Source: Campylobacteraceae bacterium (GTDB lineage: Bacteria; Campylobacterota; Campylobacteria; Campylobacterales; Sulfurovaceae). From it: a stretch of 64,000 nt of DNA. Below, one piece after another: positions 1 to 64,000 of the stretch (position 1 is its first letter; every line of letters begins with the position of its first letter). The position numbers and the translations under genes were made by a program. The notes below the pieces were generated by a model. The model was not told where the DNA came from and made no database searches. It saw nothing but the letters and a program-made list of their open reading frames with translations. The stretch is taken from the NCBI GenBank assembly GCA_027100635.1, contig JAMOOQ010000051.1, forward strand, positions 4,459 to 68,458, read 5' to 3'.

Positions 1-900
<900 letters not shown>

Positions 901-1025
901 TTATAAATTCAATGGCACTACCTTATTAAGTGTATATCAACTGTAATCATTACTTAGACTCTTAACAATGTTAAGTTTTTCTCAATACTGAGAGAATTAA
1001 GAACATATTGTGTTTTTAATTCTCT

Positions 1026-1142
1026 TAGTGGTGGGGCTAGAGAGAGGGAAATACCCAGATCCATTCCGAACCTGGAAGTCAAGCCTCTCATCGCCGATAA
1101 TACTGCACCTGTCTGGTGTGGAAATGTAGGTCGCTGCCACTT
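1026..1142 (+). rRNA. rrf: 5S rRNA
   Basis: About 117 nt, roughly 125 nt after the 23S end. Contains the 5S-typical 'ccattccgaacctggaagtcaagc' and 'gccgataatactg' segments. Terminal helix 'agtgg...ccact'. Confidence 0.9.
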
Positions 1143-1330
1143 TGAGATTAACTTTTTATTTATCTTAAAACTTCAACAAACAAAATTAAAATTATTTTAC
1201 TTTACTTTATTATTACTAAATTTATTTTTTGTAGATTTATTAATATTAAATCAATATCTAAGCTAAGACTTGTTAATATAAAAAATTCTCCTTTATTCTA
1301 CAACACCTTAGCCAAAAAAACCCTAAATTA

Positions 1331-1885
1331 TCAAGCCACATCTCCATGAATAATCGAAAATGCAGATACTCTCCAAATTGCCTTATTAATTAAAATATTA
1401 TCCACTTTTTCTCCATATAATTTTAATACTTCTCTAGTATATTTCTCTGCTCTGAAGAGAGATTTAATATCATTTACACTATATTTTAAAAACTTGCTAT
1501 TTGTATGCAAACTATAGCTAATATTATTCATAAACATAGATAAATTCGCAAAATTATGCACTCTTCTTTTCTTAATATTCATAAAATCTTCTAGTCCAAA
1601 ATTCCAAATTATCATAATTTATCTCATCTCCATAAATTCTTTTTCTTCCTCTACTTTTTTGCTCTCCAGTGAATTTTAAATAGAGTTTTGAATTCTTCTG
1701 GTTTACTAATTGTACTTTCATATGCCAGTAAAATTATATTTTTGCCAAGTTTTGGTTTGATTATTTAATAATTCATGCTTAACCAATTCAGTTTCTTGTC
1801 AAAAAATCTCTCTATAGTTTTATAGCTAATGGCATCATTCCATTTTGATATTCCTAACATTGTGACCCTTCCAGTCATTGCTAGG
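1331..1885 (-). mobile_element. Degraded DDE transposase remnant (IS4-superfamily-like), internally deleted with stops
   Basis: Minus-strand translation gives 'MTGRVTMLGISKWNDAISYKTIERFFDKKLNW...IILLAYESTISKPEE'. After stops it gives 'IWNFGLEDFMNIKKRRVHNFANLSMFMNNIS'. From memory these resemble the N-terminal 'GRVTMLG.SRW..GGSYRT.QRFF' and C-terminal 'WGLEDFMNVK' blocks of a DDE transposase family. The catalytic core is missing. Confidence 0.5.
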
Positions 1886-1893
1886 ATTGGTCT

Positions 1894-2298
1894 CTAAGCT
1901 CCCCACTCTTTTACACCCTCTTCAAAATATATCATAACCTCTGTCACAAATTCATTTACACAAATCATACCAGCACAGTTATCTCTAAAAATCTCTCTAT
2001 TAGATAGGTATATTCTTAAAAAATAATCTATCATTTCAGGTTTTGTCATAGCTACCTCAAAATATATAGCTACAATCGCTCTAGTCTTCTCTTTTGTTGA
2101 TATATCTTTTTCATTAATTCTTTGTAACTCTTTGCCTAAATATGCAGATATAAATTTTATAATCTCTTCTGCTAAAATATCTTTAGATTTAAAGTAGTTA
2201 TACATATTCCCTACACTCATTTTAACTGAGATAGCAATATCTGGTATTGTAGTACTATAAAACCCCTTTGAAGCAAAAAGTTCTAAAGCACCTTGCAT
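1894..2298 (-). pseudogene. TetR-family regulator, C-terminally truncated (134 aa)
   Basis: Complete TetR helix-turn-helix 'ALELFASKGFYSTTIPDIAISVKMSVGNMYNYFKSKD'. The ORF stops where the transposase remnant begins. TetR proteins are usually about 190-200 aa. An in-frame TAA lies 6 codons upstream of the ATG. Confidence 0.55.
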
Positions 2299-2397
2299 TA
2301 TCTGCTCTTTTCTTTTTTACTTCTTATCTTCTCTTTTTGTTGACTATTGTATACTCCTTGATGGTAATTATACATCAAAAATCTTGATAATCAACCT

Positions 2398-2739
2398 CTA
2401 TACCATTTCAAGTTGCATAAGATAGATATCTTCTCCATCAATCACATCTAACTCCATAGCATCACAGTTTGGACAATTAAAAATCCCCATCTCTATTTCT
2501 GAAGTTATTTTACATTTTAAACATTTTATAGTAATTGGTTGTATATTGATTATAAACTCTGCATTTTTACATATAGATACCTCTTTGAAAGTATCAAATG
2601 CCACCTCTAAAAGATGAGGTTCAACACCACTCATTACACCAATTTTGACTACAACTTTTGTAATCTCCGTTGAGTTATTAACCCTTGCGTTCTCTTCACA
2701 ACTCTCTATTAATGATTGGACTATACTATATTCGTGCAT
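2398..2739 (-). CDS. hypA: Hydrogenase nickel-insertion protein HypA
   Basis: N-terminus 'MHEYSIVQSL', two CxxC pairs ('CLKC', 'CPNC'), 113 aa, located in the hyp cluster. Confidence 0.9.
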   Translation of the reverse strand: MHEYSIVQSLIESCEENARVNNSTEITKVVVKIGVMSGVEPHLLEVAFDTFKEVSICKNAEFIINIQPITIKCLKCKITSEIEMGIFNCPNCDAMELDVIDGEDIYLMQLEMV

Positions 2740-2748
2740 TTTGAATAC

Positions 2749-4392
2749 CTATTCATTTTTTACTTTATTATATACTTTTAATCTTGTTGGTGTCTTTGTT
2801 GGGCATATCTTCCAGACAAACTCTTCTCTTAGCTTATGAAAAGCTGAACTATCCTCCCAAAATTCTGGATACATTATTTTTATCTCTTCCTCTTTTAGTG
2901 CCTCTATTTTATCTCTATTTTCTTCTAAAAAATCCTGCTTATCCCAAATAAAATCATCATCAAAGCTACTCTTGGCAAATTGGTGTAACTCTTCATAATA
3001 GTTATTATGAGCAAAAACCTCATCAACCATTTTAATCTTTTTGGCATACTCTACTGAAATTGGCAAACACTCATTAAGTAATCTTTGAGCCTCTTTTTTA
3101 CCTACTCTTTTTGGCAGTATATATGTATGATACTCACTTCCACTAAGTCCTAAAGTTTTGTAGTGAGGATTTAGCACACCCCCATCTCTTGCTACTACAA
3201 AATCACATGCTAATCCCAAAAAGACTCCACCTGCCCCACCATTTTTAGCAAATGAGGCAATAGTGATAATCTCATCAGAGAATATAATAGATTTAATAAG
3301 GTCATTTATAGCATTGATATTTGCCCAACCATCTTCACCCTGTTTTTTACTATCTTCTAGGATATTTAAATGTATTCCATTAGAAAAAAAGTCATACCCA
3401 CCCATCAAAATTAATACTTTACATCTACTATTTAGATACTCAATAGCATATTTAAGTCTTATTGCTTGTGCTGTGCTAATTGCCCCATTGTGAAAATTAA
3501 ATTCAAGATAGGCAATATTATCTTTTATCTCTACAGCTGTTTCATAAAAAGTGTTATAGCTTTTATCAAACAGAAGAGATAACCTATCCTCTTTAGTCCC
3601 TTTTATCTTCTCTTTTAGTAGATAAGTAGCAGGAAGTTTAAATCCTCCCACCTCTTTTAGATGAGTAATCCATATAGCTCCATCAATGGTTGCCAAACAG
3701 ATAGCCCCATCTCTTTTTGCCAATATCTCTTTTGGCTCTCCTTTAAATTTATCCTCTTTCCAAGCACCATATAGATAACACTCAACCCCTAAAACATTAT
3801 CCAAAACCCCCTCAACCGAATCACTAGCATATATTTTTTTAATTATTTCATCTGTAATATCTTTTTGCCAATTAATAACTCTCATCTTTTGAGTAAATGG
3901 TTTATGGATAGGGTTTAATATTTGAGGGGTTGATATATTTTTCTCTATATTATAAAAAAGCTCATTGAGTGTAGAGATAGCTACTCTAATCATCTCTTGC
4001 CGATAGATAGAAGCCTTATAACTCTCTCGCATTTTAAAATTAGCACTAGCATAAATATCTCCACCATCATAAAGCCGATTTGCCTTTAACCAAACTCCAC
4101 CCCACTCTCTGACCTTATTAACAATAGCATAATCTAGGCTATAAGCTCCTCTATCTCCTATGGGTGCAGGATGAAATACAAAGGTTGGATAGTTTTCATA
4201 TATCTCTTTGGGGATGTAGCTTTTTAGGAATGGGCAGAGGATTAGTTGAGGGTTAAAAGCTTTTATCTCTTTTATAATTTGGGTTTTGTTTATAGCATAG
4301 ACTATATCTATTTTGTAGCCTCTATCCTTTAGAGTCGTGTGGACTGCTTGGGATAGGGAGTTGTAGGTTGTGATTAGGAGGGTTAGGGTCAT
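2749..4392 (-). CDS. hypX: HypX/HoxX-type hydrogenase maturation factor (formyltransferase-like N-domain plus crotonase-like C-domain)
   Basis: 547 aa. The N-terminal 'LILCPFLKSYIPKEIY...FVFHPAPIGDRGAYSLDYAI' resembles the HoxX transferase domain. The C-terminal 'GGAGGVFLGLACDFVVA' is an enoyl-CoA hydratase-like oxyanion motif. Lies between hypE and hypA. Confidence 0.8.
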   Translation of the reverse strand: MTLTLLITTYNSLSQAVHTTLKDRGYKIDIVYAINKTQIIKEIKAFNPQLILCPFLKSYIPKEIYENYPTFVFHPAPIGDRGAYSLDYAIVNKVREWGGVWLKANRLYDGGDIYASANFKMRESYKASIYRQEMIRVAISTLNELFYNIEKNISTPQILNPIHKPFTQKMRVINWQKDITDEIIKKIYASDSVEGVLDNVLGVECYLYGAWKEDKFKGEPKEILAKRDGAICLATIDGAIWITHLKEVGGFKLPATYLLKEKIKGTKEDRLSLLFDKSYNTFYETAVEIKDNIAYLEFNFHNGAISTAQAIRLKYAIEYLNSRCKVLILMGGYDFFSNGIHLNILEDSKKQGEDGWANINAINDLIKSIIFSDEIITIASFAKNGGAGGVFLGLACDFVVARDGGVLNPHYKTLGLSGSEYHTYILPKRVGKKEAQRLLNECLPISVEYAKKIKMVDEVFAHNNYYEELHQFAKSSFDDDFIWDKQDFLEENRDKIEALKEEEIKIMYPEFWEDSSAFHKLREEFVWKICPTKTPTRLKVYNKVKNE

Positions 4393-4411
4393 TTTATATC
4401 CTTATTATGTT

Positions 4412-4512
4412 GTAGGGTGCAATTCCTATTGCACCATTTTATGTTATATACACAAAAAATTATATTTTCTATAAAATCTAATCTAATTGGTGCGATAGCA
4501 ATCGCACCCTAC
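4412..4512. repeat. Pair of inverted GC-rich hairpin units between hypE and hypX
   Basis: 'gtagggtgcaattcctattgcacc' (4412-4435) and 'ggtgcgatagcaatcgcaccctac' (4489-4512) are reverse complements of each other at 21 of 24 positions. Each is itself an 8-bp stem hairpin. The right unit contains the hypE TAG stop. Confidence 0.7.
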
Positions 4513-5504
4513 TAACAAATCCTAGGCAACAACTCCCCAGTAGGTAAATCCAAAAACCTCTTAGTCCCCCAAGAACTCTTTAATATAACTTTACCTTTAT
4601 ACTCCATTGATACTCTTCCAATTATTGATGAGGTGTTATGGGTCTCTCTTAAAATTTCTAATGCTTTAACCTCATCACTCTTAGGAACTGCTAAAATAAA
4701 TGAACCCTCATTAGCTAAATCCATAGCCTCAAAGCCTAACATTTCGCAAATCCCTCTTACACTATCTTGAATTGGAATTTGCTCCTCTTCTACCTCTATA
4801 CATACATTAGATGCATTAGCCCACTCATTTAAAACAGCACTAACTCCACCTCTTGTAGCATCACGCATAGCGATTATCTCTATACCACTATCTATTAGAG
4901 CTTTAACTTGTGGATATAGAGATGTACAATCTGTTTTTAAATCACTTTCTAATTCAATCCCCTCTCTTGCTGAAAATATTGTAGCTCCGTGGCTTCCAAT
5001 ATCTCGGTTTACCAAGATACTCATATCATCTTTTAAATTACTAGCACTAATTCCACTATACTCTATCTCTCCAATGCCTGTGGTGTTTATAAAAAGCTTA
5101 TCAACTGCACCTTTTGGCACTACTTTAGTATCTCCACTGACAACTATAGCCCCATTAATCTCTAGCTCTTTTTTCATACTTCTTACTATTTTTTCAAGCT
5201 CACGAGTAGAAAAGCCCTCTTCTATGATAACACTACAAGTTAAATATTTTGGTTTTGCTCCCATCATAGCTAAATCATTACAAGTGCCACAGATAGAGAG
5301 TTTACCAATATCTCCACCACTAAAAAAGAGAGGGCTTACTGTAAAGCTATCTGTTGAAAAAGCTAGTTTCCCATCTTCTATTACTGCACTATCTTCACTC
5401 TTTTGTAAAATATCATTTTTAAAGTGTTTGTAGAATATCTTAGATATTAACTCATTATTCTCTTGTCCACCATTTCCGTGGGCTAGGGTTATTGTTTTAT
5501 TCAT
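4512..5504 (-). CDS. hypE: Hydrogenase maturation carbamoyl dehydratase HypE
   Basis: 'ITLAHGNGG' N-terminus, AIR-synthase-like fold motifs, and the diagnostic C-terminal 'PRIC'. Confidence 0.95.
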   Translation of the reverse strand: MNKTITLAHGNGGQENNELISKIFYKHFKNDILQKSEDSAVIEDGKLAFSTDSFTVSPLFFSGGDIGKLSICGTCNDLAMMGAKPKYLTCSVIIEEGFSTRELEKIVRSMKKELEINGAIVVSGDTKVVPKGAVDKLFINTTGIGEIEYSGISASNLKDDMSILVNRDIGSHGATIFSAREGIELESDLKTDCTSLYPQVKALIDSGIEIIAMRDATRGGVSAVLNEWANASNVCIEVEEEQIPIQDSVRGICEMLGFEAMDLANEGSFILAVPKSDEVKALEILRETHNTSSIIGRVSMEYKGKVILKSSWGTKRFLDLPTGELLPRIC

Positions 5505-7252
5505 TGTTGCTCCTCATATAAAATTCCAAAATCTTTCAAAGAATTACGTCCTAATCCATAATATCCAGAAGCATAATTCTTTGCCTTATTTTCAATATAT
5601 TTCCAAAACTCATCACTTTTCATTATCTTTTGAAGTTCTAATAATTCTTCTTTTGAAGAATAAGCACACATACCATTATAAAAATATAAATTTTCATCTT
5701 CACTATAAAAAGTTTTAAATCCTTTTCTAACTAATTGAGGGAAAAAAAGTTTCTCTTTTCTCTTTTCTAAAGATTGACTACGACCAAAAGCATACCAGTC
5801 AGGATATTTCCCTTTTCCTTTATCTCTTAATGCTAATATTTCTTTTTTAGATAATAGATATTTATAAGCTTTTGGATATTTTTTTTTAAATATTTCTTGT
5901 TCTATAAAAACTGCTTGATTAATTTTATTATGTCTATATGGGAATATAATTTTTTCTACTAAACTTTCTAAATTATCATATTTAGCTAATTTATTACTAT
6001 TAATAATATTTTTACAAATACTTTTTTCTATGGCTGTATTTTCATCAATATAATAATATTTTCTATCAGGTTTATTTATTGGTTTAAAAATATATATACT
6101 ATTTTTAAGTGTAGCTATACCACTCTTCGTATCATATATTTCTCCAAAAAGTTTTCCTCTAGCTTCTATTTCTTGAATAAAGTCATTATCTTTTAAACTC
6201 CAACCATTATGAGAATTTAAATTAGCATAATTTTCTTTATTAAAATATATTTGAGTAAGAGGCTCTAAATTATTTTGTTTACTCATAGCATATAATATAT
6301 TTTTACTCTCTATATTCTCAATAAAACAGAGACAAGTATAGGTCAAACGCGATGTAAATATTTGTTCATCTCCAAAATCTATAATCGTTAATTTAACTTT
6401 TTTTTCTTCAAAATATTTACGAATAGCCCGACCATTAACACTATGAATAAAAGTATTCACCGTAATAAAGCCCAAAATTCCTTTAGATTTTAAAAGTTCA
6501 AGTCCTATCTGAAAAAAAGGTATATATAAATCAGGATGTCCTGTTTTGCAAGTAGTCCAATTTTTCATTAATACTTTTGTCTTATCATCCATATTACGAG
6601 AACAGACATAAGGAGGATTACCCAAAATCATATCAAATTCAATCTCTCCCCAGTCAAACTTTAGTGTATCTCCTACATATATATTAAATTCAAAATTCTC
6701 TTTATCTTCACCCTCTGTAATGGCTAAGAGTGATAAAAGTATTTTAGTTCGATCCACACTATAAGATTGAATATCCACACCATAAATATTCTCTTTAAAT
6801 ATTTTTTTATACGATTTACCCGTTTTAGATTTTAACTCTCTAGTTGCATCAATTAAAAATCCACCACAACCACAGGCTATATCTGCAACTTTAATATTAA
6901 TTATAGATTTTTTATTCAATAACTCAAATGATTGCTTAGTAATATACTCTCTTATATTTTTAGGTGTATAAATAGCACCATTGATAAGTTTATCAGATGG
7001 GGAGATAACAAATTCAAAGAGTTCTAGGAGTTCTTCAAAACCCAAAAAATAGTTATTTATTCTTAATATTTCTATAAATTCTAAGAGGCTTACATATTCA
7101 AGTGTATCTTTTTGAATAATTAAACTTTTTATTTTTTTATTTTTAATATTAGTAATATTTTTTTCTAATAAGAAGGCAGATACAATTAATCTATTAATAT
7201 CATATTCATTAGTTCCATACTCTTTTAAAAAATTTAAGATTTCTTTGTTCAA
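5501..7252 (-). CDS. Gamma-class N6-adenine DNA methyltransferase (Eco57I/TaqI-like), no adjacent nuclease
   Basis: SAM motif I 'VADIACGCGGFL' and catalytic motif IV 'GNPPY', followed by a long C-terminal region consistent with a TaqI-like target-recognition domain. TTG start. The stop overlaps the hypE start (ATGA). Confidence 0.85.
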   Translation of the reverse strand: MNKEILNFLKEYGTNEYDINRLIVSAFLLEKNITNIKNKKIKSLIIQKDTLEYVSLLEFIEILRINNYFLGFEELLELFEFVISPSDKLINGAIYTPKNIREYITKQSFELLNKKSIINIKVADIACGCGGFLIDATRELKSKTGKSYKKIFKENIYGVDIQSYSVDRTKILLSLLAITEGEDKENFEFNIYVGDTLKFDWGEIEFDMILGNPPYVCSRNMDDKTKVLMKNWTTCKTGHPDLYIPFFQIGLELLKSKGILGFITVNTFIHSVNGRAIRKYFEEKKVKLTIIDFGDEQIFTSRLTYTCLCFIENIESKNILYAMSKQNNLEPLTQIYFNKENYANLNSHNGWSLKDNDFIQEIEARGKLFGEIYDTKSGIATLKNSIYIFKPINKPDRKYYYIDENTAIEKSICKNIINSNKLAKYDNLESLVEKIIFPYRHNKINQAVFIEQEIFKKKYPKAYKYLLSKKEILALRDKGKGKYPDWYAFGRSQSLEKRKEKLFFPQLVRKGFKTFYSEDENLYFYNGMCAYSSKEELLELQKIMKSDEFWKYIENKAKNYASGYYGLGRNSLKDFGILYEEQQ

Positions 7253-7255
7253 CTT

Positions 7256-7990
7256 TTATCTTTTAATGAGTTGAGGATAAATTTCTTGTGGATTCCAAGG
7301 AGAATTTATTTTTCTATCAAAGTGATTTACTACAGATTGATAATAAGGTAATATAAAATATTCTTGATACTTTTTAATTATTTTAGGATAATTTATATCT
7401 TCTGCTAATAATTCTCTCCACTCTTTTGGAAAAAAATTTGATAACAAAAAATCTAAGCCCAAAATAAATTCCATTGGATGATGTGCAATTCGTGGAGCGT
7501 CAAAAAATAAAGTTTGTCCAATATCAATATCTACTTTTTCAATAAATCTACCTCCAAATTGAAAATGATAAATGGGATGAACTTCTTCAGGAGGATTACC
7601 TCCTTCTATATGTCTATCAAAATGTAGAGAATACCTTAATGCTCTATCTTCAATACATTTACCAATAGCATATATATTAAACTCTAAAGAATTTAAAGGG
7701 TCTTTATTTAATAATAAGTTATCAATATTTCCCTTTACTTTTGTTGCAAATATAATCTTTAAAGTTTTTACTTTTGTTTGAACAAAGTGTTTGGGTATAT
7801 TTTCTTTTACAAAAGTTATTTCTAAAGATTGAGATTCATAGTCTAATTGATTATTATTTTTTAATCCATCAATCACATTATCAAATGCTTGTGTTTTAAT
7901 ATTACTTTTAAATTTTTTATGAATAGATTGTTTTAAAAATTGTAAATCTTTAATCATTCCACGAATAATCTTCTGTTCCTCTTTTGACAT
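7256..7990 (-). CDS. Hypothetical 244-aa protein of the hyp-embedded cassette, His-rich conserved-looking patch
   Basis: Uninterrupted ORF translationally coupled to both neighbours (TAATG overlap upstream, 3-nt gap downstream). No family recognised. Notable patch 'HFDRHIEGGNPPEEVHPIYHFQFGG...APRIAHHPMEF'. Confidence 0.6.
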   Translation of the reverse strand: MSKEEQKIIRGMIKDLQFLKQSIHKKFKSNIKTQAFDNVIDGLKNNNQLDYESQSLEITFVKENIPKHFVQTKVKTLKIIFATKVKGNIDNLLLNKDPLNSLEFNIYAIGKCIEDRALRYSLHFDRHIEGGNPPEEVHPIYHFQFGGRFIEKVDIDIGQTLFFDAPRIAHHPMEFILGLDFLLSNFFPKEWRELLAEDINYPKIIKKYQEYFILPYYQSVVNHFDRKINSPWNPQEIYPQLIKR

Positions 7991-9075
7991 TATAATTCCA
8001 TATCTTCAATAGCATTAAATAATTCTTCCTTATCTATAGAATGAATTTTTATATTTTTCTCTTCTAGCTTTCCTTCTAAAAAAGCATCTAATGAAAAATA
8101 CTCATACTCTTGCCATGATTTAGGTTCTTTAGTAGAATAAACTCTAAATCCTTCCATAACATCTAAAGGTCTATTATAAGCTTTACAAACAGTGGAATAA
8201 AAAAAGCTATGATTATGTTTTATTGGTTCAGAATATTTTATATTTTCACTTTGAAGCATCTCATTAAATTTATTTATTTTCTCTTTTGCATTTAATTGAG
8301 CTAAATAATGACCTGTAATTTTATTGAATATACTATCAATATCATTTATCCACCATCTATCCCAAGCTTCACAAAATACCCCTTTATATTTTGCATTTTC
8401 AAATAATTCTTTAATTTTATTCCAATCTTCTATATTAGTATTTAATTTATCTACTCCTAACCTTGAAGCTAAAATATCTTCATTAATTAAAACACCTGTT
8501 ATAAATATTAATTCTTTTAAAATAAATTGTGCATATTCATGAATAGGTATCTTAGATTTTTCTTCTAAAAATCTTGATAAAATTTCATTTTGTAAATTAG
8601 ATAATTTATCTACTCCCATTAACTTTGTTATATTATCTTGATTTTTTTCTATTTTAATATACCCTTTTGCTAAAGCAGATAACTCCTTAGAAGCATTTTT
8701 ATGAGTATTAACTTTTCTTATATAACTATCAAATAAATTATGACTACTTAAATCAGTAGCATATACTTGTTGTAACTTTTCATCAGTAGAGAAAAGAATA
8801 ATGGGTAAATCTTTTGTTAATTCTCCTTTTGTAACTAAAGTTCTAATATGTTGAGCAAACTCTGTTGCTGTAAAATCAGAACTATTTGGAGTATCATCAA
8901 GTCTCAAATCAAGTAAAATACCATCATAATTTACTAAATTATTTTTAATATATTCTGTAGTAAATTCAGAAACATGCTTATATTCTACGCTAACATTTTC
9001 ACTAGATAATCCATCAGCCAAAGCTTCTGATGTATATTTGCCTTCATCATCTATATATAAATATTTATATTGCAT
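7990..9075 (-). CDS. Receiver (REC) domain protein with an uncharacterised ~230-aa C-terminal domain
   Basis: REC signature residues read in order: 'YLYIDDE' (acidic pair), 'GILLDLRL' (phospho-acceptor Asp), 'PIILFST' (Ser/Thr), 'FDSYIRK' (Lys). No AAA+ or HTH motifs seen downstream. I prefer the ATG at 9075 ('MQYKYLYIDDE') over the ORF-track start at 9108. Confidence 0.7.
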   Translation of the reverse strand: MQYKYLYIDDEGKYTSEALADGLSSENVSVEYKHVSEFTTEYIKNNLVNYDGILLDLRLDDTPNSSDFTATEFAQHIRTLVTKGELTKDLPIILFSTDEKLQQVYATDLSSHNLFDSYIRKVNTHKNASKELSALAKGYIKIEKNQDNITKLMGVDKLSNLQNEILSRFLEEKSKIPIHEYAQFILKELIFITGVLINEDILASRLGVDKLNTNIEDWNKIKELFENAKYKGVFCEAWDRWWINDIDSIFNKITGHYLAQLNAKEKINKFNEMLQSENIKYSEPIKHNHSFFYSTVCKAYNRPLDVMEGFRVYSTKEPKSWQEYEYFSLDAFLEGKLEEKNIKIHSIDKEELFNAIEDMEL

Positions 9076-11314
9076 TTTTATATCCTTCTTTATCCCAAGG
9101 TAATTCAATTCTAATAGTAGTATTATACCCTTTTGTAGGTTCTTTTACAAATATTAGCCCTCCATAGCTAGTAATAATATCTCTTACTATTTTAAGCCCT
9201 AATCCTGTACCTGTCATCTCTTCATGGTGTTTTGCAATCTTTCCAACAGGAACACTCGTGGTATAAAAAGCATTAAAAATTTTATCTCTTTTTTCAATAG
9301 GAATACCATCACCATTATCTGAAAACTCTAAATAAACCCATTTATTATGTTTTTTACCACACTCTATAAAAATTTTACCATTTACATTTGCTCTATTAAT
9401 AGCTTTTCTTGAATTGGTATAAAAGTTAAATAAGATAGAAGCCCATTCTGATTTATGCATAGCAATTGTATATAAATTATACCCATTAAAAATAGGTTCA
9501 ACAAACTCTATTTGTTGTCTTAATATATCGGCATCTAGTGTTCTTTTTAGTGAATAAACTACGGTTCTAAGCTCTATAGGTTTTAATTCTCTTTGTACAT
9601 TTTCAGAAAAAGATTCATCAAAATAGGAAATATAAGTGGATAACCCATCTAAATTATTTTTAACGCGTTTATTTACTTTTAAAACATTATCCAAAGAATC
9701 ACTATTAGAAATATTTCTAATATCATGTTGTAAAGCTCCTTGGTATTGCTTTATCTCATGTATAAATTCTCCAATAGTTAAACCTAATCCAGCTAAGACT
9801 CTTAAAAGATTCATCTCTTTTATTAGTTCTATTTTTTTTATTTTTTGTTCTTCTTTAGCTTCATGAAGAGTCTCTTTTAACTCTTTTATTTTATCTTTTA
9901 CTTGTTCTAAATCTTCTTCATCTTTTATATTATCCAGCCCCTCAACAACATTATTAATAATTTCTTCAGGCTCTTTTTTCCACTCTTCTTGATTTGTTTT
10001 TTGCTTCACACCTCTAATAGAAGCAAGTTTTAAAATAGCATCAATTAAAACTTTATATCCAAATTCACTCAATTCTGTAAAGGCTTTATTTTTAAGGAGA
10101 CCCTCTCTACTTGAAGTTTCTTCAAATTGCTCTCTAAAATCATTATTGACCTCTATAATTCCAAAAAAGTTATTATTACCATGAACAGGTAAAATAGTTC
10201 TTTTTCTAATAGATGCATCTAGCCCAAGCCAATCATCTTGAGGTTCACCATAAGGCAATACACGAAAGCCATTTCGGTATAATCTAATACCACCTTGCTC
10301 TTTTGCTTTTTCTCGTATAGTACTTTCACTCTGTTTAGGAATTAATCCAGAATTATAAATAAAATAATAAGCTTTTAATGCAACATTTTTTAACTCTTTA
10401 AATGGCTCATTAGGATTTAATAACACTCTATTTTCTTTATAGTCTAATTTTTTACTTTTAATAGATAAATACATAAATCCATCATTATCTACAAAACCAT
10501 TAATCTCTGCTAAAGCATGTTCAAAAAACATTGTCTCTTCATTGGCAATAGTAAATTTTTTACCATTATTTATTTCAATACACTTCAACTTAAATCCTAA
10601 ATCATTAGGAGCTTTAGAATTTTTTTTGGTTTTAGAAATTGGAAAGGGTTGAATTATCTCTGATGCATAACGATATACTCTTTTTATCTGTGCTTCACTC
10701 CAAGAGTCTCTTAGATTTTCTATAATTAAAGTTGTACCCTCATCTTTTTGCTTCTCTATATATTCAATCTTATTAGTGATAAAAGATAACTCCTTATCTC
10801 CCATAAAATCATCCCAATAAAAAACTACTTTAAGTGCCTCTGTGGATTTAAGAGTTTGAGTAATAATAGTTAATTTCTTACCAAGTCTTTGAGTAGAAAA
10901 TCGTCCTATCCCTTTTTTACCTGCTCTTTTTCTATCATATCGTGGAGAACGGGGAAAATGTAGTTTATCGCTAGAAGAGAGTCTCATAAATCCATTGATT
11001 AACTGCTCTCTAGTCATTCCTAAACCATTATCTTTTATCTCTAAAACTCCACCAACTTTATATGACTCCTTAAAAGTAAGAATGACTTTAGTAGCATCAG
11101 CATCATAAGCATTTTTAACAAGTTCAGATACGGCTGTTTCATGCCTTGCTACAAGCTCTTTACCCAAACGATCAATAATCCCTGCATCAATAGAGAAGCG
11201 AACGCTATTTTTATCAAATTTTGCAAGTTCATTTGATAAAGATAAAATTTTTGAGTAGTTGCTAGGGTCATTTTTTAGAATATTCTGTAATTCTTCTTTT
11301 ATTTTTTCTTGCAA
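9065..11314 (-). CDS. Dual-GHKL protein: N-terminal MORC/Hsp90/MutL-like ATPase fused to a C-terminal histidine kinase (DHp plus HATPase_c)
   Basis: N-terminal module: 'ELVKNAYDADA' (N-box), 'IKDNGLGMT' (G1), 'GKKGIGRFS' (G2). A coiled-coil linker follows. C-terminal module: H-box 'GEFIHEIKQY', N-box 'ILFNFYTNSRKAI', G1 'FSDNGDGIP', F 'IFNAFYTT', G2 'GTGLGLKIV'. No TM segment seen. TTG start with AGGA 7 nt upstream. Confidence 0.8.
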   Translation of the reverse strand: MQEKIKEELQNILKNDPSNYSKILSLSNELAKFDKNSVRFSIDAGIIDRLGKELVARHETAVSELVKNAYDADATKVILTFKESYKVGGVLEIKDNGLGMTREQLINGFMRLSSSDKLHFPRSPRYDRKRAGKKGIGRFSTQRLGKKLTIITQTLKSTEALKVVFYWDDFMGDKELSFITNKIEYIEKQKDEGTTLIIENLRDSWSEAQIKRVYRYASEIIQPFPISKTKKNSKAPNDLGFKLKCIEINNGKKFTIANEETMFFEHALAEINGFVDNDGFMYLSIKSKKLDYKENRVLLNPNEPFKELKNVALKAYYFIYNSGLIPKQSESTIREKAKEQGGIRLYRNGFRVLPYGEPQDDWLGLDASIRKRTILPVHGNNNFFGIIEVNNDFREQFEETSSREGLLKNKAFTELSEFGYKVLIDAILKLASIRGVKQKTNQEEWKKEPEEIINNVVEGLDNIKDEEDLEQVKDKIKELKETLHEAKEEQKIKKIELIKEMNLLRVLAGLGLTIGEFIHEIKQYQGALQHDIRNISNSDSLDNVLKVNKRVKNNLDGLSTYISYFDESFSENVQRELKPIELRTVVYSLKRTLDADILRQQIEFVEPIFNGYNLYTIAMHKSEWASILFNFYTNSRKAINRANVNGKIFIECGKKHNKWVYLEFSDNGDGIPIEKRDKIFNAFYTTSVPVGKIAKHHEEMTGTGLGLKIVRDIITSYGGLIFVKEPTKGYNTTIRIELPWDKEGYKNAI

Positions 11315-11364
11315 TAGTTATCCTAATATATTTTTTATATTATAACTAAAAGAAACACATTTCA

Positions 11365-12507
11365 TTATATCAAATTCCCATACTTATAATATGCACTACA
11401 CGCTCCCTCACTGCTTACCATACAACTACCAATGGGGTTTATTGGGGTACAGGCTGTTCCAAATATTGTGCATTCTGGAGGTTTTGCCATTCCTCTTAGA
11501 ATATCTCCACAGATACATAGTTTATGGTCTTCAATTTGGGATATTGGTAGAATATCTTTATATATAACTTCAGCATTATATTTATTGAATTCATCTTTTA
11601 ATCTTAAACCACTATCTGGTACATTTCCTAATCCCCTCCATCTAAAGAGGCTCACTTTTTCAAAATATTTATTTATTATTCTTTGTGATTTTAGGTTGCC
11701 ATCATAATCTACAACTCTTTTGTATTGTATCTCCAGTTCACAACGATTTTGGATAAATTGCTTTACTATCATACTGATACCCTCCATCACATCAACAGGC
11801 TCAAATCCACTTACTACAACAGGACGGTTATATTTTCTTGGAAACTCTTCATATATTTTACTCCCTGCAATTACGCTAACATGGCTAGGTCCTAGAAAAG
11901 CATCTATTTTATTGTTGTAGCTGTCTATATGAATATCTCTACTATCAATTAATTCTCTCATAACTTCTGGTACAGTTACATGATTTATATGAAAAAGAAT
12001 ATTTGGAATTTGTAGTTTTATGACCTGCTCAATTAATACAGCACTCATTGGTGTGGTTGTTTCAAACCCAATAGCAAAGAATATAATTTTTTTATTAGGA
12101 TTATCTTTGGCTATTTTTATACAATCTAGTGGAGAGTATACAAACCTTACATCAGCACCTTCTGCCCTTGCTTGTTGAAGGCTTCCTCTACTTGAGGGGA
12201 CTTTTATCATATCTCCTAGAGTCACTAAAATTACATCGCTTTGCATAGCTAAAATATATGCGTGGTCTATCCTCTCTTTTGGCATAATACATACAGGACA
12301 ACCAGGACCGTGTATAAAGTTTATATTATTTGGTAGTAGTTGGAGCAAACCATATTTCATAATAGTATGTGTATGTCCTCCACACACCTCCATAATATTT
12401 ATATCTCTATTTAGCCCTTTAGCATCATTGGAGATAACTTTAGCATAGGCTTTAATTGTATCTGCATCTCTAAAATTATCATATAGATTTTTTAGTTCAA
12501 GGTTCAT
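11365..12507 (-). CDS. hypD: Hydrogenase maturation protein HypD
   Basis: 'CGGHTH' and 'GPGCPVC' motifs, 380 aa. Confidence 0.95.
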   Translation of the reverse strand: MNLELKNLYDNFRDADTIKAYAKVISNDAKGLNRDINIMEVCGGHTHTIMKYGLLQLLPNNINFIHGPGCPVCIMPKERIDHAYILAMQSDVILVTLGDMIKVPSSRGSLQQARAEGADVRFVYSPLDCIKIAKDNPNKKIIFFAIGFETTTPMSAVLIEQVIKLQIPNILFHINHVTVPEVMRELIDSRDIHIDSYNNKIDAFLGPSHVSVIAGSKIYEEFPRKYNRPVVVSGFEPVDVMEGISMIVKQFIQNRCELEIQYKRVVDYDGNLKSQRIINKYFEKVSLFRWRGLGNVPDSGLRLKDEFNKYNAEVIYKDILPISQIEDHKLCICGDILRGMAKPPECTIFGTACTPINPIGSCMVSSEGACSAYYKYGNLI

Positions 12508-12797
12508 TGACTACCCCTATTTTGACAATTATCATCTGCTAAAATTGCCTCTTTTCTCTCCTCTTCATCTAGTTTTTCTAATATCTCTCTATATGTCTCT
12601 AGTGACTCTTTAGCGTAAGTTTCATCAATTTTATTCATAACAAATCCAATATGAAGAAGTACAAAATCCCCAATCGCAACCTCTTCATCTTGCATCATAA
12701 GTAGACTAGCATCTCTTTTAACACCCATTGTATCAACTGTACATATAGTTTTATCTTCACTAATATCTACAACTTTACTTGGAATAGATAGACACAT
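12504..12797 (-). CDS. hypC: Hydrogenase maturation chaperone HypC
   Basis: 'MCLSIPSKVV' N-terminus, 97 aa, overlaps hypD and hypB. Confidence 0.95.
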   Translation of the reverse strand: MCLSIPSKVVDISEDKTICTVDTMGVKRDASLLMMQDEEVAIGDFVLLHIGFVMNKIDETYAKESLETYREILEKLDEEERKEAILADDNCQNRGSQ

Positions 12798-13558
12798 TAT
12801 CTCATTCTCCTTTTAAAGTTAATCCAATCTGCTACAGCTTTAATTGACTCTATATCATTAATATTTATCTCTAAAATATCAACATTTGGTTTTATTTTTC
12901 TAGCTTCTGCTTTTTCTATATCTATATCATATTTAAAATATGGGAGAAGGTCTGTTTTAGTTAATAATATCAAATCTGCTTGATGAAACATTACTGGGTA
13001 TTTCACTATTTTATCTTGCCCCTCTGGGATTGATACTAATACAATATTTAGATGAGTACCTACATCATAACTAGCAGGACAGACTAAATTTCCGACATTT
13101 TCTACAAAACATACATCAATATTATCTAATGAGATATCGTGTAAACCTTTATGAACCATAAAAGCATCTAAATGACAAGCAGAACCTGTTTGAATTTGAA
13201 CTGCATCAATTCCTTTTGCTTTTAATCTATTTGCATCTCTATTTGTCTCTAAATCACCTTCTACAACAGCAAATTTAAACTCTGCAATATCTGCTAGATA
13301 CTCTAATAGTGTAGTTTTCCCACTGCCAGGGCTACTCATAAGATTTATTCCCAATACAGAATTTTTATCTAAATGAGCTCTATTATGTCCTGCTTGATGG
13401 TCATTTTTATCTAATATTTTTTGAATAACCGATATAGTTTTAACATCATTTAATTGAGGATTATCATGAAGATGTTTGTGAGCCTTTTGATGATGATTAG
13501 ACCCCTCTAAAACGCTATCTTCTACCTCTGTTATACTACAACCACAATCTTTACACAT
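12797..13558 (-). CDS. hypB: Hydrogenase nickel-incorporation GTPase HypB
   Basis: N-terminal 'MCKDCGC' metal site, His-rich stretch, P-loop 'GSGKTTLL', 'CPASYD'. Confidence 0.95.
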   Translation of the reverse strand: MCKDCGCSITEVEDSVLEGSNHHQKAHKHLHDNPQLNDVKTISVIQKILDKNDHQAGHNRAHLDKNSVLGINLMSSPGSGKTTLLEYLADIAEFKFAVVEGDLETNRDANRLKAKGIDAVQIQTGSACHLDAFMVHKGLHDISLDNIDVCFVENVGNLVCPASYDVGTHLNIVLVSIPEGQDKIVKYPVMFHQADLILLTKTDLLPYFKYDIDIEKAEARKIKPNVDILEININDIESIKAVADWINFKRRMR

Positions 13559-13567
13559 AAAACTCTC

Positions 13568-14209
13568 CTATCCTAATAAAATATTTATCCCTACAACTAA
13601 CGAGATAACTCCTGCCGTTGAAAATGTTCTTCTTACACTTCTAATATCTCTTAAAAAGTTTTGATTTACATAAAGTATCAAGTAGCCAAAAGAGATAAAG
13701 ACTAACATAACTCCAAGAGTAAAAGCACCTACCATACTAAAATTAACAACACTACTTTCAACAGCACCAAGAGTTACGAGCATTCCTCTAACTCCACCAA
13801 TTCCCATTAAAACACCCATACTAAAAGATGAACTCTTTCTACCCAATTCATTATGAGAGTGTTTTTTACCAAACCAAATATGTATATGCTCTTTCTTATT
13901 ATGAGTATGAGTAGAGAGATTTATTCTATCTGTAATAACCATAAAAAGAATATACAAGCCCATAGATAAAATTACAGTAGCAGATATAATATCACCATAA
14001 GCTAGAATATCTTTTGAAATATCAACACTCTCTAAAATCTTTGCAAATATAAATAGGCTAAGACCGTGACCAATAGCAAATAAAAGTGTAATTAAAATAG
14101 TTTTTTGTTTATCTTTTCCTATTGAAAAATCAGCGATAGCAGTAAGATGGTCTGGTCCAAAAGCGTGTAACACTCCATACCAAAATATTAGTATCAACGA
14201 CAAATCCAT
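13568..14209 (-). CDS. Putative nickel/cobalt permease (NicO/UreH-like)
   Basis: Polytopic membrane protein with 'HAFGPDH' (fits the HX4DH Ni/Co transporter signature) and a His-rich loop 'HTHNKKEHIHIWFGKKHSHNE'. Sits between hypF and hypB. Confidence 0.6.
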   Translation of the reverse strand: MDLSLILIFWYGVLHAFGPDHLTAIADFSIGKDKQKTILITLLFAIGHGLSLFIFAKILESVDISKDILAYGDIISATVILSMGLYILFMVITDRINLSTHTHNKKEHIHIWFGKKHSHNELGRKSSSFSMGVLMGIGGVRGMLVTLGAVESSVVNFSMVGAFTLGVMLVFISFGYLILYVNQNFLRDIRSVRRTFSTAGVISLVVGINILLG

Positions 14210-14291
14210 TCTTTATCTCCTAAAAGTAAATATCTATTCAAGAATAATATAATATTATATTATTTTAAATTTTAGCTTAATATATTATAAT

Positions 14292-16466
14292 TTATAGCTC
14301 TCTAGTTGCACTAATTATCTGTCCAAAGGCAATTCCACCATCGTTGATAGGAATTTTATTTGGAATGATAGCTGTTGGGATTTTATTTAATACAAGCTCT
14401 AATAAAATTCTATTTTGGAACACTCCACCACTTAGGACTAATGGTAGATTATATCTCTTATATATAACATATATTATCTCCACTAGAGTGTTAAAAAATT
14501 TTGATATGGCTATCTCTATATTAGACTCTTGAACTATCTCTTTGATAAGAGGTTCTATGTTTATAATATTCTCTTGTATCTGGAATGGATACCAATTAGT
14601 GATATTTTTATTATAAAATTCTTCCATTCTCATACCACTCTCTCCTTCAAAACTTATCACTTGGCATATTCCAACAATAGAAGCAATAGCATCAAATATC
14701 CGTCCTACTGATGAGCTAAAAGGAGCATTTAATCCTTTTTTCCACATTAGATATTGCGTTTTTATCTCACTCTCACTGAATGCTCTTGTTGTGGGGTTAT
14801 CCAACTCTAATGTCTTGTCCTCCCCTAAACTATCAAATAATAGACTCAATGCCACTCTCTTTGGCTCTTTAATTGCTCTTGCTCCACCAAGTAGTTTGAA
14901 GTATTTAAAATGTGCTACTCTTTTATACTCATTATAATTTGAAATTAAAAACTCGCCACCCCAAAGTTTTCCATCATCTCCTAATCCTGTTCCATCAAAA
15001 GATACGCCTAAAACTTCTTTAGATAAATTTTTTTCTGCCATTACTCCTATAATGTGAGCATAATGGTGTTGTACCTCTTTTACTCTTATATTTAAACTTT
15101 TTGCATACTTTGTACTCTCATAGTTTGGATGTATATCACAAACAACTTCATTAGGTTCAAACTGATATATCCTTTTGAGATTATTTATACTATCTTTAAA
15201 ATATTCTATTGATTTAATTGCATCTAAATCTCCAATATGAGGAGATATTATAGCTTTATCCTTAAATGCAATAGCAATAGTATTTTTCTGGTTTGCTCCA
15301 ACTGCTAATATTTTTCCTTTTAATTTAAATGGTAACTTTATTGATACTGGTGTATATCCTCTAGCTCTTCGTATAAATATAGTTTGATTTTTTATAACCA
15401 TAACAACACTATCATCACATCCATTAACTATATCTCTATCGTGGTCAATTAGATAGTCATATATATTAGAAAGCTTCTCTATATCTTTAGTTTTAGTTGC
15501 TATTGGCTCATCTGTAATATTTGCACTTGTAGCAACTATTGGACTATTTAGCTCTTTTAAAATAAGAATATGTAGAGGGGTATATGCTATAAATATTCCT
15601 ATTCTTAAGCTATTTGGAGAGATGGCACTATCTATATTTTTAGAGTTTAAAAGAACAATCGGTCTCTCTTTAGATGTTAAAAGCTCCTCCTCTTTTAAAT
15701 TAATATAGGCCATCTCATGAGCCATATTTATATCCTTTACCATTATAGCAAATGGCTTAGTGGCTCTACCTTTTTTCTCTCTTAATCGATTAATTGCAAT
15801 ATGGTTAGTTGCATCACAGACAAAATGGTATCCACCCACTCCCTTAATTGCTAATATTTTTCCATCATCTATAAATTTCACAATATCTTTGATTTTATCC
15901 TTTAGCTGTACACCACATTTGAAACATCCTATTGGTTGTGCATGGTATCTTCTATCTAGTGGATTATTATACTCTTTTTTACAATCTTGGCACATACTAA
16001 ACTCTCTCATTGCCGTATTTTCTCTATCATAGGGTAAATCATAGATAATAGAGTATCTCACCCCACAATTTGTGCAGTTAATAAATGGATAATTATAACG
16101 CCTATTATTTGGATTAAAAAGCTCCTCTTCACACTCTTTACATATAGATATATCAGGAGGGATATTTACACTGATACTATCTCTATTTTGACTTCTAATA
16201 ATTTTAAAGTTATTAAATTCTATAGAACTAACTTCTTTAATTGAGATAGAGTTGATAGATGCTAATGGAGGTAGTTCATTTTTTATACTTGATATAAAGA
16301 GCTTAAGTATTTTAGGAGTAGAGTTAATAAATATTTCAACTCCATTTGAGCCATTAGATACAGTTCCATTAAGATTGTATCTTATAGCTAGAGTATATAT
16401 AAACGGACGAAATCCAACACCTTGGACTGTACCGTCTATTTCTATATTATAAGATAGGCAATTCAT
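14292..16466 (-). CDS. hypF: Carbamoyltransferase HypF
   Basis: Acylphosphatase-like N-terminus 'GTVQGVGFRPF', two zinc-finger pairs ('CKECEEE...CTNCG', 'CQDC...CFKCG'), then YrdC-like and Kae1-like regions. 724 aa. Confidence 0.95.
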   Translation of the reverse strand: MNCLSYNIEIDGTVQGVGFRPFIYTLAIRYNLNGTVSNGSNGVEIFINSTPKILKLFISSIKNELPPLASINSISIKEVSSIEFNNFKIIRSQNRDSISVNIPPDISICKECEEELFNPNNRRYNYPFINCTNCGVRYSIIYDLPYDRENTAMREFSMCQDCKKEYNNPLDRRYHAQPIGCFKCGVQLKDKIKDIVKFIDDGKILAIKGVGGYHFVCDATNHIAINRLREKKGRATKPFAIMVKDINMAHEMAYINLKEEELLTSKERPIVLLNSKNIDSAISPNSLRIGIFIAYTPLHILILKELNSPIVATSANITDEPIATKTKDIEKLSNIYDYLIDHDRDIVNGCDDSVVMVIKNQTIFIRRARGYTPVSIKLPFKLKGKILAVGANQKNTIAIAFKDKAIISPHIGDLDAIKSIEYFKDSINNLKRIYQFEPNEVVCDIHPNYESTKYAKSLNIRVKEVQHHYAHIIGVMAEKNLSKEVLGVSFDGTGLGDDGKLWGGEFLISNYNEYKRVAHFKYFKLLGGARAIKEPKRVALSLLFDSLGEDKTLELDNPTTRAFSESEIKTQYLMWKKGLNAPFSSSVGRIFDAIASIVGICQVISFEGESGMRMEEFYNKNITNWYPFQIQENIINIEPLIKEIVQESNIEIAISKFFNTLVEIIYVIYKRYNLPLVLSGGVFQNRILLELVLNKIPTAIIPNKIPINDGGIAFGQIISATREL

Positions 16467-18054
16467 TATTAAAATATATATTACTATTTATTGATAATTC
16501 ATCGGAAATCTTTTGAAACACTCTCCTATTTGAGAGTAGCGACCCATAAACAGCCACAGCATCAACGCCCATACTCTCTTTTAGTTCATCTATCTCATTT
16601 GTAATAAACTCTAAAAAGCTCTCTATTACACCATAAGATAGAGCTAAATCATCTACCACCCCTGCCAGCTTAAAGCTCATCGCAGTTCTAATTACCATAA
16701 GTGGATTTAAAAATACTTTTCCATCTATATTTTTAAGTTTATAATCTATTCTCGGCCCTCTATCTCCTAAAAAGCTCATTGCATTATTTTCCAGTATTTT
16801 AGCTCCATTGATAGGCTTGTCTGTAAAATCTAAGATAATAGCCACTAAACCCCATAATTGATAGATACTAAATTGACTGCCATTAAATGCTATTTGTGAA
16901 ACTTTTTTATAAAACTCTGGAAATTTAGCTTTATAGTTGGATATTAACCTTTTACCCTCTTCATCTGAAGAGTCTATTTGAGTGAATATATCCTCTATGG
17001 AGTTGAAGTTAAAATCAAATGATAGATACTCAATAAGCCCAAATTTTTCACCATCAATTATAATATTAGAGTAATCTTTACTCAAATTTAGACCTGCTAT
17101 ATTTTTATATTTTTCAGATAAATTATGTTCATTCTTGATAGCATTAAATCCATCTACTCTTGAATTTATTTTCTCTATCTTAGATGCTTTTACTCCTCTA
17201 TCTCCACTTATAATGAGTATATGTTTAGATGAGGCAACAACCTCGATAGGTTCTAAAATATCTTTTGGTTCAACTAAAATATACTCTCTATCTACTTTAA
17301 TCTTATCTTTTGTTATAGCTAACACATCTATACCAACAGAGTGAAGCTCTTTCATAATTAGATATAAGAGTGCATCATCTGCTAATCTAAATCTTATTAA
17401 CTCTCTATCTATCTCTTCGTAGTCCATTATAAATTTTATCTTCTTTTTTAGAGTTATAGCTGGTTTCTCAAAAGAGGCTAGAGCATTTAATTCATACTCC
17501 TCTAAAGTAGCATACTTCTCTAAAGTAGCAAGGTCATAAGCTAAGATGTCAAAATCTATATTATTAAAAATATTAGATGGGATAGCCAAAGAGTACTCTC
17601 CATAAAATGTATTTAATCTTATAACTTTACCATCTTTTATATCTTTAATAATACTAATAATTTCATCTTTGTAACTTCTATTCTCTCCATCTATATTATA
17701 TCCACAAGCATTACATTTAGTAAAAATATTGTAACTTTGTTCAATCTTAGATATACATTTAGGGCATGGTGGAGTTGCTATCTCTCTATCTTCTAAAATA
17801 TACTTCTCTTTTGGCATATCTTCAATAATTGATGCTTTTGTTCCATAAAAGAATATTGAATGTGGTAAAACCCTTGAAAAACTTGTTGCAAAATTTTCTA
17901 ATTGTGTTGGAGTATCTGCTTCAACAAATAGATTAAGTTCAAATCCATTTCTATCTATATTTCCATTTAAATTGGACTCTTTTATCTCATTTAAAAAAAT
18001 CTTCTCATAAACTAAAGATGATGAGCGATAATCTATTTTATACTCCAATATCAT
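16447..18054 (-). CDS. HydE-like hydrogenase accessory protein (epsilonproteobacterial type), function unknown
   Basis: 535-aa ORF between the hydrogenase protease and hypF, overlapping both. Has a zinc-ribbon-like 'CPKC...CNACG'. The call rests mostly on position. Confidence 0.45.
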   Translation of the reverse strand: MILEYKIDYRSSSLVYEKIFLNEIKESNLNGNIDRNGFELNLFVEADTPTQLENFATSFSRVLPHSIFFYGTKASIIEDMPKEKYILEDREIATPPCPKCISKIEQSYNIFTKCNACGYNIDGENRSYKDEIISIIKDIKDGKVIRLNTFYGEYSLAIPSNIFNNIDFDILAYDLATLEKYATLEEYELNALASFEKPAITLKKKIKFIMDYEEIDRELIRFRLADDALLYLIMKELHSVGIDVLAITKDKIKVDREYILVEPKDILEPIEVVASSKHILIISGDRGVKASKIEKINSRVDGFNAIKNEHNLSEKYKNIAGLNLSKDYSNIIIDGEKFGLIEYLSFDFNFNSIEDIFTQIDSSDEEGKRLISNYKAKFPEFYKKVSQIAFNGSQFSIYQLWGLVAIILDFTDKPINGAKILENNAMSFLGDRGPRIDYKLKNIDGKVFLNPLMVIRTAMSFKLAGVVDDLALSYGVIESFLEFITNEIDELKESMGVDAVAVYGSLLSNRRVFQKISDELSINSNIYFNNELPIL

Positions 18055-18601
18055 AAGATACCCCTTTTGTATATGTTGTTGATGTGATATTCTCTATTTT
18101 AATATCTATATCTTGTATCTGCACATCTATATCAAATGATTTAATATAGTCTATAATATTTTTTTCCATTACTTCACTTGCTTTTATAACTCTATCAGTC
18201 ATAGTAAATGTGCTATCTTCTCCAATTACAAATGGAATAACTCCTACTATTTTAACAGGGGGTAGGTCTCCCATAAGCTCTATCATCTGGAGAGTTTGTA
18301 GCATTTCAACTTCGTGGGCTGAACCATTCCAAGTGATAAAATCTGGAACTTTATCAAAATCAAATGAATATACATCTCCCACCTCTCCATTATCTACATT
18401 TACACAATCTATTAATATAACTCTATCGTATTCTGTAATAATTGGTATAAGTCTTTGAGCTAATGTTCCACCATCTACAATATCAACTATATGCTCTTGT
18501 GAGCTAAATATATATTTTTTATCAATTAAATTGGCTAGATGAGGTCCAATACCCTCATCTCCAAATATTATATTACCAATACCTAATATTAAAATTTTCA
18601 A
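18038..18601 (-). CDS. hydD: Hydrogenase maturation endopeptidase (HyaD/HoxM/HydD)
   Basis: 'ILILGIGNIIFGDEGIGPHL' and 'VDGGT' motifs, 187 aa. Confidence 0.85.
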   Translation of the reverse strand: MKILILGIGNIIFGDEGIGPHLANLIDKKYIFSSQEHIVDIVDGGTLAQRLIPIITEYDRVILIDCVNVDNGEVGDVYSFDFDKVPDFITWNGSAHEVEMLQTLQMIELMGDLPPVKIVGVIPFVIGEDSTFTMTDRVIKASEVMEKNIIDYIKSFDIDVQIQDIDIKIENITSTTYTKGVSYDIGV

Positions 18602-18717
18602 ACTTTTCCTTTATTATAAAATAGCAATCAGGAGGAGAGAGAAATAAGAAAGGATATAAAAAAAATTCTCTTCCCTCGTGATTAATATTTTTGTCCAGCC
18701 GAAGCTGAACTATAACT

Positions 18718-19425
18718 TTAGTGTTTTTTATGCCATTTCATTCCTGAGAATATAGCATCTATTGCACCCTCTTTTCCAAATACTGCATTATATATTGCCA
18801 TATAGATATGTCCCACAATAAAGAGTATTACCCCCCACATAGCAATATGATGTATCTCTCTTACCATTGCTAATCCACCAAAAGCAACTTCAAAGTATCT
18901 CATAGGAGAGTATAAAAATCCTCCTAGCCCATCGTGATATACATGTACATAGAGTATAAATCCAGTTAATATAAGAAAAAACATCATTACATAAAATCCA
19001 GCATAAGCCATAAACTGAATAGGATTATATACTCCACTAAGCTTTGGATGCTTTGAAACAAGAAGGTAATATCCTATCTGCTTCTTCCATATTTTTATAT
19101 TAAATACATCCTTAATTGCATCTCTCTCCATCTGATACTTTTGCCCATATAGAAACATAAAACTTTTGTAGAAAATAACATAAGTTAGAATAAATCCAAA
19201 TATAATATGCCAACTTCTAAACAGAGCATAAAGAAAATTATCTGGTTGTGCTGTTTGAACAGGTGATATAAATGGCACAGCTATATAAAAACCTGTTCCT
19301 ATTAGAACAACAATAGATATAGCCCGTATCCAGTGTTGCCATCTATATCCTGCACTGAACTCTAACTCTCTCTCTATCTCCTCTTTATGCTCTTCAATAC
19401 TATTCTCTTCTGATTTTGCCATCAT
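18718..19425 (-). CDS. hydC: Ni/Fe-hydrogenase b-type cytochrome subunit
   Basis: Four-TM protein with 'YRWQHWIRAISIV' and conserved His residues. I prefer the ATG at 19425 (AGGAGC upstream), which avoids the overlap with hydB given by the ORF-track start at 19518. Confidence 0.85.
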   Translation of the reverse strand: MMAKSEENSIEEHKEEIERELEFSAGYRWQHWIRAISIVVLIGTGFYIAVPFISPVQTAQPDNFLYALFRSWHIIFGFILTYVIFYKSFMFLYGQKYQMERDAIKDVFNIKIWKKQIGYYLLVSKHPKLSGVYNPIQFMAYAGFYVMMFFLILTGFILYVHVYHDGLGGFLYSPMRYFEVAFGGLAMVREIHHIAMWGVILFIVGHIYMAIYNAVFGKEGAIDAIFSGMKWHKKH

Positions 19426-19432
19426 TAGCTCC

Positions 19433-21169
19433 TTATACGCTACATACGCCACCATATAGTGGGTCAACTTTATATTCACTAAGCTTATTACCTTTAGTAT
19501 CCATAACATGAACAGCACAAGCTATACAAGGGTCATAAGAGTGTATTATTCTAATAATCTCCAAAGGTTGTGTAATATCTGCTATTTTTAATCCAACTAA
19601 ATCTGCCTCATAAGGTCCTTTTACACCTTTTGAATCTATTGGTCCAGCATTCCAAGTTGATGGAACAACGGCTTGATAATTTGACACAACGCCATTTTTA
19701 ATTCTAACCCAGTGACTAAGCATACCTCGTGGAACATCACCCATTCCAACACCTTTATACTCTTTATCTTTATCAATAGTATATGTGGCACAAGTCTCTT
19801 GGTCAACTTTTAAATTTTCAATCAAACTATCAAAAGCAATTAATCCATAGTCTGCAATAAGTTTAGCTTGAAGCATTCTTCCTGCTGTTCTTCCTAGTGT
19901 AGAGAATAGTGCAGAGGCAGGAATATCAGCTTTTCCAAGGAAGTCATCTACAATTTTAACAACTTTTTTATTCCCTTTTGCATAACTAACCAAAATACTT
20001 GCTAATGGTCCAACCTCCATTGGGTTGCCGTCATATCTAGGAGATTTAATCCAACTATATTTACCTTTAGGGTCTATATTTTTACTATGAATTATATTAC
20101 CATCTGGTCCAATACTCTCTCCATCTACAAATCCAGTATAGTTCCCCTCTGTTTTACCATCATAAGGGTGTAGAGGTTCATCATCTTTATACCAAGAGTG
20201 AGTTGCCTCTTCTGTTATTTTAGATATATCTAAATCAAATACTTTACTTAAATCACCATTCATAATGATACCACTATCAAATAGAGACTCATCTCTACTA
20301 ACTTTCATACTATCAAATGCCATAAAGTTTTTTACACCCATTGGCTTCATAACTGATGGCTCCGTTTTATACATTTTAGCAGCCATAAGAATATCTGCAT
20401 AGTATGCATTATGGACAAAATTCTGTACTTTTTTGAACTTAACCATAAATTCAGACATTCTAGCAGGGTCTAATATATCCATAACACAAGTAACTCCACC
20501 AACAACAAGACTTTGAGGGTGTGGATTTTTACCTCCAAATATAGCTTGCATTTGTGCTATTATTCTTTGCATCTCTAGTGCTTTAAGATAGTGTGCTAAG
20601 CCAATTAAATTTTGTTCTGGTGTTAGCTTATATGTGCTATGCCCCCAATATGCATTTGCAAATGGTCCTAATCCTTGGGGGTGAGATGCAAATTTTGCTA
20701 CTGTCTCTTTTACCTTTTTAAGCTCATTTACACCTGTACCTATAGGATTATCAGAATATTTAAATGCCTCTTTACTAGCTTTCTCTAAATCTGCATCTAA
20801 TGCCGATACAATATCAATCCAATCAACACCGTGAAGATGATAAAAGTGTACAACATGGTCGTGCAAAAATAGTGCTGCGTCCATAAGAGTTCTTACTAAC
20901 TCTGCATTATATGGTATTTTAATACCTAAAGCATCTTCCATTGCCATTGTGCTTTTAAGATAGTGTGAATATGTACAGACTCCACAAATTCTTTGCATAA
21001 TTAAAGGAACATTTCTAGGGTCTCTACCCTTTGCAATAACCTCTAATCCTCTCCATAGTGTAGATGATACAAAGGCATCTTCAACTACACCATCATCATT
21101 CACTATAACCTCTGCTCTTAAATGTCCCTCTATTCTTGTAATTGGGTCAACTACTACTCTTTTTGACAT
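19433..21169 (-). CDS. hydB: [NiFe]-hydrogenase large subunit
   Basis: 'RIEGH', 'RICGVCTYSH' and the C-terminal 'DPCIACAVH' Ni-binding motif. Confidence 0.95.
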   Translation of the reverse strand: MSKRVVVDPITRIEGHLRAEVIVNDDGVVEDAFVSSTLWRGLEVIAKGRDPRNVPLIMQRICGVCTYSHYLKSTMAMEDALGIKIPYNAELVRTLMDAALFLHDHVVHFYHLHGVDWIDIVSALDADLEKASKEAFKYSDNPIGTGVNELKKVKETVAKFASHPQGLGPFANAYWGHSTYKLTPEQNLIGLAHYLKALEMQRIIAQMQAIFGGKNPHPQSLVVGGVTCVMDILDPARMSEFMVKFKKVQNFVHNAYYADILMAAKMYKTEPSVMKPMGVKNFMAFDSMKVSRDESLFDSGIIMNGDLSKVFDLDISKITEEATHSWYKDDEPLHPYDGKTEGNYTGFVDGESIGPDGNIIHSKNIDPKGKYSWIKSPRYDGNPMEVGPLASILVSYAKGNKKVVKIVDDFLGKADIPASALFSTLGRTAGRMLQAKLIADYGLIAFDSLIENLKVDQETCATYTIDKDKEYKGVGMGDVPRGMLSHWVRIKNGVVSNYQAVVPSTWNAGPIDSKGVKGPYEADLVGLKIADITQPLEIIRIIHSYDPCIACAVHVMDTKGNKLSEYKVDPLYGGVCSV

Positions 21170-21182
21170 ATTCTATCTCCTC

Positions 21183-22355
21183 TTACTCTTTTGGATTTTT
21201 GTATGCTGAAATTGCTGCGTGTCCTGCGATACCAACTGCTGTTGCAGTAAGAAGTGTCAATCCAATTCTATCGGCTGTCGCATCTGCACCCATTCCACCA
21301 AATGTTGTATTGTATAGTTTATCTGATAGTGGTTCATTAACTGTTCCCATAGTATCCCAAAAGTCTGGTTCACTACAACCCATACAACCAAATCCAGCTT
21401 GAACTGGCCAAGATGTTCCTTGATTGAATTTTTGTTTTGAACAGTTATTAAATGTATAAGGTCCTTTACAACCAACTTTATAGAGACAATAACCATCTTT
21501 AGCACCTTCATCGCCAAACTGCTCCACAAATTCTCCAGCATCAAAGTGACCTCTTCTTTCACATAAGTCGTGAATTCTAAGTCTATATGCCCATTTGGGA
21601 CGGTTATATACATCAAGTGCAGGTAGTGTTCCATATAGAAGATAGTGCATTAGTGTACCAACAATATTTTTCTCACTAGGAGGACAACCTGGCACATTAA
21701 TAACAGTTCTATCTGTAACTTCACTAAGGGATACAGCATTAGATGGATTTGGAGAAGCAGCTTGTACTCCACCAAAAGCAGAACAAGTACCAATTGCAAA
21801 TATAACAGCAGCATTCTCAGAAGCCTCTTGAGCTGTCGCTTTACCAGTTTTTCCGTGTCCACCAATAGTTAAATAGTGTTCTGTATCGGCACTAGGGATA
21901 CCACCCTCTACCATTAAAATATATCTATCTTTATATTTTTTCATAGCATTTTCTAAATTCTCTTCAGCTTGCCAACCAGCAGCAGTCATAATTGTCTCTT
22001 GATACTCTAGCGATATATGGTCAAATATAAGACTATCAATAGTTGGATTAGCAGAACGAAGAAGAGATTCTGTACAACCTGTACACTCTGCCATATGTAG
22101 CCAAATGATAGGAAGTCTATCAGCTACTTTAATTGCATCTGCCATTAGTGGGGTAAATGTTGAGGGGAGAGATAGCATCGCAGTTATAGCACCTGCCCAC
22201 TTTAAGAAATCTCTTCTACCAAAACCACTCTCCTTAATAACATCTTCAATAGGTCTTTTTTCATCTATTTTAGGTAGATTTTCTAAGTATTCTATCCTAT
22301 CTTTAAATTTATTGTGAAGAGTATCATAACTCTCATCTATTCCATTTAGAACCAT
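21183..22355 (-). CDS. hydA: [NiFe]-hydrogenase small subunit with Tat signal
   Basis: Twin-arginine signal 'GRRDFLKWAG' and FeS cysteine clusters ('ECTGCTES', 'GCPP', 'CxxxxxxC'). Confidence 0.95.
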   Translation of the reverse strand: MVLNGIDESYDTLHNKFKDRIEYLENLPKIDEKRPIEDVIKESGFGRRDFLKWAGAITAMLSLPSTFTPLMADAIKVADRLPIIWLHMAECTGCTESLLRSANPTIDSLIFDHISLEYQETIMTAAGWQAEENLENAMKKYKDRYILMVEGGIPSADTEHYLTIGGHGKTGKATAQEASENAAVIFAIGTCSAFGGVQAASPNPSNAVSLSEVTDRTVINVPGCPPSEKNIVGTLMHYLLYGTLPALDVYNRPKWAYRLRIHDLCERRGHFDAGEFVEQFGDEGAKDGYCLYKVGCKGPYTFNNCSKQKFNQGTSWPVQAGFGCMGCSEPDFWDTMGTVNEPLSDKLYNTTFGGMGADATADRIGLTLLTATAVGIAGHAAISAYKNPKE

Positions 22356-22432
22356 TTTCTATCTCCTTATTGAATATTCATTCATATTTTAATAGGATTA
22401 GACTTAAATGTATATTAATATAGATTTATTAG

Positions 22433-22510
22433 TTTTGGACGAAATGGCTTTAGCCTCTCTCTAATATACGGAGCTAAAGCACCGCCGTGTCCAAAAGCAT
22501 AATAATCCTT
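22433..22510. repeat. Structured intergenic repeat, family 1 copy A
   Basis: Near-identical to 31926-31997. Outer stem TTTTGGAC/GTCCAAAA, inner stem GCTTTAGC/GCTAAAGC. Ends 33 nt 3' of the vWA gene stop. Confidence 0.75.
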
Positions 22511-22542
22511 ATTTCATTGACATTGGGATTGTACCCTAAATT

Positions 22543-24267
22543 TTAATATTGCCAATCATCTTTTTTTTGATTTAATATCTTATCTATTGAATCTCTATTT
22601 TTTGATATTATCTCTTCTAAAATTTCAAGTTCTTTATTTAAAGACCTATCATTAATTATATCCATCTCTTTTTTAAACTCTCTTTTAAATAGATTAAATA
22701 GTTTTTTATAGCCATTAGTTACTCTTAAGTTGCAAGATTTATATTCCCAGTTTTTAATATATCTAAAATATTTACTCTCTGATACAGGGTTAAAATAGTT
22801 ATAAGAATATATAGATTTGTTATTACATAATGCTCTGCTATCAGCCAACCAGTTTTTCATCAAAGATACAAAATTACTTATTAAAATAGCTTTTCTAATT
22901 CCATTATTATCATATTCAAGCCTATTTGAGAATTTTATTCTTTGAGAACTTTTATATCTTTTTCCATCTCTATTTTTATAGCTTACAGATAAACTAATAT
23001 CTTTTGACTCACCTATTTTCTTTAGTTTAAGTAAAACAACTCCACCTTTTACTTTTTTATTATTTGTTGCACTAGGAAAAAGGGTACCAATATCTATTAT
23101 ACTACCTGTTTTTTTATTTGCAACTGGTGAGCCATAAATATCTACTATCTTATATCCTCTACTTTTAAAATCAAGCTTTAAATCAAAAACCATGGGAGTT
23201 ACCATAAAATCAAACTCTTTATCTAGTCTTTTAGAAAACTCTTTGCTTGAGTGTACGCTATAATAATTTGCACCTTTTGTTTTGCTAACATATTCAACTA
23301 AATCTGTATTAAAATCAACTCCAACACCTATAAACGATGTATAAATCTCTTTTTTACTAGCTTTTTTTGCTAATCCAAACAGACCATCTTTACGAAGTTC
23401 ACCACGATTTGGCATTGCATCAGTGATAAAAATAATCCTATTTTCATAATCTTTACGAAGCTTTATACTATTAAATAGATTCATACCTTTTTGGTAACCA
23501 CCACTCCAATTTGTACCACCTTGATCTTTTATATTTAATATATGTTTTTTTATGGCTGCTATATTTGTATATTTTATTTTTCTAAGAGGTTTTGCTTTAT
23601 ATGCTCTATCGTCAAATAAAATAACTCCTAGCCTATCATCATTTTTTAAATGTCCTATCATATCAACAATAGCACGGTTAGCTATTTGCATCTTACTTTT
23701 AGAGCTATTACTACTTTTTTTATTCCCTTTTGAGTCATAATAATATTTCTCAAAACTACTGCCCATAGAACCAGATATATCTAAAACAACTACTATATTA
23801 AGTTTTTTTCTTTTAAAATCACTCTCTTTTATACCCGAATTTAAGCCAACCGTTAAAAAATATTCTTTCTCTTGTGTATATATATTTTCTGTAACAGCTT
23901 TTGAATAAGATGGACAAAACAGACCTTTACATCTTTTTTTAATTCCTGTATCAAAATAATGATTATAAAACTGCCCCTCATAAGTTATAGATGATAGTTT
24001 AGGAAGATAACCATTTTTAATATTATCATAAAAATTATTTGTATCTTTTGCACCACCTACAGAGAAGCCAATAGTAGGAGCAATATCCCCACCAGCACCC
24101 ACTTCCATAACAGGTGATGGAGAAATAACAGGAGATCGATTAAAAGTTTTATATCTTTTCATCTGCATTTTTGTTGCGTTATAATCCCAATCATCAATTT
24201 TTTTATCTTTAACTCCACCATTTAGTATCGCTATTGATACTATCAATCCTAATAATATATTTCTCAT
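22543..24267 (-). CDS. Secreted von Willebrand factor A domain protein (YfbK-like)
   Basis: Signal peptide and a vWA MIDAS motif 'VVVLDISGSMG'. 574 aa. Confidence 0.75.
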   Translation of the reverse strand: MRNILLGLIVSIAILNGGVKDKKIDDWDYNATKMQMKRYKTFNRSPVISPSPVMEVGAGGDIAPTIGFSVGGAKDTNNFYDNIKNGYLPKLSSITYEGQFYNHYFDTGIKKRCKGLFCPSYSKAVTENIYTQEKEYFLTVGLNSGIKESDFKRKKLNIVVVLDISGSMGSSFEKYYYDSKGNKKSSNSSKSKMQIANRAIVDMIGHLKNDDRLGVILFDDRAYKAKPLRKIKYTNIAAIKKHILNIKDQGGTNWSGGYQKGMNLFNSIKLRKDYENRIIFITDAMPNRGELRKDGLFGLAKKASKKEIYTSFIGVGVDFNTDLVEYVSKTKGANYYSVHSSKEFSKRLDKEFDFMVTPMVFDLKLDFKSRGYKIVDIYGSPVANKKTGSIIDIGTLFPSATNNKKVKGGVVLLKLKKIGESKDISLSVSYKNRDGKRYKSSQRIKFSNRLEYDNNGIRKAILISNFVSLMKNWLADSRALCNNKSIYSYNYFNPVSESKYFRYIKNWEYKSCNLRVTNGYKKLFNLFKREFKKEMDIINDRSLNKELEILEEIISKNRDSIDKILNQKKDDWQY

Positions 24268-24278
24268 TTTAACTCCTT

Positions 24279-25349
24279 TTAAAAGTTTCTATTTCCCATT
24301 GCAAAATCTCCTATCATCCCAAGAGCAGATCCCTCTCCTGCATCATGTCCACCTTGTTGAGGTGCTGCTGCATACATACGACTTGCTAATCTTGAAAATG
24401 GCAAAGATTGTATCCAAATTGTCCCTGGACCTTTTAGTGTTGCAAAAAAGAATCCTTCTCCTCCAAAAAATCCAGTTTTAATTCCACCTGCTTGAACAAT
24501 ATCAAATTCAATTTGAGGTTCCATTGCAACAAGACAACCTGTATCAAGATGTATTGTCTCTCCAGCCCCAAGAGTAATCTCCTTGAGCATCCCCCCTGCA
24601 TGAATAAATGCCATACCATCACCCTCTAGCTTTTGCATAATAAAGCCCTCACCACCAAATAGTGCTGTAAGAATCTTTTTTTGAAAAAATATTCCAATAG
24701 AAACACCTTTAGCAGCACATAAAAAACAATCTTTTTGACAAATAATAGTTCCACCAACCTCTTTTAAATCTACAGGTATAATTCTTCCTGGATAAGGTGC
24801 TGCAAATGCAACTTTGGCTTTTCCATATCCTTTATGGGTAAATACTGTGGTAAATAGGCTCTCACCTGTAATTAGTCTTTGTCCTGCTCCAACTAATCTA
24901 TCAAAAAAACCACCACTATCATTTCTGCTTCCTGATCCATCTCCAAAAACTGTATCCATCTCTATAGAACTATTTTTATACATCATACTTCCAGCTTCTG
25001 CAACAGCACTTTCATTTGGATCAAGCTCAATCTCTATATATTGAATATCTTCTCCAAAAATCTCATAATCAATCTCATCAGAATTATTTAATGAATAACT
25101 TTGAGTATTTTGTTGTTGATGTTGTTGATTTGTATTAGTTGGAGGGGCAGAACTATGGGGAGGACTATATGATACTACATTTTGTTCTCCAACTAAATCA
25201 GCTAAAGAATTTATTGGTTTCCAATCCTCCATCCCTTCTGTCCAAGCTACACCACGGGTATTTTGCTTTGCTAATAATTTTGCCTCTATCTTGCTAATTG
25301 GACCCATTTTTCTACCATCATCATATTCTATATGCCATTGATTTCTCAT
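24279..25349 (-). CDS. GYF_2 domain plus AIM24/DUF124 family protein
   Basis: N-terminal 'WHIEYDDGRKMGPIS...AWTEGMEDWKPI' (GYF-like), a Q/N-rich linker, and a C-terminal Gly-rich beta-repeat 'GEGFIMQKLEGDGMAFIHAGG...GGEGFFFATLKGPG'. Confidence 0.7.
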   Translation of the reverse strand: MRNQWHIEYDDGRKMGPISKIEAKLLAKQNTRGVAWTEGMEDWKPINSLADLVGEQNVVSYSPPHSSAPPTNTNQQHQQQNTQSYSLNNSDEIDYEIFGEDIQYIEIELDPNESAVAEAGSMMYKNSSIEMDTVFGDGSGSRNDSGGFFDRLVGAGQRLITGESLFTTVFTHKGYGKAKVAFAAPYPGRIIPVDLKEVGGTIICQKDCFLCAAKGVSIGIFFQKKILTALFGGEGFIMQKLEGDGMAFIHAGGMLKEITLGAGETIHLDTGCLVAMEPQIEFDIVQAGGIKTGFFGGEGFFFATLKGPGTIWIQSLPFSRLASRMYAAAPQQGGHDAGEGSALGMIGDFAMGNRNF

Positions 25350-25381
25350 AAATTTTCCTTTTTTAATTAAAATTATATTAT

Positions 25382-27901
25382 TTAAATACTTCTAAGATAT
25401 ATCTCAATATTTAATAGAAGTTTATCTAACTCTTTTGCATATTTATCTTCATATGTCACTAATTTTTCTGTTAGATTATACATAAATAGTTGATATATCT
25501 CCGTTATAAGTTTGTTCATATCTTCTGCACCAATTGCAGCACTCATACCTTTCATATCTATACATAAAGCCTTGACTTGTTGATATCTTTTCTCCTCTAT
25601 AAGATGATTAAATAGTTCTGAACTATCTTTAAAAATTTCTACAAACTCCTTAAGTATTTTAATATAAGCTTTTTCATTATCACCAGCTTTTTCAAGCCCC
25701 TCTTCAAGATTAAGAATATGAGGAACAGTATCAAAGATTGTACTAACAGAAGCTTTATATTTCATTTTCTCTTCATTCTCAACCACACTAGTTAAAAATC
25801 TTGAAAAAAGTGTATACAGGATTCCAACTTTAATAGGTTTTCTTAATAGTGCATTCATCCCACATTCTTGCATCTCATTTATCTCTCCACCAAGAGCAAC
25901 AATAGGAAGTTCATCAAATTTTCTATTTTGTCTAATTTTTCTACTAGCAGTATATCCATCTATTATCGGCATATCAATACCCATTAATACTAAGTCAAAC
26001 TCATTATAATATTTACTAAGCTCTTTTAATGCCTCTTCTCCATTATTTGCTACAACAACCACTATTCCAGAATATTCTAAAAGACCTAACATAATTCTTT
26101 GATTAATTTTATTATCTTGAACTAATAAGATTTTTGAATCTTTAAAGTCTCTAAATCGCTCTCTACCAACACCTATAGTTTCTGGTATCTCTTCTGTATA
26201 TACTTCCAATGAACTTTTTCTACTATCTTCTTTATCTAATAGTTTAGCAATTTCATCAGCAAAAATATCCTCTATCATATCTAAAACTATTGATGGCGTT
26301 ATTGGTTTTGGCATATATCTATCAATTAAGTCTGCTTTTAGAGCTTTTAAATCATCACTACTTTCATCTTCTAGATGTTCTCCAAGTAGATTATTAAGGG
26401 CAATCACTTTTAAGTCTGTTAAACCTTTGATATTTGCTAAAAATTCTATTATCTCTTGTGTTAATAACTTCTCATCAATTACTAGAAGTTCTGTTGCTGA
26501 AATCAGACTACTATTATCTTTAATTGCCGAACTAGATTGAATTGATACAGTATCTAAGAAAATTTTAAGAATATGTTGAGTTGCCCAAGATGCATTACTA
26601 TTTGAATCTAAAACCATTGTACTTTTTCCAGCAATTGCTTTTGGAAGATGTTTATATATTGTTTCAAGAGAATCAAAACTTTTATTTTCTATGGAGAAAA
26701 TATCAATAAGAGGGAAAGAAAATGTAAATATACTACCTTTCCCATAGACACTAGTTGCATCAATTTTACCATTCATTTTTATAATCAATTCTTTTGTTAT
26801 ATATAGACCCAAAGAGTTATTCTCTTCTGTTTTTTTAGTATTCTCATTTTCATCATAAGTAAATGCTTCAAATAGTTTATGTAACTTATGTTTTTGAATT
26901 CCAAGCCCTGTATCACTGATTCTAAATCTTATATTTTTAATTTTATTTTCATCTTCAAATAAAGAAATTTCAACCTTTACCTCACCTCTTGTTGTAAATT
27001 TAAGAGCATTTTCAAGCAAATTTATCAATATTTGCCTTATCCTACCTGCATCACCTACTAATATTTTAGGTATATTATCTGCTATATCATAAATAAAATC
27101 AATATTATTTTTATCGTTATATTTTTTACATATAATCTTGGCTGACTCATTCAGTAGATTACTTATATCAAAAGGCTCCTCTTTAAGAACTATTTTACCT
27201 GATTTTATTTTTAAAAATTCTATTAAATCATTAGTTGTCTCTAGTAGTGAACTATCAACCTCTCTAATACCGTTTAGTTTTTTATCAAAGGATGCTTTAT
27301 TTATCTTGGAAACAGGGGCATCTAAAATTTTGTCTCTCTCTTGAATCATATCTTTTGTTGAAACATCTATTTTCTCTCCAACAGAAGATAATAATTTTTT
27401 TTGATCTTCGGATAAACTATGATGCTTTTCAAACATCTCCTTTTGAATCTTTCTAATCCTTTTATTTTCTCTAAAACCGATATATAAAATAAGCATTATT
27501 AAAAAAGAGATCAAGCTAAATGCATACCATATATATTTTTCATTCTCTAATAAGGGAGTATCTATATTATTTATAATTTCATTTTTACCATATCTATATA
27601 TAAAAGCACTTGGATATGTTTTTTTTATTTTAATATAAAAAAGTGCAAGAGATGTATCTGTATAAAAAGGTTTTATCTCTAATATATACTTATTAAGCTC
27701 TTTAGTACTAGTAAGAGTTAATTTTTTACTTTTTTTTATCTGCAACATATCTTTATCAAATTTGATAATCTCTTTAATTTTACTTATCTCTTGTTGAGTA
27801 CCCTTTTTTGTTACATACTCACCAATAATAATAGAGCTTATACTCTGCTGTGCATTTAGATTTAATGATATTAAAAATATAATAAATAGTATCACTCTCA
27901 T
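25382..27901 (-). CDS. Hybrid sensor histidine kinase-like protein (periplasmic domain, TM, DHp-like, HATPase_c, REC, HPt-like) with degenerate phospho-sites
   Basis: N-box 'LINLLENALKFT', G1 'SDTGLGI', F 'LFEAFTY'. REC 'KILLVQDN...DLVLMGIDMP...PIVALGG...LRKPI'. HPt-like 'ALCIDMKGMSAAIGA'. Confidence 0.8.
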   Translation of the reverse strand: MRVILFIIFLISLNLNAQQSISSIIIGEYVTKKGTQQEISKIKEIIKFDKDMLQIKKSKKLTLTSTKELNKYILEIKPFYTDTSLALFYIKIKKTYPSAFIYRYGKNEIINNIDTPLLENEKYIWYAFSLISFLIMLILYIGFRENKRIRKIQKEMFEKHHSLSEDQKKLLSSVGEKIDVSTKDMIQERDKILDAPVSKINKASFDKKLNGIREVDSSLLETTNDLIEFLKIKSGKIVLKEEPFDISNLLNESAKIICKKYNDKNNIDFIYDIADNIPKILVGDAGRIRQILINLLENALKFTTRGEVKVEISLFEDENKIKNIRFRISDTGLGIQKHKLHKLFEAFTYDENENTKKTEENNSLGLYITKELIIKMNGKIDATSVYGKGSIFTFSFPLIDIFSIENKSFDSLETIYKHLPKAIAGKSTMVLDSNSNASWATQHILKIFLDTVSIQSSSAIKDNSSLISATELLVIDEKLLTQEIIEFLANIKGLTDLKVIALNNLLGEHLEDESSDDLKALKADLIDRYMPKPITPSIVLDMIEDIFADEIAKLLDKEDSRKSSLEVYTEEIPETIGVGRERFRDFKDSKILLVQDNKINQRIMLGLLEYSGIVVVVANNGEEALKELSKYYNEFDLVLMGIDMPIIDGYTASRKIRQNRKFDELPIVALGGEINEMQECGMNALLRKPIKVGILYTLFSRFLTSVVENEEKMKYKASVSTIFDTVPHILNLEEGLEKAGDNEKAYIKILKEFVEIFKDSSELFNHLIEEKRYQQVKALCIDMKGMSAAIGAEDMNKLITEIYQLFMYNLTEKLVTYEDKYAKELDKLLLNIEIYLRSI

Positions 27902-28437
27902 ACTTTATCCTTATCTTCTCGTTGTAAATTTTTTCCTATATCTTGTTCAATCTCCAATTGTTGATTAATTAATCGTTTTTGTGCTTTCATAAGTTTTCTC
28001 TTTTGACGAGAAGATAGAAAGAATAAAATACTAGATGTTAATATTAGAAATAATATTGCTATCAGTATAGGTATATCTTTTTTGGGAATATTACTTGTGT
28101 ATAAACGAAAAATATCTTTTTTACTCATAGATAATCTATCCAATTCTATTATAAAATTATCATAGTTTATTTCAAAAGCATCTGGATAATCTTTTTTTAT
28201 AGAGGTTATAATTGGTAAAAATCTATTTGTTGCTTTTGGTAGTTTGGCTATTACTAAATAATAATCAGAGATTTGTTTGACTGTTATAGTTAAATCTTTT
28301 AACTTAATTTTTGTAGCTATATTATTTGCTATCTCTAACTTTTCTGATGATGCTATTACAACTGCACTATACTCTTGCGAATATAGTGGTATAACAAAGA
28401 GGATCAACAAAAAGAAAAATAATTTTTTTATCATCAA
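27898..28437 (-). CDS. Membrane-anchored periplasmic protein, paralogous to the N-terminal domain of the downstream kinase
   Basis: Signal peptide, then 'YSAVVIASSEKLEIANNIA...YYLVIAKLP...IKKDYPDAFEI' (SPOR-like pattern), then a C-terminal TM. Compare 'SIIIGEYVTKKG...YILEIKPFY...IKKTYPSAFIY' in the 839-aa protein. Confidence 0.5.
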   Translation of the reverse strand: MMIKKLFFFLLILFVIPLYSQEYSAVVIASSEKLEIANNIATKIKLKDLTITVKQISDYYLVIAKLPKATNRFLPIITSIKKDYPDAFEINYDNFIIELDRLSMSKKDIFRLYTSNIPKKDIPILIAILFLILTSSILFFLSSRQKRKLMKAQKRLINQQLEIEQDIGKNLQREDKDKV

Positions 28438-28472
28438 CTCCTCCTAATAGTAGAGAATAAAACAGTATATCT

Positions 28473-29534
28473 TTATAGAATATTTTCTATACTTTTATCA
28501 TATGTTTTTTGAGCAAAAATATTTAATGCTGTTTTAGTTTTAAATAATGCCTCTTCACTCTCAATAGACAACATTCCACCTTTTGACATTGGAACTGATA
28601 ACATATTATTGATACTATCTACTAATATTTGAGTAGCTTCTATTATCATTTGAGATTTATAATGATATGAGTCAAAGTTATCTTGTTTATCTTCTATAAA
28701 TAAAATTCTTTGTAGTTTGCTATTTTGTTCATTTAAAAATACACTATATACATCAAATGTTTTAATAACCTCTGTGATATGAGCATCAACTCTCTCTATT
28801 TCTTTTTTACACTCATCTTTTTTTGTACAATAAAATTCAGCTTGTTCGTGTGAATCTTTTGCTTCTCTTAGGTTATGACTAGCTCTTAAACTAACTCTTA
28901 TTTTATACATTATATACATTATTAAAAGAGTTATCACAGCTAATACACCGATACCTATATTCAAATCTGCATTGGCAGTAAATAATTGACCAATCCATAC
29001 TAAAAGAGGTTCAAGATAATCTATATCTTGTATTTTATTAATGTCAAAATCAGTTTTTAAAGCAGAAGATGCGAAGAATAATAAGCCTATAGTTGTAATA
29101 GCACCAATAATTAAAGAGAGTATAAATGATGTAAACTTACCAGAAGATACCTTTTTTATATCTACTTTTTCAATATCATTTTGCTCTTTATAGCCAAATT
29201 CAACTTTTTCATTTTTATCTTCACTAATCATATCAGAATTAAAGCCCAACTTTTTTAATAAAGTCTCTGATTTTTCAAGAGATTTCTCTTTAAGAGATTT
29301 TCTGCTCTCTTTAAAATTCTTTAAATCGTTATTTAAAATTAGCATACACTCAGTAAGTTGTGTTTCAGCATCTTCAATGATTTTTTTTGCATCAACAATA
29401 ATATGTTCTGCTTTTTCATGTTCTCCAAAACTTGCTTCTTCTTTTGCTACAAGTGTTGCACCTTCCTTCTCTTGTGATTTACTATCTACTAAATCAACAA
29501 CCTTTACTATCTCACTAGATTTGTTCTCTTGCAT
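28473..29534 (-). CDS. Hypothetical membrane protein (coiled-coil N-terminus, two TM segments)
   Basis: Long ORF in an operon-like arrangement with the two downstream genes. No family recognised. Confidence 0.5.
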   Translation of the reverse strand: MQENKSSEIVKVVDLVDSKSQEKEGATLVAKEEASFGEHEKAEHIIVDAKKIIEDAETQLTECMLILNNDLKNFKESRKSLKEKSLEKSETLLKKLGFNSDMISEDKNEKVEFGYKEQNDIEKVDIKKVSSGKFTSFILSLIIGAITTIGLLFFASSALKTDFDINKIQDIDYLEPLLVWIGQLFTANADLNIGIGVLAVITLLIMYIMYKIRVSLRASHNLREAKDSHEQAEFYCTKKDECKKEIERVDAHITEVIKTFDVYSVFLNEQNSKLQRILFIEDKQDNFDSYHYKSQMIIEATQILVDSINNMLSVPMSKGGMLSIESEEALFKTKTALNIFAQKTYDKSIENIL

Positions 29535-29672
29535 TTTTATCCCTTATCAAAAAATATCGCCTCTATTATAACATAAAATAATTTAATATTTTATCTTCTG
29601 TTAATAAATATTATACAATTCAATAAAAATAGTATAAGATAGGTATCACTATACAGGTATAATAACAGTTGA

Positions 29673-29771
29673 GAGAATAGATATAATGTGATTGATGGAT
29701 GGCAGAGACTTACAACTATTATACTAATACCACTAAAACCTAGTAAGCAAGAACAGTGGTTTGGTGTATAG
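29673..29771 (+). pseudogene. Short fragment resembling the DGQQR core of a DUF262 (GmrSD/ParB-like nuclease) protein
   Basis: Translation 'ENRYNVIDGWQRLTTIILIPLKPSKQEQWFGV*' is bounded by stops. 'V/IDGQQRLTT' is the hallmark DUF262 motif. Confidence 0.35.
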
Positions 29772-29924
29772 TGAAAAACTATATCATTTCCTGCATTTAT
29801 AAAATATATTTCTCTTCTTAATTTTCATTAATTTAAGAATACCCTCCTACTCTGGTCGTCCTGAACGAGGTTTATATTCTAATATTTTCTTAATATCTTT
29901 ATTTGGAGCATTTATCCATATTTT

Positions 29925-29993
29925 AGGGTACCCACAAGGGAATAATACCCCCTACGGATAATCAACCTTTTTTAGGGGCTTTATAGTTGCCCT
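29925..29993. repeat. GC-rich composite repeat, family 2, inverted and degenerate copy
   Basis: Its reverse complement 'agggcaactataaagcccct...gtagggggta...cccttgtgggtaccct' parallels 60061-60114 and 33622-33694. Confidence 0.5.
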
Positions 29994-30034
29994 TGAATTT
30001 TAAAAAAAATTTAAATATGCGTAACATCAGTTAA

Positions 30035-30820
30035 TTATATCTCATAACTCTCTGAATCTCTATTCTTAAATGCAATAACCTTTTTATATCCAATATCTTT
30101 TGCCAATTTTAAAGCTCTTTCATATTCAAATCCAACTTGATTTATCTCGTGAGCATCTGAGCCAAATGAAATATCAATATCCATCTCATACGCCATAAGC
30201 AAAAGTTCTTCTGAGGGATAAATCTCATTAATAGGTTTTCTAAATCCAGCTGTATTTATCTCTATCACCATATTTGATTTTTTAATAGCTTTCAGTGTAT
30301 TATAAGCGATAGAAGTGATATTTTTTTGAGGCATAAACTTAAAAACTTTAATTAAATCAAGATGACCAACAATATCAAACAATCCACTATTTGCCATATT
30401 TGTAATTGCATTAAAATAATCTATCCAAATATTATCTATATTTTTATCTTTATAGTGCCCAATAAATTCAGGATTATCAAAGCCCCATTTATCAATAAAA
30501 TGAACAGAACCAATAAGATAATCAACTTCACTGTTAAGTACTCTCTTATCCATCAAATTTGGTAAATAATCCACCTCATAGCCAAGGCGTATATCAATTT
30601 GATTTTTATATCTCTCTTTAAGCTCTTTTATCTCTTGTTCATAAATATCCATCTCTTCAAATTTTAAACGATATTTTGTATCAAAATTCATTGGGGCATG
30701 CTCACTAAATCCATAAATATCAATACCTAATTCAATTGCTCTTTTAATATACTCATCTATTGTTCCATTTGCATGGTTACATCTTGTTGTATGATTGTGT
30801 AAATCTACTCTTTTTTTCAT
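30035..30820 (-). CDS. PHP-family histidinol-phosphatase-like hydrolase
   Basis: 'VDLHNHTTRCNHA', 'FSEHAP', 'GSVHF', 'VGHLDL', 'GSDAH' metal-ligand motifs. Confidence 0.8.
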   Translation of the reverse strand: MKKRVDLHNHTTRCNHANGTIDEYIKRAIELGIDIYGFSEHAPMNFDTKYRLKFEEMDIYEQEIKELKERYKNQIDIRLGYEVDYLPNLMDKRVLNSEVDYLIGSVHFIDKWGFDNPEFIGHYKDKNIDNIWIDYFNAITNMANSGLFDIVGHLDLIKVFKFMPQKNITSIAYNTLKAIKKSNMVIEINTAGFRKPINEIYPSEELLLMAYEMDIDISFGSDAHEINQVGFEYERALKLAKDIGYKKVIAFKNRDSESYEI

Positions 30821-30887
30821 TAAATATCCAATATTTATTTTAAACTATATCACAAAATTAACCAAAAATCCAATATACTTTCTGCAA

Positions 30888-30968
30888 AACTCATCGGAAG
30901 TAATGGCTTTAGCCTCATATAAAAGGCTGGAAGCTCAAGTATCAGTTCCGAGTTTTGAAAGAAGTCTA
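30888..30968. repeat. Structured intergenic repeat, family 1 copy C
   Basis: 'aactcatcggaagtaatggctttagcctc...ttccgagttttgaaagaagtcta', closely parallel to 44998-45078. Ends 23 nt 3' of the SPFH gene stop. Confidence 0.7.
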
Positions 30969-30991
30969 ATAAAAATTTAAGCTAATTCAAC

Positions 30992-31852
30992 TTAAACATT
31001 TTTAAATGTGTTTCCTAACATACCTTTAATAGCTCCTTGAAGGTCTGCTGGATAAACTACAAATTTTGCATTCTTACTTATACTAATATGTTCTAGTGCA
31101 TCAATATATCTATCACCTAATAAAAACATTGCAGGAAGTTCTTTATCTTGAATTTTATCGCTAATTGCTTCAATAGCTCTTGCTGATGCATCTGCTAATG
31201 CAACTTGTGCTTCTGCTTCTAGTTTTGATGCTTCTAGCTTACCTTGTGCCTCTAGTATCGCTGCATTTTTTTTACCCTCTGCTAGTGTCTCCATAGCTTT
31301 TCTCTCTCTTGTTGCTGCTGCTTGTTTCTCCATAGACTCTTGCATTGTCTCATTTGGAATAATATCTTGAATCTCTACAGATTTAACTGTAATTCCCCAA
31401 TCAATAATCACATCAGATATTTGCTCTTTTAGTTTATCTTTAATCTCATCTCTATGTGTCAAAGCCTCTTCTAGTGTAAATTCTCCAATAATAGCCCTAA
31501 GAGATGTTTGAATAAGTTGTCTAATCCCCTCCATATAATCTTCAATTCCATAAATAGCCTCCTCAGGATTAGTAACACGCACAAAAGCAACTGCATTTGC
31601 CAATATTATAGCATTATCAGCAGTAATCACTTCTTGTCGTTCTACATCTAAAATCAAATCTCTTGTATCAATCTTTGCTCTTATTTTATCTATATAGGGT
31701 GTAATAATATTTAATCCAGGTTTTAGAGTTCTATTAAATTTACCAACTCTCTCTACAACCCATTCTTCTCCTTGTGGAACCATATTCACACCGATATACA
31801 GTGTATATATAATTATCCCAATTAAAAAAATTAAAACTATAAGTATTTCCAT
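30992..31852 (-). CDS. SPFH/band-7 (stomatin-like) membrane protein
   Basis: N-terminal TM, SPFH core 'VPQGEEWVVERVGKF...TADNA', an Ala/Glu-rich coiled coil, and pairing with an upstream NfeD gene. Confidence 0.85.
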   Translation of the reverse strand: MEILIVLIFLIGIIIYTLYIGVNMVPQGEEWVVERVGKFNRTLKPGLNIITPYIDKIRAKIDTRDLILDVERQEVITADNAIILANAVAFVRVTNPEEAIYGIEDYMEGIRQLIQTSLRAIIGEFTLEEALTHRDEIKDKLKEQISDVIIDWGITVKSVEIQDIIPNETMQESMEKQAAATRERKAMETLAEGKKNAAILEAQGKLEASKLEAEAQVALADASARAIEAISDKIQDKELPAMFLLGDRYIDALEHISISKNAKFVVYPADLQGAIKGMLGNTFKNV

Positions 31853-31882
31853 AAAATCCCTTTTATCTATTTATAAATTCAA

Positions 31883-31997
31883 GATACCTACAAGAGGCAC
31901 CCCAATACCAATGAATTAAGCTTTTTCTTGGACGAGATGGCTTTAGCCTCTCCCTAATATACGGAGCTGAAGCACCGTGTACAAAAGCATAATAATC
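31883..31997. repeat. Family 2 partial motif (31883-31903) abutting family 1 copy B (31926-31997)
   Basis: 'gatacctacaagaggcacccc' is the reverse complement of the 'ggggt[ag]cctcttgtaggta' motif. It is followed by 'ttggacgagatggctttagcctctccctaatatacggagctgaagcacc..gtgtacaaaagcataataatcc'. Confidence 0.75.
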
Positions 31998-32019
31998 CAT
32001 TGTGGTTACCCCTTAAAAC

Positions 32020-32484
32020 TTAATTCTTATTTTCTTCTACTAATAATATTTGTCCCTTAATCTTAACAACATTTATTATAGCATCTTTCTTAATACTCTC
32101 TTCTGTTTTAGATACAGCTTCCCACACTCTCTCTCCTAATAAAGGTATATTAAATTTGACTCTTCCTCGTTCAAGGGGATTAATATCTTCTATAACAATA
32201 CCTTTCATATCTGTCATACTATTAGATTGTCCAGTATTTGATACCGTTTTGATTTTAAAAAATCTATACCAAATGGAGATAGACAGGATAGATAATAGAC
32301 CCCAAATAGATAATTCTAAATTTATATCTATCTTAAATAGCAAATCAATAATACCAACTAAAATAGAGGTAATTCCAAATCCTATAAAAATAAGAGTAAA
32401 TGTCATTATCTCTGCTATAAAAAATATTATACCAATAATAATCCAATGCCACCATTGTAAGACAGTACTCAAAAATTCTAACAT
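32020..32484 (-). CDS. NfeD-family membrane protein
   Basis: Multi-TM N-terminus plus a C-terminal OB-like 'KGIVIEDI...GRVKF...WEAVS' domain, upstream of the SPFH gene. Confidence 0.8.
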   Translation of the reverse strand: MLEFLSTVLQWWHWIIIGIIFFIAEIMTFTLIFIGFGITSILVGIIDLLFKIDINLELSIWGLLSILSISIWYRFFKIKTVSNTGQSNSMTDMKGIVIEDINPLERGRVKFNIPLLGERVWEAVSKTEESIKKDAIINVVKIKGQILLVEENKN

Positions 32485-32545
32485 TTAAACCTCCTAATAT
32501 TTTGTTATTCTACCTTAAATTATCTATAATATAGCAATAATTGGT

Positions 32546-32551
32546 TATAAT
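32546..32551 (+). promoter_or_regulatory. Candidate -10 element (TATAAT) upstream of ilvC
   Basis: 'ttggTTATAAT' 37 nt before the ATG at 32588. RBS 'agaagg' at 32575-32580. Confidence 0.3.
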
Positions 32552-32587
32552 CGCGAAATTTTTAATAAAAATATAGAAGGAATATAA

Positions 32588-33610
<1,023 letters not shown>

Positions 33611-33621
33611 ATAACTTCTAA

Positions 33622-33694
33622 AGGGTAACTATAATAAAGGATTACTACTACCCCTACAATCTTGTTTAGTAGGGGTGCCTCTTGTTATAGGTAC
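33622..33694 (+). repeat. GC-rich composite repeat, family 2; hairpin CCCCTAC(11 nt)GTAGGGG at 33651-33675, possible ilvC terminator or stabiliser
   Basis: 'agggtaactataataaaggattactactacccctac...gtaggggtgcctcttgttataggtac' parallels 60061-60114. Starts 12 nt after the ilvC stop. No U-tract follows. Confidence 0.6.
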
Positions 33695-33719
33695 TCTAAA
33701 TTTATATTAATAAATATTA

Positions 33720-33728
33720 TGTTATAAT
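33720..33728 (+). promoter_or_regulatory. Candidate extended -10 (TGtTATAAT) upstream of lpxC
   Basis: Read directly, 35 nt before the ATG at 33763. Confidence 0.35.
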
Positions 33729-33762
33729 ACTTAAATTATTTACCTTGACAAAAGGAGTTCTT

Positions 33763-34653
33763 ATGAATCAAAGAACAATTAAAGAGATAGTAGAAGTTGT
33801 TGGAATTGGATTACATACAGGTGAACCAATTAGAGTAAGACTTGAACCTATGCCTATAGATAGTGGAATAGTATTTTATAGAGATGATATAGCAGTGAGC
33901 ATACCTTTAATACCAAGTAGTGTAATTAATACTCAAATGGCAACTGTTATAGGAAATTCGAAAGGTTCTATATCTACAATTGAACATTTTTTATCTGCAA
34001 TATATGCTTATGCAATTGATAATATTAGAATATTAGTAGATAGTGCTGAGATGCCTATAATGGATGGTTCTGCTATCAGTTTTTGCCTTTTATTAGATGA
34101 AGCACAAATAACAATTCAAGATGCTCCAAAAAAAATCATTAAGATAAAAAAAGAGATTACAGTTAGAGATAAAAATAAATTTGTATCATTAAAACCAAGT
34201 AGTAGTGCATATTTTAATTTTGAGATAGATTTTTCTCATCGTGCTATTGGTAAGCAAAGTTATAAGCTTGATTTTAGTAATGAAAATTTTATTAATGAGA
34301 TAGCAAGAGCAAGAACTTTTGGTTTTGTTAAAGATATACAGTATCTTCAAAGTCAAAATTTAGCTTTAGGTGCTAGTTTAAATAATGCTATAGGATTGGA
34401 TGATTATAAGATAATCAATCCAGAAGGGTTAAGATTTGATAATGAATTTGTAAGGCATAAAATTTTAGATGCTATGGGTGATATGATGCTAATTGGACAT
34501 AATATTTTGGGTGGATATGATTCATTTGCAGGAAGTCATCATCTAAATAGTCTTTTAACAAAAAAGCTTTTATCTTGTAGTGATAATTATGAGATTGTAG
34601 CAATAAATAGATTAGAAAGTAGAGTATTTGAAAAAAGTTTCGCACGATTATAA
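33763..34653 (+). CDS. lpxC: UDP-3-O-acyl-GlcNAc deacetylase
   Basis: 'GIGLHTGE', 'TIEHFLSA', 'HKILDAMGDM'. I prefer the ATG at 33763 (AAAGGAG upstream) over the TTG at 33745. Confidence 0.95.
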   Translation: MNQRTIKEIVEVVGIGLHTGEPIRVRLEPMPIDSGIVFYRDDIAVSIPLIPSSVINTQMATVIGNSKGSISTIEHFLSAIYAYAIDNIRILVDSAEMPIMDGSAISFCLLLDEAQITIQDAPKKIIKIKKEITVRDKNKFVSLKPSSSAYFNFEIDFSHRAIGKQSYKLDFSNENFINEIARARTFGFVKDIQYLQSQNLALGASLNNAIGLDDYKIINPEGLRFDNEFVRHKILDAMGDMMLIGHNILGGYDSFAGSHHLNSLLTKKLLSCSDNYEIVAINRLESRVFEKSFARL

Positions 34654-35095
34654 GTTATTAATAATATCTATAGCATCTCCTATACAACTAGGTATTTATA
34701 AAGATAATATTTTGATAGATAGTGTTCAAAGTGATAAAAAAACATCAGAGATACTCCTTCCTCTCATTGTGGATATGTTAGATAAATATTCAATTAAAAA
34801 TATTCTTTATGTAAGAGGACCTGGTAGTTATATGGCTATCAAATTAACATATATTATACTTAAAACAATTAAGATTATAAGAGATATTGATTTTTATGGG
34901 TGTGATGGATTTTTATTTAATAATAATAGACCTATTAAAGCTTTAGGTTCTTTATATTTTATAAAAGACAATAAAAATATTATTACAAAAAAATTTAATA
35001 ATATAGAAAAAATAGATTTTATACTCCCCTTAAATTTAAATAGTGTAACTATAGATAAAGATAATAGACCATTATATATATTACCTGCAGTCTAA
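34628..35095 (+). CDS. tsaB: TsaB-like (short form) tRNA t6A protein
   Basis: 'RGPGSYMAIKLTYIILKT' resembles the TsaB 'GPGSFTGLRIG' motif. Start uncertain, because the ORF overlaps lpxC by 26 nt. Confidence 0.55.
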   Translation: MKKVSHDYKLLIISIASPIQLGIYKDNILIDSVQSDKKTSEILLPLIVDMLDKYSIKNILYVRGPGSYMAIKLTYIILKTIKIIRDIDFYGCDGFLFNNNRPIKALGSLYFIKDNKNIITKKFNNIEKIDFILPLNLNSVTIDKDNRPLYILPAV

Positions 35096-35129
35096 TCAAA
35101 TTTTAATGGATTACAAAGAGTAAAAAAGG

Positions 35130-35135
35130 TATAAT
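35130..35135 (+). promoter_or_regulatory. Candidate -10 element (TATAAT)
   Basis: 'aaaaggTATAAT' 33 nt before the ATG at 35168. Confidence 0.3.
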
Positions 35136-35167
35136 ATTTATCAATTTAAAAATAGGAAATATCACAA

Positions 35168-36073
35168 ATGCTAAAAAAAGGATTTTTATATCTTATTGCA
35201 TCTATCTTTATAAGTGGAGCTTTAAATGCAACAGATACAAATAGTACGATAACAAAATTAAAAGATGCCAAAGTGGTTATATCTATAAATGATAATAATT
35301 ATACGAGTAAAGATTTTCCATTAGAATTTAATAAGCTTAGCGATAATAAAAAATATAGTTTTTTAGTGATATATTCAAACTATAGGGTAACGCTAGATAG
35401 TTTAAAAGATGAGCAAAAAAGTTTACAAGTAGATATAGATGCTTTAATTAAAAAAAGAGATGATAAAAATAAAAGAGTTGGTATAGAAAAATCAAAGCTT
35501 AAAGAAGTAATATCTAATCTAAGATTAACGCTAGATACTATAGCGTATAAAGAGGTAGAAAAGAATTATCCAAAGATAAAAGAAGAAGTAGAATCTTTTT
35601 TTAAAGAGCATGAAAAAGATTATAACTATCCAAATTATGTAGAAGTTTCATTTATAAGAGTAAAAGATGAAAATTTATCTAAAGAGATTATATCAAAAAT
35701 AAATTTATCTAAAAATCAAGACAAATTAAAAGTGTTTATAGAGGAATCTAAACGGTATAAATCTAAAAAAGATAAAGATTTAACTTATATGGGTGCAATT
35801 ACTTCTAAAAATAAGAAATATGGTAAAGAGTTCTTTGATAAATTATGGGAATCAGATGAAAATAATATTTTAAATAAAGCTATTAAAAAAGATAATCTTT
35901 ATTATATTGTATATATACATAAAAAAGAGAAATCAGGTACTAGCTCATTTGACTTTGTAAAAGATGATATAAAAAAATATTTACTAAAAGCTAAACGCAT
36001 TAGATGGATTAAAAATAGATATAAAGATATTAAAAAAGATAGTAAAGTTATAATTTATAACAATAATTTATAG
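35168..36073 (+). CDS. Secreted protein, possibly a degenerate SurA/parvulin-like chaperone
   Basis: Signal peptide. The C-terminal half loosely follows a parvulin pattern ('VEVSFIRVKDE...YMGAIT...YYIVYIHKK'). Weak call. Confidence 0.35.
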   Translation: MLKKGFLYLIASIFISGALNATDTNSTITKLKDAKVVISINDNNYTSKDFPLEFNKLSDNKKYSFLVIYSNYRVTLDSLKDEQKSLQVDIDALIKKRDDKNKRVGIEKSKLKEVISNLRLTLDTIAYKEVEKNYPKIKEEVESFFKEHEKDYNYPNYVEVSFIRVKDENLSKEIISKINLSKNQDKLKVFIEESKRYKSKKDKDLTYMGAITSKNKKYGKEFFDKLWESDENNILNKAIKKDNLYYIVYIHKKEKSGTSSFDFVKDDIKKYLLKAKRIRWIKNRYKDIKKDSKVIIYNNNL

Positions 36074-36086
36074 TTAAAGGAAAGAT

Positions 36087-36968
36087 TTGTTAATTAGTGT
36101 ACCTGCAACAAGTGCAAACTTAGGACCTGGCTTTGATAGTTTAGGTCTAGCAATTGATTTAAAAAATGAGATTATTATTACTCCATCAAAATTTTTGAGT
36201 CTCTCTACTACAGGAGAGGGAGCTAAGAATCCAAAGATTAAAAAGAATACACTATTTTTAAATATATTTTATGAAAATTATAAGAGATTAACATCAAGAA
36301 ATGATAATTTTAGATTTGAATTTATAAATTATATACCAATATCAAGAGGTTTAGGTAGCTCTTCTGCCGTTATTGTAGCTTCAATTACAGCAGCTTATAC
36401 AGCCTCTGGAACAAAATATAATAAAAAAGATATTTTAAACTTGGCACTTAAATATGAAAGTCATCCTGATAATATTACTCCTGCTGTAATGGGTGGATTT
36501 AATGTGGCATGTGTTGATAATAATAAAGTTTATAGCAAAAAAAGACGATTACCTGATTATCTAAGAGCAGTATTGGTTATCCCTGATAAAACTATATCAA
36601 CAGCGAAATCAAGAACTATTTTGCCAAACTCATATAAAGCGGAAGAAACGATATATTCATTATCAAGATCAGCCTTTATGACATCTGTATTTATGACAGA
36701 ATCTTGGGATCTTCTTCGTGTTGCGTCAAAAGATAAGCTTCATCAAACGAGAAGAATGAAGGTAATACCTGAACTTTTTGAGGTTCAAAAAATAGCACTT
36801 ACAAATGGGGCGTTAATGAGTACTCTTTCTGGTAGTGGATCTACATTTTTTACACTTTGTCATAAAGAAGATAGTGGTAACATTCACTCAAAACTTGCTA
36901 AAAGATTCCCAAAATTTAGAGTTATGACAAAGTTATTAGATAATTATGGAGTAACAACAAAGAGTTAA
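36087..36968 (+). CDS. thrB: Homoserine kinase
   Basis: '[17 protein letters not shown]' and the GHMP motif 'SRGLGSSSA'. TTG start. Confidence 0.9.
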
Positions 36969-36989
36969 ACTCTTTTAAGGTATAATATT

Positions 36990-37235
36990 GTGCAAAACTA
37001 TAAACCTATAAGAATGTGTATATCATGTCGTAACAGAAATTATCAAAAAGATATGCTTAGATTAAAAATATTAGATGATAACAGAGTCATTGTGTATGAT
37101 AATTGTGGAAGAAGTTTTTATATATGTGATGAGTGTGTTAAAGATAAAAAAAAGGTAAAAGGTTTAACGAAGCGTTTTAAACAAGATGAAGAGCGTTTTC
37201 TTAAGTTTTTAAAGGAGCAATTAAAGAATGAATAA
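36990..37235 (+). CDS. ylxR: YlxR/DUF448 RNA-binding protein
   Basis: 'RMCISCRNR...GRSFYIC' pattern, immediately upstream of and overlapping infB. Confidence 0.8.
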   Translation: MQNYKPIRMCISCRNRNYQKDMLRLKILDDNRVIVYDNCGRSFYICDECVKDKKKVKGLTKRFKQDEERFLKFLKEQLKNE

Positions 37236-39813
37236 AGTTAAAATCCTAGAAATAGCTGCTGAGGCAGGGAAATCTAATGCAGTTTTATTAGCAAAGGCTA
37301 AGGAGTTAGGTTTTGATGTAAAAGTTGCAAATAGCACTATTAGCTTAGAACAAGCAGATATTTTAGTAAACTATGCAATTGATGGTAAATTACCTGACGG
37401 ATTTAAAAAACCTGTTAAGAAATCAAAAATAACTGTAAGTAAAAAAATTAAAGTTGAGTTAAAGCCTGTTGAAAAAGAGGTAAAAGTAGAAGATAAAGAG
37501 GTTTCTAAAGAGGAAGCTAAAAAAACTGTGGTTGAAAAATCAGGTGAAACTACTGAGAAAACTAAAGAAGTAGAGAATAAGCCTAAGAAGTTAGGTATTA
37601 GAAAAAAATCTTTATCTCGTGGTGGAATTACAATTGTAAGAAAAGCAAAACCAAAACCTTCAAGAGATCTTTATGGCAGATCAAGTGATAGAAAAGGTCT
37701 TTCTTTACCAAAAAATAGTATTCCATCTGTTGCAAAAAAGAAAAAGCCTAAAAAAGGTGCAACTGCTAAAGATACTGGTACAAAATTAGATCTTATTGGT
37801 GGAGGTGGTTTTGGAACTGGTGTTGAACTATTTGCAGAACAAGAGGTAGTATTACTGGATTTCTCTGATAAGAATATATATGAAGATATGAAAAAACAAG
37901 AGCAAAAGAGAAAAGAAGAGGCTAAGAAAAGAAATCTTGGAGCAACAAATAATAGATTTGGTGGTAATAATTATAATAGAAAAAGAAGCATCAAAAGAGG
38001 TAGTAATAAAAAGAAAAACTATAATAAAGTAGAAGAAAATGTTGTAGTTAGCTCTATTGAAATTCCAGAAGATGTAAGAGTATATGAATTTGCAGAAAAA
38101 GTTGGTAGAAATGTAGGTGAAGTTATTAAAGTTTTATTTACTTTAGGAACAATGGTTACAAAAAATGGATTCTTAGATAAAGATGATATTGAGATTTTAG
38201 CAGAAGAGTTTGAGGTTGAAGTAACAACTATTAATCCACTTGATAAATTAGATTATACTGCTTCTTATGATGCAGAAGAGATAGCAGAAGAAGATTTAGA
38301 AGAGAGACCACCGGTTGTAACAATTATGGGTCATGTTGATCATGGTAAAACGTCACTTTTAGATAAAATTCGTTCAACAAAAGTTGTGGATAAAGAAGCA
38401 GGTGGTATTACTCAGCATGTTGGAGCTTATCAAGTAACAAAAAATGATAAAAAAATAACATTTATTGATACTCCAGGACATGCTGCCTTTACAGAGATGA
38501 GAGCAAGAGGAACACAGGCAACTGATATTGTAATTATTGTTATTGCTGCTGATGATGGGATTAAACCACAAACAAAAGAGGCAATTTCTCATGCAAAAGC
38601 TGCAAAAGTGCCAGTTATTGTTGCTATCACAAAAATAGATAAAGAATCAGCTAATATTGATATGGTTAAATCTCAATTATCAGAACATGATCTTTTAACT
38701 GTTGATTGGGGTGGAGAGATTGAATCAGCAAATGTATCTTCTCATACAGGGGAAGGACTTGATGATTTGCTTGATATTATTTTAATCCAAGCAGAATTAA
38801 TGGAGCTTAAAGCTTCTCCTAATAGAAAAGCAAAAGCTATTGTAATTGAGAGTTCTTTAGAGAAAGGATTTGGACCAGTTGCAAATGTTATTATTAAAGA
38901 TGGAACTTTAAAAGTTGGTGATAATATTATTGTGGGGACAACTTATGGTCGTGTTAGAACATTAGTTAATGATCATGGAATAAATGTTAAATCAATCGGA
39001 CCTAGTACTCCTGCATCTGTTATGGGATTAAATGAAGTACCAACTGCTGGTGAGATTATGTTATCTATGGAAGTTGAAAAAGAGATTAAAGAGTTAGCAC
39101 AAGCAAGAGCTGATCATGCAAGAGCAAAAGAGTTATCAAAAAGTACAAAAGCTACTCTTGATGATCTTTCATCTTTAATTGCAGAGGGGCAACTTAAATC
39201 ATTACCTATTATCATTAAGACTGATGTTCAAGGTTCTTTAGAAGCGATTAAAGGAAGTTTGAAAAAACTTAGAAATGAAGAGGTAAAAGTTAATATTATC
39301 CATGAAGGTGTGGGTGGTGTTACAGAAAGTGATGTTGCTTTAGCAGATGCTAGTGAACATGCTGTTATCTTAGGATTTAATGTTCGTCCAACAGGAAGTG
39401 TTAAAAAACGAGCAAAAGAACTTAATGTTGAGATTAAATCGTACTCTATTATTTATGAACTTATTGATGATGTTAAAGCTTTTTTAAGTGGAATGATGAG
39501 TCCTATTGTTTCAGAAGAGGTAACAGGTCAAGCAGAAGTAAGAGAAACATTTACAGTTGATAAAGTTGGTACAATTGCTGGATGTAAAGTAACTGATGGT
39601 AGCATTATTAGAGGTGGAGGAGCAAGACTTATCCGTGATGGTATTGTTATTTATGAAAGTACAATTAGCTCTCTAAAAAGATTTAATGATGATGCAAAAG
39701 AAGTTAAAAATGGTTATGAATGTGGTATTATGATTGCTAACTTTAATGATATAAAAGTTGGTGACTTTATTGAAACATTTAAAGAAGTAGAAGAACAAGC
39801 TAAGCTTGATTAA
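37228..39813 (+). CDS. infB: Translation initiation factor IF-2
   Basis: Lys-rich N-terminus and G domain 'GHVDHGKTSLLD', 'DTPGH', 'TKID'. 861 aa. Confidence 0.97.
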   Translation: MNKVKILEIAAEAGKSNAVLLAKAKELGFDVKVANSTISLEQADILVNYAIDGKLPDGFKKPVKKSKITVSKKIKVELKPVEKEVKVEDKEVSKEEAKKTVVEKSGETTEKTKEVENKPKKLGIRKKSLSRGGITIVRKAKPKPSRDLYGRSSDRKGLSLPKNSIPSVAKKKKPKKGATAKDTGTKLDLIGGGGFGTGVELFAEQEVVLLDFSDKNIYEDMKKQEQKRKEEAKKRNLGATNNRFGGNNYNRKRSIKRGSNKKKNYNKVEENVVVSSIEIPEDVRVYEFAEKVGRNVGEVIKVLFTLGTMVTKNGFLDKDDIEILAEEFEVEVTTINPLDKLDYTASYDAEEIAEEDLEERPPVVTIMGHVDHGKTSLLDKIRSTKVVDKEAGGITQHVGAYQVTKNDKKITFIDTPGHAAFTEMRARGTQATDIVIIVIAADDGIKPQTKEAISHAKAAKVPVIVAITKIDKESANIDMVKSQLSEHDLLTVDWGGEIESANVSSHTGEGLDDLLDIILIQAELMELKASPNRKAKAIVIESSLEKGFGPVANVIIKDGTLKVGDNIIVGTTYGRVRTLVNDHGINVKSIGPSTPASVMGLNEVPTAGEIMLSMEVEKEIKELAQARADHARAKELSKSTKATLDDLSSLIAEGQLKSLPIIIKTDVQGSLEAIKGSLKKLRNEEVKVNIIHEGVGGVTESDVALADASEHAVILGFNVRPTGSVKKRAKELNVEIKSYSIIYELIDDVKAFLSGMMSPIVSEEVTGQAEVRETFTVDKVGTIAGCKVTDGSIIRGGGARLIRDGIVIYESTISSLKRFNDDAKEVKNGYECGIMIANFNDIKVGDFIETFKEVEEQAKLD

Positions 39814-39838
39814 TTTTTTATAGGTAAAAGGGAATAGT

Positions 39839-40867
39839 ATGTCAAACTGTAAAAAAATAGCATTTTTTAATCATAAAGGTGGAGTTAGCAAGACAACAAC
39901 AGTATTTAATCTTGGTTGGATGTTGGCTTCTAAAGGTAAGAAAGTTATTATGATTGATGCTGATTCCCAATGTAACTTAACTGGTATGGTTATGGGTTTT
40001 AAAGGATTAGATGAGTTGTCTGATAATAAAAATAATATTAAAGATGCATTATCTTATGCTTTTGAATCTGTGCCTAGAGTTATTGAACCTGTAGAGTGTT
40101 TTGAGATAGATAATAGAAAAAATTTATATTTAATGCCTGGAAATATAAAATTTGCAGAGTATGATATTACTTTAGGAATGGCTCAAACTCTTTCAGATAC
40201 AATGATTACTTTACAAAATTTACCTGGGGCAATTAATTATCTTTTAGATAAAACAGCTAAAAAATATGATGCTGATTATATTTTAATAGATATGAGTCCT
40301 TCACTTAGTTCTATTAATCAAAATTTGTTTATGATTAGTGACTATTTTACAATTCCTACAGCACCAGATTATTTTTCTGTAATGGCATTAGAATCGTTAT
40401 CAAATATTTTACCAAAATGGTATAAGCAATCATTAAAATTACAAAATAATGAGATATTACAAGATGCTGTATATAAATTTCCAAATAAAACTCCAAAGTT
40501 TTTAGGTAATATTATTCAACAATTTAATGTTAGAAATAATCAACCCACTAGAGGTTTTAAAAAATGGTTTGATAAAATTAATGAGTACACAAATGATAAA
40601 TTTATACCAGCATTAAAAAAAGAATCTATGTTATTAGATAGTAGTTATTATATTGATAAAAATTATATTTTATCAGAAATAAAAAATTTTAATAGTTTAA
40701 TAACTTATGCACAAGAGCATAATAAACCAGTATTTGCACTAACAAAAGATAACTTAGGACAATCAGGTCATATTTTAACAAGTTCAGAAGGAAGTATCGA
40801 AAATTTTAGAGAACTTTTTTCTAATTTAGCAGATAATATTATGAGAATGACAGATGATAAATGCTAA
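39839..40867 (+). CDS. ParA/Soj/MinD-superfamily ATPase (deviant Walker A)
   Basis: 'IAFFNHKGGVSKTTTVFNLG' (KGGxxK[ST]), 'IMIDADSQCNLT', Walker B 'YILIDMSP'. Has an extra ~130-aa C-terminal extension. Confidence 0.8.
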   Translation: MSNCKKIAFFNHKGGVSKTTTVFNLGWMLASKGKKVIMIDADSQCNLTGMVMGFKGLDELSDNKNNIKDALSYAFESVPRVIEPVECFEIDNRKNLYLMPGNIKFAEYDITLGMAQTLSDTMITLQNLPGAINYLLDKTAKKYDADYILIDMSPSLSSINQNLFMISDYFTIPTAPDYFSVMALESLSNILPKWYKQSLKLQNNEILQDAVYKFPNKTPKFLGNIIQQFNVRNNQPTRGFKKWFDKINEYTNDKFIPALKKESMLLDSSYYIDKNYILSEIKNFNSLITYAQEHNKPVFALTKDNLGQSGHILTSSEGSIENFRELFSNLADNIMRMTDDKC

Positions 40868-41465
40868 ACAACATTTTGAACAAAATATTATAAGAGTTAA
40901 AAGCTTAGGAGCAATTTATCAAAGTATAAATTCACAAACTATACAAATCCTAGATTTAAGTGATATCTTAAGGGCTCAATATGTAATGTTAGTTAGTGCT
41001 TTAGATCATTTTATACATGAAGTTGTTAGAATTGGAATGATTGAGATATATAATAATAAGCGAAAAGCTACAAAAAATTTTAAAGTTTTTGTATTTAATT
41101 TAGATAAAGAGATTTTATTTAAAAAAGCTATTATGGAAGAGAAAAATGATAATTGGTTAGATTATCAAATAAGATATAAAAATGGTTTTAAAAGTTTTCA
41201 AGAAGCAGATAAAATAAAAGAGGCTATGTTTTTAATTATTGAAACTGATATATGGGAAGATATAGATAAAAATATTATAAATTCAAAACAGTACCTAAAT
41301 TTAATAGTAAAAAGAAGAAATCAGATAGCACATGAAGCTGATATTGAACCAATAAATCAAGAGTTACGAGATATACATTTAGATGATATAAAGAATTCAA
41401 TTGAATTTATAGAAGATTTAGTTAAAATAATATATAAAGTAGTGAGTAAAAAATATGACAAATGA
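40854..41465 (+). CDS. HEPN-like protein (Rx4H motif)
   Basis: All-helical-looking 203-aa protein with 'VKRRNQIAHEAD' (R-x4-H) near the C-terminus. Overlaps the ParA-like gene by 14 nt and rbfA by 11 nt. Confidence 0.55.
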   Translation: MINAKQHFEQNIIRVKSLGAIYQSINSQTIQILDLSDILRAQYVMLVSALDHFIHEVVRIGMIEIYNNKRKATKNFKVFVFNLDKEILFKKAIMEEKNDNWLDYQIRYKNGFKSFQEADKIKEAMFLIIETDIWEDIDKNIINSKQYLNLIVKRRNQIAHEADIEPINQELRDIHLDDIKNSIEFIEDLVKIIYKVVSKKYDK

Positions 41466-41829
41466 ACAGATAAAAAGAAAAAGAGTTGAATCTGTTTTAA
41501 GAGAGATTCTTCCTGAGGCCTTAAGTGGTCTTAGTGATAGCAGAATCAACTCTCTTTTAGTTACAGAGGTTGTATGTTCAAAGGGTAGAAGCAATGCTAA
41601 AGTATATTTAGATAAAGCTTTTATGGATGAACAAGAGCAAAATGAAGCTCTTAGACAACTAAGAAAAGTTGGTGCATATCTTCAAAATCATTGTAAACAG
41701 AGTGAGGGTTGGTTTAAAGCTCCTATTTTTACATTTGAATTTGATGATCAATTAGCACATCAAACAAAAATGGATAATTTATTTAAAAAAATAAGTCAAA
41801 AAAATCCAATTGATAAAATGGAGCAATAA
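41455..41829 (+). CDS. rbfA: Ribosome-binding factor A
   Basis: 'RKRVESVLREILPEAL...VTEVVCSKGRSNAKVYL', 124 aa. Confidence 0.9.
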   Translation: MTNEQIKRKRVESVLREILPEALSGLSDSRINSLLVTEVVCSKGRSNAKVYLDKAFMDEQEQNEALRQLRKVGAYLQNHCKQSEGWFKAPIFTFEFDDQLAHQTKMDNLFKKISQKNPIDKMEQ

Positions 41830-42260
41830 TGAATCTTGAAGCTGAAATAGAAAAAATTGTTAAAGCAAATGATGCAAATTTTTATGATACAGAGATTGTT
41901 ACAGAAGAAGATGGTACAATATTTAGAATTTATATCACTCAAGAAGGTGGTATAAGCTTAGATACTTGTGCTAAAATTTCAAGAGAATTATCTCCATTTT
42001 TAGATGTATATCCACCAATGAGTAACCATTATAGATTAGAGGTAAGTTCTCCAGGGATTGAAAGAAAACTTATAAAATTATCTCATTTTAAATCTGCAAT
42101 TGGTGAAAAAGTGAAAACAAGAGTTTTAGGTATTGGAAAAGTAAAAGGTATACTTAAAATTGCTGATAAAGATAGTTTTGTTCTTGAAACTAAAAATGGT
42201 GAAGAGAGATTTAAGTATAGTGATTTAGGAACAACTAAAACTTACTATGAATGGAACTGA
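41829..42260 (+). CDS. rimP: Ribosome maturation factor RimP
   Basis: 'RLEVSSPGIERKL' motif, 143 aa. Confidence 0.85.
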   Translation: MNLEAEIEKIVKANDANFYDTEIVTEEDGTIFRIYITQEGGISLDTCAKISRELSPFLDVYPPMSNHYRLEVSSPGIERKLIKLSHFKSAIGEKVKTRVLGIGKVKGILKIADKDSFVLETKNGEERFKYSDLGTTKTYYEWN

Positions 42261-43263
42261 TGATAACTTTTTAATGAATTTAGCCATTAACAAAGCGTGG
42301 CAATTTCAAGGATTAACTTATCCAAATCCTGCTGTTGGTGCAGTACTTATAGATTCTAATGGTAAGATTTTATCAATAGAGGCTCATCAAAAAGCTGGAA
42401 CTTCTCATGCAGAGGTTTTAGCATTAATCAAAGCATATCAAGAGATAACAAGTTCTTTAGTAGATATAGATATATTTGATGCAAATATCACACATAAATT
42501 TTTATTAGATAATGCAAAAGATATATTTTGTGAATGTACTATTTTTGTTACACTAGAACCATGCTCACATCATGGTAAAACTCCATCTTGTGCCTCACTC
42601 TTATCTATCTTAAATATTAAAAAAGTTGTAATTGCTACACTTGACCCAATAAAACCTCATAGTGGTGGAATTGATATTTTAAAACAAAAAAATATTCAAG
42701 TTAAAATAGGGGTTGAAGAGCAAAAAGCAAAAGATTTAATTGAACCTTTTAGAATATGGCAAGACCGTGCTTTTATAATTTTTAAAATAGCTCAGACAAC
42801 TAATGGTAAAATTGGTGGTGGATATTTAAGCTCAAAAGAATCTTTAATTCATACTCATAAACTTAGAAATATTTGTGATAAAATGCTTATCGGTGGAAAT
42901 ACGGTTAGAGTTGATAGACCAACTCTTGATTGTAGATATATTAAACAACCAGCCCCTAATCTTTATATATATTCAAAACAAGATAACTTTAGTAAAGATA
43001 TCCCACTTTTTAATATAAAAAATAGAGAGGTTAGAATAGGTGATAATTTAGATTTTTTAGATAAACCATCATTTATTTTAGTTGAAGGTGGAAGTGGAAT
43101 GATTAATGCAATAAAAGATAAAATAGATTGGCTTTTAATCTATCAAACTCCAAAACTATCAACTAATATATTAAATTATAATGTTGATATAGAATTAGAA
43201 TTTTTAAAATATCAAGAATTATCAGTAGATTTAATAAACTGGTGTAGAGTTATTAAAGAGTAA
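42247..43263 (+). CDS. ribD: Riboflavin biosynthesis deaminase/reductase
   Basis: Deaminase zinc motifs 'HAEVLAL' and 'PCSHHGKTPSC', plus a reductase C-domain. Confidence 0.9.
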   Translation: MNGTDDNFLMNLAINKAWQFQGLTYPNPAVGAVLIDSNGKILSIEAHQKAGTSHAEVLALIKAYQEITSSLVDIDIFDANITHKFLLDNAKDIFCECTIFVTLEPCSHHGKTPSCASLLSILNIKKVVIATLDPIKPHSGGIDILKQKNIQVKIGVEEQKAKDLIEPFRIWQDRAFIIFKIAQTTNGKIGGGYLSSKESLIHTHKLRNICDKMLIGGNTVRVDRPTLDCRYIKQPAPNLYIYSKQDNFSKDIPLFNIKNREVRIGDNLDFLDKPSFILVEGGSGMINAIKDKIDWLLIYQTPKLSTNILNYNVDIELEFLKYQELSVDLINWCRVIKE

Positions 43264-43306
43264 TAGATTATAATATAAAAAATAAAATTAAGAAAGAGAG
43301 AATAAT

Positions 43307-44341
43307 ATGAGAAAATATAATATAGCCGTAGTAGGTGCAACAGGAGCTGTTGGAGAAGAGCTTTTTGAGGTCTTAAAACAAAGAGATTTCCCTGTTGCAA
43401 GTTTATTACCACTAGCGAGTAAAAGTAGTGCTGGTAAATTAATAGAGTTTAATGGGATACAATATAAAATAGAGGAACTTACAGAAGATGTTTTTATAGA
43501 TAGAGATATTGATATAGCATTTTTTAGTGCAGGGGGAAGTATCTCTGCTAAATTTGCAAAATATGCTGTTGAGAGTGGAGCAGTTGTGATTGATAATACT
43601 AGTCACTTTAGAATGATGGATAATATTCCTCTTGTAGTTCCAGAGGTTAATCCAGAAGATATTGCCCATTGGGAAGAGACTGGAATTATCGCTAATCCAA
43701 ACTGTTCAACTATCCAAATGGTTCAATTATTAAAGCCTTTGCATGATCTGTATGGTATTAAAAGAGTTGATGTTAGCACATATCAAGCAACTTCTGGAGC
43801 AGGGAAAGCAGGGATGCAAGAGCTTGTTAAGCAGATGGAAGAGTTTTTTAATTTTAAATTAGACCAAACTAAAGTTGAAGCATTTTCTCATCAAATTGCA
43901 CTTAATGTTATTCCCCATATTGATACTCCACAAGAAAATGGTTATACAAAAGAGGAGATGAAAATGGTAAATGAAACAGCTAAAATTATGCACTCTGATT
44001 TTGCAGTTTCAGCAACTTGTGTAAGAGTTCCAGTATTGCGAAGTCATTCTGAGTCAATAACAATACATTTTGGTGATGATATTGTAGTTGATGTAGATAA
44101 AGCAAGAGAGGTGTTAGATAATTTTGAAAATGTGACTTTAATGGATGATTTAGCAAATAATCAATATCCAATGCCAATAACTTCTACAGATACGGATGAA
44201 ACTTATGTTGGAAGAGTTAGAAAAGATATATTTGCAGATAATATATTGCATATTTGGGGTGTTGCTGATCAAATAAGAGTAGGCGCTGCAACTAATTCAA
44301 TTAGAATTGCAGAAAAATGGATAAAGTTAGAGGATATATAA
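43307..44341 (+). CDS. asd: Aspartate-semialdehyde dehydrogenase
   Basis: 'VVGATGAVG', 'NPNCSTI', 'SGAG'. Confidence 0.95.
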   Translation: MRKYNIAVVGATGAVGEELFEVLKQRDFPVASLLPLASKSSAGKLIEFNGIQYKIEELTEDVFIDRDIDIAFFSAGGSISAKFAKYAVESGAVVIDNTSHFRMMDNIPLVVPEVNPEDIAHWEETGIIANPNCSTIQMVQLLKPLHDLYGIKRVDVSTYQATSGAGKAGMQELVKQMEEFFNFKLDQTKVEAFSHQIALNVIPHIDTPQENGYTKEEMKMVNETAKIMHSDFAVSATCVRVPVLRSHSESITIHFGDDIVVDVDKAREVLDNFENVTLMDDLANNQYPMPITSTDTDETYVGRVRKDIFADNILHIWGVADQIRVGAATNSIRIAEKWIKLEDI

Positions 44342-44344
44342 ATT

Positions 44345-44863
44345 ATGATGAAAAAGATTGAACTTATTTTTGAAAGTATTCTATGGAATACACGATTTTT
44401 TGTCTTATTGGCTGTAATATTTTCTATCTTAGGTGGAATTTCTCTTTTTGTAGTAGCAAGTGTAGATATTCTTGATACATTTACAAGTGTAATAAATACA
44501 TATTGGAATCATCTTCACCCAGAACATTTTCATGAAAATATTGTAAGTTCTCTAATTGGTGCAGTGGATTTATATCTTATTGCAATAGTTATGTTTATTT
44601 TTGCTTTTGGATTATATGAACTGTTTATCTCAGAAATTGATATAGCTCAAAATACAAGCTCTTCTAAAATATTAGAGATACACTCATTAGATGAATTAAA
44701 AGATAAACTTGGAAAAGTTATTATAATGGTTCTTGTGGTTAATTTCTTTCAAAGAGTACTTCATACTTCATATAGTGGAGCACTAGAGATGATGTATTTG
44801 TCAATCTCAATTTTGGCTTTAGCATTGGGACTTTATTTTTTACATAAGGGTAATAAACACTAA
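44345..44863 (+). CDS. YqhA/UPF0114 family membrane protein
   Basis: N-terminal 'ESILWNTRFFVLLAVIFS' and a 4-TM layout typical of UPF0114. Confidence 0.7.
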   Translation: MMKKIELIFESILWNTRFFVLLAVIFSILGGISLFVVASVDILDTFTSVINTYWNHLHPEHFHENIVSSLIGAVDLYLIAIVMFIFAFGLYELFISEIDIAQNTSSSKILEIHSLDELKDKLGKVIIMVLVVNFFQRVLHTSYSGALEMMYLSISILALALGLYFLHKGNKH

Positions 44864-44871
44864 ATAATTTT

Positions 44872-44966
44872 AGATTCTGTGTCAAGCACAGAATGACAAT
44901 CGTTTGTTCTTCCGAATTTAATTTGGAGTAATGATTCTTTGTCATTCTAAATTTAATTCAGAATCT
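44872..44966. repeat. About 95-nt nested imperfect palindrome in a convergent intergenic region
   Basis: Paired arms: agattctg (44872-79) with cagaatct (44959-66), and gaatgacaa (44891-99) with ttgtcattc (44939-47). Also a local hairpin attctgtg-tcaag-cacagaat (44874-94). Confidence 0.6.
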
Positions 44967-44970
44967 AATT

Positions 44971-45078
44971 TTGAAAGAAATTTACTAAACTTCTTTCAAC
45001 ACTCATCGGAAGTGATGGCTTCAGCCTCACAAAAAGTGGAGCTAAAGTAGCAATCTCCTGAGTCTTAAAGAAAGTCTA
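44971..45078. repeat. Structured intergenic repeat, family 1 copy D, with an extra 9-bp hairpin
   Basis: ttgaaagaa (44971-79) pairs with ttctttcaa (44991-99). Then 'aacactcatcggaagtgatggcttcagcctc...ggagctaaagta...ctcctgagtcttaaagaaagtcta'. Ends 1 nt from the desaturase stop. Confidence 0.7.
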
Positions 45079-45079
45079 T

Positions 45080-46042
45080 TTAATAATTTTTAATTGCATC
45101 ATTAATTTGAATATATGCTTCTATTGGTGTCGTTTCAAAATATTTAATATTATGCTCTTTTGCAAAATCTCTAGTCATATTTTGTATTTTTAAAAGATTA
45201 AATCTTGGTGCTTTTGGAAATAGATGATGTTCTATTTGAGTATTTAATCCACCATAAAACCAATGAATAAATGCACCACCTTTTAAAGAACGGCTTGTTC
45301 TCATCTGTAGTTCCATCCACGATAATTTTTTCCCCCCTTCTTCATCAAATACTTCACAACCGAGATGATTTGTTATAAATCCAAATGCTAACCAAGCTGA
45401 AAGTACAAAATATAAGGTTATAAAAACTGTAATTGCACTACTAAATGGTAAAATAGCAAACATAGAACCCCAAATAATTGGCCAATGAAGTAACATTAAA
45501 GCAAACTCACCATAAAGTTTTCTTTTTAATACAAAATTATAAGATTGAGCAATAAATGCTGGATACATAAAAAATAAAGAACCCCAAAATAAAAGATGTT
45601 TATATTTTCGTACAAAAGGACTATTACCTTTATTATTTGGTGTAAAAGCACCATCAAGAGCCATAATATCTTCATCTTTTGTAACTGTATTACAATATGT
45701 ATGGTGATTAATATTATGTTTAAAGTCCCACCAAGATGATGAATTACTAATAATAATAGCAGAAAATGGGTAGCTAAGCTTCATAGATAATGATTTATTT
45801 TTAAAATATTGTGTATGTAAAATATCATGAGATATAAAAACAGCACGAGTAAAAATAAGAGTCATAAAAAGACCAAGTAAAATTGGATTCCACATATTAG
45901 CAGTACTATAAGCAACAATAAGTGATACAATTACAGCAATCATCTCAATAGAACCACGAATAGGAACTCTATCAAGGAGACCAGCCTCACGTACTTTAGC
46001 CTTAAGCTCATCAAAATTATCTGGATAAGAAACAGTTGTCAT
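45080..46042 (-). CDS. Membrane fatty-acid desaturase
   Basis: Three His boxes: 'HDILH', 'HNINHH', 'HHLFP'. Confidence 0.85.
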   Translation of the reverse strand: MTTVSYPDNFDELKAKVREAGLLDRVPIRGSIEMIAVIVSLIVAYSTANMWNPILLGLFMTLIFTRAVFISHDILHTQYFKNKSLSMKLSYPFSAIIISNSSSWWDFKHNINHHTYCNTVTKDEDIMALDGAFTPNNKGNSPFVRKYKHLLFWGSLFFMYPAFIAQSYNFVLKRKLYGEFALMLLHWPIIWGSMFAILPFSSAITVFITLYFVLSAWLAFGFITNHLGCEVFDEEGGKKLSWMELQMRTSRSLKGGAFIHWFYGGLNTQIEHHLFPKAPRFNLLKIQNMTRDFAKEHNIKYFETTPIEAYIQINDAIKNY

Positions 46043-46148
46043 ATATAAACCTCCACAAGTTTCTTGTTATTATAGCGATAGATACTTATAATTTAGATAA
46101 CTCATATTTATTTAGAAGCTTATTTATTACAAATCTACCTTTTAGTAG

Positions 46149-47489
46149 CTATTTACCTAAACAAAATTCCCCAAACATTTTATCTAGTATTTCATCACTG
46201 TTATACGGTTTAGATATTGAACTTATATGCTCTACTGCATTTTGTAAATGATATGAAAAAAACTCTAACTCCTCATTAAGTAAAAGAGGTTTTGCATTTA
46301 TAATCTCATCTTTAGTTTTTGTTACTGCTTCAATTTGTCTAGCAGATATTAGCATTAACTCTTCACCTTCACCAATTGAATTTAATATCTTTAGAAGTTT
46401 ATCTGTAAGAGTTGTTACTCCCTCTTTAGTACTCATTAAAATTGGTGAGAATTTATCTATTTGAAGTTTATCTATATTTTGAGGTAAATCTGATTTATTT
46501 ATTGCTAATATTATATGAATATTCTCTAAATTATCAAGTAAAGATAATATCTTTTTATCTTCTTCATCTATCTTTTGATTTCCATCAAGTAAAGCTATCA
46601 CAATATCAGATTCATTAAGTGTATTCATTGCTCGTTCAACCCCAATTTTTTCAATATCATCTGTCGCTTCTCTAATCCCTGCCGTATCAACAAGTCTAAT
46701 TATATGTGAGCCTATCCGTATTGATTCCTCTATTGTATCTCTTGTTGTTCCAGCAATATGACTAACAATTGCTCTGTCATAATGAAGTAATGCATTTAAA
46801 AGAGAACTTTTCCCTACATTTGGTTTTCCTATAATAGAAACTTTAAATCCTTCAATTAAACCTCTTCTTCTATGACTAGCCTCTACAATAATCTCTATTT
46901 TAGATGTTAAATTATCAAGTTGATATATTAGATTATCTACTATATCATCAGGAATATTATCTTCGGCATAATCAATCAAAACTTCTGAATAAGCAAGAGC
47001 TTTTAAAAGCATATCTCTACTTTCATCAACAAAATCTTTAAGTTCACCTTTTAGTTGTTTTGCTAATATTTTAGCTGCGTCTACACTTTTTGCTTCTATT
47101 AGTTTTGCTGTAGCTTCTGCTTTTGTTAAATCAATTTTTCCATTTAAAAAGGCTCTTTTAGAAAATTCACCAGCAGTTGCTAATCTTGCTCCATTAAAAA
47201 TAATCGTATCTAATATCTCCTGAGCAACAATCATTCCACCATGACACTGAAATTCAATAATATCTTCACCAGTAAAACTTTTAGGAGAGATGAAATATAA
47301 AATAATAGCTTGGTCGATAAGTTCATTATTAATATTATAGAGTGAGCTTAAAGTTGCTAGTCTAGGAGTTATTATATCTTTTTTAGAAATTTTTTTGGCA
47401 ATTTCAAGTGCCTTACTGCCACTAACTCTTATTATAGAGATGGAAGAGATTCCATTAGCAGTAGCAATTGCAGCTATTGTAGAGTTCAT
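46149..47489 (-). CDS. mnmE: tRNA modification GTPase MnmE
   Basis: 'GKPNVGKSSLLN', 'DTAGIR', and the C-terminal 'CLGK'. Confidence 0.95.
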   Translation of the reverse strand: MNSTIAAIATANGISSISIIRVSGSKALEIAKKISKKDIITPRLATLSSLYNINNELIDQAIILYFISPKSFTGEDIIEFQCHGGMIVAQEILDTIIFNGARLATAGEFSKRAFLNGKIDLTKAEATAKLIEAKSVDAAKILAKQLKGELKDFVDESRDMLLKALAYSEVLIDYAEDNIPDDIVDNLIYQLDNLTSKIEIIVEASHRRRGLIEGFKVSIIGKPNVGKSSLLNALLHYDRAIVSHIAGTTRDTIEESIRIGSHIIRLVDTAGIREATDDIEKIGVERAMNTLNESDIVIALLDGNQKIDEEDKKILSLLDNLENIHIILAINKSDLPQNIDKLQIDKFSPILMSTKEGVTTLTDKLLKILNSIGEGEELMLISARQIEAVTKTKDEIINAKPLLLNEELEFFSYHLQNAVEHISSISKPYNSDEILDKMFGEFCLGK

Positions 47490-48446
47490 TTAACTCTTTT
47501 CATTTTGAGATAAATTCTTTTTAGGTGAACTAAAATCATTAATTACTATATATTTATTTCCATCTTTTGATGTTTTAATCGCCACATATTTATGAGGAAA
47601 CTCCTCTCTTAACTCTTCAAGAGCTAGTTGAGATAATATACCATCAAGAGTTCTAGTTTTACCTCTTCCATTTTTATGAATATGTTCTATCACTGGCTGA
47701 ATATAATTTTTAATCATCTCTTTTTGAGAAGCTAAAAATTGAGCAATTTCAAGTTTAACATATAAATTATGTTTTGACTGTAACCAATTAAATAACATAT
47801 AAGAGAAAGCATTATATCTATGCCCCTCTTTCCCTATGAGTAAAGCAGTATCAATACCATCTAAATATATTTTTACAATATTTCCTTCAATACTAACCTC
47901 TACTGTATCTATATTATAACAGCTATATGATAATAATTTAACTATATCTTTTTGAATTGATACTTCTAACTCTTGATTATTAGAATCTTCATTTTTATCC
48001 AATATCTCAAATTCATTAATAATCAACTCTTTATCTTTTGTTATTTTATCTTTATTATCAAAAAAGTTATTTAATATATCTGTATCATTTTTTATAAGAT
48101 TTTCATCTATATTATTTGATTGTTTTAACTCTTCCTTTTTAGACTCTTTCTTTTTATCTTTAACTATAATATCTTTCATAGTTTTATTATTAGATACCTC
48201 TTCTATTTTTTCAACTACCTTTTTTGGTCTAATTGTGATTTGAGTTTTTTTAGGCTCTTCTTTTTTAAGCTCTTTCTCTTCTATATTATAATCTGCAACT
48301 ATAATTGCATTTTTTTTCATAAAACCTAAAATACCAGATGTTGGATGTTGAATTATCTCATATTTTAATTGTGTAACTGAACATTTCAACTCAGAAGCTG
48401 CTTTCATATAAGCATCTTCAAGAGTTGGAGCTTCTATTTTTCTCAT
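47490..48446 (-). CDS. Jag/KhpB-like RNA-binding protein
   Basis: Jag_N-like N-terminus, a Lys/Glu-rich linker, and KH-like 'LIGKEGHRYNA'. In the conserved position after yidC. Confidence 0.8.
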   Translation of the reverse strand: MRKIEAPTLEDAYMKAASELKCSVTQLKYEIIQHPTSGILGFMKKNAIIVADYNIEEKELKKEEPKKTQITIRPKKVVEKIEEVSNNKTMKDIIVKDKKKESKKEELKQSNNIDENLIKNDTDILNNFFDNKDKITKDKELIINEFEILDKNEDSNNQELEVSIQKDIVKLLSYSCYNIDTVEVSIEGNIVKIYLDGIDTALLIGKEGHRYNAFSYMLFNWLQSKHNLYVKLEIAQFLASQKEMIKNYIQPVIEHIHKNGRGKTRTLDGILSQLALEELREEFPHKYVAIKTSKDGNKYIVINDFSSPKKNLSQNEKS

Positions 48447-50071
48447 TACTTATCCTTGGTTTTCTTATGTGCTTCTATCTCTAATACTTTATTTTTTTCA
48501 TAAACACCATTAATATAATATTGTTGAGTAATCGAGAATATATTATTTACCAACCAATATAGTACTAATCCCGATGGGAATGTTATAAAAAATACAGTCA
48601 TAACTAATGGAAGATACATGAAAATCTTCTGCTGAAGTGGATCTGTAATTGTTGTTGGAGTAAGCTTTTGTTGTAAATACATAGAAGCACCCATTAATAT
48701 TGGTAAAATAAAGTAAGGATCCATTTTTGATAAATCTTCAATCCATAATATCCAACTAGCACCTTGAAGTTCAACAGCATTTAATAACACTCTATATAAT
48801 GCAAAGAATACTGGGATTTGAAGCAACATAGGTAGACATCCACCCATAGGATTTGCATTATGTTTTCCATATAACTCCATCATATGTTGATTCATCTTTT
48901 GTGGCTCTTTACCATATTTCTCTTTAATCTCTTTCATTTTGGGAGCTAAGTCTTTTAACTTTTGCATAGACATCATACCTTTGTATGATAATGGGAAAAG
49001 TATAAGCTTAACTAAAAGCGTAAACAAAATGATTGCCCAACCCCAATTACCAACAATATCATGTATCCAAATAGTTACAGCGAAAAATGGTTTTGATAAA
49101 AATGTAAACCAACCATACTCAATTGCATCAACAAGAGCTGGATTTATATTATGTAAAACTCTATAATCTTTTGCACCAATATATCCATTTAATTTAAGAT
49201 TTTGTTCCCCTTGAATAAATATTAAAGGGTTATCTTCACTATCTTTTAATAAAGATACACTCATACCCTTATCAAAATTATATAATAGTGATGTATAATA
49301 TCTATCAAATGCAGAGGCAATACTAGCACCTTTAAACTGCTCATTACCTAATGCATCGCCATCTTCAACAGTATTAATTATATTGTCAGCATCTTTAATT
49401 AAAGCACCTTTTACAATCATAAATTTAGATTTATCAGCAATAGGACGATAACCTGTTGTTAAAAAATAATCTTCATCTTTAGATAATTGTATATCTAAAT
49501 CATAATGACCATCAGGATAAAATGTTAAAGTTTTTGTAACTGTATTTGTTGATAAAGTTTGAGTAAGTACAACTGTAGCACTCTTATTATTTAAATTAAT
49601 TATACTCTCAGAAGCTTTATAATCTATTTCAAATGCCTCTTTATTTAATCTGGGATCACTAAATCTAATCTCAAGAGCCTTTGTTTTACTCATATCAAAC
49701 AGTTTTAAAATCTTATTTTCATCAGTTTTATATTTTTCTGCTAAAAGCTTAAATTGTGATATACGACCAAGATTATCTATTTCCAGACTAAATTCTTTTG
49801 AATTTATAGTAGTAATAATTGGTAATGATTTTTTATTCATAGGTGTATTTTTTAGTGTTTCTTCTGTTGTTTTAACAATTTTGGGTGTAGATTTATCTCC
49901 ATCTGCTTTTACTATTACTTCAGGTGTAATTGTTGTTGCTGATGATGTATGTATAGTTGTGTTATTATCTTTTGGAACTGATTGTTGTATGAAGTATTCT
50001 AAAGCCACAAAAACCATAAATGATAAAGCAAATGCTAATAAAAGCCTTTTATTTAAGTCTATTTTATCCAA
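48446..50071 (-). CDS. yidC: Membrane protein insertase YidC
   Basis: Large periplasmic domain and the conserved C-terminal 5-TM core 'GCLPMLLQIPVFFALY'. Confidence 0.95.
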   Translation of the reverse strand: MDKIDLNKRLLLAFALSFMVFVALEYFIQQSVPKDNNTTIHTSSATTITPEVIVKADGDKSTPKIVKTTEETLKNTPMNKKSLPIITTINSKEFSLEIDNLGRISQFKLLAEKYKTDENKILKLFDMSKTKALEIRFSDPRLNKEAFEIDYKASESIINLNNKSATVVLTQTLSTNTVTKTLTFYPDGHYDLDIQLSKDEDYFLTTGYRPIADKSKFMIVKGALIKDADNIINTVEDGDALGNEQFKGASIASAFDRYYTSLLYNFDKGMSVSLLKDSEDNPLIFIQGEQNLKLNGYIGAKDYRVLHNINPALVDAIEYGWFTFLSKPFFAVTIWIHDIVGNWGWAIILFTLLVKLILFPLSYKGMMSMQKLKDLAPKMKEIKEKYGKEPQKMNQHMMELYGKHNANPMGGCLPMLLQIPVFFALYRVLLNAVELQGASWILWIEDLSKMDPYFILPILMGASMYLQQKLTPTTITDPLQQKIFMYLPLVMTVFFITFPSGLVLYWLVNNIFSITQQYYINGVYEKNKVLEIEAHKKTKDK

Positions 50072-50147
50072 TGTTATACCTTAATTTTAAATTATATTTT
50101 TTATATTATACTCAACTTGTTGGAGTTTATAAATTACAATTCAAAGA

Positions 50148-50498
50148 TTAAATATCATTAGAGGCTATTGCCAAACATCTATTAAGTGCATAAAGATATG
50201 TTTTCTCAAATTCTTGAAAACTTTTGGTCAAAAGAGTAGGTTTGGCAACTAAGACAAACTCTCCACTTTTTAACTTATCTATATTTGCAAGAAAATGTGC
50301 CCGAAGTAAGCGTTTAGCTTTATTTCTTTTGACTGCATTTCCAATCTTTTTACTTGCTACAACTCCTACTTTATGAGTAGTTTCCTCTTTATAAAAAAGA
50401 ACAAAAGATGGTGTATGCCAAACTTTTGTTGCTTTCGTATATACTCTGTTGAACTCTTTACTATTTTTTAATGAAGTAAAATGTTTTAAACTGCTAAT
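50148..50498 (-). CDS. rnpA: RNase P protein component; start codon uncertain
   Basis: My own translation: '..[35 protein letters not shown]...[26 protein letters not shown]...' (RnpA 'KK.G.AV.RN..KR' motif). No ATG, GTG or TTG in frame after the upstream stop, so ATT at 50498 is the only near-cognate start. Not in the ORF track. Confidence 0.7.
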
Positions 50499-50620
50499 CT
50501 CTTTCTTCCTTTAGCTCTTCTTGCAGAAATTATCTTTCTACCATTCTTTGTCTTCATTCTTGTTCTAAAACCATGAGTTCTTTTTCTTGGTGTGTTATGT
50601 GGTTGAAAAGTTCTTTTCAT
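50486..50620 (-). CDS. rpmH: 50S ribosomal protein L34
   Basis: My own translation: '[44 protein letters not shown]'. Below the ORF-track length cutoff. Confidence 0.92.
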
Positions 50621-50762
50621 ATTATTCTATCCTTCTTTTTAATCAAAAATTTATACTAATTTTATAAGCATATTTATGAATGCGATTTTATCTAAACAAC
50701 ACTTAAGGTAATATTTATTTGATAACTTTTCTCTTATCTTTTAAAAAATTAGGCCGTTATTC

Positions 50763-51125
50763 TCATACAAATTCTAAATAAAAGATACTAATCCATATTA
50801 AACTGGTAATTGTAATGCTAACAAAAACCACACTACTTCCTAAATCTTTTGCATCTTTTGCTAATGGATGAATATCAGAGGTAACCAAATCTACAACTCG
50901 CTCAATTGCACTATTTATAAGTTCTGCTAATAATGGTAAGAATAAAGAGATTGATAGTATCATTTTATATACCAATTCAATAGATATAAAATATAAAAAA
51001 ATTTGCAAGATAACAAAAAATATCAATTCTATCTTAAATGATTTTTCCTCTTTTACTGCAACTCTTAGACCGTCTAAAGCATACTTTGTATTGTTTAATA
51101 TATGATAATTTGGTTTATTTATCAA
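50763..51125 (-). CDS. dgkA: Diacylglycerol kinase (DgkA family)
   Basis: 120 aa, 3 TM, 'AELINSAIERVVDLV' and 'AKDLGSS' motifs. Confidence 0.85.
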   Translation of the reverse strand: MINKPNYHILNNTKYALDGLRVAVKEEKSFKIELIFFVILQIFLYFISIELVYKMILSISLFLPLLAELINSAIERVVDLVTSDIHPLAKDAKDLGSSVVFVSITITSLIWISIFYLEFV

Positions 51126-51296
51126 AATACTTCCTTTATTTTGTAATATTCTTTAAAATTTCAATTATATCATTATATAGTTAATTTTAAAAATCAATAG
51201 ATTTTTTTAAAACTAGATTTTAGTACAGCAAGAATAGGAAGTATTACAAACCCTACCAAAAAGTGTGGATATTTTGAGGTAAATCTTAAATAAATC

Positions 51297-51305
51297 GTGG
51301 TATAA
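51297..51305 (+). promoter_or_regulatory. Candidate extended -10 (TGgTATAAT)
   Basis: Read directly, 37 nt before the GTG start at 51343. Confidence 0.35.
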
Positions 51306-51342
51306 TAAAATATTATATAATGAATTATAAAAGGATATTTGA

Positions 51343-51873
51343 GTGAAAAAATTATATATTATAAGACATGCCAAATCTAGTTGGAAAAATGGTGAATTAA
51401 GTGATTTTGAAAGAGGATTAAATAGAAGAGGAGATAGAGATTTGAAGATAATGACCTCTTATATGTCATTAAAAGATATAAATGTTGATTTGATTTTATC
51501 TAGTTCTGCTCTTAGAGCTCAAATTACAGCAGATAAAATTGCAAAAAAAATAGATTATAATAATAAAATTCATTATATGAAAGAGTTATATATGGTTCGT
51601 CCAGAAAAGCTTATGGATATTATAAAATTACAAGATGATCAATATGAGAGTATTTTTGTGGTAGGACATAACCCTGAACTTACAGAGATTGCAAATACAC
51701 TTTTGCAAAATGAGTTTATTAAAATGCCTACACTTGCTATTTTAGCAATTGATTTAGATATAGATAGTTGGGAAGATATAACTCAAAATTGTGGTAAAGT
51801 AGATTTTTATATATACCCTAAGCAATTTCAATACTATATGCCAAAGCAAGTACGGTCTGTTTTAGAAAGATGA
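51343..51873 (+). CDS. Histidine phosphatase superfamily protein (SixA-like)
   Basis: 'LYIIRHAKS' (RHG-type motif) and 'VGHNPE'. Confidence 0.7.
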   Translation: MKKLYIIRHAKSSWKNGELSDFERGLNRRGDRDLKIMTSYMSLKDINVDLILSSSALRAQITADKIAKKIDYNNKIHYMKELYMVRPEKLMDIIKLQDDQYESIFVVGHNPELTEIANTLLQNEFIKMPTLAILAIDLDIDSWEDITQNCGKVDFYIYPKQFQYYMPKQVRSVLER

Positions 51874-51913
51874 TATTATATTTTTTAACTGTTATTAATT
51901 AGTAATTTTATAA

Positions 51914-51922
51914 TGATATAAT
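51914..51922 (+). promoter_or_regulatory. Candidate extended -10 (TGaTATAAT) upstream of guaB
   Basis: Read directly, 27 nt before the ATG at 51949. RBS 'aaggat'. Confidence 0.4.
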
Positions 51923-51948
51923 GTCACAATTAATTATAAGGATAAAAT

Positions 51949-53394
51949 ATGAGAATAAAGAAAAAAGCATTAACATTTGAAGATATATTATTAGTACCAC
52001 AATATTCAGAAGTTCTTCCAAAAGAGGTAAGCACAAAAAGTATGCTTACAAAAAGAGTATCCTTAAATATTCCTATGGTATCAGCAGCCATGGACACAGT
52101 TACAGAGTATAAAGCATCTATTGCAATGGCAAGACTTGGTGGAATTGGTATAATTCATAAAAATATGGATATAAAAACTCAAGCTATGCAAATAACAAAA
52201 GTTAAAAAATCAGAGAGTGGTATTATAATTGACCCTATCTTTATATCTTCCGATTCAACCGTTGAAGATGCAGATAAGCTTATGGGCGAATATAAAATAT
52301 CTGGTATTCCTGTAGTTGATAAGAATAAAAAACTTTTAGGAATTATCACAAATCGAGATATGAGATTTATTACAGATTTATCAATATTGGTATCAAGTGT
52401 AATGACAAAATCGCCATTAGTTACAACAAAAGCTGGTACAACGCTAGAAGATGCTGCAAAAATACTACAAGAACATAGAATAGAGAAACTTCCTATTGTT
52501 GATGAGAATGATACTCTTCAAGGATTAATTACTATTAAAGATATAGAGAGAAAAATTCAATTTCCAAATGCAAACAAAGACAGATTTGGAAGACTTAGAG
52601 TAGGAGCTGCTATTGGTGTGGGGCAACTTGACCGTGCAAAAGCATTAGTTGAAGCTGGGGTGGATGTGATTGTATTAGACTCTGCTCATGGACACTCAAA
52701 AGGAATTATAGATACAGTTATTGCTATTAAAAAAGAGTTAGATATTGATGTAGTTGCTGGAAATATTGCAACAGGAGAAGCGGCACAAACTCTTATTGAT
52801 GCTGGTGTTGATGCTCTTAAAGTTGGAATTGGACCTGGAAGTATCTGTACAACTAGAATTGTTGCTGGAGTTGGTGTTCCTCAAATTTCTGCTATTGATG
52901 AAGTTTCTCAAGTAGCAAATCAAGCAGGAGTTCCTGTGATTGCTGATGGTGGAATTAAATATTCTGGTGATATTGCTAAAGCTTTAGCTGTAGGAGCGAG
53001 TAGTGTAATGTTAGGTTCTGCGTTAGCTGGAACAGAAGAAGCTCCAGGTGAAACAATTTTATTTAATGGTAGAAAGTTTAAAAGTTATCGTGGAATGGGA
53101 AGTATTGGAGCAATGACAAAAGGAAGTACTGATAGATATTTTCAAGAGGGAACTGCTACTGATAAACTTGTGCCTGAAGGGATTGAGGGAAGAGTACCTT
53201 ATCGTGGTGCAATATCAGAGATAATTCATCAAATGATTGGTGGACTTCGTTCATCTATGGGATATTGTGGATCAAAAGATATAAAAACTTTTTGGGAAAA
53301 ATCTGAATTTGTAGAGATTACAAGTGCAGGACTTAAAGAATCTCATGTTCATGATGTAACAATCACAAAAGAATCTCCAAATTATCATTCGTAG
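51949..53394 (+). CDS. guaB: IMP dehydrogenase
   Basis: '[13 protein letters not shown]', a CBS pair, and the catalytic '[11 protein letters not shown]'. Confidence 0.97.
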
Positions 53395-53414
53395 TAATAT
53401 TATTTAGCTTATTT

Positions 53415-53441
53415 GGTGGGTTGCACCCACCCTACCAAAAA
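53415..53441 (+). repeat. GC-rich hairpin GGTGGGT-tgc-ACCCACC followed by CCCTACCAAAAA
   Basis: 21 nt after the guaB stop. The 12-mer 'ccctaccaaaaa' recurs at 51250-51261. Confidence 0.45.
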
Positions 53442-53521
53442 TAGGAGTAAAATTATGTATATAGAATCTATTAGATTTGAAATCTAGCAAGAAGTTTAAT
53501 TTTACCTTTTAAAGGAAAACC

Positions 53522-54946
53522 ATGATAAAGAATACACCAAAAATTTTAGTTATAGGTGATGTAATACTTGATCACTATTTATGGGGGGAGGTAAATCGTA
53601 TATCTCCAGAAGCTCCTGTGCAGATTGTTGATATAAAATCAGAGAGTTTAGTTCTTGGTGGTGCAGGGAATGTGGTAAATAATCTTTATACTTTAAATTC
53701 AAAAGTGGCTTTTTTATCTGTAATAGGTAAAGATAAAGCAGGTTTAGAGATTAAAAAGATACTTAAAAATATGAGTGTAAAGAGATATTTAGTTGAGCAA
53801 AAAGATAGAAAGACATCTAAAAAAAGTCGTATTATAGCCTCTCATTCTCAAGTGATTAGATATGATAAAGAAAGCAAAGAGGATATTAATAAAAAAAGTG
53901 CAGAGTCTATTTTTAAAGAGTTTAAGTTAAAATATAAAGATTATGATATTATTTTACTTTCAGATTATGATAAAGGTGTTTTGACTTCAAAGCTTACACA
54001 AAAAATAATAAAATATGCAAATAAAAAAGATAAAAAAGTTTTAGTTGATCCTAAAGGTGATAATTATTCTAAATATAGAGGTGCATACCTTTTAACTCCA
54101 AATAAAAAAGAGGCTATTATTGCATCTAAGATTAATATTAAAGATAAAAATGGTTTAACTAAAGCTCTTAAAAGACTTAAAAAAAGGGCAAGTTTATCTG
54201 TATCTTTAATAACTTTAAGCGAAGATGGAATCGCTTTTTATGATGATGAGTTACATATTAAACCAACAGTTGCAAAAGAGGTTTATGATGTGACAGGGGC
54301 AGGAGATACAGTTTTGGCATCTTTAGGTTATGCTTTTGCAAATAATTGGGATATATCATCTGCTGTAGAGTTTGCAAATCTTTCTGCTGGTGTGGTTGTG
54401 GGAAAATTAGGAAGTGCAACAGCATCTATTGAGGAGATTGAAGAGTATAAAAGCTCACTTCATAAAAGTAGTATAGAGAGCCATATTAAATCTTTTGATG
54501 AGATAAGAGATACTATAATTAGACTAAAAAAGCAAAAGAAAAAAATAGTTTTTACAAATGGATGTTTTGATATTTTGCACCGTGGTCATGTAAGTTATCT
54601 TGATATTGCTTCATCGTATGGAGATATTTTAATATTAGGATTAAATTCAGATGACAGTGTAAAAAGATTAAAAGGTGAAAATCGTCCTATTAATTGTGAA
54701 GATGATAGAGCCTATATTTTGGCAGGTTTGGAGAGTGTTGATTTTGTTGTAAAATTTGAAGATGATACACCATATGAATTAATTAAAATGATTAAACCTG
54801 ATATTTTGGTAAAAGGTGGAGATTATAAAGGTAAAGAGGTTGTTGGTAGTGATATTGCTGGTGAAGTAAGATTTGTGGATTTTGTTGATGGCAAAAGTAC
54901 CACTAAGACTATAAAAAAGATACAAAGAGATAAAAATGATAAATGA
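53522..54946 (+). CDS. hldE: Bifunctional heptose 7-phosphate kinase / heptose 1-phosphate adenylyltransferase
   Basis: Ribokinase-like N-domain ('DVTGAGDT') and cytidylyltransferase C-domain ('TNGCFDILHRGH'). Confidence 0.9.
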   Translation: MIKNTPKILVIGDVILDHYLWGEVNRISPEAPVQIVDIKSESLVLGGAGNVVNNLYTLNSKVAFLSVIGKDKAGLEIKKILKNMSVKRYLVEQKDRKTSKKSRIIASHSQVIRYDKESKEDINKKSAESIFKEFKLKYKDYDIILLSDYDKGVLTSKLTQKIIKYANKKDKKVLVDPKGDNYSKYRGAYLLTPNKKEAIIASKINIKDKNGLTKALKRLKKRASLSVSLITLSEDGIAFYDDELHIKPTVAKEVYDVTGAGDTVLASLGYAFANNWDISSAVEFANLSAGVVVGKLGSATASIEEIEEYKSSLHKSSIESHIKSFDEIRDTIIRLKKQKKKIVFTNGCFDILHRGHVSYLDIASSYGDILILGLNSDDSVKRLKGENRPINCEDDRAYILAGLESVDFVVKFEDDTPYELIKMIKPDILVKGGDYKGKEVVGSDIAGEVRFVDFVDGKSTTKTIKKIQRDKNDK

Positions 54947-55787
54947 AAAAATAGAAGCAGGTGTTGTAAATAGACTTTTGATAAATAGAAATACAGATTA
55001 TGGATTTTTTTTAAAAGCAAATAATGAAGAAGAGGTACTTTTGCCAAATGCATATATAACAGATGATATGTATTTAGAAGATGAGATTGATGTGTTTATA
55101 TATCATGATTCGGAAGATAGAATAATTGCAACTACACAGCGACCTCATGCAATGCTTGGGGAATATGGTTATTTTGAAGTTGTAAACTATCAAAGATATG
55201 GTGCTTTTGTTAATTGGGGCTTAGCAAAAGACCTATTTGTTCCACTGTCTCAGCAGAAAACATATTTTAATATTGGTATGAAATTTATATTAAGAGTATG
55301 TTTAGATAAAGAAACAGGTAGATTATATGCTACCCATAAAATTGGTAAATTTATGGTTAGAGATATGAAAGGTCTTTTTAAAACTCAAGAGGTAGATATT
55401 ATGATTATGGCAAAAACTCCGTTAGGATATAAAGCTATTGTAAATAATAAATACGAAGGGATGATATATGAAAATGAGATTTTTGAAAAGATTAAAATTG
55501 GAGAGAAAAGAAAAGCATATATTAAACTTGTAAGAAAAGATTTTAAACTTGATTTGTCACTTCAAGCGATAGGTAAAGCAAAAGAGGGCAGTTTAGAAGA
55601 TAAAGTACTAGAGGTCTTAAAATACAGCAATAGTGCTAGAGAGTTTAATTACAAAAGTTCACCAGAAGATATACATAAAACTTTTAATTTGAGCAAAAAG
55701 AATTTTAAAAAAGCACTAACTTTATTATTAGATAAAGAGATGATTAAATTTGAAGATAATAAAATTAAGATGATAACAAAACAGTAA
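54936..55787 (+). CDS. S1-domain RNA-binding protein (CvfB/YitL-like)
   Basis: Repeated S1-like segments, e.g. 'GAFVNWGLAKDLFVP', and a C-terminal winged-helix-like tail. Confidence 0.7.
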   Translation: MINEKIEAGVVNRLLINRNTDYGFFLKANNEEEVLLPNAYITDDMYLEDEIDVFIYHDSEDRIIATTQRPHAMLGEYGYFEVVNYQRYGAFVNWGLAKDLFVPLSQQKTYFNIGMKFILRVCLDKETGRLYATHKIGKFMVRDMKGLFKTQEVDIMIMAKTPLGYKAIVNNKYEGMIYENEIFEKIKIGEKRKAYIKLVRKDFKLDLSLQAIGKAKEGSLEDKVLEVLKYSNSAREFNYKSSPEDIHKTFNLSKKNFKKALTLLLDKEMIKFEDNKIKMITKQ

Positions 55788-55795
55788 TTTTTAGA

Positions 55796-55801
55796 TATAA
55801 T
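55796..55801 (+). promoter_or_regulatory. Candidate -10 element (TATAAT)
   Basis: 'tagaTATAAT' 31 nt before the ATG at 55832. Confidence 0.3.
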
Positions 55802-55831
55802 TATATAACCTAAAATAAAGAAGGATTATAA

Positions 55832-56341
55832 ATGGCGTTTTTTAATAATAACAATAATAACAATAATAATAATACAAGCAATAGAAATAGTAGCGAACAA
55901 AATGGGGATAATAATCATCCCTCACAAGGTGAAGATAGTTCGTTAAGATGGTGGATAACAGCACTTATCTCTTTGGGATTATCTTTGGGAACTTGGAATC
56001 CAACAGAGTATCATTTTATACATTATATAACTCAAGCAGAGATTTTATCAGGATTTACACCTTTTGCAATACTTTTAATGGTGGGAGTTTGGTTTCTTGC
56101 AATTAAATCAATATTTCAAAGTTTAGGTATGTTTGGTGCATTTTTTATTGTAATTACTATCTTAACATTTATATGGGGATTAAATCAATATGGACTTATA
56201 GATTTAAATAACTTAACACAATTAGGATGGGTTGCAACTTTTGGTATGGCATTTATTATATGGGCAGGATTAAATGCTTCAAAAGCGTGGAAAAGAGTTA
56301 CAGGAGTATATAGTACTGATCGTATTGATGATGATATTTAA
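55832..56341 (+). CDS. Membrane protein with an N-terminal poly-Asn tract
   Basis: 'MAFFNNNNNNNNNNTSNRNSS...' encoded by an (AAT/AAC)n run at about 55844-55873, followed by 4 predicted TM segments. Confidence 0.5.
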   Translation: MAFFNNNNNNNNNNTSNRNSSEQNGDNNHPSQGEDSSLRWWITALISLGLSLGTWNPTEYHFIHYITQAEILSGFTPFAILLMVGVWFLAIKSIFQSLGMFGAFFIVITILTFIWGLNQYGLIDLNNLTQLGWVATFGMAFIIWAGLNASKAWKRVTGVYSTDRIDDDI

Positions 56342-56350
56342 AATATAATT

Positions 56351-57046
56351 ATGAATTATTTTAGAGTGATTATTACATTTTTATCTACAATAAGTTTGTT
56401 AGATGCTTCTTTATTGATAATTAAAAATAGAGATGGAAAAACTCTAAAACAACAAACTATATCTCACAAAAGTAATCTTTTTTTAACACAAAAAGATACT
56501 GAATGGAATCTTCAAGCAATATATAATCAACTATATGCGGATTCAATAAAAGCTCGTAAAGTCAAAGAGGCTAAAGATAGATTAGCTAGAATCCAAAAAG
56601 AGATAAAAAAAGCTCAAAAAAAAGGTATCAAATATAAGTTAAATCCTATTGATAAAGCTAAATTATTAGAAGATGCAAAATATTACAAAGGTGGAAAATA
56701 TGTTTGGGGTGGAACAACACCTCAAGGATTTGATTGTTCTGGATATGTTCAATACCTTTATAAAAAACATAATATTACTCTACCACGAACTGCATATTCT
56801 CAATCAAAAATTGGTCAAAATGTGCAACTTGATAATCTTAAAAAAGGTGATTTACTTTTTTTCCTTACAGATAGATCAAGAGGTATCCCTATTACTCATG
56901 TTGGTATATATATTGGTGATGGAAACTTTATTCACGCTGCCAGCAAAAAACTTGGTATTATGGTATCTTCAATTACCCATGGTTCATATAGAAAAAACTT
57001 TGTAGTAGCAAAAAGAGTTATTAAGCAAATCAATAGTAATTTATGA
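56351..57046 (+). CDS. NlpC/P60 (C40) peptidoglycan hydrolase
   Basis: Catalytic 'GFDCSGYVQYLY' and 'THVGIYIG', with a signal peptide. Confidence 0.85.
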   Translation: MNYFRVIITFLSTISLLDASLLIIKNRDGKTLKQQTISHKSNLFLTQKDTEWNLQAIYNQLYADSIKARKVKEAKDRLARIQKEIKKAQKKGIKYKLNPIDKAKLLEDAKYYKGGKYVWGGTTPQGFDCSGYVQYLYKKHNITLPRTAYSQSKIGQNVQLDNLKKGDLLFFLTDRSRGIPITHVGIYIGDGNFIHAASKKLGIMVSSITHGSYRKNFVVAKRVIKQINSNL

Positions 57047-57111
57047 GATTTTAATTATATTTAGATAAAATTCACTTAATATAAAAACTCATTTGTTTAA
57101 GGAAACAACTC

Positions 57112-59067
57112 ATGTCTTGCCATAAAAAAGTATACATAACAACACCTATTTACTATGTAAATGATATAGCTCATATAGGACACGCATATACCACCATAAT
57201 TGCCGATACACTAGCACGATATTCACGACTTACTGGTCTTGATACATTTTTTTTAACTGGAACTGATGAGCATGGTCAAAAAATTGAACACTCTGCATTA
57301 GCTAGAAATAAAACTCCCCAAGAGTACGCAGATGAAATATCGGCAACATTTAAAAATCTTTGGGATGATTTTGATATTAGTTATGATAAATTTATCAGAA
57401 CAACTGACCCAGAACATAAAAAAGGTGTACAAAAAGCTTTTTCAACTATGTTTGGAAATGGTGATATATATAAAGATGTATATAAAGGTCACTATTGTAT
57501 CTCTTGTGAGACATTTTTCCCTAAATCTCAACTTGTTGATAATGAGTTTTGTCCTGATTGTGGTAAAGCAACTACTATCATAGAAGAGGAGAGTTACTTT
57601 TTTAGACTTTCTAAATATCAAGATAGACTTTTAGCATGGTATAATGACAATGAAAATGTGATTTTGCCAAAGAGTAAAAGAAATGAGGTGATTCGATTTG
57701 TTGAGGGTGGTCTTACAGATTTATCTATCACAAGAACAAGCTTTGATTGGGGTGTAAAACTTCCAGATAATATGAATGATCCAAAACATGTTATGTATGT
57801 ATGGTTAGATGCTTTAATGAATTATGTTACAGCTCTAGGATATGGAGATGATGAAGAGAAAATGGATTATTGGTCTGCAAGAGTCCACCTTATTGGTAAA
57901 GATATTCTAAGGTTTCATGCAATCTACTGGCCAGCATTTTTGATGAGCCTTGGATTAGAACTTCCAAAACATATTGCTGCTCATGGTTGGTGGACACGAG
58001 ATGGTGAAAAAATGAGTAAATCAAAAGGTAATGTTGTTAATCCCAAAGAGGTTGCAGATGCTTATGGACTTGATAATTTTAGATATTTTATGCTGAGAGA
58101 AGTTCCATTTGGTGGTGATGGTGACTTTAGCCAAAAAGCTTTAATTGATAGAATAAACTCTGATTTAGGTAACGATTTAGGTAATCTTTTAAATCGTTTA
58201 ATTGGTATGAGTGGAAAATATTTTGATGGTAAAGTTGAAAGTATAAATGTAGAAAAATATTATAAAATTGAACTTGATAAAACAGATGAACATTTAAATA
58301 ATCTTGAACCTCTAATATTTAATATGCAAATTCATAGATATTTAGAGGAGCTTTGGAGACCATTAAGTGTAGCAAATAAAGCAATTGATCAATATCAACC
58401 GTGGAATTTAATGAAAGAGGGTAAGCAAGAAGAAGCGATGGCTCTTAATGGTTTAATTGCAAATATTTTGGCAAAAGTTTCTATTATGTTGTCTCCTGTA
58501 ATGCCACAAATAACAACAAAAATTGCTGATTCTTTAAGCTTTAGTATTGATAATAATAGTTGGCAAGGGATGATAAATGATAAAAATTTATTAGATACTT
58601 TTGTAATAGAAAAGATTCCACCACTATTTCCAAGAATAGAAGAGAAATTACTTGAAACACCAGAAGTGGAAAAAAAGAAAAAGATAGAACCTAAAAAAGA
58701 GAAAAAATCTAACAGTAGCACTACAACCGAAGATGGTGTAGCTTTTATAGGGATTGATCAGTTTTTTCAAACTTCACTTAAAATTGGTACGGTAGTTCAA
58801 GCAGATGAAGTGCCTAAAAGTAAGAAACTTCTTTTACTTCAGGTTGATGTTGGTGAAAAAGAGAATAGACAAGTTGTAGCAGGGATAAAAGAGTGGTACA
58901 GTGCAGAAGATATGTTATCTACTCAAGTTTGTGTTGTAGCAAATTTAAAACCAGCCAAACTCATGGGATACCTAAGTGAAGGTATGTTGTTAGCGGCAAA
59001 AGATAGTAGTGGATTGTCACTAATCATACCAGAAGCTCCTAAGCAAAACGGTACAAATATAGGATAA
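57112..59067 (+). CDS. metG: Methionyl-tRNA synthetase with a C-terminal tRNA-binding domain
   Basis: 'HIGHAYT' (HIGH), 'KMSKS', and a zinc knuckle 'CISC...CPDCG'. Confidence 0.97.
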   Translation: MSCHKKVYITTPIYYVNDIAHIGHAYTTIIADTLARYSRLTGLDTFFLTGTDEHGQKIEHSALARNKTPQEYADEISATFKNLWDDFDISYDKFIRTTDPEHKKGVQKAFSTMFGNGDIYKDVYKGHYCISCETFFPKSQLVDNEFCPDCGKATTIIEEESYFFRLSKYQDRLLAWYNDNENVILPKSKRNEVIRFVEGGLTDLSITRTSFDWGVKLPDNMNDPKHVMYVWLDALMNYVTALGYGDDEEKMDYWSARVHLIGKDILRFHAIYWPAFLMSLGLELPKHIAAHGWWTRDGEKMSKSKGNVVNPKEVADAYGLDNFRYFMLREVPFGGDGDFSQKALIDRINSDLGNDLGNLLNRLIGMSGKYFDGKVESINVEKYYKIELDKTDEHLNNLEPLIFNMQIHRYLEELWRPLSVANKAIDQYQPWNLMKEGKQEEAMALNGLIANILAKVSIMLSPVMPQITTKIADSLSFSIDNNSWQGMINDKNLLDTFVIEKIPPLFPRIEEKLLETPEVEKKKKIEPKKEKKSNSSTTTEDGVAFIGIDQFFQTSLKIGTVVQADEVPKSKKLLLLQVDVGEKENRQVVAGIKEWYSAEDMLSTQVCVVANLKPAKLMGYLSEGMLLAAKDSSGLSLIIPEAPKQNGTNIG

Positions 59068-59069
59068 AT

Positions 59070-60053
59070 ATGAAAATAGAAGATATTATAAATTTAACAA
59101 ATGGAGTTTTAGAAAACTCTCCACAGGTTCAATCAATTGAATCTGCAACGGTTTTTCCATCAAAAGTAGAGATAGGTGATCTGTTTATATCATCAGATAA
59201 AGAGGAAATTGATAGAGCTATTGAAAATGGTGCTTATGCAATAATATATGATAATGATTCAATAGCCAAAAGCGATTCTGAGATTGCATGGATAAAAGTT
59301 GATGATATTAAAGATGCATCATTTAGATTAATTAGATATGTTATTTTGAATAAAGATGTAAACTTTAGATATTTAACACCTCATCAAGTTAGTTTTTTGA
59401 AAATGATAATAACTCAAAAAAGTAATATAACAATTTTAGTTGATGACTGGAGAAAAGCTTTTGAACAAGTTATTAATTCAAATGGAAAACTTTTTGTAGG
59501 AAATAATCAAAAACTTATGGGTATGATAAAATCTAACATGAAAATATTAGATAAAAAAGTAGATGGTTATATTATTAGTGATACACTTTTTAAATCTACA
59601 TTTAAAATAGAGAAATATATCTATCAAGAGAAAGAATTAGTACCATTTCATTTTGATGAATTAACTAAAGTAGTAAAGTTTTGTCAAGATTTTGAATTAC
59701 CATATTCTGTAGATAGGGTAAAATATACTAAACATTTTTCACCAATCTTTATTGATAGTGATTTAAATAAAACACAATCTAGCAAGAGTGATAAAGTTCT
59801 TATATTTGTGGATAATCTTGCAGATATTGTAGATGCAAGAGAGTATATAAAACACAATGGTAAGTGGATAAAAAGTATAATTCTTACACCACCAAAAGTA
59901 AAAATACCACAAATAATGGATAATCCACACTGGTTTAAAAATTCTGACGAGGCAAAAACTATACTAAAATCTATGCATTTTAATTATGCACTTGTTTATA
60001 CATTAGATAAAAGTATTTTAAATAATATTAAAGATGAATATAGCTTATTTTAA
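59070..60053 (+). CDS. Conserved hypothetical protein
   Basis: 327-aa ORF starting 3 nt after metG. No family recognised with confidence. Confidence 0.5.
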   Translation: MKIEDIINLTNGVLENSPQVQSIESATVFPSKVEIGDLFISSDKEEIDRAIENGAYAIIYDNDSIAKSDSEIAWIKVDDIKDASFRLIRYVILNKDVNFRYLTPHQVSFLKMIITQKSNITILVDDWRKAFEQVINSNGKLFVGNNQKLMGMIKSNMKILDKKVDGYIISDTLFKSTFKIEKYIYQEKELVPFHFDELTKVVKFCQDFELPYSVDRVKYTKHFSPIFIDSDLNKTQSSKSDKVLIFVDNLADIVDAREYIKHNGKWIKSIILTPPKVKIPQIMDNPHWFKNSDEAKTILKSMHFNYALVYTLDKSILNNIKDEYSLF

Positions 60054-60060
60054 AAAATTA

Positions 60061-60114
60061 AGGGCAACCATAAAGGATTGCCCCTACTGTAGGGGTACCT
60101 CTTGTAGGTACCCT
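60061..60114 (+). repeat. GC-rich composite repeat, family 2, best copy
   Basis: 'agggcaaccataaaggattgcccctactgtaggggtacctcttgtaggtaccct'. Stems GGGCAA/TTGCCC and CCCCTAC/GTAGGGG, plus two GGTACC sites. Starts 8 nt after the stop codon. Confidence 0.7.
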
Positions 60115-60144
60115 ATTCCTTAGAAAAGATAAAAAAGAGATAAA

Positions 60145-60432
60145 ATGACAATAACAAAAAGTGTTACATTTATAGCAAAAGATTCTTGTGAAGAGAAAAT
60201 GAAAGATTTGCTTACTGCAATGGTTGAGCCATCAAAAAAAGAGGATGGTTGTATTTTTTATGAAATTTTTCAATATGAAAATGAGCCAAAAAGATTTATG
60301 GCAGTGGAGACTTGGAGAGATGAAAAAGCATTAGATGGTCATAAAACCTCTACGCACTATAAAATATATAAATCAAGTTATGAGCCATTTTGTGATGATA
60401 AATATTCAGATGAACTAGAAGTTTTAGGATAA
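60145..60432 (+). CDS. ABM-domain (antibiotic biosynthesis monooxygenase-like) protein
   Basis: 95 aa with 'FYEIFQYENEPKRFMAVETWRDEKALDGH', typical of YgiN-like ABM proteins. Confidence 0.75.
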   Translation: MTITKSVTFIAKDSCEEKMKDLLTAMVEPSKKEDGCIFYEIFQYENEPKRFMAVETWRDEKALDGHKTSTHYKIYKSSYEPFCDDKYSDELEVLG

Positions 60433-60435
60433 TCT

Positions 60436-61614
60436 ATGAAAAACTTATACTCTGATTTAGAGGTTAAAAATTTTACTAGTGATATAGATTTAAGAGTTTA
60501 CACCTCAAATTTACTTGGTCAAAATGATGAACTGGTTTTACATGGTGGTGGAAACACATCTGTAAAAAGTGTTGTAGATGGTGAAGATATTTTATATGTA
60601 AAAGGTAGTGGTTGGGATTTGGTCTCAATTAAAGCAGAGGGATTTGCCCCTGTAAAGTTTGATACTTTAAAAGAGATGGCAAAACTTGATTATTTAAGTG
60701 ACACAGATATGGTATTACAGCAAAAAGAGGCAATGATAGATAAATCTGCTCCAAACCCATCAGTTGAAGCTATTTTACATGCAATTATCCCATTTAGATT
60801 CGTAGACCATACTCATGCAGATGCAGTTGTGACAATATCAAATAGTAAAGATGGGATTAAAAATATTCAAAAAGTTTTTCCAAATTTTTTAATTATCCCT
60901 TATGTTATGCCTGGATTTATTTTGGCTCAAAAGATTTATGAGATGAGTAAAGATTTAGATTGGAATAGTATTGATGGAATAATCTTACATAATCATGGCA
61001 TCTTTACATTTGATAATGATGCAAAAATCTCATACACTAAAATGATAAATGCCGTAACTAAAGCAGAAGAATTTTTAGATAAATTTGCAAAATTAGAGCT
61101 AAAAGATTATCCAAAAACAGTTATTACAAATATTATAGAATTTGGGATAAGTTTTATTAAGATGAAGGGATCTGATTCAGTTTCAATTAAAAACCAATCA
61201 GAAATAGCAAAAAACTTTGCTTCTCAAAAGAATTTAAAAACCTTTGCAACTCGTGGTGTTTTAACTCCTGAACATATCCTAAGAACAAAAAGAGTTCCAT
61301 TAGTTTTAGAAGAGGGTGATGATTTAGAAAATAAAATCACAGAATATAGAGAGAATTATAAAAAGTATTTTAAAACATTTGCTAAAGATGAAATTATGCT
61401 AGACCCAAATCCAAATTGGATAGTTCTTGAAAATTTTGGAATAATAAGCTTTGGAAAAACTCAAAAAGAGGCTAAAATTATAGATGATATTATTAGTCAT
61501 ACTATGAAAGCAGTTTTAAGAGCTGATAAATTGGGTGGTTATCAAAGTATAAATTTACAAGATAGCTTTGATATGGAATATTGGGAACTTGAACAAAATA
61601 AGTTAAAGAAGTAA
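60436..61614 (+). CDS. Class II aldolase/adducin-domain protein
   Basis: 'VLHGGGNTSVK' and 'HTHADAV' match the N-terminal aldolase module of the bifunctional aldolase/SDR family. Confidence 0.7.
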   Translation: MKNLYSDLEVKNFTSDIDLRVYTSNLLGQNDELVLHGGGNTSVKSVVDGEDILYVKGSGWDLVSIKAEGFAPVKFDTLKEMAKLDYLSDTDMVLQQKEAMIDKSAPNPSVEAILHAIIPFRFVDHTHADAVVTISNSKDGIKNIQKVFPNFLIIPYVMPGFILAQKIYEMSKDLDWNSIDGIILHNHGIFTFDNDAKISYTKMINAVTKAEEFLDKFAKLELKDYPKTVITNIIEFGISFIKMKGSDSVSIKNQSEIAKNFASQKNLKTFATRGVLTPEHILRTKRVPLVLEEGDDLENKITEYRENYKKYFKTFAKDEIMLDPNPNWIVLENFGIISFGKTQKEAKIIDDIISHTMKAVLRADKLGGYQSINLQDSFDMEYWELEQNKLKK

Positions 61615-61632
61615 AAATCCTTTACAAATAGT

Positions 61633-62145
61633 TTATAGTGTACTTTTTATATGAAGTAGATTTTTATAAATATCTTTTAGGTCATCTATCTTAGTAGAAT
61701 CAAAGTTAGATGATACAAAATATTGATACTTATTTTCTCCTAATTTTTCTAATATCACAAAGTTCCAAATAGCACCAATAATATAAGCCCCTCTCATAGA
61801 TAATATATTATTTAATTCTACTCCACTTATCATCTCTGCTAAAAGTTGAGGTCTTGGATTACTAAACTCTTCTCCTCTTTTAAACTCTTGAATAAAAAAA
61901 TATGGTTATTTACTTTTTAGTAATCCTTTAGAAACTACAAAGTCAAGTGTACCTTTTAGTATAAATTTATCAGTTTTATAAATTAGTCTCTCTTCATAAA
62001 AACCTCTTATTCTTTTGTCTAATAGAAAGAAATCTACTCTGTTAATCAGTGGTATTATAAAATTTGCTTTTAAATCCTCTTCACTATAATCAGATATAAA
62101 TATTTTATCTTTATTGATTAATTTTTGTAAAAAATCTATTTCATA
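61633..62145 (-). pseudogene. HsdR_N-like PD-(D/E)xK nuclease-fold protein, disrupted
   Basis: My own translation: 'YEIDFLQKLINKDKIFISDYSEEDLKANFIIPLINRVDF...KGTLDFVVSKGLLKSK*PYFFIQEFKRGEE...PRPQLLAEMISGVE...RGAYIIGAIWNFVILEK'. In-frame TAA at 61906-61908. The only nearby ATG (62144) is out of frame. Confidence 0.5.
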
Positions 62146-62269
62146 TTATTGTATCTTTTTTAAGTTTAATCTCTGCTATATATAATCTTTTAAGTAAAAT
62201 TTAAAAAAACTTTTATTTAGATTTTTAGTTATTTTGGGTAAAATGTTCAATCAAAACTATGGAGATTTT

Positions 62270-63196
62270 ATGAATATACTTAAAATACTGTCAATTTCAT
62301 TGGTGCTTTTCTCATCTGCTTATGCTTCAGATTCTTTTACAAAGTATGATGATTTATGTGAAAAGATTGATACACAAGAGTGTGTTAATGATGTTAATCA
62401 AATTAAAAACCTACAGATCGCTTTAAATTCAAATAAAAATTTAAAGATTAAACTTAAAACAGATGGAAAGTGGGGAGATGAAACAAAGAAAGCTGTTATA
62501 AAGTTTCAAGAATATTATAAGATAACTCCAGTCGCTGGATATGTTGGAACTAAAACAAAAAGAAAATTAGAGGAAATATCTAAAAATATAAAAATTGCTA
62601 AAAAAAAGATTAAGACAAAAAAGAGAATTAAAACAAAAAAAAGATTAAAGATAAAATCTTATGCAGATTTTAGAAAAAAAATAAATTTAAGAAGAAGCTT
62701 TAGAATTTTTAAAGATAAAAAGCTTTTAAGTAAAGCAAACTCCCATAATACAAAACTAAAAATAGATATTAGCGAACAAAGAATAAGACTTTATGTTAAT
62801 AATAAAGTTGCATTATGTTCACCTTGTACAACTGGTGCAAAACGAAAGCTTGAGCCAAATACAAGAAGTATTAGAGATAAAAGAACACCAAAAGGTATAT
62901 TTAAAATAAAAGAGAAGATTGCAGATAAGCGTTCAACAATTTTTGGTAAATTTTATAAAAATGGAAAAATGGTTTATAAAGGTGATAGGAGAAAATATAA
63001 AGGTGGCAAGGCAAAATATGTGGGTGCATCATTAAGAAACTGGATGAGATTAACAAGTGGTGGAATTGGGCTTCATGCAAGTAGATATGTAAAAAGAGAT
63101 CCTGGGACAAATGGATGCATAAGACTGCCATTTAAAGTAGCAAGTACAATTTTTGCTAAAGTAAACAGAGGAACACAAGTTAGTATTGTAAATTAG
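62270..63196 (+). CDS. L,D-transpeptidase (YkuD) with a PG_binding_1 domain
   Basis: 'DGKWGDETKKAVIKFQEYY' and the catalytic 'GIGLHAS...GTNGCIRLP'. I prefer the ATG at 62270 (signal peptide 'MNILKILSISLVLFSSAYA'). Confidence 0.85.
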   Translation: MNILKILSISLVLFSSAYASDSFTKYDDLCEKIDTQECVNDVNQIKNLQIALNSNKNLKIKLKTDGKWGDETKKAVIKFQEYYKITPVAGYVGTKTKRKLEEISKNIKIAKKKIKTKKRIKTKKRLKIKSYADFRKKINLRRSFRIFKDKKLLSKANSHNTKLKIDISEQRIRLYVNNKVALCSPCTTGAKRKLEPNTRSIRDKRTPKGIFKIKEKIADKRSTIFGKFYKNGKMVYKGDRRKYKGGKAKYVGASLRNWMRLTSGGIGLHASRYVKRDPGTNGCIRLPFKVASTIFAKVNRGTQVSIVN

Positions 63197-63204
63197 GATC
63201 AAAA

Positions 63205-64000
63205 TTGAAAACAAAAAGTTTATATATATCATCATCACAAACTGGTACAATTGTGATAACCATTGGAATAATGGAGATATTAAAAAGGGATTTACATCGT
63301 ATCGCTTTTTTTAGACCAATTATAAAAGGTAAAGAAAGAGTTGATAATAATATAAATTTTATGATAAAACACTTTAAATTGGATTTAAAATATGAAGATG
63401 CTTTTGTTTATAATGTTGATGAATTTGAAGATTTAATTGCAAGAGATAAAACAGATGAGATTATAGAGAATATTATTCAAAAATATAATTATCTTGAACA
63501 AAACTATGATTTTGTTCTTATCCAAGGATTATCTTCATTTAAACAATTTTTAAATTATAATATTAATTATCTCATTGCCAAAAATTTAAATAGTGGTTTT
63601 ATCAATGTAATTAATGCCAAAGATAGATTAATAGAGGAGATTCAAAGGGATATTGAATTTGAAACTAGAGCAGTTTTAAGGGCAGGTTGCAACTATTTTA
63701 GCTCATTTATTAATAGAGTTGATATTAATAGTATCTCTAATTTAAAAGATAATAACCTTTTTGTGATGCCAGAGATTGAAGAGCTAAATCTTCCTACCGT
63801 TTTTGATGTTATAAAAGAGCTTGATGCAGAATTAATTTTGGGAAATAAAAAACAATTAAATAGTATTATAAAACAAAATAAAGTAATGGCTATGAATACA
63901 GAACATTTTTTGACCCATATAGAAGAGGGTGATTTAATTGTAACATCAGGAGATAGAACAGATGTTATTTTAGGTGTTATTAGTGCAAATTATTCAAAAG
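63205..64000 (+). CDS. pta: Phosphate acetyltransferase, N-terminal part (runs off the window)
   Basis: My own translation from the TTG at 63205: 'KTKSLYISSSQTGTIVITIGIMEILKRDLHRIAFFRPII...', followed by the DRTGG-region 'GDLIVTSGDRTDVILGV'. Open to the window end. Confidence 0.8.
   Translation, partial: MKTKSLYISSSQTGTIVITIGIMEILKRDLHRIAFFRPIIKGKERVDNNINFMIKHFKLDLKYEDAFVYNVDEFEDLIARDKTDEIIENIIQKYNYLEQNYDFVLIQGLSSFKQFLNYNINYLIAKNLNSGFINVINAKDRLIEEIQRDIEFETRAVLRAGCNYFSSFINRVDINSISNLKDNNLFVMPEIEELNLPTVFDVIKELDAELILGNKKQLNSIIKQNKVMAMNTEHFLTHIEEGDLIVTSGDRTDVILGVISANYSK

Follow-up and report, generated by a model that had tools for sequence, protein, structure and literature searches.

A four-gene methyltransferase, kinase and receiver cassette between hypD and hypE, a candidate restriction-modification-like immune module with a His-Asp phosphorelay

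An architecture in which a paraMORC GHKL ATPase is fused to a histidine kinase, accompanied by a divergent receiver and adjoining restriction-modification (R-M) genes, has already been described computationally (PMC2292703, PMC8011034). In these HEF_HK/Response_reg_2 elements, for which an origin from paraMORC ATPases was proposed, a soluble kinase made of HATPase_c_3, a DHp with a His-Glu pair and HATPase_c lies next to a divergent receiver with an unannotated C-terminal part, and the pair shows a strong association with DNA methylases and with genes of R-M systems (PMC8011034). The paraMORC GHKL ATPases of R-M systems and the BbrUII/HgiDII enzymes show an N-terminal GHKL module with intact Bergerat motifs, methylase operons and a patchy, laterally mobile distribution (PMC2292703). 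Other relevant systems are Ssp (SspABCD with SspE or SspFGH), which joins a modification module to an exchangeable restriction module, Detocs (DtcA kinase, DtcB HPt, DtcC REC-PNP), which uses His-Asp phosphotransfer to a receiver-effector protein as its defence logic, and BREX and MADS, where an N6-adenine methylase with an NPPY motif is accompanied by ATPases and no obvious nuclease.

The locus reported here lies in a window of 64,000 nucleotides from a Campylobacteraceae bacterium, this being the whole stretch of DNA analysed. As claimed in an earlier note made from the sequence, and as borne out by an ORF check, hypD and hypE are separated by four tightly packed co-directional genes (5501-11314, minus strand). 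In window positions, the features are:

4512-5504, minus strand: hypE (AIRS and AIRS_C domains), downstream flank of the insertion
5501-5504, minus strand: right junction, where the methylase stop TGA overlaps the hypE ATG (ATGA), from the sequence and empty-site comparison
5501-7252, minus strand: methylase (MTase), 583 aa
7256-7990, minus strand: orphan, 244 aa
7990-9075, minus strand: receiver protein, 361 aa
9065-11314, minus strand: kinase, 749 aa
11315-11364, minus strand: left junction, 50-nt spacer downstream of the hypD stop, read from the sequence
11365-12507, minus strand: hypD (PF01924, E 1e-145), upstream flank of the insertion

The receiver start was taken as the ATG at 9075, following public database gene calls; the longest ORF extends to 9108. 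The kinase and receiver genes overlap by 11 nt and the receiver and orphan genes by 1 nt, and 3 nt separate the orphan from the MTase, so that the close packing noted earlier stands except for the hypD-kinase spacer, which measures 50 and not 47 nt. This spacer contains a TATAAT hexamer, an AGGA ribosome-binding site upstream of the TTG start of the kinase and an ATGAA which, judged against 26 empty sites, is most probably a relic of the ancestral hypD-stop/hypE-start overlap. At the other end, the ATGA overlap recreates the stop/start coupling of hypD with hypE seen in empty sites. No terminator was found within the cassette and, in agreement with the earlier note, neither a tRNA nor a convincing repeat was found at its flanks. 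Since the cassette is co-directional, lacks a terminator and ends in the ATGA overlap, hypE-hypX-hypA would be expected to stay expressed.

Pfam recovered both GHKL modules previously ascribed to the 749-aa protein, HATPase_c_3 at 59-168 and HATPase_c at 626-740. This soluble kinase comprises a paraMORC-type GHKL ATPase (E64/N68/D71, D95xGxG, G132xxGxG), a middle region that is conserved (YRNGFRVxPYG, 346-355) and stands where paraMORC components have an S5-fold transducer domain, then a coiled coil, a DHp domain carrying H519-E520 and, at the C-terminus, a histidine-kinase catalytic domain (core motifs H519E520, N630/N634, D666xGxG, F680, G702xGxG), and the motifs of both ATPase modules are, together with H519-E520, invariant in 82 kinase family members. 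Residues 39-211 align to positions 2-177 of the NCBIfam BbrUII/HgiDII restriction-enzyme model, with 74 bits against a cut-off of 550. The receiver protein consists of a REC domain (about 1-125) and a conserved C-terminal domain of about 235 aa. Its receiver fold was not detected by Pfam; the REC assignment of the earlier note was confirmed by Foldseek on an AlphaFold model (pLDDT 91), which related the N-terminal part only to REC domains with probability 1.0, and D9, D10, D56, S96/T97 and K121 are conserved in 45 homologues. The C-terminal domain matched nothing in Pfam or in PDB profile searches, and the protein contains neither a sigma-54 AAA+, HTH_8 or Fis-type output domain (Pfam) nor a known DNA-binding output domain (Pfam, Foldseek). 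This domain also contains an HTH-like stretch (LAARLGI) and could simply be a transcription factor, a point against the immune reading given below.

The 244-aa protein remains the orphan it had been called, with no match in Pfam, NCBIfam, PADLOC or PHROGs, no PDB match by Foldseek below E 0.3 or by profile, and none to a nuclease family or fold (Pfam, NCBIfam, PADLOC, Foldseek, PDB profiles). Its AlphaFold model has a pLDDT of 84 and a pTM of 0.84, and an alignment of 36 sequences revealed an invariant His/Asp cluster (H123-x-D125-R-H127; H138-P-x-Y141-H142-F-Q144-x-G146-G147; P166-R167); we regard it as a candidate metal-dependent effector. The 583-aa protein matches Eco57I (7.5e-30) and N6_Mtase (1.2e-19) in Pfam and, over its full length, the PADLOC model MTase_II PDLC03335 (2.6e-92). 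Motif I (DIACGCG at 124) precedes NPPY (212), upholding its previous classification as a gamma-class m6A enzyme, and by similarity the protein is an N6-adenine DNA methyltransferase of this class and of the M.Eco57I type, whose C-terminal part holds the target-recognition region. The alignments indicate that all predicted catalytic and phospho-acceptor residues are conserved in the cassette family.

The cassette shares with the HEF_HK/Response_reg_2 elements every trait listed above, including the possible paraMORC origin, and both are known from computation only. Unlike them, its kinase falls below the Pfam threshold of HEF_HK, and its receivers below that of Response_reg_2. HEF_HK (PF19191, gathering score 24.1 bits) gave no match at E<=10 in the window kinase, and the score for the Wolinella homologue P0103 was 13 bits (E 0.15), over residues 523-578, where a match would be expected; Response_reg_2 (PF19192), a model used here without a positive control, matched none of the 45 alignment members and none of 10 distant receiver homologues at E<=1. 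Moreover, the partners of the described elements are mostly C5 methylases, Vsr and HNH (PMC8011034), whereas the cassette family has an M.Eco57I-like m6A methylase or an SspBCD-like set, and its obligatory 244-aa third component has no described counterpart there. With the receivers that accompany other paraMORC kinases (C. jejuni pTet, E. mori plasmids), only the REC part is shared. In comparison with the paraMORC ATPases and BbrUII/HgiDII enzymes (PMC2292703), which it resembles in its GHKL motifs, operon context and patchy mobility, the cassette joins its GHKL not to a nuclease domain but to a histidine-kinase core that is complete, and its output passes through a separate receiver protein.

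The earlier note had also seen echoes of Detocs, BREX and MADS, which hold as analogies but not as assignments, the defining components being absent. The His-Asp logic of Detocs is found without an HPt protein, a PNP effector or a membrane or periplasmic sensor, and with a DNA-modification gene that Detocs lacks; PADLOC gave no match for receiver or orphan, and no dtc model is among the matches listed for kinase and MTase. The methylase and ATPases recall BREX and MADS, but PglX models scored 26-48 bits against NCBIfam cut-offs of 400-900, PglZ, BrxC and BrxL are absent, and MAD2 (NF047738) scored 14.2 bits against a cut-off of 720, with the other mad genes absent and the PADLOC mad2 match covering the generic MTase core only. 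PADLOC-DB v2 matches within the cassette are limited to the MTase and the N-terminal GHKL, both generic. Altogether, no named defence system matching the cassette was found in PADLOC-DB v2 of 2023, NCBIfam or the literature, a search that could miss a very recent name. The absence of a named equivalent thus agrees with the earlier note, as does that of a recognisable nuclease in the four proteins (Pfam, NCBIfam, PADLOC, Foldseek, PDB profiles, PHROGs); its description of the system as undescribed is valid for this family but not for the sister architectures, reported computationally before (PMC2292703, PMC8011034).

Comparison of the hypD|hypE junction across relatives points firmly to a horizontally acquired insertion into a conserved site. 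None of 80 related Campylobacterota loci has the cassette at this position, which rules out the possibility, left open before, of ordinary core genes at the junction. In 52 of the 72 loci containing both hypD and hypE the two are 0-207 nt apart, the empty site that had been anticipated, with a stop/start overlap in 20 of the 52, and a hypE 69-90% identical to that of the window lies directly downstream of hypD in relatives. A compositional contrast, previously suggested by hand counts, emerged on computation: cassette G+C is 0.263, against a mean of 0.292 (sd 0.015) across all 5.8-kb stretches of the window, ranking in the lowest 0.4%, and GC3 is 0.10-0.16 in cassette genes vs 0.15-0.26 in hyp genes. 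The same junction holds other cargo in relatives, all of it co-directional: Wadjet-like, McrBC, Septu-like and KAP NTPase genes, type I R-M with Mrr-nSTAND3, M/R.HinP1I and Phd/ParE. These annotations mark the junction as a hotspot of defence and toxin-antitoxin genes in relatives from Sulfurimonas, Sulfurovum and Arcobacter.

The gene set recurs in Wolinella, Malaciobacter, Aliarcobacter, Mucilaginibacter, a Hymenobacter plasmid and metagenomes, and its distribution indicates mobility across phyla. The copies elsewhere, never in a hyp operon, have neighbourhoods in which integrases, R-M, AbiE, pAgo and conjugation genes abound, answering the question of whether the four genes co-occur near defence loci. 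An integrase accompanies the set in Wolinella (rve, together with a resolvase), Mucilaginibacter (with DUF4365) and A. butzleri (with type I R-M); Piwi and a large MTase lie beside it on the Hymenobacter plasmid, and relaxase/T4CP with AbiEi/Eii on a metagenome contig. In a close relative (L005) the cassette lies downstream of a HupE/UreJ gene. The full set was present on all four IMG/VR contigs containing a relative, and a receiver profile search retrieved 921 cluster representatives, the best 150 of them full length. Where the contig allows, kinase and receiver genes are adjacent in 71/71 cases and receiver and orphan genes in 68/68, so that, as far as gene order tells, the three behave as an inseparable trio. 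Among 32 loci with room on both sides, 27 have an MTase gene upstream or downstream of the trio, and in the remaining five a DUF4007, SspC-like ATPase and PAPS-reductase set replaces it. SspB/C/D modification genes lie upstream of the trio in seven variant loci (L137, L138, L142, L150, L159, L160, L162), an SspBCD-like phosphorothioation set (PMC12839542). The trio is thus never without a DNA-modification module, in most cases an M.Eco57I-like m6A methylase and sometimes the SspBCD-like set, and therefore would behave as a portable restriction side that can go with different DNA marks. In this regard, the trio of the variant loci occupies the restriction-partner position of Ssp: a DUF4007 gene (SspB-like), one for a P-loop ATPase of 1075 aa (SspC-like) and one for a PAPS reductase (SspD-like) come directly before it. 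Unlike Ssp, the window cassette has an m6A methylase and not phosphorothioation, SspB/C/D genes being absent from the window, and no DUF262/SspE or SspFGH homologue is present. Ssp loci of Acinetobacter baumannii contain a related paraMORC kinase, but the 646-aa protein paired with it has no homology to receiver or orphan.

Altogether, the cassette is judged, with slightly better than even confidence, to be a horizontally acquired four-gene R-M-like immune module in which a His-Asp phosphorelay links sensing to attack. The methylase would mark host DNA, and the N-terminal paraMORC-type GHKL module of the kinase, a type of module that is a DNA-clamping ATPase in MORC and MutL relatives, would report unmarked, foreign DNA. 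Such a report would trigger autophosphorylation of H519 by the C-terminal kinase domain, and the phosphate would pass to D56 of the receiver, which would then turn on an effector, either through its own C-terminal domain or jointly with the His/Asp-rich protein of 244 aa. This effector, most likely a toxic enzyme such as a metal-dependent nuclease, would block the invader. Because no nuclease or toxic fold was recognised in the four proteins, the effector is assumed; moreover, assigning function by proximity to defence islands is known to give false positives, which counts against the immune reading. It is also possible, and proposed more tentatively, that the trio is a new portable restriction side in which a MORC-like DNA-clamping ATPase, fused to a histidine kinase, signals unmarked DNA by phosphoryl transfer and the receiver and its partner enzyme, whose fold is not recognised, respond. 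The trio would then read at least two self-marks that differ chemically, m6A and phosphorothioate, according to the modification module with which it is combined.

The cassette has, as classical type II R-M systems do, a DNA methyltransferase with catalytic motifs, and it could be a conventional type II system, with the orphan as a fast-evolving restriction enzyme (REase) and the two-component pair controlling expression or establishment. The receiver's C-terminal domain would then be a DNA-binding transcription factor in the role of a C protein, and the kinase would report a cellular state such as the NTP pool or DNA damage. A regulatory reading of this kind was proposed for the sister family by Bellieny-Rabelo et al. 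(PMC8011034), and it would accommodate the HTH-like segment, the TATAAT upstream of the kinase and the fast evolution of the orphan, the most divergent component (37% mean identity), as is usual for REases. We nevertheless consider it rather unlikely. The divergence of the orphan is coupled to that of the receiver (partial Mantel r 0.38, p 0.001, with kinase divergence controlled) and does not track the target-recognition region of the MTase (partial r -0.2), which argues against a classical sequence-matched REase/MTase pair; such an enzyme also makes little sense beside the SspBCD-like module. Furthermore, the receiver has no detected DNA-binding output domain, and a sensor of 749 aa with two ATPase modules is more than the role of a C protein would seem to require. 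Co-variation was also seen between kinase and MTase (r 0.51, p 0.001, after control for receiver divergence), although they are encoded at opposite cassette ends; like that of receiver and orphan, it counts in favour of the immune module.

A non-immune module of an epigenetic or regulatory kind, in which the phosphorelay tunes an orphan methylase in a phase-variable or cell-state-dependent way and the 244-aa protein is accessory, would explain why no nuclease was recognised, and an epigenetic role has been raised as one possibility for Acinetobacter Ssp loci lacking SspE and adjoining a related kinase (PMC12421847). This is very unlikely in view of a distribution that is patchy, crosses phyla and shows mobility, with copies in defence islands and on plasmids, of the Wadjet, McrBC, Septu-like and R-M cargo of the junction in relatives and of the enzyme-like character of the invariant orphan cluster. 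Finally, a pair of hydrogenase regulators like HoxJ/HoxA or HupT/HupR, brought in to control hydrogenase maturation, is brought to mind by the position within a hyp operon and by the HupE/UreJ gene preceding the L005 cassette; the chance of this is minimal. The cassette is in none of the 80 related hyp operons, all other copies lie outside hyp or hyd genes, the kinase lacks a PAS domain (Pfam) and the receiver an NtrC-type output, and kinase and receiver travel with the orphan and a DNA-modification module in unrelated neighbourhoods. The hydrogenase-only association that the earlier note had set against its own idea is therefore ruled out, and this candidate is effectively refuted by the comparative data.

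If the reading of the trio as a portable restriction side is true, this would be the first R-M-type system to place a two-component phosphorelay between telling self from non-self and attacking. The mechanism, if it holds, would join two-component signalling to restriction-modification, usually treated apart, and would assign a role in prokaryotes to MORC-like GHKL modules; the eukaryotic relatives of these modules silence foreign DNA. A hotspot within a housekeeping operon is unusual and offers a natural catalogue for finding further systems. Moreover, the trio would explain DNA-modification modules without a known nuclease, SspBCD-like loci included; in Acinetobacter baumannii global clone 2, which is clinically important, an analogous, unexplained kinase adjoins Ssp (PMC7464106, PMC12421847). 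The orphan and the receiver C-terminal domain represent large families without a recognisable fold, and either could be a new enzyme class.

The earlier note had claimed that hypD and hypE are parted in the window by four co-directional genes, which was borne out by a six-frame ORF listing and by the Pfam matches of HypD and HypE. By ascending coordinate, the region reads as follows:

4512-5504, minus strand: hypE (ORF listing, Pfam)
5501-7252, minus strand: Eco57I-type m6A methylase, 583 aa (six-frame ORF listing)
7256-7990, minus strand: orphan protein, 244 aa (six-frame ORF listing)
7990-9075, minus strand: receiver, 361 aa (ORF listing; start ATG per public gene calls)
9065-11314, minus strand: kinase, 749 aa (six-frame ORF listing)
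11365-12507, minus strand: hypD (ORF listing, Pfam)

A reading of the sequence agreed with the packing originally reported, with overlaps of 11 nt and 1 nt, a 3-nt gap and an ATGA shared with hypE, and corrected the spacer between hypD and the kinase gene from 47 to 50 nt. No terminator was found within the cassette, and promoter-like and terminator-like signals are as frequent as in shuffled sequences. The compositional contrast, which the earlier note had left to proper computation, places the cassette among the lowest 0.4% of all 5.8-kb windows (G+C 0.263 vs 0.292 +/- 0.015), and GC3 is 0.10-0.16 in its genes and 0.15-0.26 in the hyp genes.

Other features surround this cluster. The hyp/hyd genes lie only ~1 kb downstream of an rRNA operon, with the 3′ end of the 23S rRNA gene at 1-906 and the 5S rRNA gene at 1027-1142. 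The hypE-hypX spacer holds a 28-nt inverted repeat (4412-4439 / 4485-4512, 86% complementary, 45 nt between arms), both arms being GC-rich hairpins in their own right (GGTGCAAT...ATTGCACC); this repeat could act as an attenuator or be a REP-like element. A 535-aa minus-strand ORF (16447-18054), located between hypF and the structural genes of the hydrogenase, has no Pfam domain, and its residues 95-237 give only a weak match to the HypF zinc-finger region (TIGR00143, E 0.005).

A HypD-based scan with one genome per species retrieved 80 Campylobacterota loci (HypD identity 78-88%), none of which carries any of the four cassette genes. This empty-site comparison revealed that hypD and hypE lie 0-207 nt apart in 52 of the 72 loci having both, and that in 20 of those 52 the hypD stop overlaps the hypE start (...ATA TGA CAAAA...). 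In this regard, the left junction of the window retains ATGAA as a relic of that overlap, and at the right junction the methylase stop re-forms an ATGA overlap with hypE. Comparison with relatives shows that the cassette is an insertion between hypD and hypE. Signs of a mobility mechanism were also sought, and tRNA, integrase and real terminal repeat are all absent from the cassette, as had been claimed; the only element common to both borders is AATGAA (5-6 nt), which could reflect chance, microhomology or duplication of a short target, 6 nt being weak evidence in AT-rich DNA.

The same junction is occupied by other, lower-G+C DNA of 1.8-9.7 kb in 15 relatives (loci L007, L022, L040, L044, L045, L047, L050, L051, L052, L055, L060, L066, L074, L075 and L076), the junction after hypD lying at about position 11140 in most of them. 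All cargo ORFs of at least 150 aa are co-directional with hyp, and those on the opposite strand are short (80-156 aa) and nested within co-directional ones. According to Pfam, the cargo comprises a Wadjet-like set (DUF3584, DUF7281) with an AAA_21 ATPase, McrC/McrB, a Septu-like AAA_21 + HNH combination, KAP NTPases and Fic, SNF2 with a DNA ligase, type I HsdR with Mrr-nSTAND3, a fused M.C5/R.HinP1I and, immediately after hypD, Phd/ParE pairs; no integrase was seen in the cargo of these 15 relatives. Judging from this occupancy, the hypD-hypE junction of Sulfurimonas, Sulfurovum and Arcobacter relatives is a hotspot at which insertions recur, and since their junctions hold recognised immune and toxin-antitoxin genes, the window cassette occupies such a site. 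Apparently non-defensive cargo is found in the Sulfurimonas group, namely a CHAD/His_Phos gene and an aldo-keto reductase. The CHAD/His_Phos_1 gene, coding for 394 aa or divided into parts of ~226 and ~162 aa, directly follows hypD in L040, L045, L050, L052, L055, L060 and L074, sometimes with the aldo-keto reductase alongside. It is a semi-conserved resident of one Sulfurimonas group and may be a lineage-specific hyp accessory rather than defence cargo.

Outside this junction, homologues of the kinase (60-88% identical) were found in Sulfurimonas, Sulfuricurvum, Wolinella, Campylobacter, Malaciobacter, Marithrix (Gammaproteobacteria) and Bacteroidales, and every context fetched has the kinase gene first, then genes for proteins of ~360 and ~245 aa, and last that of a ~600-aa Eco57I-type methylase. 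The neighbours vary: resolvase and rve integrase in Wolinella, unrelated genes in Malaciobacter, HupE/UreJ and MoxR on metagenome contig L005, DUF4365 and integrase in Mucilaginibacter, relaxase/T4CP and AbiEi/Eii on metagenome contig L087, type I R-M and integrase in Aliarcobacter butzleri, and a Piwi protein with a large methylase on a Hymenobacter plasmid. Co-occurrence of the set elsewhere is confirmed in these seven hosts or contigs, in neighbourhoods that differ from one another and often bear defence genes or integrases. On L005, which has a kinase 87% identical and is the closest relative whose context was fetched, the HupE/UreJ nickel-transporter gene (9121-9951) immediately precedes the cassette; that contig contains no hyp operon, no further neighbour related to hydrogenases was seen outside the window, and the adjacency is probably a coincidence.

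The receiver profile gathers 921 cluster representatives at 50% identity, of which the best 150 are all full length. A metagenome scan with this profile yielded 80 further loci that were scored with HMMs built here. The kinase adjoins the receiver in all 71 loci with at least 600 nt upstream, and the 244-aa gene does so in 68/68 with at least 600 nt downstream. Among viral collections, four IMG/VR contigs carry the full gene set, no receiver homologue was found in 50,697 phage genome records, and PHROGs matched neither orphan nor receiver. Altogether, these surveys show a strict linkage of the trio of kinase, receiver and orphan, mobility across phyla and defence-rich contexts.

The domain claims made originally stand for the two GHKL modules, the gamma-class methyltransferase and the REC fold (Pfam, motifs, Foldseek). 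In the kinase, Pfam places HATPase_c_3 at 59-168 and HATPase_c at 626-740; the ATP-binding modules, the H-box H519-E520 and the N, G1, F and G2 boxes are intact and invariant in 82 sequences, among which YRNGFRVxPYG (346-355), a motif of the middle region, hardly varies. An alignment of the N-terminal GHKL to the first 177 positions of the NCBIfam BbrUII/HgiDII restriction-enzyme model ties this module to the paraMORC radiation (PMC2292703). The methylase has Eco57I/N6_Mtase domains (Pfam), is of gamma class with motif I before NPPY, and matches the PADLOC type II MTase model end to end. The receiver keeps the acidic pair, D56 as phospho-acceptor, S/T96-97 and K121. The catalytic residues of the cassette are intact.

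A confident AlphaFold model searched with Foldseek confirmed the REC fold in the N-terminal ~140 residues of the receiver (pLDDT 91, probability 1.0). Its C-terminal domain of ~235 aa is conserved (GVFSDGWxRWW; PLDxxEGF...K-x-WQEY) but was matched by nothing in Pfam, PDB-profile or Foldseek searches; against a viral library Foldseek returned only REC matches. A PD-(D/E)xK motif formed there by the invariant D305, E308 and K319 was rejected as unproven, spacing and predicted strands being off the canonical motif. The orphan model is also confident (pLDDT 84, pTM 0.84), with no Foldseek match in the PDB below E 0.3, no match in a profile search against PDB sequences and no family in Pfam, NCBIfam, PADLOC or PHROGs. 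Its invariant residues (H123-x-D125-R-H127, H138-P-x-Y-H142-F-Q-x-G-G and P166-R167) form a cluster that seems to resemble a metal or catalytic site. Weak EndoG rows in Foldseek (E 2-4) and the likeness of 'FDRH' to the DRGH motif are not significant. A 2OG-oxygenase, suggested by the HxD...H pattern, was rejected, the spacing being too short and a DSBH match absent.

The strongest argument that the trio may be the 'restriction side' of a modification-dependent system comes from exchange of its partner. Among 32 loci with enough sequence on either side, HMMs found the Eco57I-type methylase in 24, and Pfam (including M_Eco57I_C) placed it upstream of the kinase in three more; five are methylase-free (L142, L150, L159, L160 and L162). 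In these five and in L137 and L138, the kinase gene is immediately preceded by genes for a P-loop protein of 1075 aa and a PP-loop (SGGKDS) protein of 369 aa (region about 450-4800), with a DUF4007 gene ahead where the contig extends far enough. Plasmid homologues of the PP-loop protein are annotated by PGAP as PAPS-reductase family, and the literature equates DUF4007, such an ATPase and PAPS reductase with SspB, SspC and SspD, known from phosphorothioate systems and from BREX type 4 (PMC12839542). On a Hymenobacter plasmid, DUF262 and SIR2 genes, not the trio, come after the DUF4007, P-loop and PP-loop genes. In the variant loci, the SspB/C/D-like set replaces the m6A methylase, implying a putative phosphorothioate-linked version of the trio. 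The trio is thus in the restriction-partner position for two different DNA marks, and exchange of its modification partner is shown.

The proteins also diverge unequally, mean identity to those of the window in 29 complete loci being 58% for the kinase, 53% for the methylase, 42% for the receiver and 37% for the orphan. Partial Mantel tests on 36 loci gave r 0.38 (p 0.001) for receiver-orphan with kinase controlled, r 0.51 (p 0.001) for kinase-methylase with receiver controlled, despite these genes being at opposite cassette ends, and r -0.2 (p 1.0) for orphan-methylase with kinase controlled. Since the loci are non-independent samples, this coupling is suggestive only: it would fit a sensor half (kinase and methylase) and an output half (receiver and orphan), predicts a receiver-orphan and a kinase-methylase interface, and would speak against a classical specificity-matched REase/MTase pair.

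With respect to known systems, PADLOC-DB v2 (2023) matched no named system and only generic parts, the methylase as MTase_II and the kinase N-terminal GHKL to a type II REase model, with no match for receiver or orphan. The likeness to BREX and MADS is countered by NCBIfam models scoring far below cut-offs, and that to Detocs by the absence of its HPt and PNP. The closest published description is computational and rests on the paraMORC work (PMC2292703): kinases with HATPase_c_3, HEF_HK and HATPase_c accompany Response_reg_2 proteins and adjoin genes of type II R-M systems, the majority of them for C5 methylases, Vsr and HNH (PMC8011034). The cassette family shares this architecture, but it fails the HEF_HK Pfam test (best E 0.15, one homologue only) and its receivers tested never matched Response_reg_2, for which plasmid-borne relatives gave no positive control, matching only canonical Response_reg, weakly. 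It further differs in having an obligatory third protein and a distinct C-terminal domain in the receiver, one that the relatives on C. jejuni pTet and on Enterobacter plasmids do not share.

Related kinases occur in other settings. A related paraMORC-kinase/receiver pair is present on the C. jejuni pTet plasmid (L171, NZ_AP028364.1) and in a further 42 plasmid records of Campylobacter, adjoining a dcm C5-methylase and an AAA ATPase just after recombinase and vapD; it is a sister system on conjugative, clinically relevant plasmids. A histidine kinase of unexplained role has been noted beside SspE-less Ssp loci of Acinetobacter baumannii (PMC7464106, PMC12421847); in locus L173 (NZ_CP064203.1, 2666050-2685132) an SspBCD-like operon is convergent with a 779-aa paraMORC-type histidine kinase and a 646-aa partner without homology to receiver or orphan. 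The predicted HATPase+REC system of the DefensePredictor paper is described without detail tying it to the cassette family, and paraMORC3 of the WASA Vibrio paper is a GHKL-Shedu fusion and unrelated. No experimental work on the cassette family, the HEF_HK pairs or the A. baumannii kinase was found in the open-access literature.

The proposal of an undescribed defence-like cassette is supported by insertion, mobility, trio linkage, partner exchange and defence-rich contexts. The cassette is a horizontally acquired, widespread and un-named four-gene module, best explained as an R-M-like immune system gated by a His-Asp phosphorelay. Unmarked DNA would be sensed by the GHKL module of the kinase, a phosphoryl group would pass from kinase to receiver, and a putative effector, of presumed identity and activity, would protect against phage or plasmid. 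GHKL/paraMORC- and TCS-like-associated R-M systems are already known in the literature; two of the families in this module lack any recognisable fold.

Follow-up and report, generated by a model that had tools for sequence, protein, structure and literature searches.

Why do two overlapping open reading frames, encoding an ATPase and a HEPN domain protein, lie between infB and rbfA in a Sulfurovum bacterium? The locus belongs to a 64,000-nt stretch of DNA (the window), and its features are collected in Table 1. The original prediction had presented the two frames as an insertion carrying either a toxin/abortive-infection module or an RNA-processing factor. The frame coordinates, the overlaps (14 nt between the ATPase and HEPN genes, 11 nt between the HEPN gene and rbfA) and the motifs that it listed are all present in the sequence.

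Table 1. Features of the infB–rbfA region, in window coordinates
Feature	Position	Strand	Basis
infB (IF-2), upstream host gene	37228..39813	+	Pfam IF-2, GTP_EFTU, IF2_N; C-terminus comparison
Left junction and leader	39796..39838	+	Sequence comparison
Inserted DNA, ~1646 bp relative to the empty infB/rbfA site of the closest relative	about 39804..41449	+	blastn against L013
ParA/Soj-type deviant-Walker-A ATPase, 342 aa	39839..40867	+	Pfam, Foldseek, motifs
HEPN domain protein, 203 aa, PF18735 (RiboL-PSP-HEPN)	40854..41465	+	Pfam profile
Catalytic-type HEPN motif RRNQIAHEAD (R154-D163), Rx4H = R155...H160	41313..41342	+	Homologue alignment
rbfA, downstream host gene	41455..41829	+	Pfam RBFA 7.1e-17; junction comparison with L013
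rimP	41829-42260		Pfam RimP, as expected

The comparison set consisted of the 45 related Sulfurovum and Nitratifractor genomes that hold both infB and rbfA. In 45 of 45 loci the two genes abut or are separated by 125 nt or less, without any ATPase or HEPN gene between them, so the pair is not a general occupant of this position in the order. Homology to the closest relative (locus L013, 91% nucleotide identity by blastn) stops at window position 39803 and restarts at 41450, with L013 1-4742 corresponding to window 35071-39803 and L013 4741-6548 to window 41450-43257. The result is a clean 1.65-kb indel that contains the two genes of the cassette, short junctions and nothing else. Because all 45 sites are empty, including that of a relative with 91% identity, we conclude that the ATPase–HEPN pair is a true insertion between infB and rbfA, as had been proposed.

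At the left junction, infB ends in ...AKLD* in the window and in ...AKI* in the closest relative, its 3' codons having been remodelled by the insertion. In a different clade of Sulfurovum, the native 3' ends of infB (...LD*) match the sequence GCTTGATTAA (39804-39813). A 13-nt palindrome, CAAGCTAAGCTTG, spans this junction at 39796-39808; in a promoter and terminator scan against shuffled controls the hairpin was not above chance, and promoter and terminator counts were the same as in the controls. The leader preceding the ATPase gene is 25 nt long and includes a ribosome-binding site, AAGGG, which is the sole leader element conserved among cassette copies. This leaves no space for a separate cassette promoter, and the cassette is presumably transcribed by read-through from the infB operon. 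To the right of the insert, AAAATATGACAA, which comprises the original end of infB and start of rbfA, is kept intact; the rbfA start codon now falls within the 3' end of the HEPN gene, whose last codons (YDK*) come from host rbfA 5' sequence. A search of the window for transposon-like repeats found no terminal inverted or direct repeats of the insert, only AT-rich chance matches, and an Rfam scan of 36900-43400 returned a chance snoRNA match alone (E 0.89).

Two other origins for this arrangement were considered and rejected. Vertical inheritance followed by loss in the relatives was rejected, as the original infB end of the relative, AAAATATGA, is present to the right of the insert. The contig is not a chimera either: both junctions recur in six loci drawn from five samples, the records being one contig listed by JGI as well as by NCBI, together with ENA and Logan assemblies. 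The source samples include 3300026488 and SRR7968107/109/125. Base composition is weak evidence of foreign origin: the GC content of the cassette is lower (22-26% versus ~30-32%), but its GC3 equals that of the flanking genes.

The upstream gene encodes a deviant-Walker-A ATPase, in agreement with the original prediction. The protein matches the Pfam families AAA_31 (1.3e-33) and CbiA and carries the Walker A motif KGGVSKTT (K13-T20, at 39875-39898, with signature lysines K13 and K18), DADSQCNLT (D40-T48, with the Walker A' aspartates D40 and D42) and LIDMSP (L149-P154, with Walker B D151); K13GGVSK18TT, D40/D42 and D151 are unchanged in an alignment of 31 homologues. A Foldseek search with its structure model (pLDDT 85, pTM 0.88) recovered the Soj/ParA/McdA fold at E values of about 1e-12 (Soj 2bek, 2.9e-12; ParA 8ray; McdA 6non), with a TM score of ~0.75 over the target. 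The closest solved relative is DIP2308 (3pg5; PDB sequence match, 4.7e-24), for which Foldseek gave a TMq of 0.62-0.67. The long C-terminal extension that had been described is not a separate domain, as the ParA fold aligns along the entire protein. Scanned against PADLOC-DB v2, the ATPase gave only a 40-residue P-loop match to PDC-M28B. We propose that it is a nucleotide-dependent regulator, antitoxin or sensor, of the putative HEPN RNase.

The second protein, read earlier as a HEPN protein from its Rx4-6H signature, matches PF18735 over its full length (profile 3-189 of 191) with 63.3 bits against a gathering cut-off of 28.4 (E 3.6e-17), and the same profile is matched by 27 of 27 homologues. 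R154, R155, N156, I158, H160 and D163 are unchanged in these 27 homologues, down to 24% identity, and the phage and plasmid copies carry the motif as RRNSIVH or RRNAIVH. By contrast with PF18735, the PF18737 profile (MAE_28990/MAE_18760-like) reaches 19 bits, below its cut-off of 26.8, and is matched at E ≤ 0.01 by 9 of the 27 homologues. The protein model is all-helical (pLDDT 88.4) and its top Foldseek matches are HepT toxins (6m6w, 5yep, 7bxo, 7ae6), with a best E value of 0.45 and TM of ~0.5, so that the structural support for a HEPN fold is only qualitative. A PDB sequence search with the HEPN profile gave nothing significant, the best match being an RN..H stretch of the antiviral protein Ec1Ap (E 0.32). 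The protein has no Pfam match to Abi_2, and scans of PADLOC-DB v2 and NCBIfam returned no informative match. It stands alone, and the best 150 family representatives measure 155 to 254 aa, most of them about 200. We propose that it is an endoribonuclease acting as effector or toxin.

The two genes travel together. In all 82 loci with upstream DNA the ATPase gene lies immediately 5' of the HEPN gene (orphan HEPN genes, 0/82), and further pairs occur in Microcoleus, in Anabaena and in one 6.15-Mb genome. The identities of the two proteins co-vary (Pearson r = 0.96, n = 63), the ATPase always being the more conserved partner. Each gene has hundreds to thousands of homologues. At E ≤ 1e-10 the family numbers 1,354 cluster representatives, and it has roughly 2,400 representatives in all. 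Both genes are under purifying selection, with dN/dS values of 0.10-0.21 for the ATPase and 0.19-0.28 for the HEPN gene. Given this range of 0.10-0.28 and the many homologues, these are real genes and not chance frames of an AT-rich genome. The two genes, co-oriented and overlapping, are translationally coupled; they are inherited together and move among genomes, inoviruses and plasmids.

Its distribution spans Campylobacterota, cyanobacteria, Pf-type filamentous phages, including those of Pseudomonas aeruginosa, and conjugative Burkholderia plasmids, among them those of Burkholderia glumae. In the Pf-type inoviruses the cassette lies beside the integrase/att site, and it matches phrog_13503 at 3.7e-29. 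The homologous pair is present in the Pf prophage records AY324828 and PV296014; for Pf5, one paper reports a unique gene that encodes a ParA domain and has no known function (PMC7379572). When viral contigs of IMG/VR were scanned using the HEPN alignment, none was found; the pattern applied, I[VI]xRRNQIA, would miss the RRNSIVH variant found in INPHARED phages. The contexts differ, from defence islands to mobile elements to housekeeping operons, and many are plain housekeeping operons. Conflict-type neighbours include a JetC-like SMC, SIR2-STAND, RhuM, Abi_2 together with a Type ISP R-M system, SMEK-NACHT, HicAB, a serine recombinase and a group II intron; in one locus (L114) the gene immediately preceding the cassette is an Abi_2 gene. 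The closest relatives of the cassette itself occupy other sites, uvrD/DUF2400-thrS and valS/ilvD.

Several observations concern the insertion sites themselves. The infB/rbfA position is occupied by the cassette in three lineages, with differing breakpoints; besides the window, the metagenome contigs L066 and L070 have it there. Other copies occupy valS/ilvD, uvrD/DUF2400-thrS-infC and thrS/tsaD-like. In at least five contexts the cassette sits in line within an operon, its stop codon overlapping the start of the next gene, and elsewhere it is bracketed by locus-specific direct repeats of 16-51 nt that duplicate a promoter. We read the position within a translation operon as a tolerated, recurrent integration site, and not as evidence of a role in ribosome biogenesis.

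What, then, is the cassette? We consider it likely to be a horizontally acquired, self-contained conflict module made of a ParA/Soj-type ATPase and a PF18735 HEPN endoribonuclease, either the same as or an immediate sister of a dyad already predicted. Most probably it is the ParA/Soj-like ATPase plus HEPN (MAE_18760 family) pair that Anantharaman, Makarova, Burroughs, Koonin and Aravind put forward in 2013 as a novel toxin–antitoxin system (PMC3710099). The original prediction had expected a predicted but experimentally uncharacterised system if the second frame belonged to the RiboL-PSP family, and in the literature searched we found that 2013 prediction alone and no experimental study of the module. 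The mobility of the pair, its varied contexts and its absence from relatives argue for a mobile conflict module and not a ribosome-maturation factor. In the mechanism that we envisage from knowledge of the HEPN family, the HEPN protein would dimerise and its invariant R155, N156 and H160 would cleave RNA without metal ions, producing growth arrest. The ATPase would form ATP-dependent sandwich dimers via the signature lysine K13 and, in its resting nucleotide state, would keep the RNase inactive, as an antitoxin does. A drop in ATPase supply or in ATP, or a cue from a phage or mobile element, would then free the RNase, with abortive infection and/or post-segregational stabilisation of the carrier of the cassette as the result.

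Counting against the toxin–antitoxin reading, it is the ATPase, and not the toxin, that is the better conserved partner, an uncommon pattern in antitoxins, and many contexts are ordinary housekeeping operons instead of defence islands. It is possible, if doubtful, that the module is instead a sensor–effector abortive infection system, in which the HEPN RNase is inert alone and is switched on by the ParA-type ATPase acting as sensor, for example when ATP-dependent dimerisation of the ATPase, with a phage protein or invading DNA as its platform, unites two HEPN protomers. The conservation of the ATPase, with all its catalytic residues invariant, is the pattern to be expected in a functioning enzyme or sensor, not in a disposable antitoxin; moreover, the pair is tolerated within highly expressed essential operons, and defence-island neighbourhoods are frequent. 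ParA-family proteins bind DNA as ATP dimers, and 5u1j and 8jmj are among the fold hits of the ATPase. However, the overlapping, regulator-first gene order and the lack of any orphan HEPN suit neutralisation equally well, no extra sensor domain is recognisable, and the sequence fits either mode.

It is also tempting to speculate, although we regard this as unlikely, that the cassette may be a mobile unit lacking both promoter and recombinase and travelling as a hitch-hiker in essential, highly expressed operons, notably those of translation factors and aminoacyl-tRNA synthetases. Its expression would be slaved to the operon of the translation apparatus, possibly coupling the HEPN RNase to the translational state, and imprecise loss of the cassette would damage an essential gene, a form of positional addiction. 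The occupation of infB/rbfA in three lineages, the other insertion sites, the stop/start overlaps and the promoter-duplicating repeats make this idea compatible with the data.

A partition cassette is improbable. The ATPase would be a ParA-type motor and its partner a small helical adaptor or ParB substitute, together stabilising inovirus replicative forms and plasmids, and the chromosomal copies would be remnants. The gene order is the classical one of parA followed by a small partner, the ATPase matches phrog_164 ('ParA-like partition protein') and plasmids and Pf phages do carry the pair; but the partner has an invariant RNase-type RRNxxxH and a significant HEPN family match, most copies sit singly in chromosomes, where there is no replicon for them to partition, both genes stay under purifying selection in chromosomes, and a repeat search found no centromere-like array beside the cassette. 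Finally, a housekeeping RNA-processing or ribosome-maturation factor recruited into the infB–rbfA–rimP operon, the second option of the original prediction, is highly improbable and largely refuted by the phyletic pattern: in the window the cassette runs in the direction of rbfA and is translationally coupled to it, L066 and L070 carry it at that position too and some copies adjoin thrS, valS, infC or tsaD-like genes, but it is missing at the site from all 45 relatives, its nearest homologues lie at unrelated loci, and members of the family turn up in several phyla, in plasmids, phages and defence islands.

Should the proposal hold, the module would represent a type of toxin–antitoxin or abortive infection system in which a ParA-family ATP switch controls a HEPN RNase. 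The module is widespread, and the PADLOC defence catalogue of 2023 does not contain it. Its copies in Pf phages offer a genetically tractable setting and are relevant to how stable prophages are, and how phages exclude one another, in a pathogen. In annotating the window, the pair should be treated as an accessory insertion and not as a new component of a ribosome-maturation operon.

Among known systems, the 2013 dyad resembles the cassette in its make-up, an operon of two genes in which a ParA/Soj ATPase of the SIMIBI class precedes a standalone Rx4-6H HEPN protein, and in being mobile in bacteria including cyanobacteria; an Anabaena homologue labelled by its source 'MAE_28990/MAE_18760 family' has the same ATPase upstream. 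In contrast to that dyad, the HEPN protein of the cassette exceeds the cut-off on PF18735 only, and it may not be strictly equivalent to MAE_18760. According to the original prediction, the 2013 survey linked RiboL-PSP to ParA/Soj ATPases; Table 1 of the survey instead lists RiboL-PSP as 'operon with ParB' and places the ParA/Soj dyad with the MAE_18760 family, and the survey describes RiboL-PSP-HEPN as fused to L-PSP and distantly related to AbiF/AbiD (PMC3710099). Neither the fusion nor the ParB operon was seen for the cassette, as the protein is standalone and no ParB occurs in any annotated neighbourhood. These are contextual features of the family and do not define the domain, and in the present data PF18735-type HEPN proteins are strictly ParA-linked. 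The AbiD/AbiF (Abi_2) proteins share the defence-island contexts and a distantly related HEPN domain; however, they act as single genes, whereas the cassette has an obligatory ATPase partner.

The MNT–HEPN system (MntA–HepT) is similar in that a small HEPN RNase toxin lies downstream of, and is controlled by, a nucleotide-using enzyme, as we propose for the cassette. In the cassette, however, the partner is a ParA-type P-loop ATPase and not a minimal nucleotidyltransferase, and the HEPN protein is ~70 residues longer than HepT. According to the HepT/MntA papers of 2020, the tyrosine of the HepT Rx4HxY motif is reportedly AMPylated by MntA. As RRNQIAHEAD lacks a tyrosine two residues after H160, neutralisation of the cassette HEPN by tyrosine AMPylation seems unlikely. 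The ATPase, for its part, shares the deviant Walker A with its signature lysine, the Walker A' aspartates and Walker B with Soj, ParA, ParF and McdA and with the uncharacterised DIP2308, which also has its extra C-terminal elements. Unlike the partition ATPases, it carries insertions and C-terminal helices that add ~90 residues, and it lacks a ParB or centromere partner; its neighbours are infB and rbfA, and it is strictly paired with an RNase-type protein.

The two extra genes between infB and rbfA lie exactly where the original prediction had placed them, and Pfam agrees with the naming of infB, rbfA and rimP. The ATPase and HEPN genes overlap by 14 nt, and the HEPN gene overlaps rbfA by 11 nt. 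Six loci drawn from five samples show this arrangement (one contig on record twice, at JGI and NCBI, plus ENA and Logan assemblies), which rules out an assembly chimera; the JGI metagenome contig that matches the window is Ga0256838_1000094.

Coordinates of the cassette, its flanking genes, annotated copies elsewhere and junction features (L numbers denote compared loci)
Feature	Location	Strand	Basis
infB	window 37228-39813	+	ORF; Pfam IF-2
ATPase gene, 342 aa	window 39839-40867	+	ORF
HEPN gene, 203 aa	window 40854-41465	+	ORF
rbfA	window 41455-41829	+	ORF; Pfam RbfA
rimP	window 41829-42260	+	ORF; Pfam RimP
ATPase–HEPN pair, Pseudomonas inovirus WX-TY	L147 (PV296014.1) 2676-4308		annotated record
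ATPase–HEPN pair, Pf1-type prophage	L148 (AY324828.1) 4001-4495		annotated record
ATPase–HEPN pair, B. glumae pBIN_1	L149 (NZ_CP009433.1) 4970-6609		'AAA family ATPase' + 'HEPN domain-containing protein'
HEPN stop/start overlap	window 41455-41465		
HEPN stop/start overlap	L139:4331-4338		
HEPN stop/start overlap	L141:4631		
HEPN stop/start overlap	L007:6618-6621		
HEPN stop/start overlap	L067 (HEPN end)		
Direct repeat, 51 nt	L011:4917-4967 / 6613-6664		
Direct repeat, 24 nt	L062:170 / 1886		
Direct repeat, 16 nt	L065:111 / 1784		
Direct repeat, 24 nt	L079:642 / 2572		

Scanning one genome per species with RbfA gave 46 loci, which come from Sulfurovum, Nitratifractor and other Campylobacterota MAGs. 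In all 45 loci holding both genes, infB and rbfA overlap by 4 nt or lie at most 125 nt apart, with neither an ATPase nor a HEPN gene between them; infB thus normally runs directly into rbfA, as predicted, and the pair is not present at this junction throughout the order (0/45), a pattern that would have counted against the prediction. The closest relative, an uncultured Sulfurovum (L013; RbfA 95%, IF-2 C-terminus 98% and nucleotide identity 91%), aligns with window 35071-39803 and 41450-43257, leaving an insert of 1,646 bp. Its empty site reads GAACAAGCTAAAATATGACAAG, where the infB TGA overlaps the rbfA ATG, and the original AAAATATGACAA is still present to the right of the insert in the window, which shows that the cassette is an insertion here and not a loss in the relative. 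The final HEPN codons (YDK and stop) come from host rbfA sequence. At the other end, infB finishes with AAG CTT GAT TAA (…KLD) in the window versus …AKI in L013, and since …KLD is the native ending in a different clade of Sulfurovum (L042 and L070 are examples), this suggests that the incoming donor DNA already carried the cassette immediately downstream of infB. The insert in the window comes with no terminal repeats, no recombinase gene and no structured RNA. The cassette has a GC content of 22-26%, against 30-32% for infB and rbfA, with equal GC3 (0.11-0.15), so that the difference lies in amino-acid usage, and the probable donor is a different AT-rich genome of the Campylobacterota.

The comparison of loci shows that the two genes are strictly paired and translationally coupled, and that they form a mobile unit under selection. 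Of 86 loci with HEPN homologues, four are cut within 160 nt of a contig end; each of the remaining 82, where upstream DNA is available, has the ATPase gene directly upstream. This pairing persists while identity drops to 28% for the HEPN protein and ~40% for the ATPase; identity values of the two proteins are correlated (Pearson 0.96, n=63), with the ATPase more conserved every time, and the ORFs overlap (40/63) or lie at most 28 nt apart in 63/63 loci. ATPases ~53% identical occur in Microcoleus, Anabaena and a 6.15-Mb genome, in each case with an overlapping PF18735 gene next downstream; purifying selection acts on both genes of the pair, with dN/dS at 0.10-0.28 across five comparisons. The nearest cassettes (HEPN identity 86% and 80%) occupy the uvrD/DUF2400-thrS-infC and valS/ilvD junctions, and their DNA-level similarity to ours is confined to the two genes plus a leader of 14 nt (window 39825-41440).

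Elsewhere the cassette adjoins MqsA, AAA_15/21 and R-M genes (Sulfuricurvum), Zot and secretin genes (Aliarcobacter butzleri), or, in various loci, JetC-like SMC, SIR2-STAND, RhuM, SMEK-NACHT, HicAB, Abi_2 plus a Type ISP restriction enzyme, a large serine recombinase and a group II intron; some copies lie among plain metabolic or housekeeping genes. In the 6.15-Mb genome (L146:6654-11050) it is followed by genes for a SNF2-family helicase and a very large sacsin (SACS)-domain protein, another HEPN-associated architecture. The HEPN protein also matches phrog_13503 (E 3.7e-29), and Pf-type filamentous Pseudomonas phages carry the pair in their accessory region, adjoining the integrase/att site. 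In AY324828 the ATPase is entered as 'Orf317, similar to Soj (ParA)', a 'putative regulatory protein, similar to Soj', and the HEPN ORF that follows it near the att site carries no annotation; one Pf paper mentions only a unique ParA-domain gene of unknown function in Pf5 (PMC7379572). Twelve B. glumae plasmids, most typed conjugative (MOBF), carry the pair, with an IS5 element and an H-NS gene nearby, and an unannotated match lies on a 13th Burkholderia plasmid, of B. arboris.

The infB–rbfA junction is also occupied in two metagenome contigs (L066:5989-7648 and L070:4155-5680) of a different Sulfurovum clade, with RbfA ~58% identical. Their breakpoints differ from those of the window (39804-41449), the HEPN stop overlapping a TTG or GTG rbfA start, and their closest genome relatives (L040 and L047) have an empty junction; the junction is therefore either a site of repeated integration or part of an island that lineages exchange. 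At least five contexts show an overlap between the HEPN stop codon and the start of the following co-directional housekeeping gene (rbfA, DUF2400, ilvD or a mqnB-like PNP_UDP_1 gene), the HEPN protein's variable C-terminal tail being read from local host sequence. Four other contexts have locus-specific direct repeats of 16-51 nt flanking the cassette, those of L011 and L062 containing an extended −10 promoter (TGTGTATAAT, GATATAAT). Lengths so variable do not fit transposase-type target duplication, and we know of no transposition mechanism that yields them. Together, the recurrence, the overlaps and the repeats raise the improbable reading that the cassette is an 'operon hitch-hiking' unit. 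The left junction holds a perfect 13-nt palindrome (CAAGCTAAGCTTG, window 39796-39808) followed by a T-run, and some relatives (L035:460-500; L038, infB 3' end) have longer inverted repeats across the infB stop, GTAAAATTAGA…TCTAATTTTAC, then a GC-rich hairpin; this points to an attenuator or other structured element conserved at the infB–rbfA boundary of this group.

The 203-aa protein, proposed to be a HEPN with an Rx4H signature, is a full-length match to PF18735 (HEPN_RiboL-PSP; 63.3 bits, cut-off 28.4, E 3.6e-17) and reaches only 19 bits against the sister family PF18737 (MAE_28990/MAE_18760-like). Across 27 aligned homologues, the most distant at 24% identity, R154, R155, N156, I158, H160 and D163 are invariant, including the R155/H160 pair whose conservation had been named as a check, and so are R40, S48, D51 and H55, which lie on an earlier helix. 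Every one of the 27 matches PF18735, and nine match PF18737 as well. An exhaustive profile search found 2,409 cluster representatives at E <= 0.001 (1,354 at E <= 1e-10), the best 150 being standalone proteins of 155-254 aa, mostly ~200 aa. The AlphaFold model is all-helical (pLDDT 88.4, pTM 0.87), its top Foldseek matches being HepT toxins of MNT–HEPN systems at non-significant scores (E 0.45, TM ~0.5).

The partner is likewise the deviant-Walker-A ParA-like ATPase it was taken for: FNHKGGVSKTT, D40/D42 and D151 are invariant in 31 homologues, and the predicted model (pLDDT 85) matches Soj, ParA and McdA at E ~1e-12. These alignments cover the entire protein, so the long C-terminal extension elaborates the ParA fold and is no separate domain. 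The nearest solved relative is the uncharacterised DIP2308 (PDB 3pg5). C45 (in the DxDxQCNL switch) and C87 are invariant across the 31 homologues, and Campylobacterota copies end in a conserved cysteine (C342 in the window); a metal or redox role, as in NifH/Get3-type relatives, is conceivable.

HEPN domains are metal-independent, dimeric endoRNases with Rx4-6H motifs at the dimer interface, and ParA-type ATPases are ATP-dependent dimerisation switches. This family knowledge and the strict pairing lead us to adopt the 2013 proposal of a ParA/Soj–HEPN toxin–antitoxin dyad: the HEPN protein, with its invariant catalytic motif, would be a dimeric metal-independent endoRNase restrained by the ATPase as an ATP-dependent switch, with abortive infection and/or stabilisation of the carrier element as the predicted output. 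The main rival is that the ATPase activates the RNase instead. A role in partition is poorly supported, as is the housekeeping role in RNA processing or ribosome maturation that had been considered. The pair is an accessory, horizontally acquired module of ParA-type ATPase and putative HEPN RNase, adding no new part to the translation machinery.

A module of this kind was already predicted in 2013. The original prediction, sound in its finding and main line of interpretation, had the 2013 survey linking RiboL-PSP to ParA/Soj; the survey describes that dyad for the MAE_18760 family and lists RiboL-PSP as an L-PSP fusion or in a ParB operon (PMC3710099), while the conclusion that the system is predicted and uncharacterised stands. 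Our data point to the PF18735-type HEPNs as those linked to ParA, and indicate that PF18735 and PF18737 grade into each other. PADLOC has no model for this system, and a literature search found no experimental paper on it. Compared with MntA–HepT, the partner enzyme here is of a different nature and the HEPN protein is without the acceptor tyrosine.
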